DNA of 62,764 nucleotides, counting the filler. It is 23 parts of 23 records of this genome, joined end to end, with 100 filler letters (N's around TTAATTAATTAA, not from the genome) between each part and the next. Parts side by side here need not be neighbours in the genome. Positions count along the whole stretch, not along the records: positions 32,232 to 34,519 come from SRR36015645_223413; 22 more parts are not named here. One strand, given 5' to 3'. Positions 1-62,764 of the stretch are shown here, piece by piece (the first letter of the stretch is position 1; every line of letters starts with the position of its first letter). A model generated the notes under the pieces. It saw nothing but the letters and a program-made list of their open reading frames with translations, searched no databases and was not told the DNA's origin. The translations under genes were made by a program, and so were the position numbers.

Positions 1-292
1 GAATGCTAAAAATGTGCATGTACACATGCATGATAATGATGGCTTGAAGGACGACGATAGGTGGCGCTGTTCAGGAGGACAGTCGTGTCATTTTTCGTTG
101 TGCGCCAAAATTTTAATAATCCTTTTTTTTAAGTGTAACTGTTTATGTTTTGTGTATAAGTGTGTTTCTATCTCGTGTAATAAGGTTTGGAGCGACGGAT
201 TGGATTATTTCAAATATCTGGTAGGTCTTACTTAGTGGGATCCGAGGGTGCAAACCTTCGCGATCTCAGTGATTTCACACTTACTTCCAAAT

Positions 293-2851
293 ATGGCAGA
301 TAGTGTGCATGCACTCGAGCTTGTGGCTGCTGGTACAAGCACGGTGCAACATGCACCAATTTGTACCAAAGTGATGCAGGATACACATGATAAGGGGCCA
401 TGTGTTGTATCTGAGAAGCCTGAAGAGGAAGAGAATAAAATGCATGATACACACGTAATCCATCATGATGATAATTTAGGCAAAAATACTGGAAAAAAAT
501 GCTCAGATGGTTGTGAGCTACCAATTACCCAAAGCGGGTCACATCCAGAGGTAATAGTTAGCGACGGTTGTATGTCCGATGTACATGTAGGTGCTTTGCA
601 TACTGGTAATAAATGCACCGCCGAGGGCAATGTCCCGAGAAAGAGAGATGCAAATTTCCCTGAAAAATCAAACACTATTTTGACGCAAGATGGGAATACA
701 CTTTGTCCAGATTTGCATAGGGATACTGCAGCTATGAACGGTGCAATAGTACATGTAGAACCCGGTGCAGTAAATAATCTGCAGGAAACGGACCCAGAAA
801 AGACCACTAGCGCAAGCCTACAGGCGATACAAAATAAGGAAAACCCCCAGTCCAATGTGCGTGGAGTACATAGCTACGCATCAGTCCTACGAAAGCCTGA
901 GGAGTTTTATAACCACACCGACAGAAACAAAGCTATTTGTATCAACTTGAGCTTCGAAGGTGAAAAGGTAATTCCCCTAGCTGCCTATATTAACTCTATA
1001 GCAGATATAGCGGGTGCAGAGAAAATTACACACACTGCAAAACGAGGAGGAAAACTCTTCGTTTATTTCTCTTCTGTTGACCAAGTCGATCTCCTAGCAA
1101 CAACAGGGATAAATATAAATGGACGGCACAAGGATGTATACAGAGCGCAATCAATTTACTCCAGCGTAATTATCTCAGATGTATTTCCGGATATTCCCAA
1201 TTACGCAATAGCCAATGCCTTTGACTCCCTTGGATTAAAAATCCACAGAATTACGCCTATTTCGTGCGGTTTTAAAGACCCCAAACTGAGTCACATAATG
1301 AGTTTTCGACGCGAAGTTAAATTTTCAGCAACAAACAACAACCAACTTTCAGCAATTCCCCATGACCTAATCTTAGAATATGGTGAAGACAGGAAACATA
1401 AAGTCTACGTCTCTGAACCTGGAAACCCGCTTTGCTTTTTCTGTAACAACTTTGGCCATATCCAGGCCCACTGTAATGTTAAAAACAGAAAATATGGGAG
1501 GCGTCCACAGGGCAACACCAACCCAGGAACAGGACCGATGCCGACAGAGATCAACAAGCATCAAAACAATCATACAGGCCTACATGAAGCCACTAATCCA
1601 AATCCAATAGTTACTACGAACGAAAATACAGGTACTGATGACAACGTTGTTCGCAACACTTTGGACAAAATTAGGCAGCTAAAAGCACAGCCACTTGAAA
1701 GACGAAACACACATCACAGGCCGACAGAGGAGGACCCAGGTATCTCTGAGGAAGCGCAGGCTAGGGATGAAGATAAGCTGCAGGAAAAGACAAACAATGA
1801 TCCTGGAATGAGCTCTGATCGCCGGCCAGATCAATGCAGTAAATCCGACAATGAAAATGTGAATAAGAAGGGTGAGTTCTCAGTAGTGCAAAATAAGAAG
1901 CGTAAGAAATCAGCCAGTCCGAAAGAGAATGCAATCGCGGTAACACCCAAAAGGTATACTACAGAGATAGCCAACAGATTCAGCATTCTTCAGGAGGATG
2001 GTGGAAGTACATGTAGGCATACGGAGCCGAGCTGCACACAGACAGACCTCAAAAGTAAATACCTAAGACAGGCAAAGAAAGTACGTAAAATGTTAAGCAG
2101 TGCATCGAGTACAGATAGCCAGAATTCCGTTGACATGGCAGAGACGTCAAGCACCGAAATATTGGATCTGCAGGACGTTATAGCTGAAAATGTTTGCATT
2201 GCTGCAGAAAACGATACTGGCATGCAAAATGTGCAAGTAAATACTGCAAAACAATGTAGTCAACCTGAAAAAGAGGAACAAACTCCTGATAAACGTATGC
2301 CTATATTATGTACACAACAGAATGGTGACAGCAAGGCGACATGTAGGGGGAAGGAGAACGGAGTGGTGCAAGACTCTGGGCGTGGTGAAATAGAATGTGC
2401 TGGGAATGATATAAATACGACAAATTTAACTAGCAATGATGCGGACTGTGAGATTTTTTCAACCCCGTCATCTACTACAGGCAATATATTTAATACACAG
2501 GGAGAGGAAAGTGCAGACGACACAGACATGGTTAGTACACAGGATATAATTCTATCGACTGATGAATTAAGCAGATGTGAACAGCCATTAACAAATGAAA
2601 AGATGCGTCTTCTTCTACAGGATACAAAATGTAAAAGACAAAATGAATGTCTCAGGATTGCTACTGCATATACTAAAGATATCAGCGGGCTGCTTGAACA
2701 ACTGGAACTTGTGGAGAGCCATGGAGAGATAAAGTTGCTATCAGCCACTATTAACTCTCCAAAATACAATGCCATTAAGAAAACTAGGATGCAAATGCAT
2801 AGCTTGAGTAAGCGACTCAAAGAGGCCCTAAACTCTGAAAACGGTAATTGA
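293..2851 (+). CDS. LINE (Tx1-like) ORF1 nucleic-acid-binding protein
   Basis: First ATG at 293 within ORF 248..2851. Contains SYASVL, an RRM-like region (VIISDVFPDIPN...HIMSFRR) and the zinc knuckle CFFCNNFGHIQAHC. Confidence 0.88.
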   Translation: MADSVHALELVAAGTSTVQHAPICTKVMQDTHDKGPCVVSEKPEEEENKMHDTHVIHHDDNLGKNTGKKCSDGCELPITQSGSHPEVIVSDGCMSDVHVGALHTGNKCTAEGNVPRKRDANFPEKSNTILTQDGNTLCPDLHRDTAAMNGAIVHVEPGAVNNLQETDPEKTTSASLQAIQNKENPQSNVRGVHSYASVLRKPEEFYNHTDRNKAICINLSFEGEKVIPLAAYINSIADIAGAEKITHTAKRGGKLFVYFSSVDQVDLLATTGININGRHKDVYRAQSIYSSVIISDVFPDIPNYAIANAFDSLGLKIHRITPISCGFKDPKLSHIMSFRREVKFSATNNNQLSAIPHDLILEYGEDRKHKVYVSEPGNPLCFFCNNFGHIQAHCNVKNRKYGRRPQGNTNPGTGPMPTEINKHQNNHTGLHEATNPNPIVTTNENTGTDDNVVRNTLDKIRQLKAQPLERRNTHHRPTEEDPGISEEAQARDEDKLQEKTNNDPGMSSDRRPDQCSKSDNENVNKKGEFSVVQNKKRKKSASPKENAIAVTPKRYTTEIANRFSILQEDGGSTCRHTEPSCTQTDLKSKYLRQAKKVRKMLSSASSTDSQNSVDMAETSSTEILDLQDVIAENVCIAAENDTGMQNVQVNTAKQCSQPEKEEQTPDKRMPILCTQQNGDSKATCRGKENGVVQDSGRGEIECAGNDINTTNLTSNDADCEIFSTPSSTTGNIFNTQGEESADDTDMVSTQDIILSTDELSRCEQPLTNEKMRLLLQDTKCKRQNECLRIATAYTKDISGLLEQLELVESHGEIKLLSATINSPKYNAIKKTRMQMHSLSKRLKEALNSENGN

Positions 2852-2934
2852 GCAACTAAACTGGCCACATTCTTATAAAGATCCATAGCATCTGTCACCA
2901 CCGATGTCTTATAGCAAAACCTACAATCTAAATC

Positions 2935-5882
2935 ATGTGGACTGCAACAAGCATAAATATACGCGGCATCAACAGCAAAATCAAAGCTCAACAATTAATA
3001 TGTTACACCGACATACACAAACCAGACCTCATATTCATACAGGAAACCAACATTGATAGTGCGTCATATGACAAGTTTTTCTGGAATGAGCAAGCATACA
3101 CTGCTCAGTTCTTCACCTTGCCACATAGATTTGCTGGTGTCGGCTATGCGATTCGGAATAACAGTCATATAAACGTAATATCTCACCAAGAGATTATACC
3201 AGGGTACCTCCTGCATGTAAAATTTGAAAAAAGCACTGAAACATATGACGCCTTTAATGTACTCATCCCTCAACGAGATGACGAAGCACTGCAAGTCATT
3301 AATGCACTGAATGATGCTCTAGATGTTATAGATAACAGAAACATAATTTTATTAGGAGACTGGAATGTTACTCTAAATCCTACCCTTGATAGAAACAACA
3401 ACTGTAATGAGCGTCGGAAATCACTGAAGGATGCCTTGCAGACATTGGTGTCAGGTTTTCGCCTCATAGATATATGGAGGACAATGCACAAACAGACAAA
3501 ACGATATTCTTGGACTGCCTCCAGAAGAGATCAAATACAACAGGCCAGACTCGACAGAATCTATGTTACTCAGCAGTTACGACAGCAAATTGTTAATTCA
3601 TCAATTGACCCATGTACTCTTTCGGACCACGACGCAGTTTCAATTTCATTTAACGACAATGTCCAGAAGCACGGAAAGCAGTATTGGAAATTCAATAATA
3701 GTCTATTAGAGAGCAGCACATATTGTCAAATTGTCAACAGTTTTACCCAGGAATGGAATTCAGAAAAAGTGAACTACCATGGCTCACTCGACAAATGGTG
3801 GGATTCGTATAAATCGCAGATAAAGGCGGCCTCTATTAAGTTTGGAATTGATAAAGCAAGGGAGGACAGAGAAGAGCTAAGCCACTTGCAGGAGGAAGTA
3901 AATAGGCACACTATGCACGGAAATATATCAGAGGAATTGGAGGAAAAGAAAGCAACACTTAACAACCTTCTCAAGAAAAGGGCTTGTGGTGCCATCACCA
4001 GAAGCAAGTACAAAAGTATATACGAATCCGATGCACCCACAAAATACTTTTTCAACCTTGATAAAGAAAAAGCAGCTTCTAATAGCATAAAGTCATTGAG
4101 AGTATCTGAAACCCAGTTGACCAACAATCCAGACGAAATACGTCAGGCTGTGATCGATTTTTACTCAAAGCTCTATTCAGACGATGGAGTCTCTGAGGAA
4201 GCAATAAGTGAAATACTACAAGAGTTGCCCATGATAACGGAAGAGGAACGGGCAAGGTTGGAGCAACCAATTACAAAAAATGAATTGGACTATGCACTCA
4301 AAAGTTTTAAGAACGGTAAAAGTCCAGGATTAGATGGTTTAACAGTGGAGTGGTACAGGACCTTTTGGGACGTTATAGCAAATAATTTACTTGAACTGTT
4401 CCTATTCATGATCAACAACGAAAAACTTCCGATCTCTTTACGATTAGCAATAATATGTCTGATTTTGAAAAAAATGTGCGATCATACAGAGCTAAAAAAT
4501 TATAGGCCTATATCACTATTAAATACTGATTATAAAATATTTACACGTGTACTTGCTAACAGGTTAAAACCAGTGATGAATAGTATCGTACACCAGGATC
4601 AAACATGCTGTATACAAGACAGAAAGATACACGATAATATCAATTTAATAAGAGACATTATTTTTTACGCGAATAAAACAGATATGGAACTCTTGCTTTT
4701 GTCGATGGATCAACAAAAAGCTTTCGATCGTGTTAACCATACATACATGATCAGAACATTGGAGAAATTTGGGTTTGGACCATACTTCATAAAATGTATA
4801 CAACTACTATATAGAGACGTTCTAAGCTATATTAAGCTTCATGAAGGGTTGGTTGGTCCAGTCCGCTTCAACAGAGGAATCAGACAAGGCGATTCACTGA
4901 GCATGTTGATATATGTCTTAATGATAGAGCCCTTTCTACGACTACTCCGAAAAATTCTGCAAAATCATGGATTTCAGATTCCGGGTACCAATAAAAGAGT
5001 AATGCTTACAGCATATGCTGATGACATTACACTAATCTTAGAAACGGACTACGCATTTGATGCTTTGCTATCAGCATATTCGCTCTATTCACTCGCCTCC
5101 GGTGCTTTATTGAACAATGAAAAGACGAAAGGGTTATGGCTTGGAAGGTGGAAAGCGAGAGTAGACAAACCGAAGGATTTCAAATGGACGTCTGAAGGGA
5201 TGGATTTTCTGGGAGTCTACTTGGGCAATACACATCAGACAGAGGTAAACAACTTTGAAGAAATGAGTGAAAAAATCGACCAGAAGTTCACAAAATGGCT
5301 AAATATTGGACGATCCCTGTCCTATAGAGGGAGAGCATTAATTGCTAACGCTTTAGCAGTCTCAAAGATATGGCATCGGGCCATCAGTGTATCCATTCCA
5401 GCATACCTAGTAACCAGATGGCAAACGCAGATAGTAAAGTTTGTCTGGAATGGCAAGCATTGGCTTGCTCCTGCTACCTTATATCAAAGGAGCCGTGCTG
5501 GTGGGCAATCATTGTGCGATATCAAGACCAGAATAGATGCCTTTCGTGTTAGCCATATCAATCGGTATATTAAGAAGTTTGACCACCCCAGCTATGATAT
5601 GATGTCCCTTTTTCTACGTTTATATGGAAACCTAAACTACGATAAGGAAATTTTCAAAACTCAAATTGACTTCTCACTGTGTGATGAGCTCCCGACATTT
5701 TATAGGGAATTATTACAAGCGTGGAACAAGTTAGATATGAGGAGAAATTCGTACCCAACAAGCTATATTGACATGATCGGTGAGCCTCTATTCCACAACT
5801 ATCTATTTGTTGACTCGAACATGCAGCCCCTGTGCTGTAGGCATATGATAAGGAATGGATTTACAAAGTTATCGGATATCAT
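2935..5882 (+). CDS. LINE ORF2: APE endonuclease plus reverse transcriptase, C-terminus missing
   Basis: Endonuclease motifs SINIRGI, IQET, GDWN, RLDRIY, SDH; WKFNNSLL; RT motifs KSPGLDG, YRPISLLN, DQQKAFD, GIRQGD, YADD. Confidence 0.96.
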
Positions 5883-5982
5883 NNNNNNNNNNNNNNNNNN
5901 NNNNNNNNNNNNNNNNNNNNNNNNNNTTAATTAATTAANNNNNNNNNNNNNNNNNNNNNNNNNNNNNNNNNNNNNNNNNNNN
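5883..5982. other. Artificial contig-joining spacer, first of 22
   Basis: N44-TTAATTAATTAA-N44. Identical spacers start at 5883, 7990, 10426, 12608, 15008, 20351, 22614, 25069, 27241, 29752, 32132, 34520, 37108, 39778, 41932, 44289, 46399, 49160, 51900, 54933, 57520 and 59632. ORFs ending in XXX...LIN or XXX...N are artefacts of it. Confidence 0.99.
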
Positions 5983-7757
5983 ACCGAGGCGATGACTTGA
6001 ACTTCTTCTCATGGCATTTGCAGTAGCAGTGGGCATTTTCATGACACCTCCAGCAGCAAACGAAGTGACAGGCAAGGCCGGGAGTCGACAAACAAACACT
6101 CACGTCACGAAACAAATAATCAAACGCATCCGTTATGTGCTCGCAAAACTCGATACAGTCGCTGTGCATGTGACAATAATCTATGAAATTAACGGGTGGC
6201 TGCTGCGGTTGCACCATCGGTTGGATTTCTTCGACGATGGATTTTTTTCTGGGCGGAGACGGCGGTGGGGAAGGAAATGGTATCGGTGGCTTATCTTGTC
6301 CAAGTCCCGTTCCCTCTGGAATATCTCTTCCGCCTGCACCGCGCCCTCGACCACCGATTGCAATTGTCTTGGCCGGATATTCCACTCTTTTAAACCTGCC
6401 GCTCGGTTTAAATCGCTTTCCACTCCCCTTCATCGCATGTAGGGGTTTTGGACTTTGCAGTTCTGGTATAACGCTCGCACCATCCCAACTAGCTACGGGT
6501 GAAGGTGATCCCATGGTTGGTGATTGAGACACAGGTGGAATTTCCTCTGTTGATGCCAGTGACTTAGGTCCTAGTATCGGTGGTGGAACAGGTCTTCGCT
6601 GATCCGTCAGATAATACCGCTCTCGTCCACGCGGTGCTCCTCTTCCCCGTCCACGAGTAGCAAGTGGAGGCGACGTCCTTTGCTGTTGGAATCGCTGGAG
6701 ATGTTTGTCTAGGGAGAATCTCTGCCTCATGCCTCCCTCTACGCCAGCCATGTCTTTTTCCAACCGTTCGGGTGGTTTCGCACCTGGCTTGCCCATGGTT
6801 GGTGAAGGCCTTCTATTTGTATATGTCTGTGGTCTGCCACGCTTTGGTGAAGCGTCAAGTTCACCAACTTTGGTACCACCAAATTCTCTCACCACCTCAA
6901 TATTTCTCGGGCCTGATATATCTGTTGGCGAGCCGACCCCACTAGGCGCTGGCCTAGCTCGGTAAGGCTGACTCTGAAAGCCTAACGATGGTCCCGGTCT
7001 TGGAGCCGTCATTGGACGAGATATTTCTGTTGAAGATCCAGTAGTTTTCGGCGCCGGCCTAGCCTTGAAATGCTTTCTTTTAAACGGTCGTCGTGGTGGT
7101 GTAGCCATGGTTTTTCCTGCAGGCACGGTTTGTGCACGGTAGTTAGATGCGAACTGCCTTTTTGGCTGTGCTAACTGTGCAAATCTTGAGCTGGGTGGTG
7201 GTCGAATTAGTTTTTTTGCCGATGGACGAACTTGTTTTCGCGCTTTCTTTTGCAACGGTTTCTTACGCTCCTGTATTGTTGGCAGATACGGCTCTCCTCC
7301 ACTGGTACGCCTGGGTTCCTCCTGCCGTTCTTGTGTTTGTAGTTTCGGTGCTTGTTTAGCTTTGAACAATTTCCGTTTTCGAGTCTTCGACTTTAGCGGT
7401 GGTTGTCTCGGCTTGGACAGTTGATCCAAACGACTACCTGAAGGAGTTGCATACGGACCTCTCCGCACTTGATTGAACAAGTCCGATTTTGCCTTTGGTG
7501 TAAATGGACGGGGTGCCCGCCCCGGTTTTGCCCTTGGTGTAAATGTACGGGGACTGCCTGCCCGTCTGGGTCTGTATCCAGGGGCACTGCGTGGTCTGGT
7601 GACACTTGGAGCCTTTTCTTCCTCTACACCGCTCTCTTTTGATTCAGTCTGAGCCCGACGTGGGTGGTTAGCACATTCAACGGTGATAGTTCCCTCAATA
7701 CGTATGTCCTTTTCTGAAAAGCTGTCCTTTGCTCTACGTTGCTTTCCTGAGTCTTCA
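5983..7757 (-). CDS. Large exon of a basic Pro/Arg-rich protein with putative microtubule-binding motifs and a Cys/His-rich segment
   Basis: Open ~590 codons after an acceptor-like ttatcttttag (7758-7759). Motifs FKAKQAP, FKARPAP, YRARPAP and RLDQLSKPR, RFAQLAQPK. Confidence 0.6.
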
Positions 7758-8307
7758 CTAAAAGATAACGTATTATGTATTGTATGTCTAGATACAGTAT
7801 AAAACAAGCAAAAGCAATTAACACAGAAAAGAATATTTGTAGGAAGCACCGTCCTAAGCATAACAATGGATTCTACATGTAAAAACAATTTTATGTTTAT
7901 ATGGCCATGTTGTCATAGTATTACAATCCAGTACTAATGTAATACTGGGTACATGTTGGTGAAGGCGCTTTCTAAAATAGTGAGAACATNNNNNNNNNNN
8001 NNNNNNNNNNNNNNNNNNNNNNNNNNNNNNNNNTTAATTAATTAANNNNNNNNNNNNNNNNNNNNNNNNNNNNNNNNNNNNNNNNNNNNTAGATGGCGCT
8101 GGCAAACATAGAAACAGTTTTTGTATTGCTGCCATCAATCATGTAATTAAACAAGTTTATGAGAGTTAAACATTATCACCTACCGTTTGTTTTGGACTAT
8201 AAACATCTAGGGCAGCTCCGGTGACTTTTGGTTTGTGATTCTATAAGGGCAGTTGCCCTTACCGGGCGTTCAAAATATCCGGCTCTGATATCTGACAAAG
8301 AACTGTC

Positions 8308-10425
8308 ATGGCGGCCGCCATGGCCGTGTCAGATTGCATACGTGACAGTACAATAGGTTCAGATCTAGAACCTGGTGCGTCGCAGCATCCTGAGTGCACC
8401 ACACACGTATCCAGTAACTATATCGAACAGTCCGGTGACGGTTTTATGCATTTTCCTGGTCTCGCGTCCGGAAATGTAAAACAGGCTACAGGTGATCGCG
8501 ATTTGGATGACCTTGAAAATACACATGGTCTAATTACCAGCATAATACATTCCTCTCAGTCCAGTGGCAAAAACGTAGATTTTGCCGGAATTGAACAACA
8601 TGGTAACCAACAATACAGTCCGAGTGACATTTCGAACAAGTCACAGGTCGCTACGTGTACGAACAGCAGCAAAATCAACAAAAACAGTGAAAATAATATC
8701 CAGGGGACAACGCCCACAAGTGTTTATCATAACTTTGTACATTCTCCTGTCTCTAGTGAAAATTTGCATGCAGTTGGTGAAAGCGAACATGCTAATTACC
8801 TGCGCGGTGGTGACTATGCAGCAGTCGAAGAGCAGCGCCCCGAATATGCAAATTTGATAGACAAAACTGGGTCAGATGTACGCCCACGCAATAATGTAAA
8901 CAGTAAGGTGAATGTGAGCGGAGAGAAACGTGGGGGTGTGCGCCGTGCGTCCAATCGGGTTGGAGCGTTTGATGTGGGTCTAACAGGTCGTGACATGGTA
9001 AAATCCAAGCCCAGGGAAGCCGGTATAGGCAGTGAACAGTCACAGTATGAACGTTCCGGTGGTAGTAATAATGCGAACCCTGGTGACCCTGATGGTGCGA
9101 ACTGTATAGGTGTGGGAAGCAGTACTGACTGTGAACAGCATACTGGGGCTATACCCAAAAACGGAAAGAACTCTCGCAGTGAACTAAATGGGGAAAACGA
9201 GCCTATGAAAAAAACTAACGTTGAAGCTGCTAATTGTTTAACCAACATAGGCCCAAGTAATGTGCCTGTGACTGATAATAATTCGGGTGGCAAAAAATTG
9301 ATGTATGCAGATATAGCTAGGAAAAAGCAAAATGATCACTTTGCAAGTAAACAAAAAGCTGTGTTTGTTAGGCTCACGTCAGATGATCACAGACAGTTAG
9401 GTTTAATTTCTTGCTCAAATGCATTTATTTCTGTTGTAGGGGGTGATGCCATAACTCATGTGTCTAAAATCAATTCAAAACTAATGGTGTATGTTAAAAC
9501 TGAGCAACAGGCTGATATACTGTGCTCTAGAGGTGTAACATTTGGTGGGTATCTTAGGGAAGTAAGGCGCGTGCATTCTCCATATGGCTCTATTGTTCTG
9601 TCCAATGTCTACCCAGAAATACCGAACGAAGCTATAGAGGACTTCTTCTTGACTACTTTTGGCACAGAAATTCGACAAATAAGGCAAATTCCAGCAGGAT
9701 TTAAGGATCCAAAACTGCGCCACATAATGTCTTTTCGAAGAGAAATAAAATATTTCAAGCCTAAGGAAGATGTATTCTTTCCAGCAGAAATAACACTACA
9801 ACACGATAATGAAAATTATAGACTTTATATGTCGGAACCAGGTAAACCCATCTGTTTTCGATGCTTTCAATTTGGACATATCCAAGCAGTCTGTCCCCAG
9901 CGAAGGCATCTACAAACCGACAGAAGGTATGGAGCAAACGAAATAGAACGTCAAGAAAAGAAAACACCAGAGCCCCAGGAACAAACTACAGAAAGTGAGT
10001 ACCGGGGACATGATAGGCAAACTGAAGGGTTAGAAAGTAATGGTAATCAAAAGCAGACACATGGTAAAACAACATCTTCGGATAACAGGCCTCAAGATTC
10101 AGACAATAGAAAAACACAGGAAGGAGATAGGCCTACAGATGTAGTGGACATTGACGAATGTGGTGGAGCTGACACCACAGAAGACACTAGATTTGTAGAG
10201 CAAAGAAATAAACGGAATAAGCGGAAAAAGAACAGCTCTCATCTGAGTGACTCCGGAGATGCTGGTCTCGAATTAAATAACATGTACGACGTGCTTGCGA
10301 ACAGAAACGGTCAAAATATGGAAACTGATGCTGCAACAAAGAGGCATAATACGAACCCAGCAACAAAAAAGGCAAAGGGGGAAAATAGTCATAACAGGGA
10401 AATGAACAACAATGAGGAGAAGACG
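8308..10425 (+). CDS. ORF1 of a second Tx1-like LINE family, truncated
   Basis: Clear homology to ORF1 at 293: IPAGFKDPKLRHIMSFRREIKY vs ISCGFKDPKLSHIMSFRREVKF, and MSEPGKPICFRCFQFGHIQAVC vs VSEPGNPLCFFCNNFGHIQAHC. Confidence 0.88.
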
Positions 10426-10527
10426 NNNNNNNNNNNNNNNNNNNNNNNNNNNNNNNNNNNNNNNNNNNNTTAATTAATTAANNNNNNNNNNNNNNNNNNN
10501 NNNNNNNNNNNNNNNNNNNNNNNNNGC

Positions 10528-12177
10528 ACATTACAGTCAGCCATGCCTGCCACTGATGAGCTTGTTGCCGACTTCAACTCAGCGCTTGCTGCAGGAGAAG
10601 AGAAGTTGACCAACTTTTTGCGAGAACGAGTGTTTAGTAAGAATACGTCCCTCTATGCATCCGTCCCATTGAGCAAACGCCTGACATTTGCCAAGGCACC
10701 AAACAAGAAGACTCCTGGAGAGGACCTCAAGGCAAGAGCTGCTGAATTAGAAAGGACGGCTCTTAAAGCTGTCATAGACTTGGTTGAGGTCAGTGAACTC
10801 GTGGACCTACCTCAGTTGCTGGAGCATCGTGTTGTGGAGGAAAATGTGACCTTATTCAACTCCAATGGCACCTACAGGAAGACACAGAAGAGCCAGCTCA
10901 TCCAGAAGCTGTCTCTGCAACCTGTAGATCTACAGGAATCCTACATTGCCATCATTGACATGGGAATGATCTGGAGGATGGCAATTCCATCAGCAGAAGA
11001 TAGACAAACGCAAGATGGTACCCCATACAAGTGGTCAGACTATGTCAACAAGCTGTCATCCATTATCCTTGGCCGCCATGGCAATGCTGAGAGAATCATC
11101 TGTGTGAATGACCCTTATGATGCTGCTTACTCAACTAAAGACGACGAGAGGGAACTGCGGGTACATGGTAATAAACATGTCCCAAACATCTACATGAAAT
11201 TAGGTGACCCATTTCCCTCTGCCAGAGAATTCAGCACACTGCTTTGTAGCGCCAGCAACAAGAGGCGGCTGCAAACCCTGATATGCAGCTACCTGACTGA
11301 CCTTGCACCAAGTGTCGATGCAGAGATCATCTACTCTGTTGGCTCGAGCTGTACCAACTTGTCAACTCAGCAATCAATGCAGAACTACAGCTTTGACCAG
11401 TCTGAGGCTGACACTGTCATGTTCTCTGCTTATGCAGTTCTGCGAGAGTCTGGTTACACTGGCCCTGTTGTCATCGATGCCGCTGATACGGACGCCTATG
11501 TCGCTGCAGCATTCGTCTCACAACAGCTACCTGGTATGCTTTGTATCAAGAGAAAGCAGGAAACAATCGTCTGCAGTGACCTGATGACTGATGAGATGGC
11601 AAGCTGCATTGTGCAGCTGCACTGCATGACAGGATGTGATGCCAACTCCAGCTTTTATGGCAAGGGCAAGAAGTCGGTGTATGACCAGGTGACGAAGAGC
11701 CCTGTGGGACAACAACAGCTCTCACAGTGCGGAGATAGCCTTGACCTTGAGGAGGAGGTGGTACAGGATCTTTTCGAGTTCACACGACATGTCATCTACG
11801 GCGACCACAAAAGTAAGACCATGGCTGAGGCCCGTGCCACAAAGTGGAAGAGCATGAAGAAAAAGTCATTCCTACGTCTCCCTCCAGATGCAGATAGCCT
11901 ACGCCAACACTGTCTACGTGCAAACTACTTGGCATATCTAGTGCGGCATCCATCCTTGAAGCACCACCCCTCACCAATCGGTCATGGCTGGGAACTGGTG
12001 GATGGTCGCTGTCGGCCTGTCCGTCACACACAACCAGCTCTTCCAACGCATCTACCCAGCCCAGCTGAAGCAACTGAGGAAGATGAGAGCGACGAAGACA
12101 ATGATGTACAAGGGAGGGAGGGGAACTCATCAGAAGAAGATGATTCAGAATACACACAATGCTCTGATTCGGACTGA
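10528..12177 (+). CDS. C-terminal half of an AcademX-like transposase (XPG/PIN-like nuclease domain)
   Basis: Open from contig start. Motifs IIDMG, VNDPY, SEADT, ADTDAYV, HCMTGCDANSSFYGKGK, LPP...H..RA.Y...GW, then an acidic tail. Homologous to the C-terminal half of ORF 15109-19053. Confidence 0.75.
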   Translation, partial: TLQSAMPATDELVADFNSALAAGEEKLTNFLRERVFSKNTSLYASVPLSKRLTFAKAPNKKTPGEDLKARAAELERTALKAVIDLVEVSELVDLPQLLEHRVVEENVTLFNSNGTYRKTQKSQLIQKLSLQPVDLQESYIAIIDMGMIWRMAIPSAEDRQTQDGTPYKWSDYVNKLSSIILGRHGNAERIICVNDPYDAAYSTKDDERELRVHGNKHVPNIYMKLGDPFPSAREFSTLLCSASNKRRLQTLICSYLTDLAPSVDAEIIYSVGSSCTNLSTQQSMQNYSFDQSEADTVMFSAYAVLRESGYTGPVVIDAADTDAYVAAAFVSQQLPGMLCIKRKQETIVCSDLMTDEMASCIVQLHCMTGCDANSSFYGKGKKSVYDQVTKSPVGQQQLSQCGDSLDLEEEVVQDLFEFTRHVIYGDHKSKTMAEARATKWKSMKKKSFLRLPPDADSLRQHCLRANYLAYLVRHPSLKHHPSPIGHGWELVDGRCRPVRHTQPALPTHLPSPAEATEEDESDEDNDVQGREGNSSEEDDSEYTQCSDSD

Positions 12178-13258
12178 TCACAATAATAATAATCACAATA
12201 ATGTGGACTTTTAATGTAGTTTTGTTATGATGTCATTTAATTGGTAAAAGTACAATTTTCAGCGTACAATAATTTCTTTTTTTTACCTGTTTTAAGCGTT
12301 TCATTTGATAACTATGCAAGTTACAACTATTAAAAAAGCTTTTTGAAAGAATTCCTTATTATTTACATAATAAATATGTGAGTGACATACCCAAACCCCA
12401 TAGGTTCACATTTTTGTTCAAAAATTACGTTTTCGCTCCACCGAAATGTGGAGAATGTTGGATTATTGCGTCAAAATGATGTCAAAACACCAAACTGATG
12501 TCAGAATTGGACTCCTCATGGTTGATTTACCTAGAAAAGTGTATTTACACATGAATATAGGTGCTCTGGTTCAAAAGTTAATTTTTCAAGATGGCGGCGG
12601 CGGCCATNNNNNNNNNNNNNNNNNNNNNNNNNNNNNNNNNNNNNNNNNNNNTTAATTAATTAANNNNNNNNNNNNNNNNNNNNNNNNNNNNNNNNNNNNN
12701 NNNNNNNTACTCTTAAAAAGTACTACATGTATATATACTCTGTGTGTGAAAATATGGCGTGAGCAGACACTTGTATTTCATGTCATGTACTAAAAATTAC
12801 CACGCAACTCGACTAGTTGCCAAAAAATGAATGTATATTACATTTATTGCATTGGCATCACCTGATTTGACTTCAATTTACAAACGCATTCTATTTGACA
12901 ATAATATAAAACTGGTTACAATGGGATAAATATTTACATTTTACATATTAACTGGCAATGGCAGACATGCAAACTGGAACGTGTGCCCAACATGCAGAAA
13001 CACGTAATGGTACCAGACATTACATGTACACCTGTACGTACACAGCTCCCAGTATATGTGTAGCAAAAGTATAAACATTTAATATAGGATATCAAATTGT
13101 GTTTTAAATATTCTTACAGCTCCAAAAATCATAAGCAGAACATTGTGAACACTGTGAACATATAGGCTATCCCAACATGTTGCAGGCAAAACATAACTTA
13201 TCATAATGGTAAAATGTATGTGAATTTTTTGAAACTGGGTTTCGTTACATTTACATAC

Positions 13259-14885
13259 CTGGCAGCCATTAGCTTGTCTTCTACTGTCATGGCCATTTCC
13301 ATTTCTCCGCTTTGGAGTTCCTTCCAATTTGGCCGCGTGGTATAGGCCTCCACTGTCAGCTCCTTTACTTCAGCAGGCCTCCGCTTATTGAAAAGGATCG
13401 ATCGGCACATGGAATATTTTGCTAGTTCCAGCCAAACAGACGCTGTCGGTTCCCTCCTCAGAAGCATCATTAGCTCATTGATCCTGTTAACAATGAAATT
13501 CCTCAGTTTGACCAAATCTTCGGTCACTGGTATTGTCTTCACCTTCTGCCTCTTCATTTTGTTGATCTTCATTGTGCCAACAGCGTTGACACGGTATCTC
13601 CACTCTGCCTCCATTAGCTTTTGTTCACCTCGAACTTCCTTGTACTTTTTGTCATCATCGCAACGAATGGCAAGACCTAATTTTGCCATTAAAACATGGC
13701 CTATCATGTGGCCCAAGTTTTTGCCGAGGTTTAAAGGAGAATCTTCCCCCTTGTAGGCCATCTCTTTTGTGACGGACACCATCAGATCGAAGTTTGCTGG
13801 TTCCACCAGCTCATCTAACGTTAAAAATGGCTTCCTTATTCTGGCTTCTTTAAGCAGTCGTGCTAATGTCCTGGCTCCTTGGCTCACCCTATGCATATCA
13901 TTGACTTTTTGATCTTCCGGATCTCCTAGTGCCTCCACTCGCAGAGCAGAATAACGCTTTATTAGTCGGTCGTTTATGACGATCTGCTTGATTTCATCAT
14001 CACGCATCCTATCTAGCATCTGTGCCACTATTTCTTCCGCTTTTTCAAGCAACGCACTGTGAATTAGTGCCTTGCTTCTCCTTATAGCATTGGATATTCT
14101 GACATCTTCTGAATCTCCATCATCTTCGTCTTCCATGTTTTCAGACGACAAATTGTATGAACGATGTACAACGCAGTTTTTTATGTGATGCCACAAAAAC
14201 GTTTTGATCAAAAATTTCAGACAATGTTCGCAAGGCAGATAGTCCTGGAGTTCATGTCCGGGGCCTTCGCAACCATAACCAGTACGTCGAGCAACAACGA
14301 GATCTCCCTTGCGTGACTTCAAGACTTTTATGTTGTGCTTGAAGTTGCCTTCGTTGGCCAGCAACTCCAAGGCAACTTTTCTTTCAGTTGACTGTGGTTC
14401 CATCATCCTTATGTGTGCCGTACATGCCTTGTACTTGCAGTTATTCAACAAATGTCTTGAGATTTTTTGCTGCCCTGTACCACAGTATGTACAGTAATTT
14501 GTTTTGTCATATGAGTTTTTGCAATCTTGTTTTGTTTTTGATTTGGGAACAACGCCAAAAAATCCCTCCTGGGCAACCATCAGTTTCGCTGCAATATTGG
14601 CTTCATGTAGTGGACGTCGATAATGGATAGTAGGCCTATCTGTATTTGACTGTTCATTACCCTCTGTTGCCGTCGGTGCAGTGAGGATATCATGGTCGGT
14701 GGAGTGAACATCTGTATTTGACGTTTCTTTATCCTTTGTTTCCATCGGTGCAGTGAGGCCTGTATGAACCTCTTGGTCTGCGTGCTCAAAAGAATGGGAA
14801 TTCTCTGATGCAGACTCATCCGATGTCACATTTTCGCTTGGCATGTACGAATGGTCATCACTATCTTCATCTTCATGAAATGATT
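13259..14885 (-). CDS. Exon of a Crypton-like tyrosine-recombinase transposon protein
   Basis: Zn motifs CTYC...RHL and CEHC...WHH...C, GNFKHN, and ILFNKRRPAEV (first catalytic Arg box). Acceptor ttattttag at 14886-14887 and donor AG|GTATGT at 13258. The H-x-x-R and Tyr part would lie in a later exon not identified here. Confidence 0.62.
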
Positions 14886-15108
14886 CTAAAATAAATACAT
14901 TATCCCTGTTTGGATTACAATTTTCTAATGCATATAATACGTGTATTATAAATAAGTATATGTGCATCTTATCCGAAGCATTCAGCTGCAATTATCCACA
15001 GAGGATTNNNNNNNNNNNNNNNNNNNNNNNNNNNNNNNNNNNNNNNNNNNNTTAATTAATTAANNNNNNNNNNNNNNNNNNNNNNNNNNNNNNNNNNNNN
15101 NNNNNNNT

Positions 15109-18100
15109 GTCATAATAGACAACAGACCTGAGCTTCTTACTTCTGTATATGAACGTTATCTTGATATTTGTTCGTCATCCGCAGAAACACCCAGGGGAAG
15201 TGCATTCAGCCTCTCTAGGACATTGATGAGTCACTTCAAAGGGCGCCTAAAGATACAGTGTCCTCTCGGGAAAAAGCTTGGAAATATCATATATAGTGCT
15301 GAAACCGAAGATAATGCAATTCGTGATGTATATGATTACATATCTACTGATGAGAGAACCATTGCCAAAGCAGCATTGCTTTTGCGCAACCAGTTGCTTA
15401 AGGTTGAAAAGGTCGACCTTCCTGAATGTCCGACATTGGAGGATTTGAGAAACGGGGACTCGTCACCCCCAAAACTTGTAGTAGATTTTTTCAATATTTT
15501 GTACGGGGGGCTAAAATCAGAGCTATATACAGAGTCAGTAAAGCGCCGTGCATATTCATCTAGTCAGGATGCCTTGTTCATTGTACAACGGGGGCGCGCA
15601 AAACCTGCAAAACATGTAGCTCTTGGTATGGGTGTTAAGTCGGTTACTGGCAGTAAAAAATTGGTTCAAGTTCTGAACAGGTTTGGTCATTGCTTAAACT
15701 ACAACACATTGGAAGAAGTTGAAACTGCCACAGCTGAATCCATTCAGCAACAGAAGCTTGCTTGTCCAAAAGGCACAGTCGTAGGTAAACCAGTTGGATT
15801 AGCCTTCGACAATTTCGATGAGATGACTCAAACTCTGTCTGGAGCCAATTCGCTGCACGATACCATGGGTATTCTGTACCAAAATGTGCCAGCACCTGAT
15901 GAAGAACGTGAAGCATCTGCTGTCGTGGCAGTTTCAACCTCATCCAGTGGTCAGCAAGTAAAGACAGGAAAAAGGAAGAGAACCCTTGAGAGCACAGATA
16001 CTGCACTCCAACCATATAGGAAGATACCAAAAATGACGAAGTTCGGTTACCAAAACACTGCAGTCTACAGCCTTCCAGATGTTAGCAACAAGGCTCGCCA
16101 CCGTGACCTCCTGTGGATGATGAGCCATGCCGTTGGCAATGATGTATCGCCTATGTGGGTTGGATTTAATGCAAGCACTTGCAGTGACCACCTTCCAAAA
16201 CAAGAGGTTCGGTATATGCCAAACCTACGCCAGCCTATCACCAGCCTAGAGGTCGTGCAGGAGACTCTCCTCATTACGCAGAGGTGTGCTAATGAGACGG
16301 GACAGAAATACGGAATAGTCAGTTATGACCTTGGCGCAGCCAAGCCAGCACTACGAATACAGGCGACTGAGAAACCTAAATTTGATGACATTTTTATAAT
16401 GTTAGGCCCGTTTCACATCGAAATGGCTTTCTTCAAGGCTATTGGAAAACTCCTGTCCAACTCTGGAGGACCAGAAATGCTGACTGAATCTGAGGTACTT
16501 GCATCCGGATCCTTAAATGGATTTTTGACGGGTAAGCATTTCAACAGGTGCAAGAGACTGCACCCCATACTAGCCCTTGCTCTTGAGATGCTACACTTCT
16601 CATCCTTCTTAGACTCTTACCCGGACAGAGAAGAAACAGAAGAATTGATAAGCAGCTTTCAACTAACCATAGGAGAGCAGCTTCAGTCTGCTCTAGACTC
16701 CGATGTCTTCAAAGCATGCACAGCCGCATATGAAGCATATACCCAAGTGACAAGATCTGGGGGCCATGGTGCAACCGCCCAGTTTTGGAGAATGTATATT
16801 GATTATATTCATGAATACCACGAGCTCGAACGGGCCATTCGAACAAATGATATCGATCTCTACACATACTCACTGACCGGACTCATTGGACTGTTCTTTG
16901 CCACAAACCACGTAAATTACAGTCGGTGGCTGACAAAGTTCCAACTAGATTTGATGAACATGGAAGATAGCCATCCTGGCCTACGTCAAATACTTGAAGC
17001 AGGCGTCTTTACTGTCCGACGAACAGAACATCCATTCAGCAGATGCCCGGTCGACTTGACTCTAGAACAGACGATTAACGCGGATGCAGCTTCAAGACTA
17101 ACTGGAATCACTTCTTCCACGAATAATTATGCGGCCCGACTTCGCTGGATGCTTACTAAATCCACTAGAGCTTCATTTGTCAGTCTACTCCACGAAATGG
17201 CTGGGCTGCTAGCAAAAGAAGACACAACTGCTGAACTGAGACCTGCACGAATAAAACGTGACGACAGAGATGTGAAAACCGTGGTACAACAAATTCAGGA
17301 TAGTTGCAATCCGTTTGGGAACGAAACTGATGCAGATACCAAGTTGTACAACATCCATACAGGAAGGGCAACTAGTGAAACCATCAGCAAAAGTTTACTG
17401 AATGTGCCAGCAAGTGGAAGGACATTGCACCAGGCATTCATCACAGCATGCGAGGCCGATGACAGTAAATTTGAACAACCCATAAGAAAAGCACCTCTCA
17501 AGACATTCGTAGACGAATGTGCCAGAAATAGACGAACGCCGGATAAGAAAGTTGCAGTTCTGAAGTGTACCCGGGATTTGATGGGCCGCCTAGTAATCCT
17601 TGCATCAAAGCGTGATATTGACCTGCAGCATATCTTCCAATATCCCCTTACACCAGTACCACTCACGATGTGCAATCCTGATGAGAGCATGGTCAAGACA
17701 GATAAAAGTAAGTTGCTGCACTTACTGGAGAGCAAGGAGATCAAAGGAGACGCACCTCAACAAATCAGTGCATACGTAGTAGATGGACAATATCTTCTGC
17801 ACACCCTACCTCCAAACATACCACCCACTTATGGAGGTCTAGCGAGGAGCATACTCTACCAAGTTTTGTCTTTGTCCAAAGTCCGGGTACACATAGCCTT
17901 TGATGATTACCCTCAACGGTCACTGAAGGATGCAGAAAGAGTCAGACGGGGAACAACAGCCGAGGACAGCAGATCCTACATTATTAGTGGTCCAGCACAA
18001 AGAAGGCCCAACGATATCAGCAAAGCGCTAACGTCAAGATCATTCAAACGGGAACTTCCTGATTTTCTTGCAAGAGAATGGCAGGATCAAGCATATGCTC

Positions 18101-19053
18101 GTATACTTGGAACCTGCGATGTATTCCTAGACGTTCCGTCAGGCCAGTGCTTCCATTTCCACGTGAGCGAAGGAGAGGTCAAGCGTGAGACTGTTGACAT
18201 CCTCACTAACAACCATGAAGAGGCAGATACCAAGATCTGCATGCACGCAAAGGCAGCAGATACATCGACTGGAAATATCGTAATACGGGCTTCAGACACC
18301 GACATAGCAGTTATTCTGCTGTACCACTGTGAAAAATTCAGTGGCCACATCTGGATGGATGTCGGAACTACATCGAAGCATAATCGGAGGTTCATTGACC
18401 TAACAGCGATTTCCAAGTCACTGGGGCCACAGCTCTGCAGTTCCCTCCCTGCCTTCCATGCCTTTACCGGCTCGGATTACACCACAGCGTTTGTAAGAAA
18501 GGGCAAGGTAAGGCCCTTTAATCAGCTGGAAAATAATCCCCATGCACAGCAAGCTTTCAAAGCTTTGTCAACAGATGGACAGCAAAGCGAGAAATGCATA
18601 GAAACACTCTTCAAATTCACTGCTATAATGTATGGAGCCAAAGAGAAGTCTAACGTAACGTTAAATGGCCACAGGTTCAAGACATTTGAAAGAATTTACA
18701 AGCCCAAGTTAAGAGGAAAGAACCCACTCGAAAAGCTGAAGGGAGCTGATGCCAGTGGTATTCCTCCATGTGAACGAGAGGTTGCTGCCCACATAAAGAG
18801 AGTTTCTTTTGTTTCAAGAATGTGGGCGAATGCTGACCAGCCAATCATCCAGCAACACCCTTCAGAGGATGAAGGATGGGAACTAGTGGGTGATCAATAT
18901 AGACCCATCTGGTTTGAGGGAGACCAACTTCCGAAGTCGCTCGTTCCAGATGAAGAAGACTTAGCTGATGCTGACGATGACGAGGTCTTAGAGCAGTCAT
19001 CATCTGATGAAGAGGACCTTGAAGGAGACGTTGATGATGGTGTTGATGTGTAG
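15109..19053 (+). CDS. AcademX-like transposase (putative DDE core plus XPG/PIN-like nuclease), 5'-truncated
   Basis: About 1300 open codons. Putative DDE motifs AFDNFD, SYDLG, LGPFHIEM, DLTLEQTIN; nuclease motifs VVDGQ, AFDDY, HEEADT, SDTDIAV, HAFTGSDYT...KGK; acidic tail. Confidence 0.8.
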   Translation, partial: VIIDNRPELLTSVYERYLDICSSSAETPRGSAFSLSRTLMSHFKGRLKIQCPLGKKLGNIIYSAETEDNAIRDVYDYISTDERTIAKAALLLRNQLLKVEKVDLPECPTLEDLRNGDSSPPKLVVDFFNILYGGLKSELYTESVKRRAYSSSQDALFIVQRGRAKPAKHVALGMGVKSVTGSKKLVQVLNRFGHCLNYNTLEEVETATAESIQQQKLACPKGTVVGKPVGLAFDNFDEMTQTLSGANSLHDTMGILYQNVPAPDEEREASAVVAVSTSSSGQQVKTGKRKRTLESTDTALQPYRKIPKMTKFGYQNTAVYSLPDVSNKARHRDLLWMMSHAVGNDVSPMWVGFNASTCSDHLPKQEVRYMPNLRQPITSLEVVQETLLITQRCANETGQKYGIVSYDLGAAKPALRIQATEKPKFDDIFIMLGPFHIEMAFFKAIGKLLSNSGGPEMLTESEVLASGSLNGFLTGKHFNRCKRLHPILALALEMLHFSSFLDSYPDREETEELISSFQLTIGEQLQSALDSDVFKACTAAYEAYTQVTRSGGHGATAQFWRMYIDYIHEYHELERAIRTNDIDLYTYSLTGLIGLFFATNHVNYSRWLTKFQLDLMNMEDSHPGLRQILEAGVFTVRRTEHPFSRCPVDLTLEQTINADAASRLTGITSSTNNYAARLRWMLTKSTRASFVSLLHEMAGLLAKEDTTAELRPARIKRDDRDVKTVVQQIQDSCNPFGNETDADTKLYNIHTGRATSETISKSLLNVPASGRTLHQAFITACEADDSKFEQPIRKAPLKTFVDECARNRRTPDKKVAVLKCTRDLMGRLVILASKRDIDLQHIFQYPLTPVPLTMCNPDESMVKTDKSKLLHLLESKEIKGDAPQQISAYVVDGQYLLHTLPPNIPPTYGGLARSILYQVLSLSKVRVHIAFDDYPQRSLKDAERVRRGTTAEDSRSYIISGPAQRRPNDISKALTSRSFKRELPDFLAREWQDQAYARILGTCDVFLDVPSGQCFHFHVSEGEVKRETVDILTNNHEEADTKICMHAKAADTSTGNIVIRASDTDIAVILLYHCEKFSGHIWMDVGTTSKHNRRFIDLTAISKSLGPQLCSSLPAFHAFTGSDYTTAFVRKGKVRPFNQLENNPHAQQAFKALSTDGQQSEKCIETLFKFTAIMYGAKEKSNVTLNGHRFKTFERIYKPKLRGKNPLEKLKGADASGIPPCEREVAAHIKRVSFVSRMWANADQPIIQQHPSEDEGWELVGDQYRPIWFEGDQLPKSLVPDEEDLADADDDEVLEQSSSDEEDLEGDVDDGVDV

Positions 19054-19144
19054 GTTTACAATCGACCAAACCTGTTCGGACGATTATATTCAGTCCATAT
19101 CCAAACCATCCCGACAATGCAATTGTCAGCAGAGATGAAAGTTA

Positions 19145-19399
19145 ATGTGTGACCTACCAAATCAAAACCCACATAAAGTCGGAACAAATCCAAGTGAAAC
19201 TCGGGCGCAGTGATGCTCTTTTGAGTGCTTCAACCATTGTGAATTTTCACCAAAAGGTGATGTAACTGCCAGCACGCAGTTCCATTGCCTTTTGGTGAAG
19301 TTTCATAACGGTTGAAGCACTAAAAGGGCATCACTGCACTCGAATTTCACTCCAATTTTTTCCGATTTTATGTGGGTTTTGATTTGGTAGATCACATAT
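19145..19399. repeat. Long imperfect palindrome 1 (~250 nt)
   Basis: Arms tgtgacctaccaaatcaaaacccacataaa... and ...tttatgtgggttttgatttggtagatcaca, about 85% complementary, 6-nt loop at 19270-19275. Confidence 0.95.
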
Positions 19400-19644
19400 G
19401 TTAGGAATATTGGATAAAACATAAATACAATCAATGTGATTATCCGCAATAAAACAGCAATAATGTTAATAGATACAATTATAATACATACATGCACCAT
19501 CCTTTGCCATTAGGTATTAATTTTGATAACATTGACATTTTGTTGAATTAATAATTTTTTTTGTTCCAAGCATTTAGATTTAATTGTTGATAGTATCCTA
19601 CCTGCGGTAGAGCCAGGACGCCAATTTACTACATTCTTATCTAT

Positions 19645-19895
19645 GTACGCGACCTGGCAGGGCAAAATCGGGTTTATGACGGCCCATTTCCGTAAAGAAA
19701 TGGAGAGCAACGGAACTGTTGTGTTTGCTTCAGCCATTGTGAAACAGCACCAAACGGCAGTGGAACTACCGGCAGTTCCACTACCTTTTGGTGCTGTTTC
19801 ACAACAGTTAAAGCAACCAACAAGGTGCCTTTAACCTCACTTTTTGGGGGCTCTGGGCCGCCATTAACCCGATTTTGCCCTGACTGGTCACTTAC
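19645..19895. repeat. Long imperfect palindrome 2 (~250 nt), homologous to palindrome 1
   Basis: Arms gacctggcagggcaaaatcgggtt... and ...aacccgattttgccctgactggtc, centre at 19770/19771. Confidence 0.93.
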
Positions 19896-20071
19896 TAAGT
19901 ATATAGGGCCTATATGATCTGATTTTGAAGCATAATTCATGCATAATATACTAAGTGCATTTTTGCGTACATGTAGTTTATAAAAAACATTGTGTTTGTA
20001 TACAATCTATGTTTGTCCTTTTTCTCGGTGTGGATAGTGTTGACACATTACCAGGGTGGGTGGGTCTCAAA

Positions 20072-20350
20072 GAGTACATTTTGCATTCTTAAGTGGGTTA
20101 ATGCAAGAAATGGATACTTAAGATTTGCTGTTCTTGATTCGCAATGATCTATTGAACAGTTTGATACCAATTTGGAAGATGTACTCATATTGTGAATTAA
20201 CACGCACCTTGCCAGGGACGTGCCAGGAACGGGGCCAATGAGTACATTTTGCGTTCTTAAGTGGGTTAATACATTAAATGGATACTTAAGAATTGCTGTT
20301 CTTGATTCGCAATGATCTACTGAACAGTTTGAGACCAATTTGAAAGATGT
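20072..20350. repeat. Direct repeat with 168-nt period, probably subterminal to the Academ element
   Basis: gagtacattttgc...ttaagtgggttaat...gattcgcaatgatcta...aagatgt at 20072 and 20240; cut by the contig end. Confidence 0.9.
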
Positions 20351-20450
20351 NNNNNNNNNNNNNNNNNNNNNNNNNNNNNNNNNNNNNNNNNNNNTTAATT
20401 AATTAANNNNNNNNNNNNNNNNNNNNNNNNNNNNNNNNNNNNNNNNNNNN

Positions 20451-22479
20451 TGAGGCGGAGTGGAAGGATGTGTCCGCGGCGGAGATGGCGGAGACGCTGC
20501 GACAGTTACAAGAGCAAAAAGCAAAGGAAGAGATCGCGCGGCAAATTAAGGACATTAAAGATAGTAACAGGCCAGAGGACATTAACATTAATGTGTTACG
20601 TTCACTAAGGGATGAGGCGGCATACAGGCTAGATAAGGATCCAGTGCTGGGCGGTTCCAGGGAACGGTTATTCGGCAACGCTGATGCGGGTAGGCATGTT
20701 AACTTTTTTCCTGATGGAATATCCCGAGATGCTAGCAGGCATGCCAGATCGGGTATAGTTTTAAAAACTCATGACGTTATCAAGAACCAACAGTACTATC
20801 CCCAACAGTTTCTTGTCTATGAAGAAAAGTGCGTTGAATTTTTCGACCTCTCGATGCCCCAGTTTGTTTCCGGGTACATGAATATATTGCAAACGGCCGA
20901 TATTGGCACTGAAGAGCGTGAAGCTCGTATTGCTCACTTGTCCAAGCTTATGTTCTATGCTCAGTCCCATCCTTGGAATGTTATTCTGAACCTACACAAG
21001 TCTGTCGTGTATGCGGTGGAATCAGGTCGCAAGACCTGGGCGGATTCATTTGCGGACATTGAAAATGCTATCCTTCTCAGTACCATTAACAGAAATGGAA
21101 CAAGTGGCAGTCAGGTTAGGGTCAGTGGGGCATACCAGAAGAAATCTGATGATTCAAAACCATTTTGGTGCTTTAATTTTCAGAAAGGTAGTTGCATTGT
21201 CAATTCCAAGGTTCATTCACAGAGAATAGCTGGTGTACAGCGACAAGTGTCTCACATTTGTCGTACGTGCCTTCAAAACGATAATGAGAAAGCCTGGCAT
21301 CCTGAATCCTCAGATTCTTGTCCGTACAAAAAGAAAGGGGTCAGGTCTTCTAGTCGACTAGAGGATTCTGATGACAGGATTCTCAACTCTAAAAATTCAA
21401 GCAATAATTGTGTGAATAATGAATGTTGTGTAGAGACCAAACCACCGTTAAAGCAACACAATGATCACGGCATGCATGACAGACGTGTGTACATTAATGA
21501 TTTCGCAGAAAGTGTTCAAAATATTTATTGTTGCATGAAAATTTTTGTAGTATTGCAGGTCCTTGTGATTATAATTTGCACAAGCATGTTGTTGACAGAT
21601 AGGGTTGCATATTTCCCGGATAATACCGTTAATTATTCTGGTCTTAGGACCGACGGTACTAAGCTTAGTTGTAAGGGTATCTCAGATGCGCAGTTAGAAG
21701 TTGATAGGGGGCATGTTGCCCAATGCAATTCAGTAATGATGGGCGATTATAATCCGGATTATTTGTTTTTTCAAATGAGCACGCAATCGAATATGTGTAC
21801 AAGAGAAAACAGTAAGCGCCGGAGTTTTATTGTTACTGATGTAAGGTCGGTACCGGTTAATCTTTTTTATCCGGATATTGCCTTCCAACCGACTACCGTG
21901 CCTATTTTCACCGCAGACTCTTACATTGATATAGGGAATGCAGTTTTACGCTCGGGTAAGCCCAATTATCAGGGCTTGCGAATTCCTTTAGCTACTAGTT
22001 TAGACATTAGTCTTTGGAGATCTTTGTTAACTGACTTTGATTACCATGATTTTGAGATATGCGAATTTTTAGAATTCGGTTTTCCGATTGGTTACAATTA
22101 TAGATTTCTCCCTCAGAGTAGCGGTGTCCAAAACTACATTGGGGCTACGCAGTATTCTTCTGCTATCGACAGTTATATAAGCGAAGAATTGAATGAAAAG
22201 GCTATCATTGGGCCTTTTGATAGCAACCCTTTCATTATTGAGGCAGTGACTTCACCATTAAATACCGTTCCTAAGAGTGAATCGAAGCGTCGTATTATAT
22301 TAGATTTGAGCGCTCCTAGCGAGAATGGGTTATCAGTTAATGAGGGTATTCCCAGAGATACATACTTAGGACTTAAGTTTAAGCTTTGTTTACCTACCTT
22401 TTCTGAATTTTCAGATTTATTAGTTTTCAAAGGTAGGGGTAGTTACATTTGGAAAGTTGATTTAATAGAGTCGGCATAA
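20451..22479 (+). mobile_element. DIRS/Ngaro-like retrotransposon fragment: gag-like region and N-terminal RT in one frame, ending at a stop
   Basis: Gag-like region with CFNFQKGSC...H...HICRTC...H...C. RT-side motifs PNYQGLRIPL, FLEFGFP, GPF, SPLNTVPK, RRIILDLS, SVNEGI, WKVDL. The frame stops where DLxxAY is expected. Confidence 0.78.
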
Positions 22480-22547
22480 TAGAGTCGGATTTCACTGGTG
22501 TTCAACGGCGCAAAGCCACTTTGTTTTAAACAATAATAAAAGAGTTG

Positions 22548-22613
22548 ATAGTGTACTACTATAGTACATAGTGTACTACTATATTACATAGTGTACTACT
22601 ATAATACATAGTG
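22548..22613. repeat. 20-nt minisatellite, 3+ copies
   Basis: (atagtgtactactataNtac)n running to the contig end. Confidence 0.92.
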
Positions 22614-22809
22614 NNNNNNNNNNNNNNNNNNNNNNNNNNNNNNNNNNNNNNNNNNNNTTAATTAATTAANNNNNNNNNNNNNNNNNNNNNNNNNNNNNNN
22701 NNNNNNNNNNNNNCAGGCACAGAACTTTTTTTCACATCTTGTGTTTGATAACAACAGTTATATAATACTTTATACGGTAGTAGAGTTTAACAACATTACT
22801 GTATTATAG

Positions 22810-25066
22810 GTATGACATGCTGAAGAGAAACGAGGAACTGGAGTTTCAACGCAACAAAGACCGCTTCTTGCTCCTAAAGTGGGCTAGTAGCACGCTGAAC
22901 AACATGAGAATCGTCCCTCCTGATTCGTCCATAGCTCACCAGGTGGCCTTGGAGTACATAACGCGAATGGTACTCTGCGACAATCGCACACTCTATGCTG
23001 ATAGCGTACTGGGGACGGATTCACATACAGCCGTGTACAATGGCCTTGGTATACTCGGATGGGTCATTGGAGGGATCGAGGCGGAAGCGATCATGCTCGG
23101 ACAGACCACGTTGGTTAAACTTCCTTCCGTTTTAGGCTATAAAATCACAGGCTGTCTCCATCCTTTGGTTACGTCGACAGACATTATTCTATCAATAACC
23201 AAACACCTACGAAATGCCAAAGCACGTGGACATTTTGTCGAGTTTTTCGGGCCTGGGCTGTCGCATTTGTCAGTAGGTGATCGCGTAACGATTGCCAATA
23301 TGTGTCCTGAATATGGAGCCGTCGTTGGATATTTTCCAGTCGATGACGTTACGTTGGAGTATCTAGGCCAAACTGGAATCGACGACAAGAAGATGGAAAT
23401 AATCACGACGTATCTGAAAGAAATTAAGTTATATCACCGGCAAGATTTCGCTGTTCCCGCATATACAGAGGTGCTCGAAATGGATTTGTCTTCCATTACG
23501 CCTGCTATAAGTGCACCGAAATGCATGCGCAAACGTTTGTCGTTGACCGGCCTACAGAAAGACTTCCAGACATGTTTGAAATCAAGGCTGGATCCTGACG
23601 ATGATGAAAGTGTCGGAGATATAATAGAGCATAGTCGCATTCCCTTACTGTTAGATGATGTGAAGTGTTCGTTAACACACGGAGACGTGTTGGTAGCATC
23701 CATGACCAGCTGCACGAATAACAGCAATCCGTCCGTGCTGCTCGCTGCCGGACTTCTAGCTAAAAACTCGGTCGACGCTGGTCTAGCCATCAAACCTTAC
23801 ACCAACACCAGTCTGAATCCAGGCTCCGGCATTGTGACATACTACTTAAAGCATGGTGGTGTCCTGCCCTATTTGGAAACGCTCGGGTTTGACATAGTTG
23901 GTTTTGGCTGCATGACGTGCATCAGTAATGGTGCTCCGTTGTCTGACAGTATATTAGATGCGGTTAACGACGGAGAGCTTGTCGTCTGCGGTGTTTTGTC
24001 CGGTAATAGAAACGTCATCGACAGAATACACCCTATAGTGTCGGCTAACTATTTGGTAGCGCCGACGCTCGTTATTGCCTATGCATTGGCCGGTACGGTT
24101 GCGATTGACTTTGAAAGTACACCTCTTGGAATTGGCCGTGACGATCGTCCGGTATATCTGCGCGATATCCTGCCGTCGAAATCGCAAGTTCATGACGTGG
24201 AAGTCCAGTACGTGATTCCGCAAATGTTTCGTGATGTATGCGCGAAAATTGCCAAAGGCGAAAAGCGTTGGAATAAGCTGGAAGAGCCTGAAGGTGAACT
24301 ATATCCTTTCGATTCGAGATCCACTTTTATCAAAATGCCTTCGTTTTTCGATGGCATGACGAAAGTGCTTCCGAGCTTAGACATCGTCGATGCATACGTC
24401 TTGTTAAACCTGGGCGATAACATCACGACCGACCATATATCACCAGCTGGAAGCATCGCAAGAAGTAGCGCTGCAGCTCGCTACCTGACGGCAATGGGTT
24501 TGGCGCCCAGAGAGTTCAGCTCGTACGGAGCGAGGCGCGGTAACGACGCCGTCATGGCAAGAGGCACATTTGCCAACTTGCAACTTCAAAACAAGTTTGT
24601 TAAAAAGCCCGGGCCTAGAACTGTTCATCATCCGTCTGGAGAGGAAATGGATATTTACGATGCTGCGGAGCGTTATTGCCATGAAAGCAGTCCCGTCATT
24701 ATTTTGGCCGGTAAAAATTACGGTGGAGGAACCCACCGCGATTGGTCGATAAAAGGACCGTATTTGTTAGGCGTAAAGGCCGTGATCGCAGAAAGCTTTG
24801 ACCAAACTTACAGAAGCGGCTTAGTCAACATGGGTGTTCTACCTCTTCAATATGAAACTGGCCTGAACACTCACTTACTGAATATTTCCGGAAGGGAAGG
24901 GTTTACCATTGTTATACCTAGCGACTTGAAACCCAAGCAGCTTTTGAACGTTAGACTTAGCGATGGCCGTCTGTTTAAGGCTACAAGTCGGATTGATAAC
25001 GCTGTAGAACTTGAATACTTCAGACACGGCGGCATAATGCAATATGCTATAAGGAAAGCGTTGTGA
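22810..25066 (+). CDS. Iron regulatory protein / cytosolic aconitase family member (ACO1/IREB2-like), divergent, N-terminus missing
   Basis: GTDSHT, GGIEAEA, IANMCPEYGA, TSCTN, GCMTCI, LSGNRN, TTDHISPAG, RRGND, and C-terminal EYFRHGGI. Acceptor-like tattatag at 22808-22809. Confidence 0.92.
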
Positions 25067-27341
25067 AANNNNNNNNNNNNNNNNNNNNNNNNNNNNNNNN
25101 NNNNNNNNNNNNTTAATTAATTAANNNNNNNNNNNNNNNNNNNNNNNNNNNNNNNNNNNNNNNNNNNNGACAGCCATGGCGAACCTTCTTTCAATAATAT
25201 TTTCTATTTTAATTGCACGATATGATGACCGCACTTCAAAAGGCCTTAACACCATGGAAAATTTCGTATATAGAAAAGCTTAGATGGGTTAAAACTTTTT
25301 ATGGTTGCATAACATGACTCATCAGCCCTTGGAAAAGAAGTTTGAAGGTTTAGTGATGTGGTTCATACGGGAGATACCGATTAAGCCATTGAGCAATAAA
25401 GTATAAAAACGTGTTTTAAGAAGAGCTACATATTTGCTGAAAACAGCAGTTCTTTGACAATACGGAATTTCGAGAGATATCTGTTAGGAAGATAGGAGGT
25501 GGCACACCTTGCCATCACATGCAAAAATTAGAAAAGCGGAGGTATGCCAAATGACAAAGCACCAGATGGTACAAGGGACAGATTGACAAATAAAAGGACA
25601 GAAGGGCAAACAATGTCGCGAACATCAGCATCTGACACGGCAACAGAATAAGAAGATTATGGTGGATTACTGTGTTTCTGAGCGAAGTTCGGCTCGCTGA
25701 CATCACAGCTGATGGTGTAAATATGTGGAATTGTGGATACAAGAGGCAATATACAGGCATAATCGTTTTCGATCAGCTGTTCTTGGCGTAAAGTCATTTT
25801 ACCCTTTCTCTCACCTGTGGCACAAGATCATGTTGTCGTTTGAGTAGATGGTCAAACCAGTGGAGTGTACATTGCGACATCAGCCGATGAGCGAACTATT
25901 GTCTTGTGTAGTCACGGATATTGGTGTTTTGGATCCTGACTGTGACGATTGACTCTGAATGGTTCAAAGTACTCTGTTGTCAAACAAATCGATTTTTCTT
26001 GTGGAGTGGTTTTTGTGAGAGGTCACATTTTTATCGTTGTAGCAGAACCAACAGAACTGAGGAGTTGCATACTCGGGGCTTCGTTTACAACTATTGAGTC
26101 TATGGCAGGCAGTGGTTTGCAAATATATTTCCTAACATCTGCAGAAATGCTATGTCTCCGGTAAGTGTTGGTGGCTATATGGATCACAGATAGACATTGA
26201 CTTCTTCATAACATATCTGGCTAAGATGATGGACTTGCACCACCCCCCAATAAAAATTAGCTTACTTAAGTGACATCACGCTCTCTGCCAAAGACTAATG
26301 AACGCGCCCCGAACCATTCACTCTACAGCATTATGCTGAGAAACACCATAACGTTACAGTAGAATGCTTGAGGCTAACACACAATCAATAACGTTATTGC
26401 TAATCATCAGCAGTATACAGATCTGTGCCTGTTCCATACATTAACAGCATTCATCAGCCTACTAGGACATGTACTATAGCATGTTGCTAAAAAGCCAAAA
26501 CTGACCGTACGCTTGATACTTGTGATTTCTCAAGTAGAAAATGTTAGCAAAGCACAATCCAGCAACCGTAATGTTACACATTGTTTTGGTTGAGGTTACG
26601 CGTTAGTCACGTGGCATTGCTAACGGAAATGATTGATACATGTACACCGTGAAAGGCTTTAAAATGATGCATCAAGCGTGAAATGAAAGGAAAACACATT
26701 GTTACTGCATGTATAAAGCACCAATATTGTGGATGGCTGTGAATACTGAAGTAGAGTATTTGTAAATCACGCATGCATGTTTTTGTCAATATGAGCCTTT
26801 CAGTAAGAGCTGTATGCAGGCGGCAGACATAACCCTGACAAATTTCATAATCACCACTGGCTTGAAATCAAAAGTAACCTGTATAAAATATACATTAATT
26901 TTAATGACAGTCGGCTCATTACAGACGGCATGGTCACATAAAGTATTTATTGATTACAAATCATCCCAACAATCCATGATCATAGACTTATTCCCACCGT
27001 ACTACTATACGAGGTAAAACACTGGGTTTAATTCTGTCTTGTCGGCACGAGATGCACCCATCTACATGTAATTGCACTTAATAATTATAAGAATGCTGGA
27101 AAAAGCATTTAAATAGTAACTAATGTCCTGAGCTGACAGACCTAAGTGGATTTCTCCATACCCAATGGCGTAGATTGCTGTTGGGGATGGAGGGGGGTCG
27201 TTATAACCAGACGTTTTCGCCGTTCGGATTCACACCTGCANNNNNNNNNNNNNNNNNNNNNNNNNNNNNNNNNNNNNNNNNNNNTTAATTAATTAANNNN
27301 NNNNNNNNNNNNNNNNNNNNNNNNNNNNNNNNNNNNNNNNC

Positions 27342-29751
27342 AGCATTTTTCTGCCTCGCACTTTAACTGGACATTCGCAAAAAGAGACCCCACCTATTCC
27401 CTTAAAAGAATCTAGCAAAGAAATCCCTTCTATCTCACGTAACAAATTGGCAACAGAAATAAATCCTGTCAGAAAAGAAAAAGAGAAATACTCCCCAAGT
27501 TCAGTTAAAGAATCAAGGGAGAAGGCTCCTACTGTGTCTACAAAACAGGCAGAACAAGAAATCAAGGCCAAGAGCAAGAGTCACAGGACAAAGAAACCTA
27601 AAGGGGTTAAGTTGTCGCATATTGATAACTTATTAGCGGATAGTGAGGATGATCGAGATATTTTAACGGATAGCGTAAGTCACATTGACAGTAGTTCAGT
27701 CATAACTAATGAAGAGAATGAGATCATCGGAAGAAAAATGGCCGAAAAACTGTCGGTGCCACCAACTAATAACACAAGCGCCGTTACCATGAAGGAAAGT
27801 GGCGGTACAGACACGACTGTTACCCAGACTAGCGAAAGTGACAACAGTTTACCCACAACACCGCACAAGTATACAAGTTTAGCAAATAACATTGTGTCGC
27901 CGAGTACGCGTGTGAAAATGCTTGCTGCTTTTATTCGTAATTGCAAGACTGAATCCAACAAAAGGAGTACAGATAGTCTTAAAAACGAGCTTCCAGCGAG
28001 TCTTTATGACGGTGTAGACAATGAGAATGCGTCAAATGTGGCCTCAAACGTTAATACTCTTGTTGACTCGAATAGTGTTTCCAAAATTGACAAAAACTCG
28101 GATTCACATAGCGATATGTTATCTACTTCCTCAGGAAAGGAATTGGAGTCCACATCCTCTGGATCTCACGATGCTCGAGATGTATCTGCTCAGACAGACG
28201 TTAACTTACAATCAGGCCAGCACGAGTTGACACAAAAATCCTCAATGCCAGACGCACTGCCCAATCCTGAAGCAACTAATGAGCTGTGGACGTCAGAACA
28301 AGAGACAGATACGTCAACTATTGTTACAAAAGGGGATTCAAGTGTGTCTGAAACAACGACGACACCGCTTGAAGATGTCACCAGCGATGCCGAACCAGAA
28401 TCAAACAGCACATTGTTTGAGCTTATCAAGGCCGAAATAGACAAGGATGAGCGGGATGTTGACATCGAACTTCCGAAGGCACAAGAAAAATTGGAAGTAC
28501 ACTCAGACTATGCAGAGGAGCATCGTAATATATTTGAGCAAACTGCAGGGCAGTTGACTAACATCGCACCTGCGGAATCTGAGAAATTCGAGTACATAGC
28601 TGTTTTGACTTCTTCAAATGACCAGAAAAGCAGCCCAGCACCGGAACATGAGACCACAAAACCCAGCCTTGGTCAAGTGTTCACTGATGAAGAAAAGCCT
28701 TTAGAAACTGATTGTTTGCCTTCTTTAGATCCTGCAAAAAGTGCATCAATGGAGTCTGCGAATTTACACAGTAATAAAGAAATTCCTTCCTACAAAGATC
28801 CTAAAGTTGTCACTCCCATTAGTAAAGAGAAGGGCAGTGAAGACTCTGTTGTTATGGAAATGACCAAGGCTGCATCTGTTGCCTTGGATACAGAGTCCGA
28901 CTCGGGTAACAACACCGATAAAGGCTTCAGCTCATCAGGACTAAAATCTCCATCGCTGAAGTTAACAGATTGTATGGGGCTAAGCAAAATTACTACACCA
29001 CCAAAGCGACGAGCCATTAAGCGGAAAAGAACTCAAAGTGTGCAGCGCAAAGTCAGTGAAAAAGATGTCGGAGATAGCAGCGAAGACACAGCGACGGAAA
29101 GCCAGGCATCTAGCAGGAGACGTAGCAGTCGTATCCAATCTTTGGAAGAACAAAATAAAATTAAACAAGAGGAGGAAGAAGCATGCAGGCGAGACGATGA
29201 ATGGAGAAAGGAGGAGGACAAAAAACCGACAGAAGATGTGCCAGAAAAGAAGACACAAACCGAAGAAACCGAGGAAAACAAGACAGACGAAAGCAAAACT
29301 GGAGAAAAGAAGAGGAAGCGAGGAAGACCGAAATTAGTAACCAAGCTTGAATCATCTGTGGAAGATACGAAAAAGGAAGAAGTCAAGCCGCAGGTGATTG
29401 CCGAGCCGCTTGTCCATTTTAAAACTGGTAAAAATGTAACGCAGGCTAAGGAAGCGTTCTTTGTACCACCCCCACCATCGGAAACAATGCCTACGGTTGC
29501 ATCAGCACCTGCAGTAGAAACAGCGCCACGGCCTACAGCACCTACAACGCCAGCGGTAGAAATTGCAAAGGTAGAAACAACTCCGCGACCTATGAAGGTC
29601 AAATCCCGATGGCGAGCCACTCTCGAAGAGCAAGGCATCAATGTAACAGCACAAAACCCGGACGTACAACCAAACATCACTCCAGAAATTAAGTTGGAGG
29701 TGGCGTTTGGTAGTCAAACAAAGTTGAAGGATAACCTGTGGGAAAATAGCG
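27342..29751 (+). CDS. Large low-complexity coding segment, probably SETD2/Set2 N-terminal region
   Basis: About 800 open codons rich in S/E/K/T. RRRSSRI, AT-hook-like KRKRGRPK and PMKVKSRWR, a motif I recall from invertebrate Set2 proteins. No SET domain in the contig. Confidence 0.5.
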
Positions 29752-29851
29752 NNNNNNNNNNNNNNNNNNNNNNNNNNNNNNNNNNNNNNNNNNNNTTAAT
29801 TAATTAANNNNNNNNNNNNNNNNNNNNNNNNNNNNNNNNNNNNNNNNNNNN

Positions 29852-32131
29852 ACCTCCCTGGCATTCATCATATCTGGTGGGTTACCAGGCCCATTTAGGT
29901 GGCGTCCAAACATTAGTTCGGCTGGTGACATGCCGATGGTGCGGTGTACAGCAGAGTTGTGCGCATATTGAAACTTCTTAAGGTTTGTATCCCACTTTCG
30001 ATGATCATCCCTTACATCTGCAGCTAGCATTGCCTTTAGATCCCGGTTGATCCTTTCCGTCCAGTTAGCCTGGGGATGATAAGGAGTGGTGAACAATTGT
30101 TCGACATGCCAATCCTTGCACACGTTCCGCACTACTCTTGAAGTTAAATTAGTTCCATTATCACTTAATAACTTGCGTGGAGGACCGATGGTACTAAAGA
30201 CTTCTCGTTCTAGGATTAATGCGATGTCTATCCCTCTGGCTCGTCGTAGTGGGTATATCAATGCAAACTTCGTAAAGTAATCCAGGAGTACCAGTATGAA
30301 CTGATGTCCGGCATAGCTCTTTGTTAGTGGACCCATTAGGTCATAACCCACAAGTTCCCATGGGTTTTCAGTAGAGTATGACATCATGTATCCCTCGGGC
30401 TTGGTGTACTTCGGTTTAGTTTGTTGGCACCGTTTACACCGTCGAACATATGTCCGAACGTATTCCCTCATCTTCGGAAATGTGAACGAGCGTTGCACCC
30501 TGACAAGAGTTTTTTTCCACCCAAAGTGACCTGCAGAGGGTAGATCATGAAGATGGTATACTACTGTGGTCCTTAAGTTATCTGGTATGGCGATCTTCCA
30601 GTCGTCCTTTACTTTCTTGTAAAGTATTCCATCCTTAAGACAATGGTCAGTAGCATCTTTCTCATCTCTTGGCTGTAGAAATAGGCGATCCCGTATCATA
30701 CGTAGAGCTGGATCTTCCTCTTGCTTCTCTATAATGATTTGTTTAGAGAGCTTTGGTGTGGGTTCTTCGGGTACATGTAGTTGCGGTCCACAGTTATTGC
30801 AGTGGTATACATCCATTTCCTTTACCTCGTCTGGGGTGATACCCTCACAAAACATGTGAAACCACCCTTGGCAAGCGTCACATTGCACCCAATCTGTAAT
30901 AGGGTTGGTTGCCTCATTGATGTTGCATCTTATCGAAGCACATTGCTCATTTTCTGTATCCACAACACCAACTATGTATGCCGGTGGTACCGGAATGCGC
31001 GACAGTGCATCGGCGACTACGTTCTTTGCTCCAGGGTAATATTTCACGACAAATTGAAAGTCCTGGATGCGTAACACCCATCGAGCTTGTCTCGATGACA
31101 GGCTTACTTTCTTGAAGAGGTGACAAAGTGCTTGATGGTCGGTAAACACTGTGTTGCAGTGACCTTCCAAGTAGTGTCTCCACTTTTCTAAGGCCCAAAT
31201 GACTGCCAGGCACTCTCTTTCAGTAGCGCTGTAGTTTCTCTCGGCAGATGATAGTGATCGGCTAGCATATTCAATGACCCTCAATCTATCATCTTGTTGT
31301 TGTGCGAGAAGTGCACCCAAGCCTACCTCACTGGCATCTGTGTAGATGTCGAAGGGGTTTCCTGGATCAGGATATCCCAGCAGACATGTATCCAACAGAG
31401 CATTCTTAAGCTTTTGGAATGAATCTTCGCATTTGTCATCCCAATGCCAGTTTTTCTTTAAACGTGCATCTTTCTTCTTTAGCTCATTCAATGGATACAT
31501 TAGCAAAGAGCAATTCGGAATGAAGCGCCGAAACCAATTTACCATTCCTAAGAACCTTTCAAGCTCTTTAATGTTTCCAGGAGTTGGGTAATTTCTTACT
31601 ACTTCTACTTTCTTTGGATCTGCCTCAATCCCAGTATCGGAGATAATGTGACCAAGATACTTTAGCCGCCGGAAGCAGAATTGACTTTTTTCTGGTGACA
31701 CAGTTAACCCTGCCTTGCGAAGCAAGAGTAGAACTCTTCGGATGTCCTCAAAGTGTTGTTCAACTGATTTTGAAAATATCACTATGTCATCAAGATAGGT
31801 GTAGCAGCATCGCCCAATTTCTGGTCGTAGTACTTTCTCCATCAGTCGCATGAAACTTGCAGGACCATTAATTGGACCTAATGGCAATACATTCCACTGG
31901 AACAGACCCTCGCTACATATGAAGGCTGTCTTTTCCTTATCACGGGGGTCAATTTCCATTTGGTGATAACCCATCTTCATATCCATTGTGGTGACAATTA
32001 TTGTACCATGCAAGGCTCCAATGATTTCATCGGCAGGTCGCATAGGATATGCATCTACTTTAGTCACACTATTGAGTTTCCGGTAATCTACCGTTAACCG
32101 GAAAGTGTCTCCCTTTGGAGGCATAACCACT
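29852..32131 (-). mobile_element. Ty3/gypsy LTR retrotransposon pol fragment (RT, RNase H, PHD finger, integrase)
   Basis: VDYRKLN, YLDD, YTDASEVGLGA, TERECLA, TDHQAL, ADALSR, HHCC zinc domain, and integrase core YDLMGP, SDNG, PQANWTER. Open throughout. Confidence 0.96.
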
Positions 32132-32688
32132 NNNNNNNNNNNNNNNNNNNNNNNNNNNNNNNNNNNNNNNNNNNNTTAATTAATTAANNNNNNNNNNNNN
32201 NNNNNNNNNNNNNNNNNNNNNNNNNNNNNNNACCAAGTTATCTGCTTTACGGAGAGTGTGTATGTTAGTAGTAATTAAATAATCTATTACGCAATGCGCT
32301 AACAAAAAGTCAACAGTATTTACAAACGAAATAGTGTAATAATGGTACATAATATAAGAGGCTTATGAGGTTCTACTATGATTTTCGAGAAATATTTTAC
32401 GAATTGGTAAAAAACTGGAATAATTTTTGTAATTTAAGAATGGTGTGACACAAGTCGATTGATATATCAAATTCACGTGACATAATAAACCTTTTGTGAT
32501 CAGATAAGAGCAACCATAAGTTTGTTAGCTATATGAATAGAAAGTATAGAGAGTAGATAAAATGTACAGCTTAATTTCGTTACTTGTAATGACATTTAGA
32601 CAAACGGTATCTTAGTGATACATCGCAAACATAAAACCGTTTACTATTAAGTTGACCAACACTGCAGTAGCCTATGTTCGTAATAGAC

Positions 32689-32797
32689 CAGGAGCCCGCG
32701 ACGAAACAACTACCCCACAAGATACAGAAGGCTTGGGCGCCTCAAACACCCAAACCCTCTGCATCCCATGAGGCAACTACTTCGTCACGGGCTCCTG
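32689..32797 (-). ncRNA. Putative structured RNA: uninterrupted 51-bp hairpin with 14 G-U pairs
   Basis: 32689-32739 pairs with 32747-32797 without gaps: 37 Watson-Crick pairs and 14 mismatches, all G-U on the minus strand. Confidence 0.7.
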
Positions 32798-33405
32798 CTC
32801 CATAAGTGAGAGATGCATAAGTTTATTGCATTTACTGTGAATACTGATATACGCGTATAGTTAGCTATGGTATATAGACATCTTTCCTAACAAGTTTATC
32901 ACTTGGCGTCACCGTTTAGGCCTATACCTAAGCACATTATAATTCATATATATGTATATTAACCATGGTTCTGCAAATATGCTTCACAGTGATTTGTACC
33001 AACGCCTATTTAATTGAAAATATGCAGTGCTATATAGGCCAACTGAACACTCGCGTGTAGCTTATTATCATGAAATACACAGGGCATCCCCAAAAAATCC
33101 ACACCCACTGCACAGCACACGCTGTGCCGAGGGGGCAGACATTCCGGGACACCTGGTACAAAATGCAACTTCAGTAAACCATATATTCGTACATGTGTAC
33201 AAAACCAGAAAAATTGGATAATAAAGCAAGCAGTAGGCTGCGTTGGACAGCAGTTCTTTGTAGCAACCAGCATAACCAGCAAATAACACAAAATTAAAAT
33301 GTCATGAAGTAGTAATAAGTAAATATATGCTACGTGTATGTGGCACTATAAAAACAGGAACAATAGTCACTAAAATGGAGTGAAAAAAAATAAAGATGAA
33401 AAAAC

Positions 33406-33487
33406 TTTCACTATGCGGACTCGAACCCAGGTTTTAGTATACAGTAACATTGGAAGTCGGACGTCTTAACCATTGCGCCACAGTGAC
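33406..33487 (-). pseudogene. tRNA-derived Pol III-like unit (pseudo-tRNA or SINE head)
   Basis: A box TGGCGCAATGG and B box GGTTCGAGTCC; acceptor stem GTCACTG/TAGTGAA pairs 6/7; CTTCCAA loop (Gly-TCC-like); anticodon and T stems broken; T6 run just downstream. Confidence 0.68.
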
Positions 33488-34089
33488 AGTTGGCTATCGA
33501 TATTTCATGGGTATGAGTGACATTTTACTGCTGTATTACTTATTTCTATTTTTGTCAAACAGGCTTGCGGCTATGCGAGTACATGCAGGTATATTGTAGA
33601 TGTATGCAACTAGGCCACGCACACAAAGTTTCTCGGTTTATGTGAGTAATCCTGCGCCGTTAAGCTTGAGCATGGAAATGTGCGTGTTTATTGGCTATAG
33701 GCCCTACACTTCAATAATAATGCAATATGGTGGACATGTAGGCACCTTAGCAGATGTTACATGAGCTAACAACATGAAAGTTTGAAGTTGCATTAAATTG
33801 AAAATTACGCCTAGGCCTTCTGTACATAGAAGCCTACATGTAGAACAGGGCAACATGCCTAATAATAAAAAAGTAAACGCCAAAAAGTACTGCATGTAAT
33901 AATCTACACTATGTTGCATATTTAAAAATTGCCTGCAGTTTAATGGTGCGCACAGCTCGCAAGCAGCTAATAATTTCACACGCACGCAGAAAAAATATTA
34001 CATTGGTTGACTGACAAAAAAGACGAATAGTGACGTGCATTTTAGTTGTATAAAGATAGGCCTATGGAAATTTCTTTATATAGAGCACA

Positions 34090-34519
34090 TTACTTAAACT
34101 GCTCGATATCCTGCAGTCTTTTTATCTGTGTAATTTTGCCTTCATTGTTCTTAACAAGGATTCGACCGTCCGAAGTCCAAGTCCCCTGGATTTTTGTTGC
34201 CCTCAGCAGCTTTCGGCACTCAAAGAACAGGTTACTCCGGAACTGTGTTAAATCTTCCGATATGAAGACTTTCTTTGTGGCGTCATTCTTTTTCAGTGAA
34301 GACCGATTTTGGTACAACATCCGTCGTTTGTTGTACGTCACCAGCTTACATATGATGGCTCTAGGACGGGACACATCATTCGTCGGTTTTCCCACCCGGT
34401 GTGAGCGGCCTATGTCGGCGTCGGAAATATCGACTTTGATGGAACGGCACAAATCCAGCACCTTGGCGTCCGTACTCTCACCAGGGGTCTCCGGGATGCC
34501 CCATATGCGTACGGCGTTA
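34090..34519 (-). CDS. C-terminal part of an L1-ORF1p/Transposase_22-like protein (RRM plus CTD, also FP25K-like)
   Basis: NAVRIWGIPETPGEST...RSHRVGK...RPRAIICKL...VFISEDLT...WTSDGRILVK. Confidence 0.82.
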
Positions 34520-34814
34520 NNNNNNNNNNNNNNNNNNNNNNNNNNNNNNNNNNNNNNNNNNNNTTAATTAATTAANNNNNNNNNNNNNNNNNNNNNNNNN
34601 NNNNNNNNNNNNNNNNNNNGTATGCGCGACTTCCCGGTACCGAAATTGGGGTTGATGTAATGACCTTATGTGGTCATTTTTTAAGGTACAAAAAGAAAAC
34701 GTTACGGTCACATTACTTTATTGGTGTTTTACGAAGCGAAATTCCAATTCCAATTCAGTGGTTACCATTCATTAAATCTATTTTTCGCAAGCTTTCAGCC
34801 CATGAAGAAAACAC

Positions 34815-35278
34815 TATGTGGCATGAATACGTGCAGATTAACGCGACCATACATCCAAGATGGCCACCAGTTCCAGTAACCGATATGGGCAAGCGTGTCT
34901 CAAAAGCGGTTCATTTTCCAGTCTGCGGATGTAGTGCAAGGTTACCTATAGGACACCACGTGTTCTCTTTACGAATAGTCAGTTTCACTGTTTTTTGAGG
35001 TTATATGATGACGTCACAACCCCATTTTCAGCTTAAAGGCCGCCCTTAAGAATGACACATGCGAAAAACACGAACATCGCGGGCATGTTGACCCATACAA
35101 ATGTTTTTTGAAAACCGGCAATTCGTAAAGAGAATACGTGGTTTCCTATACCCTTGCAATACATCCCTAGACTGTAAAATGAGCCGTTTCTAAAATACGT
35201 GTGCCCATATCGGTTAATGGACAGCGCGGCCATCCTGGATTTATGGGCTCGTGAAAATGAAACTATGCATGCCACATA
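34815..35278. repeat. Inverted repeat with ~170-nt arms (MITE/foldback-like)
   Basis: 34815-34986 matches the reverse complement of 35110-35278 (shared tatgtggcatg, taaccgatatgggca, ttctctttacgaat), roughly three-quarters identical. Confidence 0.88.
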
Positions 35279-35801
35279 ACAATCGCAAACCCAAGTTAGT
35301 AGTATCTAAAAATGGATAAACCGTATGCAGAACCTCCCGGCACCGAAAGTATCTTCGCGACATGCAAAAAAAGCTGCGTAAAAATTGACAAGTTACACAA
35401 GCCCCTGAGATTTTGCCTGGTTTTCACGTTTTGCAATATTCCCTGACGTGCCAGGCTTTCAGAACAACAATCTGGCCGCCGATACGCTAATGTTCCTACA
35501 ACACTGTAATGGAAGCATGGCAATTTCTATTCGCCTAAAATGTACTAGCAAATAAGTATCTCCCGTAACGGAGAAACCTCCCGAACAACTGCCCAACACC
35601 CACGGCACATGCCTGCAATGACAGTTTTACGAAATGCGCACACAAAATGTTGGTTTTCGGCGATGCATGAAATTTATTTAGTACAGGGACGAACGGGGGA
35701 TATATATAACTATATGCATATATTCAGATAACCGCACTGACCGAGAGAGGCGCAGCCAAAGGACGCACGGCAAAAGAAACCGCTAAAGAACATCGGGAAC
35801 A

Positions 35802-36071
35802 ATGCCACAAACACAAACAATGGCTACTAACGAAACTCCACCGATTACGCCGGAACAAATAAGACGCCTAAAGCGCGGACTTAGAACCCGTATCATGAAA
35901 GTACTACACAACCAAACAACGAATACGAACGAAACTCCATCGATTACGCCGGAACAAATACGACGATTGCGGCTCGGAATTCGGGCCCGCATCATGAAAA
36001 TACGACAAACCCAACGAGAACACGACGCAAAACAGGCGATCGAATTTATCCTGAAACAACTGGACAAGTAG
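35802..36071 (+). CDS. Small basic hypothetical protein with an internal 33-aa duplication
   Basis: NETPxITPEQIRRLxxGxRxRIMK occurs twice (99-nt period) with several synonymous differences; TATATATAA at 35701-35709. Confidence 0.55.
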   Translation: MPQTQTMATNETPPITPEQIRRLKRGLRTRIMKVLHNQTTNTNETPSITPEQIRRLRLGIRARIMKIRQTQREHDAKQAIEFILKQLDK

Positions 36072-36287
36072 CCAGCCATAGATTTTTTTGCGACCGCAAC
36101 CACCCGCGAACATAGCGCACTTCCTTGCACTGAAATGACCAGTGCAAAAAACTAGCCGGACAGAATGGGGGAGCGGTAGCCCACAAGCACACATGACCCA
36201 AAATCCAAGAAGGCCACAAAAATGGCCACCACTACACTTGCGACCATATCAGGCTACGCAATCTGGTGCAGTGGGCAGCAGTGATTG

Positions 36288-36825
36288 CACGCTAGCCAGC
36301 ATTGAGTTTACGGCAGCTCGCTTGAACGTGTGCGAAATAGTGCACCGTACAAGGGACAATGTATTCTCAGTGTGCGCTAATCATTAATAGTCTCGTTACT
36401 TTCAGGCAATGCTTTTTTGTGTACAGTTGCCAGCGTGGTTTCCACGCTAGCCATAAGTGAGTTTATGACAGATAGCGTGAACTTGTGAGAGGTATTGCAT
36501 CGTACAAGGTACACTGTATTCGCGATGTGGCCTTAATGTCGATAATCTAAGTGTAGACAACCACGCACGAAGTTCACGCTAGCCATAAGTGAGTTTATGG
36601 CAGCTAGCTTCAACGTGTGCGATGTAGCACACCATGTGGTCGTATTAGTAATGTTCGCGATCTTTTCAGGCAACGCATATTTTTCACGGCGACCAGCGTG
36701 GATATCACGCTAGCCGTAAGTGAGTTTATGGCAGCAATCTTGAACGTGTGAGAAGTATCACATCGTACAAGGTGCAATGTGTTCTCGATGTGTTCTAATT
36801 ATTAATAATCTCATTGTAGACAGAC
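36288..36825 (+). repeat. Four-unit degenerate repeat array (131-155 nt period) with dimeric higher-order structure
   Basis: Core cacgctagcc...tgagttta.g.cag at 36288, 36443, 36575 and 36706. Confidence 0.88.
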
Positions 36826-37295
36826 ACAATGCCATTGGCAGACCGGCTGAAACAGTTTGTGGCGCGGGCGACAGCATTCTGCACCCTACTAGGAAGACCA
36901 CACACCGCACGTGCAACACAGCAGGCCCCAGAGGATTGGGAAAGTGAACCAAAAAGCCCGTTCTACGCCCCAACACCCGCAGAAATGCCACAAGAATGCT
37001 GCAAAGGGGTGGAGATTTCTCTGCGACAACATGACCACCTCGTAGCAGGGCACGTCCGAGAGGACGTTTTTAAGGATAAAAGCAAATTCTTGTCCTGTTG
37101 TGTGCTCNNNNNNNNNNNNNNNNNNNNNNNNNNNNNNNNNNNNNNNNNNNNTTAATTAATTAANNNNNNNNNNNNNNNNNNNNNNNNNNNNNNNNNNNNN
37201 NNNNNNNCTGGTCACAGCGTCAAAAAATCTGATTTTTTTAGGGGGGGGGGGTTATCCAGCACTGTAATTAGTTTTATCACACACTAATACTTACC

Positions 37296-39777
37296 TTACA
37301 TCCCTTTAAATATGACAAGACGGTTGAGCCTCTTCCTGTCGGAATTCCCTGTTAGCATGCTATTGAACTGTTTGGCAACATGCGACTTTCTGACGTTCAA
37401 GTATCGTGTGATTATTGACTTCACTAAACTAGTAGCATGATTAGTGATTGCACCGTTACACGATGTTTCCTTTGCATGCTCTTGTAGATTGTTAAAGAAC
37501 TGCGTGGATGTAGCAATTTCGAAACATTTGATATGCACAACACTAAATGACTGTAGTTGAGTTGCCAATTCCTTGAATGAGTTATGTGCTGCTATTTCCT
37601 TCTCTAATGCCTGAACAAGTTTGCATAATGCAGGAGCTGGAACCATTAATCCTCCGCGATTTTTAATTCGTAACAGAACCAACTCCTCTGACAGTTGGGC
37701 ATCTGAATCCATTGGGTGCTGCACGAGGGAATTTCTGCAAGTGTCGCACTTAATATGTTCCAACAAACCTCGTGCAACAAAGCCAGCTATGTAATTGACA
37801 ACGTTCATTTTGTACACGGAAAGTTTGGTGTTTGTACATGTAGGCAAAAGGGAAACATCAAGAAAAGCACTGTTCAGTGACACCCTTTTATCCGAGCCGC
37901 TCTCTTTCTGTCTGTCACCAACCTGCAGTAGGTCCTCGTCATTTTCTCGTGCTGTCACATTGCCATGTTTTGTTTTGACACCTGCTCGCGTCAACAGGGC
38001 CCTATATGCCGACCTGAATGCTCGCGCTGTTGGGTTATTAGATGCCCCTTGACTTTGCCTAACAGCGTTGAAGAACAATTCAAGGTGGTCTTGACTCCAT
38101 CGATAAGTTGGTATAAACACCATACCTTCTCCTAGCAGTTGTTTCGCCAATTCCAACGTGCTCTTCATTGTTATCAGTAAGCCAACTACACAATACTTTC
38201 GCTTTGTTTTATATAGAGGTGTATTGTTAGGTGCACACTTCAGCTTGAGCAGTAAGTCGCGTGCTCTGTTGAATACCTGTGCTGCGCTGTCAATATTATG
38301 ACGTCGTAGTGGGTGCTTGTAACCTTTAGCCCAGGTTGAACGTGAATTGAGAATGTCAAATACGGCATCTATAATCCTGCAAAATTCTTCAGTTAGTTCT
38401 GAACCTACAAACTCTGGCGATCCAATTAGGCGCACGAATTTTAGAGCATCCGCTGTGGATGTGCTTAGAACCTGGACAGCTAAGTTCACTTTCATTTTGA
38501 ATTTCTCAAAAGCGACATGTTTTTCTGTCAGTTTGTTTCCCGCACGTAGGCCGACGTCCGTTTGATAAGTATGCAAACACTTAATGTAGGAGAATTTTAC
38601 GGATGTCTGTTCATCAACATTTAGTTGCTTGTAAGCATACAAACAGTTTCTTAGTAGTTTCACTAGGTGACAGGCATCGAATGTCACAAAAATAGGGTAT
38701 GGCACCCCATCAACGCGAATTGTATTTACAGTATTGAACGGGTCCATATTTAACCCCAAACGTTCCAGCGTGGATACATTCACAAAGTGTCCATCGCATG
38801 TTACACACCTAACTGTGAGCCCTATTGCATGTAGTCGTTTCAGACATTCCACTAGCAACGATTGTAACAAGTCTCTATTTATATTTCCAACTAAAAAGTA
38901 TGCAATGGGTATCTTCCACACATTGTTTATCCCAGTCACCATAAACACAAGTGCATCTGTGGCTTCAGGGACCACATCTCCGCCAGTCCCTCCATCTCCT
39001 ATATCCACAAAGCCGAAGACTTTTGACTCATTCACACTATATTCGATGTGTTTCTTGATCTTCATTTCATCGAACATCAGAGAACAGTTGGAATATTTTT
39101 GTGGCTCCTCTTTGGTACGTGCTTCCAAGAGATCAAGCGCTTCTTTTGTAAACCCTGGACTGCCATCTATAGTTGAGAGCCATGACTGTACAGTCCTTTC
39201 GGCTGGCAGAGGAATTTTCATCGTATCTCTGACGTAGTTATAAGCTTTTGCTGAGTAGAAACGGAGGGTTATAGCAAACTGCCTCATTTCTGAACTGTAC
39301 TCGTGGCTTGTCTTAATGAATGCATTGAGATCGAGCGAGCTATATACACATAATAGCTGTTTTGTTTGTTCATTGATTAGACGCTCATCATCTAGTTTTT
39401 TTATGAGCTCCTCCATTTTCACTTGTTTTCTTTTCTCTCGCTTTTTCGCCGCATCTATTTTTTTGCGCAGATTTTCTTCCCTTTCCAAAGCCTCACTCAA
39501 CCGTTTTTTCAATTTGCGTGGTGAAGGAACTGTGTAGGAGTGGTCCAGACTGCTTGTCACTTGCTTATAATCCTTACTACATGTACTGGCAATGCTATCT
39601 TGAGAGATACTACATGTACTCGTACTCATGGATGCTGGCAACGACTCGAAACTTGCTGGCTTTGATGCATTTTTTGCAGTAGATGTACTTCGTTTTAACG
39701 AAACTGATCTATGTGAAAAAACTGATGGCACACTATTTGGACGAAGTAATTTTTTATTGTGCCCTGGCCAATAGTCA
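37296..39777 (-). CDS. P-element/THAP9-like transposase, THAP domain mostly off the contig
   Basis: End of THAP domain LRPNSVPSVF; MFDEMKIKK, TCDG, FDACHLVKLLRN, KMKVNLAVQVLS, SQDHLELFFNAVR, NYIAGFVAR, CDTC, RGGL. Confidence 0.93.
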
Positions 39778-39877
39778 NNNNNNNNNNNNNNNNNNNNNNN
39801 NNNNNNNNNNNNNNNNNNNNNTTAATTAATTAANNNNNNNNNNNNNNNNNNNNNNNNNNNNNNNNNNNNNNNNNNNN

Positions 39878-41429
39878 TGCTGGGGGCATCTAAGGACTGC
39901 AACTTCGTCATCAGGTGCACAACACCATACAGGATGTCGATGGTACATAACAAGTCGATGACGAAATCCTGGCCTCTGACTGAAAAACTTTTTTCCGTTT
40001 CCATTGCAGCTCCCATAAACTCGATAAGAGTGGTCAAAAACACTTTGTAATTGTCGCACACTCGTACAAATGCTTTGTAAGAGCTGCTTGCAAATCTCGT
40101 ATCTGCATAGCCAAGAGCTACTAGTCGTTTTGACTCTTCGAGCGAGCTAACGAGACCTAGTTGAGGGAAGCCTTTACCGTGTCGTAGGTCATCGCGGAAA
40201 TTGTTCACACGGGCTATCAGTCTTGTGAAGTCCCGGCTAGATCCCACCTTGCCAAGCTTGATATCGGATACTGCGAGGTCCAACAAATGTGCACCATCCC
40301 ACACAATTGCGAAAAATTCCTTAGATTTCCCCGGGAATATTACACTACAGAAACTTACTGCCTGATAAGCGCCATCAGCTACAAGACCAGACAGAAATTC
40401 GAAGCTCTCCATTTTAAGTGATGTGGATAGAGTGTCCCTGAATTGTCTGGCCAATTCATCAAGCTTGCCGCCCTCCAAACTGCCCTCAAGCTCTGCGTAA
40501 ACAGTTGGCGATCCTATAAAATAAGCTTGCCTCCTCCCCTCCACAAGCGGACAAACCATGATCGCTTGGTTCGTTTCTCGGCCGGGGGTACTTTTATCAA
40601 CTTTTCCCCAAAAGTGAGGTGGAGACCCGGTAGCTTTCAGCGGCTCGTTCATGATGCTACTTATTCGTTGATCGATCACCTCTCCCGCCTCCTCCAAAAA
40701 CTCATTCAGTTGCTTCCGGCCATGTCCTAAGTCTCCAACATCAGCACCGACCATTTTCATGCTGCATATTTGCATTTCGTACTGCTGAGCTGACGCTTTT
40801 TCTTTCACCACAGTAAGTGCAGCAATCGCAAGGTTGCGTGACACAAGATGACATCGTCCCACATATTTCTTCTGTTGTTCGCAGTGTGCAATTGCCAAAA
40901 AGTGGGTCTACCCATCTGCCTGGTTGCAATGGTTCTTGGCTCTACATTTAGCATTGTACCAGAACTGTCCCTCACCAGACGTAAGCATTTCCGCCTCCCT
41001 ACCTGCAAAAAATAGACCTGCAGCAAAACTGTGCGAGGGTAGCTTCCGACCAGTATCCTTAACAAAGTCTTGACAAAGCTTGCATCGTATGGTTAGCCCC
41101 TCACATGTAATTGCGACGTCGAATGTCTTATCCGGTAAGTCTGTCTCACATTTCACACTCTCCCACAAAGGATCTTCAGGTGCTACCAATGTCGTCAATC
41201 CTGAGGCTCCTGACTTCTTTTCCGGAACTCTCAGCTTCTCCATTTGCTTGGTCATTCGCTGCTCAAATTGTGACAGACGCAGCATTATCTTGGACTCCAG
41301 TTCACTGCCTACATCGTTCTTCTCCTTAGCCGTTATCTCCGATAGTGGTGTCGTTCTTACTTCTTGAACAGGCGACTGACGCGACTCTAAGCCCAACCCT
41401 GGCAATACATCTCTACTTGACTGTGGCAA
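39878..41429 (-). pseudogene. hAT-like transposase with one in-frame stop
   Basis: ORFs 40908..41429 and 39822..40898 are in the same frame, separated only by TAG at 40908-40910. Motifs CKLC...H..A, VDKST, ADGAY, WDGAHLLDLA, DTRF. Confidence 0.72.
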
Positions 41430-42297
41430 TACTTCTAAACTGTCAGACTCGAGTCCGAAGTACCGGGAGATGCTGCAACAGGTGCCTTTTCTGCGAGGGG
41501 TGGCACACCTAGAACGGTAAGTTAAATCAACATATCACCCTAAATGTCAGATACATAGGAGCATACGTAAAGGAAACTTTCCCATAAATTATTTTTAGCA
41601 TGTTAAATTCAGCTGTATACCCAAATTACCCCACACATACCCAAAAGAATATTCTACAGAATGATGCAAATGACAGGGCTAAACTGACCACCACTGTAGA
41701 GTCCCATTACATAGTTTCATTACTTACGAATTGTTACAAACTGCAGTTGAATACTTCAGCGCTACAAATTAAAATAGACTATACGATGAAAGGAATCATG
41801 TCTCAGATGTCTGTACAGATGTACAAAAAATTGTAAAGAAATATGAATGCAATGATATGCAAAAGTAAAAATCACACCGAGAAAAGTAACACCATATTTA
41901 CTTTTTTTTACATAAACTTTATTTCATTATANNNNNNNNNNNNNNNNNNNNNNNNNNNNNNNNNNNNNNNNNNNNTTAATTAATTAANNNNNNNNNNNNN
42001 NNNNNNNNNNNNNNNNNNNNNNNNNNNNNNNAAATATTTATGAGATCTGAATGTAGCACCGGCACCGTCACTGCACCGTTGTTATTCAGTGCAAATATAC
42101 ATCAAGTATGAATGTTTGTTGCAGATTGCAACTAAACACATCAAAAATCTAAAAAAAATTGGGCCCTAGTCGTAGTAGCCGGGCCCGCAACCCCGGCCTT
42201 AATTTACATGTCACAACTTACAGAATTCTGTAAAATGAATTTAGAACTGCACTAATTATAGCTATACATTTACTAACTACATGCTACATCACAACCC

Positions 42298-44226
42298 TTA
42301 CAAACCTATTTTTTTGCAAAGGTCTGCATCACCTTTGCAATTGTAAGTGAGGCGCGCCAGCAACTCCAGATTTACTGGTGTCAGAGATGCGCGCTGTGGT
42401 GAGTCTATCTGTCCAGCGACAGAGAACAGACGCTCAGAGTCGCACGACCCAGCCGGAATGCTGATATACTTCATTCCCAGTGATGACAGGGCTGGCCACA
42501 CAGGCTTCCGTCTTAGCCAAAAATCGACGACGTCATCTACACTATCACTGTTGATCGGTCCTTCTTTTAGGTAGGCAGAGACGCAGTCGTCGACAACACT
42601 CTTTTTTGTCTTCTCCCCCTCCTTTACCCTCTTCCGAATGCGTTCCATTAGACTAGCTGACAATGATGATGGCGCTGCTTCAGGCTCGACTTGGGGCTCG
42701 ACTAGGGGCTCGGCTTGGGGCTCGTCCTCGAGTATGTCAGAATCTGAAGATGTGTCCGCTGCGGCTTCTGCGTCTGCCTCCACTTTTTGTACCTCCTGTA
42801 TAAGGAGCATCTTCCCTTCCGTCTTCTGTGCCGGAGACAAAAAGAAGTCCTTGTAGCGGGGATCTAAAATGACAGCCAGAAGTGTGTGGCGTCCCTCCTG
42901 CCTGCCTCCAAAGCGATTCTGCAGCGACTCTAACAAGGTGTCTTTTGTCGTTCCGACACCTCTTGCCTCGACTTCCTCCACCTTCGCCGTCACCTCTTGG
43001 ATGAGCGGTATCAAGAGGGACAATGAGGCATGGGTCTCCTGCACGGTTTTTGTTGCATCCCGCAGTGGATTGAGGAGCGCCGCCAGTGGGGTCAGCAGAT
43101 CCCAATCGTTGTAGAGTAGCGGTGAGATCGCCTCTGCTGATAGTCCGTACGCTGTTACGGCAGTGCGGTTTTTCATCAACCATGACAACGTGTCCGTTAT
43201 CCAATCCCATCGGGTGCGTGCCACGTGGGGTGGTTTTGTTGTTGGAAGATTGTCGTTCGTTTGGCATTTCCGTAGTGCCTCCATTGCTCTATCCGAGCGG
43301 TGCAGGTGGTTGACCATGTTGGTAATCCGGCCGACCATGTCGTTTACTGAGCGCTGGCTCTTTATAGCGTCATTTACGACTAGCTGGATGAGGTGGGCCA
43401 TACACCACTCGGATTCCCATCCTCCGCCAACTTCCATCGCGCGCTTCATATTGGCGGCGCCGTCTCGTACGTGTATGAAAACCTTGGCAATTATGCCAAA
43501 TTCTTCTTTGACAGAACGCAGAACCTCAGCAACATTTTCTGCTGTATGGCTACCCTCCATTCGTATCATGCGGAGGCAACGGCGCTTCAACTTAGCCTGA
43601 CCTGGTTCCGGCTCCTCTACACCATGCCCTGTCACACCGAGGTAAGCTGTATTATCGCGACTGCTCCATATGTCGAGCGTTATGTTCACGTGCTCCATTG
43701 AAGCCATTTCGGTCGTAATGACACGTTGTAGTGCGTAATCTATGCCTGGGAGCACCGTTGTAGTCATGTGCTTCCGGCTTACCGGCTTGTATTTTGGCCG
43801 AAGTGTTTGTAGCAGGTGCTGCATACCCTCATCTTCTAGTATGCTAACTGGTTGACGGTCAAGGATGATCAGACCGGCAACTAAGTTTGTCACCTGTACT
43901 GCACGACTATCTTGATTTGGCCACATCTGCATGACGGTTTCCTCCAACGTTGGTTGACGTGGTTTCTTTGGTTCTGGGGGGCCGGCATCTTTACTGCTTT
44001 CGGTCTTTTTGGCCGACTCACGGTCCACTTCATCTGCTTCCTTTTTATGCTTTGCCCTTAAATGACGTCCCATGGTTGATGTGCCAAGGTTCTTCGGGTC
44101 CACTTTTTCATTTCCACGACTGAGGATTGTCTTTTTTGGTGCGCACAGCAGACATTTAACTTTGTGGGGTGCTCCTTCAACGATGTCAAAGTATCTCCAC
44201 CCTGGATAGGTTTTTTTCGATGCCAT
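42298..44226 (-). CDS. hAT (Ac/ZBED-like) transposase, apparently complete
   Basis: BED finger WRYF...CLLC...RHLRAKH; TLDIWS, RDGAANM, CMAHLIQL, TRWD, LDPRYK, and dimerisation region CDSERLFS. Confidence 0.95.
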   Translation of the reverse strand: MASKKTYPGWRYFDIVEGAPHKVKCLLCAPKKTILSRGNEKVDPKNLGTSTMGRHLRAKHKKEADEVDRESAKKTESSKDAGPPEPKKPRQPTLEETVMQMWPNQDSRAVQVTNLVAGLIILDRQPVSILEDEGMQHLLQTLRPKYKPVSRKHMTTTVLPGIDYALQRVITTEMASMEHVNITLDIWSSRDNTAYLGVTGHGVEEPEPGQAKLKRRCLRMIRMEGSHTAENVAEVLRSVKEEFGIIAKVFIHVRDGAANMKRAMEVGGGWESEWCMAHLIQLVVNDAIKSQRSVNDMVGRITNMVNHLHRSDRAMEALRKCQTNDNLPTTKPPHVARTRWDWITDTLSWLMKNRTAVTAYGLSAEAISPLLYNDWDLLTPLAALLNPLRDATKTVQETHASLSLLIPLIQEVTAKVEEVEARGVGTTKDTLLESLQNRFGGRQEGRHTLLAVILDPRYKDFFLSPAQKTEGKMLLIQEVQKVEADAEAAADTSSDSDILEDEPQAEPLVEPQVEPEAAPSSLSASLMERIRKRVKEGEKTKKSVVDDCVSAYLKEGPINSDSVDDVVDFWLRRKPVWPALSSLGMKYISIPAGSCDSERLFSVAGQIDSPQRASLTPVNLELLARLTYNCKGDADLCKKIGL

Positions 44227-44861
44227 AGTGCAGTCAATTGTCTAATGCTCACTCACCTAAATAACAAAAAAGATAAGAGAATTGGTTTNNNNNNNNNNNN
44301 NNNNNNNNNNNNNNNNNNNNNNNNNNNNNNNNTTAATTAATTAANNNNNNNNNNNNNNNNNNNNNNNNNNNNNNNNNNNNNNNNNNNNACAGTACACATT
44401 AGCACAGCGTTGGTCAGGCAGGAATTGTTAGTTGGTATTTACCATGTTAAAACAAGCAAACCTGAATTAAAACCCTGGTTTATTGAGCTTGCTGTAAGTA
44501 GCTTTCTAAAAATGCGTTGAAACAAGTGTTTTGGTTACTTCTTGTATTCATCTCATCCATACACTACACTCTTACAACCGCTCACGTTCATTTATCCAAA
44601 AAGAAAGGGAGGCGCGCCTTCTTAAATTTTGATAGACCAAACACGTTCTTCCGCATTTTAGGATATAGATGGCAAATTCGTTTTTTAATAACCCATGGCA
44701 AGATCCCTACCAACGTTCCGTTTGGTCGTTTTCTCTTGTCCACACAGTAATCACATCCGATATATCTAATGGCAATTTAGGCCGCTAGGCATTATTTTGG
44801 TAAATTCCTGGTACAAATAAATGCATTTTTAGAACTACACTGGCATCATGGACAAACTTAC

Positions 44862-45001
44862 TGAGTGCTTTCCTGACGTGCACAGAAATTATGCACAATT
44901 TTAAACTTTTCAGTGAATATACTTCGTGCAGCCGAGCCTCGGGCGATGGCAAGGGCCAAGAAGGTGAGGATAAAAATTAGGACCTGATTTCCCGTTTCCA
45001 T
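44862..45001 (-). CDS. Possible first coding exon of a secreted protein (signal peptide)
   Basis: Acceptor-like tttctccag at 45015-45016, ATG at 45001, METGNQVLIFILTFLALAIARGSAA, donor GTAAGT at 44861. Confidence 0.35.
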
Positions 45002-45137
45002 TATTAAACAGGACCTGGAGAAATAGGTGAAGTTAGGGTGGGTGGACTGCACTGTCCTCTCCCGCAGCTTTGATCGTTTATTGCACTTCTTATACTCACA
45101 AAACGCAGTCAAGGCTAAAACTTTTGATAATAAACAA

Positions 45138-45238
45138 AGTAACGGACATTATCGGGCGTCTTGTACTCAACCCCGCCATAAGAAGGCAGTAACGGACACT
45201 ATCGGGCGTATTGTACTCAACCCCGCCATAAGAAGGCA
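45138..45238. repeat. 50-nt tandem duplication
   Basis: agtaacggaca.tatcgggcgt.ttgtactcaaccccgccataagaaggc twice, 2 mismatches. Confidence 0.92.
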
Positions 45239-46626
45239 TTTTATAATGGCTTATAAGCAGGAAAACCTAAAACAGTTACTGGTGGTTCCTAAAAACATTA
45301 GCATAAAATTATCATCATTCGACAGCATATGTTTTGTAAACAACCTTGAGCTACCTTAACCAACACTTTAAGGCGGGTATCAGCAAAAGCTGACAATACA
45401 GAATTAGTATTACTGGTACCAAAACCAAAACTCCTGCCAATGGGACAAAATGACGGATATTTTCTAGCACCTGAGTGTTTGGCATAACCAACCTACAGAA
45501 CCAAATGGCTTGTGAGCTAATGACACGGTGACAACAGGAAAATGGTCCTAAATTTAAATCCAGTACATTATTAGTGACAAGGTTAGGCACTAGTCCATTA
45601 TATGAATTTAAAGCACTAAAGTCAATATGTATAGGTCTCGCACGGTCCCATGACTCCCATCCGTTCAGATTCCTAGGTAATGTGAGGACTCTCGGTGATT
45701 TCCCAGTCCTATCCCATTCATTCTCTTCTCCCACCATGGCTGGCTGACTCACTGCTTCTGGCCGACGTGCTGGTCTCCTATTCCTCCTCCTGCTGTTCCC
45801 ATCCCTGTCTCGAATGATCCGGTGGATAACTTTTGCATCCTGATTACCAAGTATCCCTTCTTCTTCTTTCTTCTTTGGGTTGCAGAGCTTAATTATAGGG
45901 GCGGCTCGCCTCGTTGTAGGGTGGCATATGGCATTGTGGTATTTACTGCCTAGAAATTCAACCCAAATTTGATAGGCCCACACCGTACCACCCCACCTCA
46001 CCGACATCACTCCCGAGTGTCCCAGGGAGGGCGGACAGTTACCGTAAACCCGGTTAAATGGGGCTTCATACGGCCTGCATTGTCTTTACGGACCACGCCT
46101 GGCCCTGGAGGATGTCTTTGTTAGGTGCCGTACGCCTTGTTCAAAATATTGACGATCTTCGTTTAAGAAATGAATAAATTGCATGTATGCCTATATGGTT
46201 CTATAATGTTGGCTGTTAGCCGCCAATCTCCTTTGCCTTATCCGAAATGGATGATTGTAGCACGCAACTCAGCTGTTTGCTAATAGTGCTTAAGCTTTCC
46301 AAAACTTCTGTAGTTAGATTGGTTGATTGTACCATCAATGTCGAGATGCTGTGCCCTTTCTTAGTTGGACCCTCCATTATATATACGGTGAAGTTAGANN
46401 NNNNNNNNNNNNNNNNNNNNNNNNNNNNNNNNNNNNNNNNNNTTAATTAATTAANNNNNNNNNNNNNNNNNNNNNNNNNNNNNNNNNNNNNNNNNNNNCA
46501 CAATTGCGAGAGTTACGAAGCAATTAAATCAGGTTACGAAATATAAATAATGAGCCAAACTTATTCAACATAATTAAACTACATGCATAGTGGTTCCAAT
46601 CAAATTATAGTTATATACACAGAGTT

Positions 46627-49130
46627 TTATACAATCGAACCGTCGCCTTCCAGGATCAAACACAGCTTGTTAACAGGTCTGTATAACATTGTTGACTTGG
46701 TTTTTACTCTAACAGACCGCACAAGTCCCTTCTTATCTGCTATAACTTCTGTAACTTTGCCCATGCACCACATATTTCGTGGAACGTTCTCCATTACGAG
46801 TACAATATCACCAATTTGAAGATTTCTTTTTGGGCAAATCCATTTTTGTCTTTCTTGTAGCAAAGGTAAATACTCGTTTACCCATCTCCGCCAAAATACG
46901 TCTGCTAAGTATTGCACTTGCCTCCATCTCTTTCGAACATAATTATCTGTTTTGTCAAATATACCAGGTGGCATACATTGTGTGGGTTGCAATAAAAGCA
47001 AGTGATTCGGTGTTAGGGCCTCAAGATCGTTTGGATCTGCTGACTCTTTAGTAATTGGTCTACTATTTAAGATCGATTCAACTTCACAAAATAATGTACA
47101 TAGAGCTTCGTCGTCTAAGCAAGTTCCTTGTTCCTTTACCAAAGCATAGAGAATTTTCCTAACCGTTCGTATTAGTCGTTCCCAAACACCACCGAAATTT
47201 GAAGCACAAGGTGGATTGAAGTGCCAAGTAATATTCCTTTGTTGCATAAATCTTTCAACATCAGCGACATTCCATTTGTTAATTTCAGCACGCAGTTCGC
47301 GCTCAGCGCCGACCAAATTCGATCCATTGTCAGAAGTCATATTTTTTACTGAACCTCTCCTTGATAGAAATCTTCGCATAGCATTAATACACGAATTTAA
47401 ATCCATAGAATGCGATACCTCTAAATGAACAGCTCTAATAGCGAAGCATGTGAATATGACTCCGTACCATTTGACTATACTTCTTCCCCGCTTAACCTCA
47501 AATGGGCCAAAATAATCGATTCCGACTCGCGAGAAAGGAGGTTCTTGCGCTAAAACTCTATCTAATGGAAGGTCAGCCATTTTCTGAGTTACGCATTTTG
47601 CTTGGTACTTACGACAAAGAACACATCGGGAGATAATTGATTTGATGGCTGTTCTGACAGAAATGATCCAATATTGTTTACGTAATAATGACAACATACT
47701 ATTCATTCCTAAATGACCCACTCTCTTGTGCACATCATTTAGAATAACTCGTGTAATATGACAGTCTTTAGGTAATATAACCGGGTGCTTCGCATCAAAT
47801 GGGATATTCGCATTTTCTAGTCTTCCACCTACACGCAATAGTCCATCATCAATAAATGGGTTCAGTTTGTATAAAGAACTACCTTTCAGATGTGTTTTTC
47901 CTGTCCTTTGTCGTAGAGAACATAGTTCCTTTCCAAAATGGCAAGACTGTACATACAGCAATATGCACCGTTCTGCTCTTGACAGCAAATCAAGTTGCAC
48001 GTTAACAACCCTTTTACTCCTATGCAGCGCTTGTTGTTTGATACTTTTCATTTCCTTATTTACTTTATTGATAATCTCTGTGCTGCTTAATTCTAACGTC
48101 AGCTATTCTGTGATTTCTCTTCGCATTTTAACATACCTTTTCAGATTATCTATTGCTATTAATAAGAAAGCAACTAATCTTTTTACCTTTGCCCAGTCAG
48201 AATAATAGGATAAAATTCTATCCACTTCCTGGCGACATTCAACCACCACCACATTTATAGGTAGACTATTCTTTCTTTCAGATTGTTCTTCAGGACTACA
48301 ATGTAAGTTGTTGTGTCACATCACACCATTTCTTCATTTCTATATTTTTCTGCCACCGCAATTCAGGGCCATCAAACCATAATTTGCAAGTAGTAAGACG
48401 TTGCACTGTGGTTCCTCTTGAAGCTAGATCCGCTGGGTTACTTTTTGTATCAACATAATTCCATTGGCATACATTTGTTGCTTCTCGTATTACGGACACT
48501 CTATTCGCCACAAAGGTGTGAAATCTAGAGCTTTCGTTAGCAATAAACCTTAATACAGCCGTGCTATCTGTCCAGTAATATATCATTGAAAACTCATATT
48601 CCATTTCTCTTTGTATTATGTTGCTCATCCGTACAGCTATAGTGGCAGCAGTTAATTCCATTCGTGGTATTGTTATTTTCTTCAAGGGAGCCACTCGTGA
48701 TTTCGCTAATACTAAAGCACAGTGAACTTGACCTTTATCATTTTTGAGTCGTATATAGGATGCTGTACCATAACCTACCTCGCTCGCATCAGAGAAGTTA
48801 TGTAGCTCACAATAAGACACGTTTCCAAACCCTTGTGGTTTTATACATCATATTAACCTTTACATGACGAAGTTCTGGAAGGTCTTTTATCCACATATTC
48901 CAGTTTTCCAAGTTTGTTCCAGTCACTTTGTCATTCCAACCAATTCCATCACGACACAAATCTTGTAGAATACTTTTTCCTTTCAACATTATTGGGGCAG
49001 CAAATCCCAATGGATCATAAATGGAAATGACAACGGATAGAACATTTTTCCTGGTGCAATCGGTTCTATTTACATTATCATCAATCACAAACCCAAAGTT
49101 ATCGTTTTCAATTTCCCAGGACACACCTAA
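46627..49130 (-). mobile_element. BEL/Pao LTR retrotransposon pol, disrupted (RT end, RNase H, integrase)
   Basis: IYDPLGF; HNFSDAS...KSRVAP...IPRMELTAA...WTDS...NPADLASRG; LRVGGRL, DYFGPF, SDNGSN, GGVWERL, LTPNHLL. Split over three ORFs by breaks near 48815 and 48300. Confidence 0.93.
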
Positions 49131-49259
49131 GTAGTAGTAGTCTGCCGGATTTGTGGGTCNNNNNNNNNNNNNNNNNNNNNNNNNNNNNNNNNNNNNNNNN
49201 NNNTTAATTAATTAANNNNNNNNNNNNNNNNNNNNNNNNNNNNNNNNNNNNNNNNNNNN

Positions 49260-51755
49260 ATGACGCCTCAATCGAAAGGAGGTTCGGTCTACTATGCTTC
49301 ATTTATTGATGACTATTCTCGCTACGCGAATGTTTACTTCATGAAACGTAAAAGTGATGTTCTTCATTGTTTCAAGGATTTTGTTGCGCATGCTGAGAAT
49401 CTTAGTGGCAAATGTGTTAAAACGCTTCGCTCAGATAATGGAGGCGAGTATTGTTCGAATGAGTTCGATGAGTTTTGTGCTTCTAAAGGAATAAAGCGTG
49501 AAAAAACGATCGCATATAACCCAGCTCAAAATGGTGTAGCGGAGCGATATAATCGTACGCTAATGGAAACAGCTATGTCAATGTTACACAGCGCCGGGTT
49601 ACCTCTTAGTTTTTGGGCAGAAGCTGTGAATACGGCCAACTACATTCGTAATCGTAGTCCGACTGTGGCAGTGAAAGGTATGACGCCATACGAGGCATGG
49701 TTTGGTAAGGACAAGCCATCTGTGTCTAACCTTCGTGTGTTTGGGTGTCATGCCTATGTTCTCGTTCCAAAGCAGAAACGTAGAAAGTTGGACGCGAAGG
49801 CCGAAAAGTGCATCTTTGTAGGCTATCCAGACGATAGCAAGGGATACAAGTTGTATAACTTGCAGTCCAAGCAGTTTGTTGAATCGCGTGATGTTCAGTT
49901 CTTCGAATCGGACTTCCCTATGCTGGAAGATGGCGTAACCGGAGAACAGGTCCACGAATTCATCACTGTGTCTCTCTCTAATGCCGAGAAAGAGGACGAG
50001 CGACCGATTAATAACGTTGACGATGATGAACATTCGGATAACGATGATGATGATGATCATCAATCTGATATCGAATCGAGCGAGTCCGACAGTGACGACA
50101 ATATTGGTCGAGTACGTTGGTCTGGTCGTCAGCGAAAGCCTCCTGATCGTCTGGGAATAATCCCATATCCCAGTAATGTCGCAAATATTGCTAATCATGA
50201 CACTGAGCCGAAATCTGTTAAGGCCGCGTGGTCTCATCCAGATGGAGATTTATGGCGTGAGGCAACAGACTCTGAGTTTAATTCGTTAATTTGTAACGAT
50301 ACTTGGGATCTAGTGCCACCTCCTAACGGCATCAACATCGTTGACAACAAATGGGTACTAAAGTACAAGTACAAACCGGATGGTTCGATCGAGAAGCGTA
50401 AGGCTCGTTTAGTAGCTCGAGGTTTCTCACAAGAATATGGACTCGACTACGAGGAAGTATTTGCACCTGTGGCGCGGTATAGTGCAATTCGTACTGTTCT
50501 GGCGATTGCTAATCGCTTGAACTGGGATGTCCACCAGATGGACGTTACAACGGCTTTTCTCAATGGAGATCTTAACGAGGAGATCTATATGCGTCAACCA
50601 AAAGGATATGTTGACGAGCAGAATCCGGAGTATGTGTGCAAGCTAAAGCGAAGTTTGTACGGACTCAAGCAGTCAGCTCGTTGTTGGAATCAAAAGATCG
50701 ACGAATCGCTTAAAGCACGTGGTTTTAAGCAAAGTGCTGCTGATAATTGCTTGTATGTAAAAGGGATTGGTAAGGACATTGTGGTTCTAGTACTGTATGT
50801 GGATGACATACTGATAGCGTCTAGTGATGTCAAGTTGCTCATACGTGAAAAGGCATCTTTGTCGGAAAACTACGAAATGGTTGATCAAGGTGAGGTCCAC
50901 CATGTTCTCGGTATGGTTGTCAAGCGTAATCGTGAACAACGCATTCTTACAATCGACCAATCAGTGTATTTGGAAAAGGTGCTTGATCGATTTAATATGA
51001 CTAACTGTAAGCCCGTTGCTACGCCGCTTGAACCGAACAAGAAGTTCGAGAAAACGAAGGAAGGCGATAAATTGGCCGACAAAAAGTTATATCAGGCTGC
51101 AATTGGCAGTTTAACGTACGCGATGACAGCGACACGCCCAGATATTGCCATAGCGGTTGGGATTCTGAGTCAATTTACCTCTAATCCGTCACATGAGCAT
51201 TGGCAGGGTGTGAAACGTGTACTACGTTATATACGTGGAACAACAAACTATGGTCTGAAGTATACGGCGACCGCAAACACTAGCATTAACGCATACGGAT
51301 ATTCGGATGCAGATTTGGCTGGATGCCCTGAATCGCGAAAATCCACTTCAGGCTATACTTTCATGATTGCGGACTGTGTCATTGACTGGAGGAGCAAGAA
51401 ACAGCCAGTAGTTGCTCTGTCTACAACTGAGTCAGAGTACATTGCATTGTGTATGGCGTGCCAAGAGGCAAAATGGCTACGCTTATTGCTAAATGACTTG
51501 GGTTTTATCGTTGATAACTTTACTTTGTTTGAAGACAATCAGGGATCCATAGCTTTAGCAAAAAATCCTCAGTTTCATACTCGAACGAAGCATATCGATA
51601 CTAAGTTTCACTTCATTCGTGAATGTGTTAACAATAATGTTGTGTCACTAAAATATTGTGCTTCCAAAGACATGGTCGCAGATATGCTCACTAAAGGCCT
51701 TTCTAAGGCGAGTTTCGAGTCTCTCCGAGACAGATTGAATGTCTCTATAGTGTAA
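49260..51755 (+). CDS. Ty1/copia pol fragment (integrase core, RT, RNase H)
   Basis: FIDDYSR, RSDNGGEY, QNGVAER, KARLVARGF, QMDVTTAFLNG, LYGLKQS, YVDD, YSDAD, STTESEY, EDNQG, KHID, ADMLTK. Confidence 0.97.
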   Translation: MTPQSKGGSVYYASFIDDYSRYANVYFMKRKSDVLHCFKDFVAHAENLSGKCVKTLRSDNGGEYCSNEFDEFCASKGIKREKTIAYNPAQNGVAERYNRTLMETAMSMLHSAGLPLSFWAEAVNTANYIRNRSPTVAVKGMTPYEAWFGKDKPSVSNLRVFGCHAYVLVPKQKRRKLDAKAEKCIFVGYPDDSKGYKLYNLQSKQFVESRDVQFFESDFPMLEDGVTGEQVHEFITVSLSNAEKEDERPINNVDDDEHSDNDDDDDHQSDIESSESDSDDNIGRVRWSGRQRKPPDRLGIIPYPSNVANIANHDTEPKSVKAAWSHPDGDLWREATDSEFNSLICNDTWDLVPPPNGINIVDNKWVLKYKYKPDGSIEKRKARLVARGFSQEYGLDYEEVFAPVARYSAIRTVLAIANRLNWDVHQMDVTTAFLNGDLNEEIYMRQPKGYVDEQNPEYVCKLKRSLYGLKQSARCWNQKIDESLKARGFKQSAADNCLYVKGIGKDIVVLVLYVDDILIASSDVKLLIREKASLSENYEMVDQGEVHHVLGMVVKRNREQRILTIDQSVYLEKVLDRFNMTNCKPVATPLEPNKKFEKTKEGDKLADKKLYQAAIGSLTYAMTATRPDIAIAVGILSQFTSNPSHEHWQGVKRVLRYIRGTTNYGLKYTATANTSINAYGYSDADLAGCPESRKSTSGYTFMIADCVIDWRSKKQPVVALSTTESEYIALCMACQEAKWLRLLLNDLGFIVDNFTLFEDNQGSIALAKNPQFHTRTKHIDTKFHFIRECVNNNVVSLKYCASKDMVADMLTKGLSKASFESLRDRLNVSIV

Positions 51756-51860
51756 CTAACTCAATAGTTAACTCACTTGGCTACATAATTTTTCAAAAAT
51801 GTTTATGTTTGGCAACAATTTTATTTAATATTCGGTCATAATGATAACCACATAATCGCC

Positions 51861-51899
51861 AAGTGGGAGTGTTAAAAAACAGTATTCAGCGTATTGTAT
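51861..51899 (+). repeat. Polypurine tract and start of the 3' LTR of the copia element
   Basis: AAGTGGGAG immediately followed by TGTT at 51870, about 105 nt after the pol stop. Confidence 0.75.
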
Positions 51900-52383
51900 N
51901 NNNNNNNNNNNNNNNNNNNNNNNNNNNNNNNNNNNNNNNNNNNTTAATTAATTAANNNNNNNNNNNNNNNNNNNNNNNNNNNNNNNNNNNNNNNNNNNNA
52001 ATTAAATCCCGTGTCCAAAAATGCTGTTGAAAGCACAGTTGATATAGCCCAGATCGCAGCTGAGAGACATAAGCGTGAAAAAATTCCATAGACCCTGGCC
52101 CAAACACAACTGATAACGTGCTTCATCTCATTATTAGTTAACTACACACCAACCTTTGAATTCACCAAATTATCCCTGCAACATCGTTCGCTGTATGTAG
52201 ATAATTCATCCCTTTTCATACTTTTTGAAACAAAAATTCCTTCTTTTCCGTCCTAGCTCGAAAAAATATTAATTACTCTTTTCCTCATTTTTTGTCGTGA
52301 CCCGTACTAGTTGAATTATGTACAGTATTGTTACATAAATAAATGAATAGGCGCTAATCATTTGTTTTTGCTTAATTATTTAG

Positions 52384-52795
52384 TTCATCGTGGATTGGCA
52401 TGTTAGTTGGTGTGATAGTCATCGTCCTCATTCTGTCTCTTGCCGGCTACTGTGGCTACAAAATCTACAAGAAACGACAGGACAAGTCACGTGAGGGTGA
52501 TTACTATGAGGAGGTGACCCCTCAGCCGCAAACCATTCCGATGAATACTTACCCCCAACAACCAAACAAAGCCGGGTATCAGCCAGCAGGGTACCCGCCG
52601 GCGGGAGGTGGCTACCCCCAGTACCCCACCGGACCTGGACCGGCGGGAGGGGGCTACCCCCAGTACCCAGCCGGGCCTGGACCGCAGGGCCCTGCGCCGC
52701 AGTATCCGGTGGGACCCGGACCACAGGGTGGTTACTACCCGCCGCAACAAGGTGGCTATCCGCCCCAGGGCGGGTACCCTCCTGCGTATAGTTAA
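52384..52795 (+). CDS. Terminal exon: transmembrane helix plus Pro/Gly/Tyr-rich cytoplasmic tail (Shisa/WBP1-like architecture)
   Basis: Acceptor ttattttag at 52382-52383; WIGMLVGVIVIVLILSLAGYCGY then KIYKKR; GGYP repeats; C-terminal PPAY (PPxY). Followed by ~2.1 kb of AT-rich 3'UTR-like sequence. Confidence 0.75.
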
Positions 52796-52867
52796 ACAAC
52801 TTCTCTTTCAGGGTGTAAGCTCCTGTTTTTTGAAAAACTTTTTTTTTGTCCTATTTTTCTTTAATAT

Positions 52868-52921
52868 TCCTAGTTTTACGTATATTAATTTCACTCCTAG
52901 TTTTACGTATATTAATTTCAC
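52868..52921. repeat. 27-nt perfect tandem duplication
   Basis: tcctagttttacgtatattaatttcac twice. Confidence 0.92.
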
Positions 52922-55032
52922 ACGAAAAATTGTTTATAGAAACAGTCATTTCTGATACCACACAAAATTTTTGGCTGCATTTTGCACTGTTTATAATCCT
53001 TTTAAAAGAAGTGTACACTCAGACTGACAATGTGGATTGTAGCTTGAACTCACATGACTAATGAAGTTTTATGTTTACCCATCTTTGCACGGTCAAATTT
53101 TCTACACGTTGGGTGGATTAGTATTGGTTTGAGTGTTTCCGAGAGGCTACTTGGTGTTACCAGTTCTGTATTGGAAAACACATTTTTTTCTATCTTACAT
53201 TTTCGTGTTTTAAGCTCCAAATCCACTTGTACGTCCAAAACTTACCTCTGATCTATCGAGCTAAACGGTTGCTTTATGCACATAATCTAGTCAACAAATA
53301 ATAATAACCACGAAATATGTTGTTTAATTTTATTTTACTTGAGCTTGCGTAATGCTCTAGCGTGATAAAAATGCGATAAAATAATTGGTGGCATAATCCA
53401 GTGCAAATGTTGTTTTGATCTTCATTATGACGAACACATTGGTACTTGTATATGAAGTATATAAAACAAATGACACACGTATGCGCTTTGGCTGTTGATA
53501 AATGCGTGAAACGTCCAATACTTTTTATGGATTTTTCTTTTAGAAGTGTGGTGCAGCCTACATGTTTGTATTCAAATACAAATGGTAGCCTAATTTGTAT
53601 ATAAACTCGCACATATGCTATTAATAGACTATTTGTATACATGTATGGTATTCTGCAAGTTGTGCAATGATTTATTATACAACGCCATTATTTATGTTGC
53701 TGCAAAAACATATTGAGTTATAAAGTTCGTCGTAATGCTATTTATGTCATTTTATATTAAAAATATATAATTATGCGACTATACGTGTCTGCAAAGCTTG
53801 ATGTAAACAGGAAATAGAAATGTCTGAATGCTCTAGTTATCGTCATAAAATATCGTTCTAATGTCATAAAAATTTATAGCGATGTTAATGAGCATATGGC
53901 AAGCGTGAAATAACCAAACCTGTGGCATTATTTTTCTGTAAGCGATCGTTGGTTATTTTAAATAGCCTATATAGAAAATGCGTGGTGCGCATTTTAGGGC
54001 CGCCTTGTTACTCACTTTAAATAGCGATTACATTTTAATGGTAATGTCACAGTCAAGATTTCTCAGATATTTTTCTTGGCCATGCATGGTGCGGTGTTTG
54101 AAAAAAAAACTTGCATAATTGTATACTTTGTCTTTTATATGCAGAGTACATGTATCAGCTTTTCGCTTAATATCTGTATTCTAATGTTTTTCATCTGTTA
54201 GTGAATCTGTTTTACATAACTGGCTATGCAATATGCATGTAGCATGATCTAAAGAAAAATGCAGTTTACACACCTGTAATATGATTCAGTTGATATTAGT
54301 TGGAGAAATGTTGCTAATACTCATCAGGATACCTATAGTAAATACATCCTCGGGCTACTATATTTTTGTTGAAAATCTATTGTACAGTACTTGGGCTCAT
54401 TTGCAATATTGACATAATGAATCTCCTTTTTTATTTCTACATCATTTTACTTGTTATTAAAATTAACATAAAATTAACAAATATTTAACGTAGATATATG
54501 TATGCATGGATTATAACTAAATACTTAGATCTAGTCAGCCACAATCGCGATTGTATTTATCAGCACGTGGCATAATATTTTATATACTATATATATTATA
54601 TATAAATTGTATATAGTTATTACGTCAGAGACGTATATTGCTATAGTAGTATGTGTTTATAAATTCATACTGCGGCATGTATCTTTGCTACTTTTAAAAC
54701 GAAAGTATAGTAAGAGCTTTTTATTTATTAAAAAACATTTAACGCCCACGCACTTTGCTACAAGATATGCGAGTTGGTGATAACTCGCATATCAAATTAC
54801 ATTAACCTCATGTGAGCTTGTAGTATTATGAAAAATGTTTCGTTTCATCAATATTTGGACAACTTCGATATATATATTTACAAGCAGTTCTAGTCGCTTA
54901 TCTACTATGTTATTTATGTTGTGGACTTTATANNNNNNNNNNNNNNNNNNNNNNNNNNNNNNNNNNNNNNNNNNNNTTAATTAATTAANNNNNNNNNNNN
55001 NNNNNNNNNNNNNNNNNNNNNNNNNNNNNNNN

Positions 55033-55395
55033 AACTGCTTCATTTGTCAGAATACAGTTGTTTCACTTGACAGGAAAACAATACGGCTACTTTTCTGAAC
55101 ACTCAAATTTGTCTTTAAACTACACTGCCGCTTTTCTGTACAATTGTTTCATTTGTCATAAAAAGCACACATCTGCTTTCTATTGTAACTGTTTTATTTG
55201 TCAGAAAAAACTATGCATCTGTTTTTAATTTTAACCGTTTTATTTGTTCGGGAAAATGTACATGTATCTGTTTTTCTGTACTGCTGTTTCTTTTGTCAGA
55301 AAAGGCGCCCTTCTGTTTTTCCTTATATCTGTTACATTTGTCAGAAGAACTACGAATCAGCGTTATCTTTAAAGTTGTTTTAATTGTCAAAACAA
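55033..55395. repeat. Degenerate short-period repeat (tttgtcagaa core) downstream of VPS13
   Basis: About six recurrences of (c)atttgtca(gaa) with ttttctg/ttttcta motifs, at ~45-110 nt spacing. Confidence 0.6.
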
Positions 55396-55451
55396 CAATA
55401 TATCCGTTTTTCAATACAGATATTGCTTTCGTATGAAGAACCTACTATTTT

Positions 55452-57519
55452 CTACACAGTTGCTTCGTCTGAAGGGCCACACATCTGATTTTCTATGTTT
55501 TTCTCACTAATTACGTTAACTAGACGATCGAACACCCATTTCAAAGTCTTGTCATTTTGAAACGTGGCTTCCTTAGTGTGGTTGTGGAAAACGTGAAAAA
55601 GCGACGAATCCTGCTCTTTGTTTATTATCAGCTTGTTATCGACTGTCTTTGGATCACCATCGATTTCTGTCAAATCAACAACCCACTCAATGTCCCATTC
55701 ACCCCAGAAGCGACACTTCTCTAGCAAGAACACGTGGTTATTCGTGATAAGAACGACATCGGGGTATGATTCGTCTGTGATGACTGCATGGGAACTGTAT
55801 GTGTCAGTGACGCAGTACTTGCCTCTGTTTAGTCGCTGCAAGATTCTGAACCCGATCGATTTGTACTTAGAATACGGCAGCAAACCGATGCTGGAATCAA
55901 TAAAGCGAGGAAGGCGAACCTGCATGACGATGCCTTCGCCCATCATAGCCGCACGGCGAATGCCATCAAACGTCATGGTTATCATGTCCACAATGCCGGT
56001 GGCAGGTTTAAGAGCAATGCCGAGCAGTCCTTTGCCAACACCTTTAAAAAATCCTTCAACTCCACCTTCTTGGGCACCCGAAACTGGCTTAACAACAATG
56101 CCCGAGACTCCGAGCAGAATGCCGAGTACAAAAGACTTCCCAGCTATGTATAGTTGACCCGTAACACTGGAGCTTTGCGCGTGTCTGATCAGCCTACGAC
56201 GTTTTCTACGATACTCTTCATCTAAGGACAGAGTTGCTAAAGCGTTTCCCAAAGATCCAGTGATGAGAGATGCTGAGCCAGCGGTGCTGCCAACTACATT
56301 ACTAATCAGACTCTCCACGCCTCGAGCCAAACCATCAGCAAAATGTTGCGGTCCCTGTAGCGTGCCTAAAAACGGTTCATAGAACAAGTCTCCCAGTCCT
56401 TCACCAATGTCTTTAATTAGTCCATAGGGATTTCCCAGAACGTCTAGGCCAAATAACAGGGCATAGGACTGCTGCACAAACTGCAAGATGTAATGCGATC
56501 GTACTTCTGCCATCAGTTTAGATCCAGACATGACAGAACCACGGCGCTCAAAGTAAGACAATTTTATATCAATATCCTTGACTTCAGTAAAGGTGACGCC
56601 TAACGATTTCAAGAAGAATGTCATCACATCTGAAGCAAAGCCGCCAGTGTCCGAGTTTGACGAATGTATGTTACCCTGAAGGGAAAGGCTGATCATTATT
56701 TTCATCGGAGAGAGATGAAGATATTCGTAGACTGTCCGTTCTTCTACATTATCTGATATGTTCATGACAGTCCAACGCAGATCGCCACTTACAAACTTCA
56801 TGTCTGCTCGAATCTGTTCTATGTCTGGCGGTGGTCTGCTAATAGATGAGAAAACGTCCACTACAGACATAATAAACCCACGGTCGATTTTTACGCTGAA
56901 AGACTGCACTAGGAGTTTCATGAATTTTACCGAACTGGCATTATTATGCTCTCCTCGATGTTTGAGAAAGACAAATTCTACAAACGGCTTAGGCCCTGTC
57001 TTCTTGACCACACGTTTTGGCACGGGTAGAGGATGCAGAGGGGTTGTGAAAATGGCGTCAGTCAACATGTTGTCTAACTGGAGCCTTTCCAACTTCACCC
57101 TCACAAAACTGTAGTTTGCCGAGTTTCTGTAATGCACCAATACAGAAGGGCTGTGTATGCGTCGCAGAGGGCCACTGAGTGGATGCAGAATTTTCATTGC
57201 ATCAAAATCCACTTCGATCTTGTCGTTTTTCACATGTGCGCTTTCGCCTTTATGGCGCCACTGATCTTCAAGCCACGCAGAAAGTTCCAAGTTGACAGGC
57301 TTCCATTTGTCATTCACTTCAACTTCCCACAGCGAGCTTGAATCCATTAGGGTGAGTAGACATACTTCTTCCTGCTGTCGGTTAATCAAAGAAATCTTCA
57401 TACGCTTGAGATAGCAGAGTAGTTCCAGCTGCGCTTTCTCGCCGTCGTTCTGTTGCTTTGAACTATTTGCTAATTGTTCGTCCTGTGTTAATAGAAATAC
57501 TCTCTGGGTACCATTCAAG
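55452..57519 (-). CDS. VPS13: VPS13A/C-like lipid transfer protein, C-terminal region
   Basis: LQLDN, LHLSPMKI, GLDVLGNPYGL, LFYEP, KPVSGAQEGGVEGFFKGVGKGLLG...KP, RLPR, then a PH-like end. Confidence 0.92.
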
Positions 57520-57619
57520 NNNNNNNNNNNNNNNNNNNNNNNNNNNNNNNNNNNNNNNNNNNNTTAATTAATTAANNNNNNNNNNNNNNNNNNNNNNNNN
57601 NNNNNNNNNNNNNNNNNNN

Positions 57620-59631
57620 AACCATGGAGAGTACCACCATGTTCACAGCATCATGGCGGACGGCGGTGACCGGTACGGGGTGTCGGCCGTTGCGTTCGAC
57701 CAGCAGGAAAACCTCCTGTGGATGGGCAACCAAGGAGGTCACGTCACTTCCTACTACGGCATGCAGATGCAGAAGTTCACATCATTCCAGATTCACGCTG
57801 CCAACGAGATACGTCATATTTTGAGCACCGACGATGGCGTTCTCTTCCTGACGAAGGATTTGGTACGCTGCTCGTCGCGTCATGGCCTAAAGCAGTTCGA
57901 CTTCCGCGGCGAATTCATGACCGACATGCAGTGCATGATGCTCACATCGCAGACGCAACTCCTCATGGGCGGTCATCAAAAAGAGATGCTCGAAATCGAT
58001 TTAAACACTATGGAGCTCGTGCAGAAAGTAGAGGTGACCGACACGGGTTGTGCTATTCTACGCCACTCCGGGTCCTACATTTGCGCTGGCGACACCAGCG
58101 GTAAGGTCAAGCTTCTCGACCCATCCACGCTGCGTCAAGAACACGAGCTGAATGCTCACTCGGGCACCCTATCCGACTTTGATGTGTCTGGTAACCTGCT
58201 GGTTACGTGCGGGTTTTCCGGCAGGATGGGCCAGCTAGCCTCCGATCGCTTTGTAAAAATGTATGACTTGCGCATGATGCGCGCGCAGCTGCCCATCCAA
58301 CTTATATTCGACCCATTCTTTTTGAGATTCATTCTGACGTATTCGCAGCGCGTGGCCATTGTGTCAACGTACGGTGACTTCCAATTGGTCGATCCCATGG
58401 CGGGTACGATGGTCGCCATGCAGTCAGCGTCACTAAACACGTACCATGTGCCAACAGATGGCGCAGCATGTCAGGCATTTGACATTTCGTCAACCTATCA
58501 GTGTTTGGCATTCGGCGACGCAAACGGCCTGCTGCATTTGTTTGCCACGCACGACGAGGCGCAGTACAACCTCTACTCAAACCCGACGGAATTTGCCGCC
58601 GAAATAGAACACGTTCATCCGATAGACTTTGACGACTACATCACGCCACTGTCTTCGATTCCTATGCCTTACACTCACGGTAAGTTATTGTCCGATTGGC
58701 CTGACACAAACTGTCAGATGGTGTACCGCAAAGCATTGCCTGTCGACCCGGACCTTGAAAAAACGATGAAAGTCGTGCACGGCATTGGGTACGCACCAAA
58801 CCCTGGTGGCCGATTCCGAAACCAAGTGCCGTATAAGTTCGATAGCAAATCAAAAGGTCGTAAGAAGAGCGTTCCGGACTCTCCCCTCGGCCGTCACGAC
58901 GAACCGTTTGTGTTGGTTCCGAAGAAGTATTGTAAGGTGGAGATAAAATACTCCCGTCTTGGAATCGACGACTTTGACTTTCAACATTACAATTCCACTG
59001 GCCTGTCTGGTCTGGAGCCTCACATTCAGAATGCTTATTGTAATTGCATGATACAAGTGCTGTATCACATCGATCCATTCCGCTGCGTGCTCGAGTCGCA
59101 CCTCTGTCAAAAGGAGTTCTGCTTGGCCTGCGAGCTTGGCTTGCTGTTTCACATGCTAGACGTGAACAAGCGCAGCACGTGTCAGGCAACAAACTTTCTC
59201 CGCGCCTTCCGAACCATTCCCGAGGCGTCAGCGCTGGGGCTTATATTGAGCGAGAATGATGAAAATCACGGCAAGATGAACATGCCACGCCTCATCCAGA
59301 GCTGGAATCGTTTCATCCTTCAGCAGCTCCACACAGAAACGGTGGAGGCCGAGGAGGAGTCAGCCGTACCCGATGAAATGTCGCACGGCCATTTTAACCT
59401 GACAGAGCGGTCGATTATAAACGAAACGTGCGGCACGCGTCTCCGAAGTGTAACGAAATGTCGGTGCGGTCGCGAAGTCAGTCGCGATTCGTCCACGCTT
59501 CTTTTCTCACTGATTTATCCAAATTGCACGGCGCCTGGGCCTGGCAAGGATCCAGTGCAGTACAGTTTTGCGGAAATTCTGCGTCGCAACATGTGCTTGG
59601 AACAAACGACACAGGCATGGTGTGAAACGTG
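57620..59631 (+). CDS. PAN2: PAN2 deadenylase subunit, WD40 and pseudo-UCH region, truncated at both ends
   Basis: ELNAHSGTLSDFDVSGNLLVTCGFS, YDLRMMR, LLSDWP, IKYSRLGIDDFDF, GLEPHIQNAYCN, CLACELG, CQATNFLRAFRTIPEASALGL, QTTQAWCE. Confidence 0.96.
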
Positions 59632-59732
59632 NNNNNNNNNNNNNNNNNNNNNNNNNNNNNNNNNNNNNNNNNNNNTTAATTAATTAANNNNNNNNNNNNN
59701 NNNNNNNNNNNNNNNNNNNNNNNNNNNNNNNC

Positions 59733-62700
59733 ATGCTTCTAGGGATTGATGCCCTGCCGCATATACTCAGCCGCCAGGGCAGTCCGAAGTTTATCAGCAA
59801 CCTCGTGTTGACTCCTACGGTGCTCGGTTGGGTGATCTGTGGCTCGTATTCGGGCAAGAATCTGCAAAGCTCTTCTTTGGCTCCCGTCGTGCGTACAATG
59901 TGCCAAAGAAACCTAACTGCTGCTGAGGCTTGGTGGGAGTTGGATGCAGTGGGTATCACTCCTGCCTCAGAATCGGATGATTTCAATATCAATATTACTC
60001 GAAAGGAGGATCGCTATGAGGTTTCTCTTCCATGGGCTGGCCCGGAGCGCCCTAACTATTCTTTCGAGCAAGCGAAACTCCGTGGTAGGTCTTTCAATCG
60101 CCTACCTGATGGCCAGAAGGTTACATACATCGACTCTTTGAAAGAATGGATCGAACTTGGGGTGCTCGAAGATGCTCCGAGTACGAAAGGTGGGAGCTTC
60201 CTGCCACATCAGCGTGTGCTCCAGGGCGAGAACAATCTCAAGCTTCGAGTCGTTTTTGATGGTGCTGCGGTTCCCTGGAACGGGCGCAGTATTAATCAAT
60301 GCCTCCTGACGGGACCCAACATGATGAACGACCTGGTATCGATCTTGCTACGATTCCGTACTCACCGTATCGTAATTATAGCGGACGTCGAAAAAGCTTT
60401 CCTGATGGTCGGCATTCAGGAAGACGATCGGCAATACTTGAAAATAGTGTGGCGTTGTGGGAACGAGCTCAAGGTTTCTCAGTTTGCAAGGCTGCCATTT
60501 GGCCTCAATTCGTCGATAGCGATCCTGCACAAAGTTGTGCATACGCATATTGATACTCACTTTCCGCATCTGAAGTCCGTCCTAAAAGACTTCTACGTCG
60601 ACGATCTTGTCACTGGCTTCGATGACTTGGACAGTGCCAAGGAGTTTCACGACGAAATTGTTCCGATATTTGCTGAAGCGGGTATGAATCTTCGCAAATG
60701 GTCGTCCTCATCGGAGAATGCTCGTGCTGCATGGGGAGCTTCTTCGGAACCGACAAAGGTGTTAGGCCTCGGTTGGGTTCCTTCGGACGACTCGATTTCG
60801 GTATCTATCCGTCTGAGCTCGGAAAACTGCAAGCTTACGAAGAGGTCAATTCTGAAGCATATAGCAAAGATCTTCGACCCACTTGGATTGGCGTCTCCAT
60901 TCGTTATCCGATTGCGTATGATCTTCCAGGAATTGTGGTCGCTCAATGTTGGGTGGGACACCATAGTTCCCACTGAGATCGCTAATCGCTGGTTTGCTAT
61001 AGTGAGTGAATCGCAGATCACTCCTTTAGTCAGCTACCCTCGCAGAATCATAATATCGACCGACTCGGAGCTGCATGTCTTTGCCGATGCATCAACAAAG
61101 GCCTACGGTGCAGTCATGTACATCAAAACTGGGAATGCAGCAGCGTTTGTCATGTCGAAAGCGAGGCTTGCTCCTCTAAAGCCGGTTACATTGACGCTAC
61201 CCAGATTGGAGCTAATGGCAGCTCTAATAGCTGTTCGAATGGCCGAATTCGTTAGAGCCAACTGTCCACAGATGGAACATTGCAAGCGTCTCTTTTACTC
61301 GGACTCGATGGTAGTACTAGGCTGGATTCGCGGAAGCCCGAGAGAAGTCTTCGTGCGAAACCGGGTCCGCGAAATTCTCTTGAACACTTTGTCTGAGGAA
61401 TGGTCACATGTAGATGGAGTCAGCAACCCGGCAGATCTTCCGAGCCGGGGTGTGCCAGCAGAGGACCTGCAACACTCTTCCTTCTGGAGATATGGGCCGC
61501 TATTCCTTCAGGAGTCTTCTAGCTTGGAGTCTTCTACATGCATGGTGAACAAAGAAAAATGGGATGACACTCCGTTCGAGCCTCTATTTCCCGTTGAGCG
61601 CTGGAGCACCTTGGAAAAGAGTCTTAACGTTGTAGGTAGTGTTCAACGATTTGCTACAAAGCTCGCACCTCGATTCTCGGCCGTCGATCCTCTTGATGTG
61701 CTACTCAGTGAGGCCCAACGCGCTTCTGCTCCTCAAGAGTATTCCCGCCTCTGCAGTGGGAGAGATGTGCAGCCTACTTCGTTTCTTTGGGATTCGCGCC
61801 CTACTTGGGACTCCGAGCGCAGGCTGATCCTGTGCTCTCCGCGTAACCGTGAGGAATCCGTCCCTTGGCTACCTCACGATAGCCGATTATGTGTTCTAAT
61901 AGTCGAAAGTGTGCATCGTAATCTGTTCCATCAAGGAATCGCAACCACCTTGAGCGAGGTGGGACGGATGTACTGGTTGAAGAAGCCTTGCCGAACCATC
62001 AAGGCCATTCTCGGCAAATGTGTGTCTTGCCATCGGTTGCAAAGCCGGTCATTCTCCACTGCAGAGGGAGGACTGCCGTCGTTCCGTGTGACACCAAGCC
62101 AGCCCTTTGCCAACGCAGGCCTAGATCACTTTGGGCCTTTGCACACGCGCGATTGCGGGAAAGTATGGATTCTTCTATTTACCTGTGCCGTGGTTCGTGC
62201 GGTTCACCTCGAAGTGGTGGTTTCCTTGAGCGAGTATGAAACGATGCTCGGTATACGTCGGTTCAATGCTCGAAGGGGCATACAGAGCTTTACCTTCTAC
62301 AGCGACAACTTCACGTCTTTCCGGAGTCTTGCCCGACTGCTGAAAGGCAAGATTGTTTGGCGCTCGATCCCAGAAGGCGCTCCCTGGTGGGGAGGCTTTT
62401 GGGAGAGGATGGTGGGTACGGTGAAACGGGCATGCTATAAAACTCTGGGCAATGTCTGCCTGTCTCGCAGCGAGCTGCAAACCGTAATGTCGGAGGTTGA
62501 AGAGCGAATCAACCGTCGGCCATTAGCCAGGTACGAACTGGAAAATGATCCGATCACTCCGGCCCACTTCTTGTTTGGGTCGCCTCCGCCACCGTTGGTT
62601 CCAGCCTCCGTTCAGGATACCGTGGCAGAACCAGATCTCTCCAGCCGATGGAAGCATCGCTTACTCGTCAGCGAACGTCTTTGGTGTCGCTGGAGATGCG

Positions 62701-62764
62701 AATATCTCCAGACGCTCCGCAACTGGCACTCGTCCGTCAAAAGGACGATTACTCCACAGAAGGG
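59733..62764 (+). mobile_element. BEL/Pao pol (protease end, RT, RNase H, integrase), apparently open to the window end
   Basis: Manual translation from ATG 59733: MLLGID, TVLGWVICG, RYEVSLPW, FLPH, KLRVVFDG, LLRFR, ADVEKAF, LPFGL, FYVDD, IFDPLG, HVFADAS, LPRLELMAA, NPADLPSRG, DHFGP, SDN, WWGGFWERMV. Absent from the ORF track, consistent with no stop before the window ends. Confidence 0.93.

Follow-up and report, generated by a model that had tools for sequence, protein, structure and literature searches.

A 109-nt palindromic hairpin at positions 32689-32797, on the minus strand of the 62,764-nt stretch of DNA analysed here as a whole (the window), pairs along its entire length with no mismatch other than G.U. 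This pattern probably arose when ADAR converted A to I at many sites (hyper-editing) of a formerly perfect palindrome in a 3' UTR and the edited bases entered an assembled transcript; it is read from a comparison of one arm with the other in one assembled sequence, not from DNA-RNA mismatches. The earlier note had offered two readings, namely a selected minus-strand RNA, or ADAR editing seen either in cDNA or in a retrocopy. Editing captured in cDNA is the part of this proposal that is favoured here, because the contigs are transcript-like, the G.U pairs lie on the sense strand of the contig's ORF, half of the adenosines appear to have changed, and the 5' neighbours and the base composition agree with it, whereas the selected RNA and the retrocopy seem less likely.

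Pairing and folding of the hairpin

The hairpin consists of 54 pairs around the central base 32743. On the minus strand these are 38 Watson-Crick and 16 G.U pairs, with neither A.C nor transversion-type mismatches and with no gap, and the whole 109 nt form a complete palindrome in purine/pyrimidine terms, centred on 32743. The window contains 40 inverted repeats of at least 20 pairs that are perfect in these terms, of which the hairpin is the longest (54 pairs) and the runner-up reaches 40 pairs.

The first description was of a gap-free 51-bp stem with 14 C/A positions, equivalent to G-U on the minus strand, and seven Gs on each arm, and all of these counts were reproduced pair by pair. The arms, at 32689-32739 and 32747-32797, form 51 pairs without a gap, 37 of them Watson-Crick and 14 G.U on the minus strand, and there are no mismatches besides these 14, which are C/A on the plus strand. 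The wobble Gs of the minus strand (C on the plus strand) are found at 32699, 32707, 32710, 32715, 32718, 32732 and 32738 in the left arm and at 32757, 32762, 32766, 32767, 32774, 32777 and 32780 in the right arm. The segment 32740-32746 on the same strand, described at first as a 7-nt loop, does separate the 51-nt arms, but the pattern runs on through it: this tip is palindromic if transitions are allowed, and it adds two further G.U pairs (minus-strand G, plus-strand C, at 32740 and 32741) and one A-U pair around 32743. The hairpin pattern is stronger than first described. Beyond it, one G x G mismatch (32688/32798) is followed by five pairs, four Watson-Crick and one G.U, in an outer extension of the minus-strand hairpin in which 32684-32688 on the left side pairs with 32798-32802 on the right.

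With regard to orientation, the probability that all transitions point the same way is 1.2e-4 for 14 out of 14 and 3e-5 for 16 out of 16, both figures being computed before the lack of transversions is counted. The earlier note had also proposed folding both strands. The minus strand of 32689-32797 folds into an unbroken helix of -88.3 kcal/mol (z -14.86; none of 200 dinucleotide shuffles was as good), against -48.8 kcal/mol (z -8.75) for the plus strand, and its 53-54 pairs without interruption represent the long, near-perfect dsRNA expected of an ADAR substrate. The G.U pairs make up 27-30% of the hairpin pairs and are densest at helix positions 17-35, where they account for 10 of the 19 pairs, tandem G.U/U.G steps among them.

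Transcript setting and other repeats of the window

Between the 23 contigs that make up the window (2007-5882 nt each) stand artificial linkers of 100 nt (44 N + TTAATTAATTAA + 44 N), such as the one at 5883-5982. The linkers at 32132-32231 and 34520-34619 bound the contig of the hairpin on its left and right, respectively. The "perfect palindromes" I3-I24 returned by the repeat finder are the linkers themselves and were rejected as biology.

The contigs are most likely animal transcripts derived from cDNA, given their unbroken multi-kilobase host ORFs and animal-type transposons, and the animal source in particular is suggested by the presence of Pao/BEL, P/THAP9 and L1-type elements. Pfam matches were obtained for 12 of the 19 long ORFs scanned. 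Three contigs carry unbroken host ORFs, which correspond to an aconitase (749 aa), a PAN2 N-terminal + UCH fragment (659 aa) and a VPS13 C-terminal fragment (688 aa), and the remaining Pfam-matched ORFs belong to Pao, gypsy-like, copia-like, P/THAP9, hAT and APE-RT elements. Seven long ORFs of 544-867 aa (248-2851, 5985-7888, 8308-10425, 10543-12177, 13201-14991, 20470-22479 and 27447-29750) matched no Pfam family at E up to 0.001. The contig at 1-5882, in which a first ORF of 867 aa with no Pfam match is followed by a second one with APE and RT, is apparently a full-length LINE transcript. No ADAR gene was found among the 23 contigs scanned, the window holds no poly(A) run of at least 12, and ARAGORN called no tRNA genes.

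The contig of the hairpin (32232-34519, 39% GC) has a single ORF, on the minus strand at 34090-34519, which is L1-ORF1-like or Baculo_FP-like and of which the C-terminal 142 codons and the stop are present, the frame being cut off by the end of the contig. Its Pfam match is to Baculo_FP domain 2 (PF25298, E 1.2e-6), and nine longer relatives (257-445 aa) were found for it, the best with E 3.4e-38 and 52% identity, while a PDB sequence search with the fragment gave no matches. In three of the five relatives scanned, the N-terminal part gave only sub-threshold Pfam matches (bZIP_2, TMF_TATA_bd, BRE1) and is read as a probable coiled-coil; the layout of a coiled-coil followed by Baculo_FP is one that we take to resemble L1 ORF1-type proteins. 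Neither an ORF2 nor an RT is found downstream of this frame in the contig. The presumed 3' UTR (32232-34089, minus strand) spans 1.86 kb, in which stop-to-stop frames do not exceed 111 aa. Downstream of the stop, after about 1.3 kb, comes the hairpin, on the strand on which the G.U pairs form, and it is presumed to lie in the 3' UTR of an ORF1-like transcript whose sense is the minus strand because the only ORF of the contig is on that strand. Its flanks within the contig, of 457 nt and 1722 nt, are unique.

Elsewhere in the same UTR, the minus strand at 33412-33491 displays tRNA-like A- and B-box motifs by eye and is perhaps a tRNA-derived SINE, with no tRNA or RNA family called there by ARAGORN or by Rfam (E up to 10). 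The region 33319-33481 is identical to a contig of 163 nt from a marine sediment metagenome run. A search of sequencing runs gave one match, to marine sediment metagenome contigs, with a share of 0.06, and none to an RNA run, and the three pieces of that metagenome cover only 33288-33481 and 34150-34229, outside the hairpin.

Copies and relatives of the hairpin were sought in several collections. An exact scan of the metagenome contigs with 31 nt of left flank and stem base gave no matches, and neither did a 37-letter purine/pyrimidine-degenerate motif of the left arm, which matches either ancestral state, in the metagenome, viral or prokaryote genome contigs. Within the window, the first 26 nt, with up to three mismatches allowed, matched the hairpin alone. 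The earlier note had suggested Rfam as a check for a known family, and this came back empty: the whole window gave no family at the gathering threshold, and at E up to 10 it gave only sub-threshold matches to mir-318 (the best, at 29 bits against a gathering threshold of 70), SNORA29, snoZ118 and mir-244. Elements of the PIF/Harbinger (Tourist) group produce a 3-bp TWA target-site duplication. A TAA flanks each end of the extended 119-nt palindrome (32684-32802), at 32681-32683 and 32803-32805, as a possible 3-bp duplication seen by eye, which is weak in AT-rich sequence and carries no statistical support, and the palindrome is possibly a miniature inverted-repeat element with a TAA duplication.

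The other inverted repeats of the window present a different picture. The earlier note held that the repeats near 19 kb show both orientations as well as transversions, as was confirmed by self-alignment of 19145-19399, which contains 16 G.U-plus, 12 G.U-minus and 12 transversion-type mismatches (each mismatch being counted twice). Both orientations and many transversions are found in 19145-19399, 19645-19895 and 34815-35278 alike. The first two are decayed inverted repeats of 84% and 75% identity, respectively, with mixed mismatches and no one-sided G.U excess, and they are located downstream of an ORF of 1276 aa with DUF6589 (15223-19053, plus strand). The third, with arms of 130 nt and 77% complementarity, lies in the contig 34620-37107, which also contains direct repeats of about 150 nt with 66-79% identity (36266-36822) and for which no ORF of at least 150 aa is listed. 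A one-sided transition excess, as a sign of transcriptome-wide editing, was not seen in other inverted repeats of the window, those in 3' UTRs included; this is a point against editing, although these repeats are decayed and imperfect. A further stem, 8966-8988 / 9363-9385, sits within the plus-strand ORF 8308-10473 and has 23 pairs around a 374-nt loop, 15 of them Watson-Crick and 8 G.U on the plus strand, with no A.C; it may be meaningless, as chance alone should, on a rough estimate, give the window several stems of such length that are perfect in purine/pyrimidine terms.

Direction of change and fit to ADAR

A G.U pair can originate from an A-U pair through an A-to-G change or from a G-C pair through a C-to-U change. 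On the minus strand, the hairpin contains 13.8% A, 36.7% G, 21.1% C and 28.4% T, compared with 28.7% A, 17.2% G, 19.0% C and 35.1% T in the rest of the UTR, so that A is scarce and G in excess in the hairpin, with C and T being ordinary. The A-to-G direction is favoured because only A and G are displaced, as this direction predicts. The ancestral palindrome would have had a GC content of 45% under A-to-G and of 71% under C-to-U.

Taken as A-to-G, the changes affect 14 of the 28 stem adenosines, or 16 of 31 when the tip is included. According to Bass 2024 (PMC11019741), deamination of perfect dsRNA above about 50 bp reaches 40-50% by the time the reaction is complete, and about 50% A-to-G is seen in the cDNAs of natural substrates that are fully paired; the fraction observed in the hairpin agrees with the plateau given in that account for perfect duplexes above 50 bp. 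Compared arm against arm, the hairpin also has the single-mismatch-type cluster expected of A-to-G editing on the transcribed strand, with 16 of the 16 G.U pairs on the sense strand of the ORF, where the choice of A-to-G rather than C-to-U comes from composition. Furthermore, Porath et al. 2017 (PMC5625713) report that a nearly palindromic repeat can be edited alone and that self-folding palindromic repeats are targets of hyper-editing.

The bases 5' of the changed adenosines (A6 U5 C2 G1) differ from those 5' of the unchanged stem adenosines (G5 C4 U3 A2), and a 5' A or U is found at 11 of 14 changed against 5 of 14 unchanged sites (Fisher p 0.054). The earlier count of a 5' G at one of the 14 wobble sites and at five of the 14 remaining stem adenosines was obtained again. 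With the tip included, a 5' A or U precedes 13 of 16 changed and 5 of 15 unchanged adenosines (p 0.011) and a 5' G precedes 1 of 16 and 6 of 15, respectively (p 0.037), all of these neighbour statistics resting on 28-31 sites. Across Metazoa, U and A are reported to be favoured and G disfavoured 5' of the edited adenosine (Zhang et al. 2023, PMC9989829; Porath et al. 2017, PMC5625713), and the hairpin shows this same preference in a small sample.

On the 3' side, the changed adenosines are followed by U5 C5 G3 A1 and the unchanged ones by A7 G3 U3 C1. A 3' A is depleted at changed sites (p 0.033), and the changed adenosine is the 3'-most one in six out of six A-runs. The reported 3' preferences are for G and against U in most species (PMC9989829), with an enrichment of A in invertebrates and amphibians (PMC5625713), and they are described as weaker and less conserved than the 5' preference (PMC9989829, PMC5625713). 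The hairpin follows neither of these patterns as published in the two studies, and this mismatch counts against editing. So do the two changed sites at the very tip (32740 and 32741), which adjoin a 3-nt loop, as there is hardly any helix on the 5' side of the target at that end of the hairpin; they would be easier to edit in an intermolecular duplex. In addition, a consensus G at 16 sites requires either a high level of editing or a contig assembled from a small number of molecules, and 50% editing within one molecule is described as rare for endogenous substrates, which are imperfect helices (Bass 2024, PMC11019741).

Hyper-editing seen in cDNA would proceed as follows. The contig 32232-34519 would be an assembled animal transcript with its sense on the minus strand of the window, and its 3' UTR would contain a short palindromic repeat that may be a miniature inverted-repeat element. 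The DNA palindrome would be perfect or nearly so, and the RNA would fold into an uninterrupted helix of some 54 bp, in which ADAR would deaminate about half of the adenosines on both arms. Inosine would then be read as G on copying to cDNA and assembly, so that each A-U pair struck would turn up as G.U when the sense strand is read and as C/A when the opposite strand is. Three premises of this account are inferred: an A in the DNA at each of the sites, an ADAR in the organism, and a contig that reflects edited molecules.

Alternative origins of the G.U pairs and comparison with known systems

The 16 Gs could instead be genomic, although this is unlikely. In that case it would represent a natural hairpin-RNA locus, with arms set apart by G.U-preserving changes alone, through selection or through reverse transcription of an ADAR-edited RNA; the RNA would stay a perfect 54-bp helix, the DNA would no longer be a cruciform-prone or silencing-prone palindrome, and the locus would be a natural counterpart of the engineered G:U hpRNA design. 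Selection for an unbroken minus-strand RNA helix, which might serve as a Dicer, Staufen or ADAR-binding substrate or as an hpRNA-type small-RNA precursor, would let only the pairing-keeping G.U changes survive and remove A.C and transversions, weakening the DNA palindrome as a side effect while the RNA helix is kept. It predicts the same sense-strand picture of 16 G.U pairs free of A.C and transversions, it accords with a minus-strand fold far better than that of the plus strand, and engineered G:U hpRNA transgenes with 18-26% G.U are reported to form hairpin RNA and to avoid inverted-repeat silencing (PMC9263138). Nevertheless, we regard it as quite unlikely, as the G.U share of the hairpin is high, the crowding of G.U pairs and tandem steps at positions 17-35 is odd for a helix kept for stability, and selection would not predict the bias in the 5' neighbours or a composition poor in A and rich in G; moreover, the hairpin belongs to no Rfam family (mir-318, at 29 bits against 70, being the closest), and scans of the window and of metagenome, viral and prokaryote collections brought up no conserved copy. 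The other route, in which an edited RNA was reverse-transcribed and inserted, leaving an edited retrocopy with the Gs fixed in its DNA, is supported equally by all the ADAR-type evidence, and the contig does have a retroelement-type ORF1-like gene in a window rich in reverse-transcriptase elements. Against it, contigs that look like cDNA need no DNA step to explain the Gs, and the absences of an ORF2 or RT after the ORF1-like frame in the contig and of a poly(A) run of at least 12 in the window weigh in the same direction, making an edited retrocopy very unlikely.

A change in the opposite sense, from C to U (T) on the minus strand, would require a cytosine deaminase, either AID/APOBEC-like or transcription-linked on the non-template strand, acting on one strand only of a GC-rich palindrome. 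Conversion of G-C to G.U yields the same picture, and a 5' purine precedes 10 of the 14 candidate cytosines against 9 of 23 unchanged ones (p 0.09). AID prefers a WRC context, and the contexts of vertebrate APOBEC3 are TC and CC. The 5' neighbours of the 14 candidates (G9 C4 A1 T0) do not follow the TC, CC or WRC context of AID/APOBEC-type enzymes, with TC at none of the 14 and CC at four, which departs from the APOBEC3 contexts, and CpG at only four. An ancestral palindrome of 71% GC would furthermore stand in a contig of 39% GC, C and T in the hairpin are already near the UTR values whereas A and G are not, and deaminases of single strands should spare a stem; altogether, the C-to-U origin appears highly improbable. 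The figure of about 4 of 14 given earlier as the most that CpG decay could cover was reproduced under the C-to-U reading, and CpG decay was rejected on this count, as was RIP-like mutation, with a CpA context at 3 of 14 sites and a transposable element content of animal type. Least probable of all, to the point of being barely credible, is neutral decay of a DNA palindrome or an artefact of assembly or cDNA snap-back. Inverted repeats are indeed common in the window, but decay has to contend with the orientation probabilities given above, lower still with zero transversions, and snap-back would give identical arms, not arms embedded between 457 and 1722 nt of unique flank; snap-back cDNA was rejected for the unique sequence on both sides.

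If hyper-editing by ADAR is the true origin, the hairpin would be an ordinary, if unusually clean, example of something documented throughout the animals, the hyper-editing of palindromic repeats in 3' UTRs. In assembled transcriptomes, edited bases can pass for encoded ones, which may mislead scans for "selected" RNA structures, and the comparison of palindrome arms can flag editing without a genome. Gs present in the DNA would matter more, as they would mean either that RNA editing has become fixed in a heritable form or that selection favours a helix specific to one strand and with only G.U mismatches.

Several known systems bear a likeness to the hairpin. The palindromic MITEs of the PIF/Harbinger (Tourist) type resemble it in its length of about 119 nt, consisting almost entirely of terminal inverted repeat with TAA on both sides, yet they occur in many copies, whereas here neither the window nor the metagenome, viral and prokaryote collections scanned yielded a second copy. 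Animal microRNA precursors, represented by mir-318 in Rfam, share a hairpin on the same strand, but the score is 29 bits against the 70 needed and the uninterrupted 54-bp stem is much longer than that of the 69-position model. The engineered G:U hpRNA transgenes of Zhong et al. 2022 (PMC9263138) are alike in having imperfect DNA arms and a fully paired RNA in which all mismatches are G.U (18-26% in the designs reported); these are synthetic constructs of 200-450 bp with all changes on one arm (C-to-T, sense), in contrast to the 7 + 7 distribution of this candidate natural case.

The two closest parallels concern ADAR itself. The "hypermutation" of fully paired dsRNA described in vitro and in viral cDNAs (PMC11019741) likewise involves a perfect helix of more than about 50 bp, with some 40-50% of the adenosines affected on both strands and read as A-to-G in cDNA, although the virus cases in that account are long intermolecular duplexes and the present one would be a cellular transcript with an intramolecular hairpin of about 54 bp. 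The hyper-edited inverted and palindromic repeats reported from non-coding parts of animal transcripts (PMC5625713, PMC9989829) differ in being identified from DNA-RNA mismatches rather than by arm-against-arm inference in one sequence, and the hairpin departs from those descriptions in its very high fraction of changed sites (about 50% of the adenosines in the consensus) and in its 3' neighbours. The resemblance to them extends nonetheless to the dense single mismatch type, A-to-G on the sense strand, to the long near-perfect dsRNA arising from a UTR repeat, to the avoidance of a 5' G and to a palindrome that can be edited on its own.
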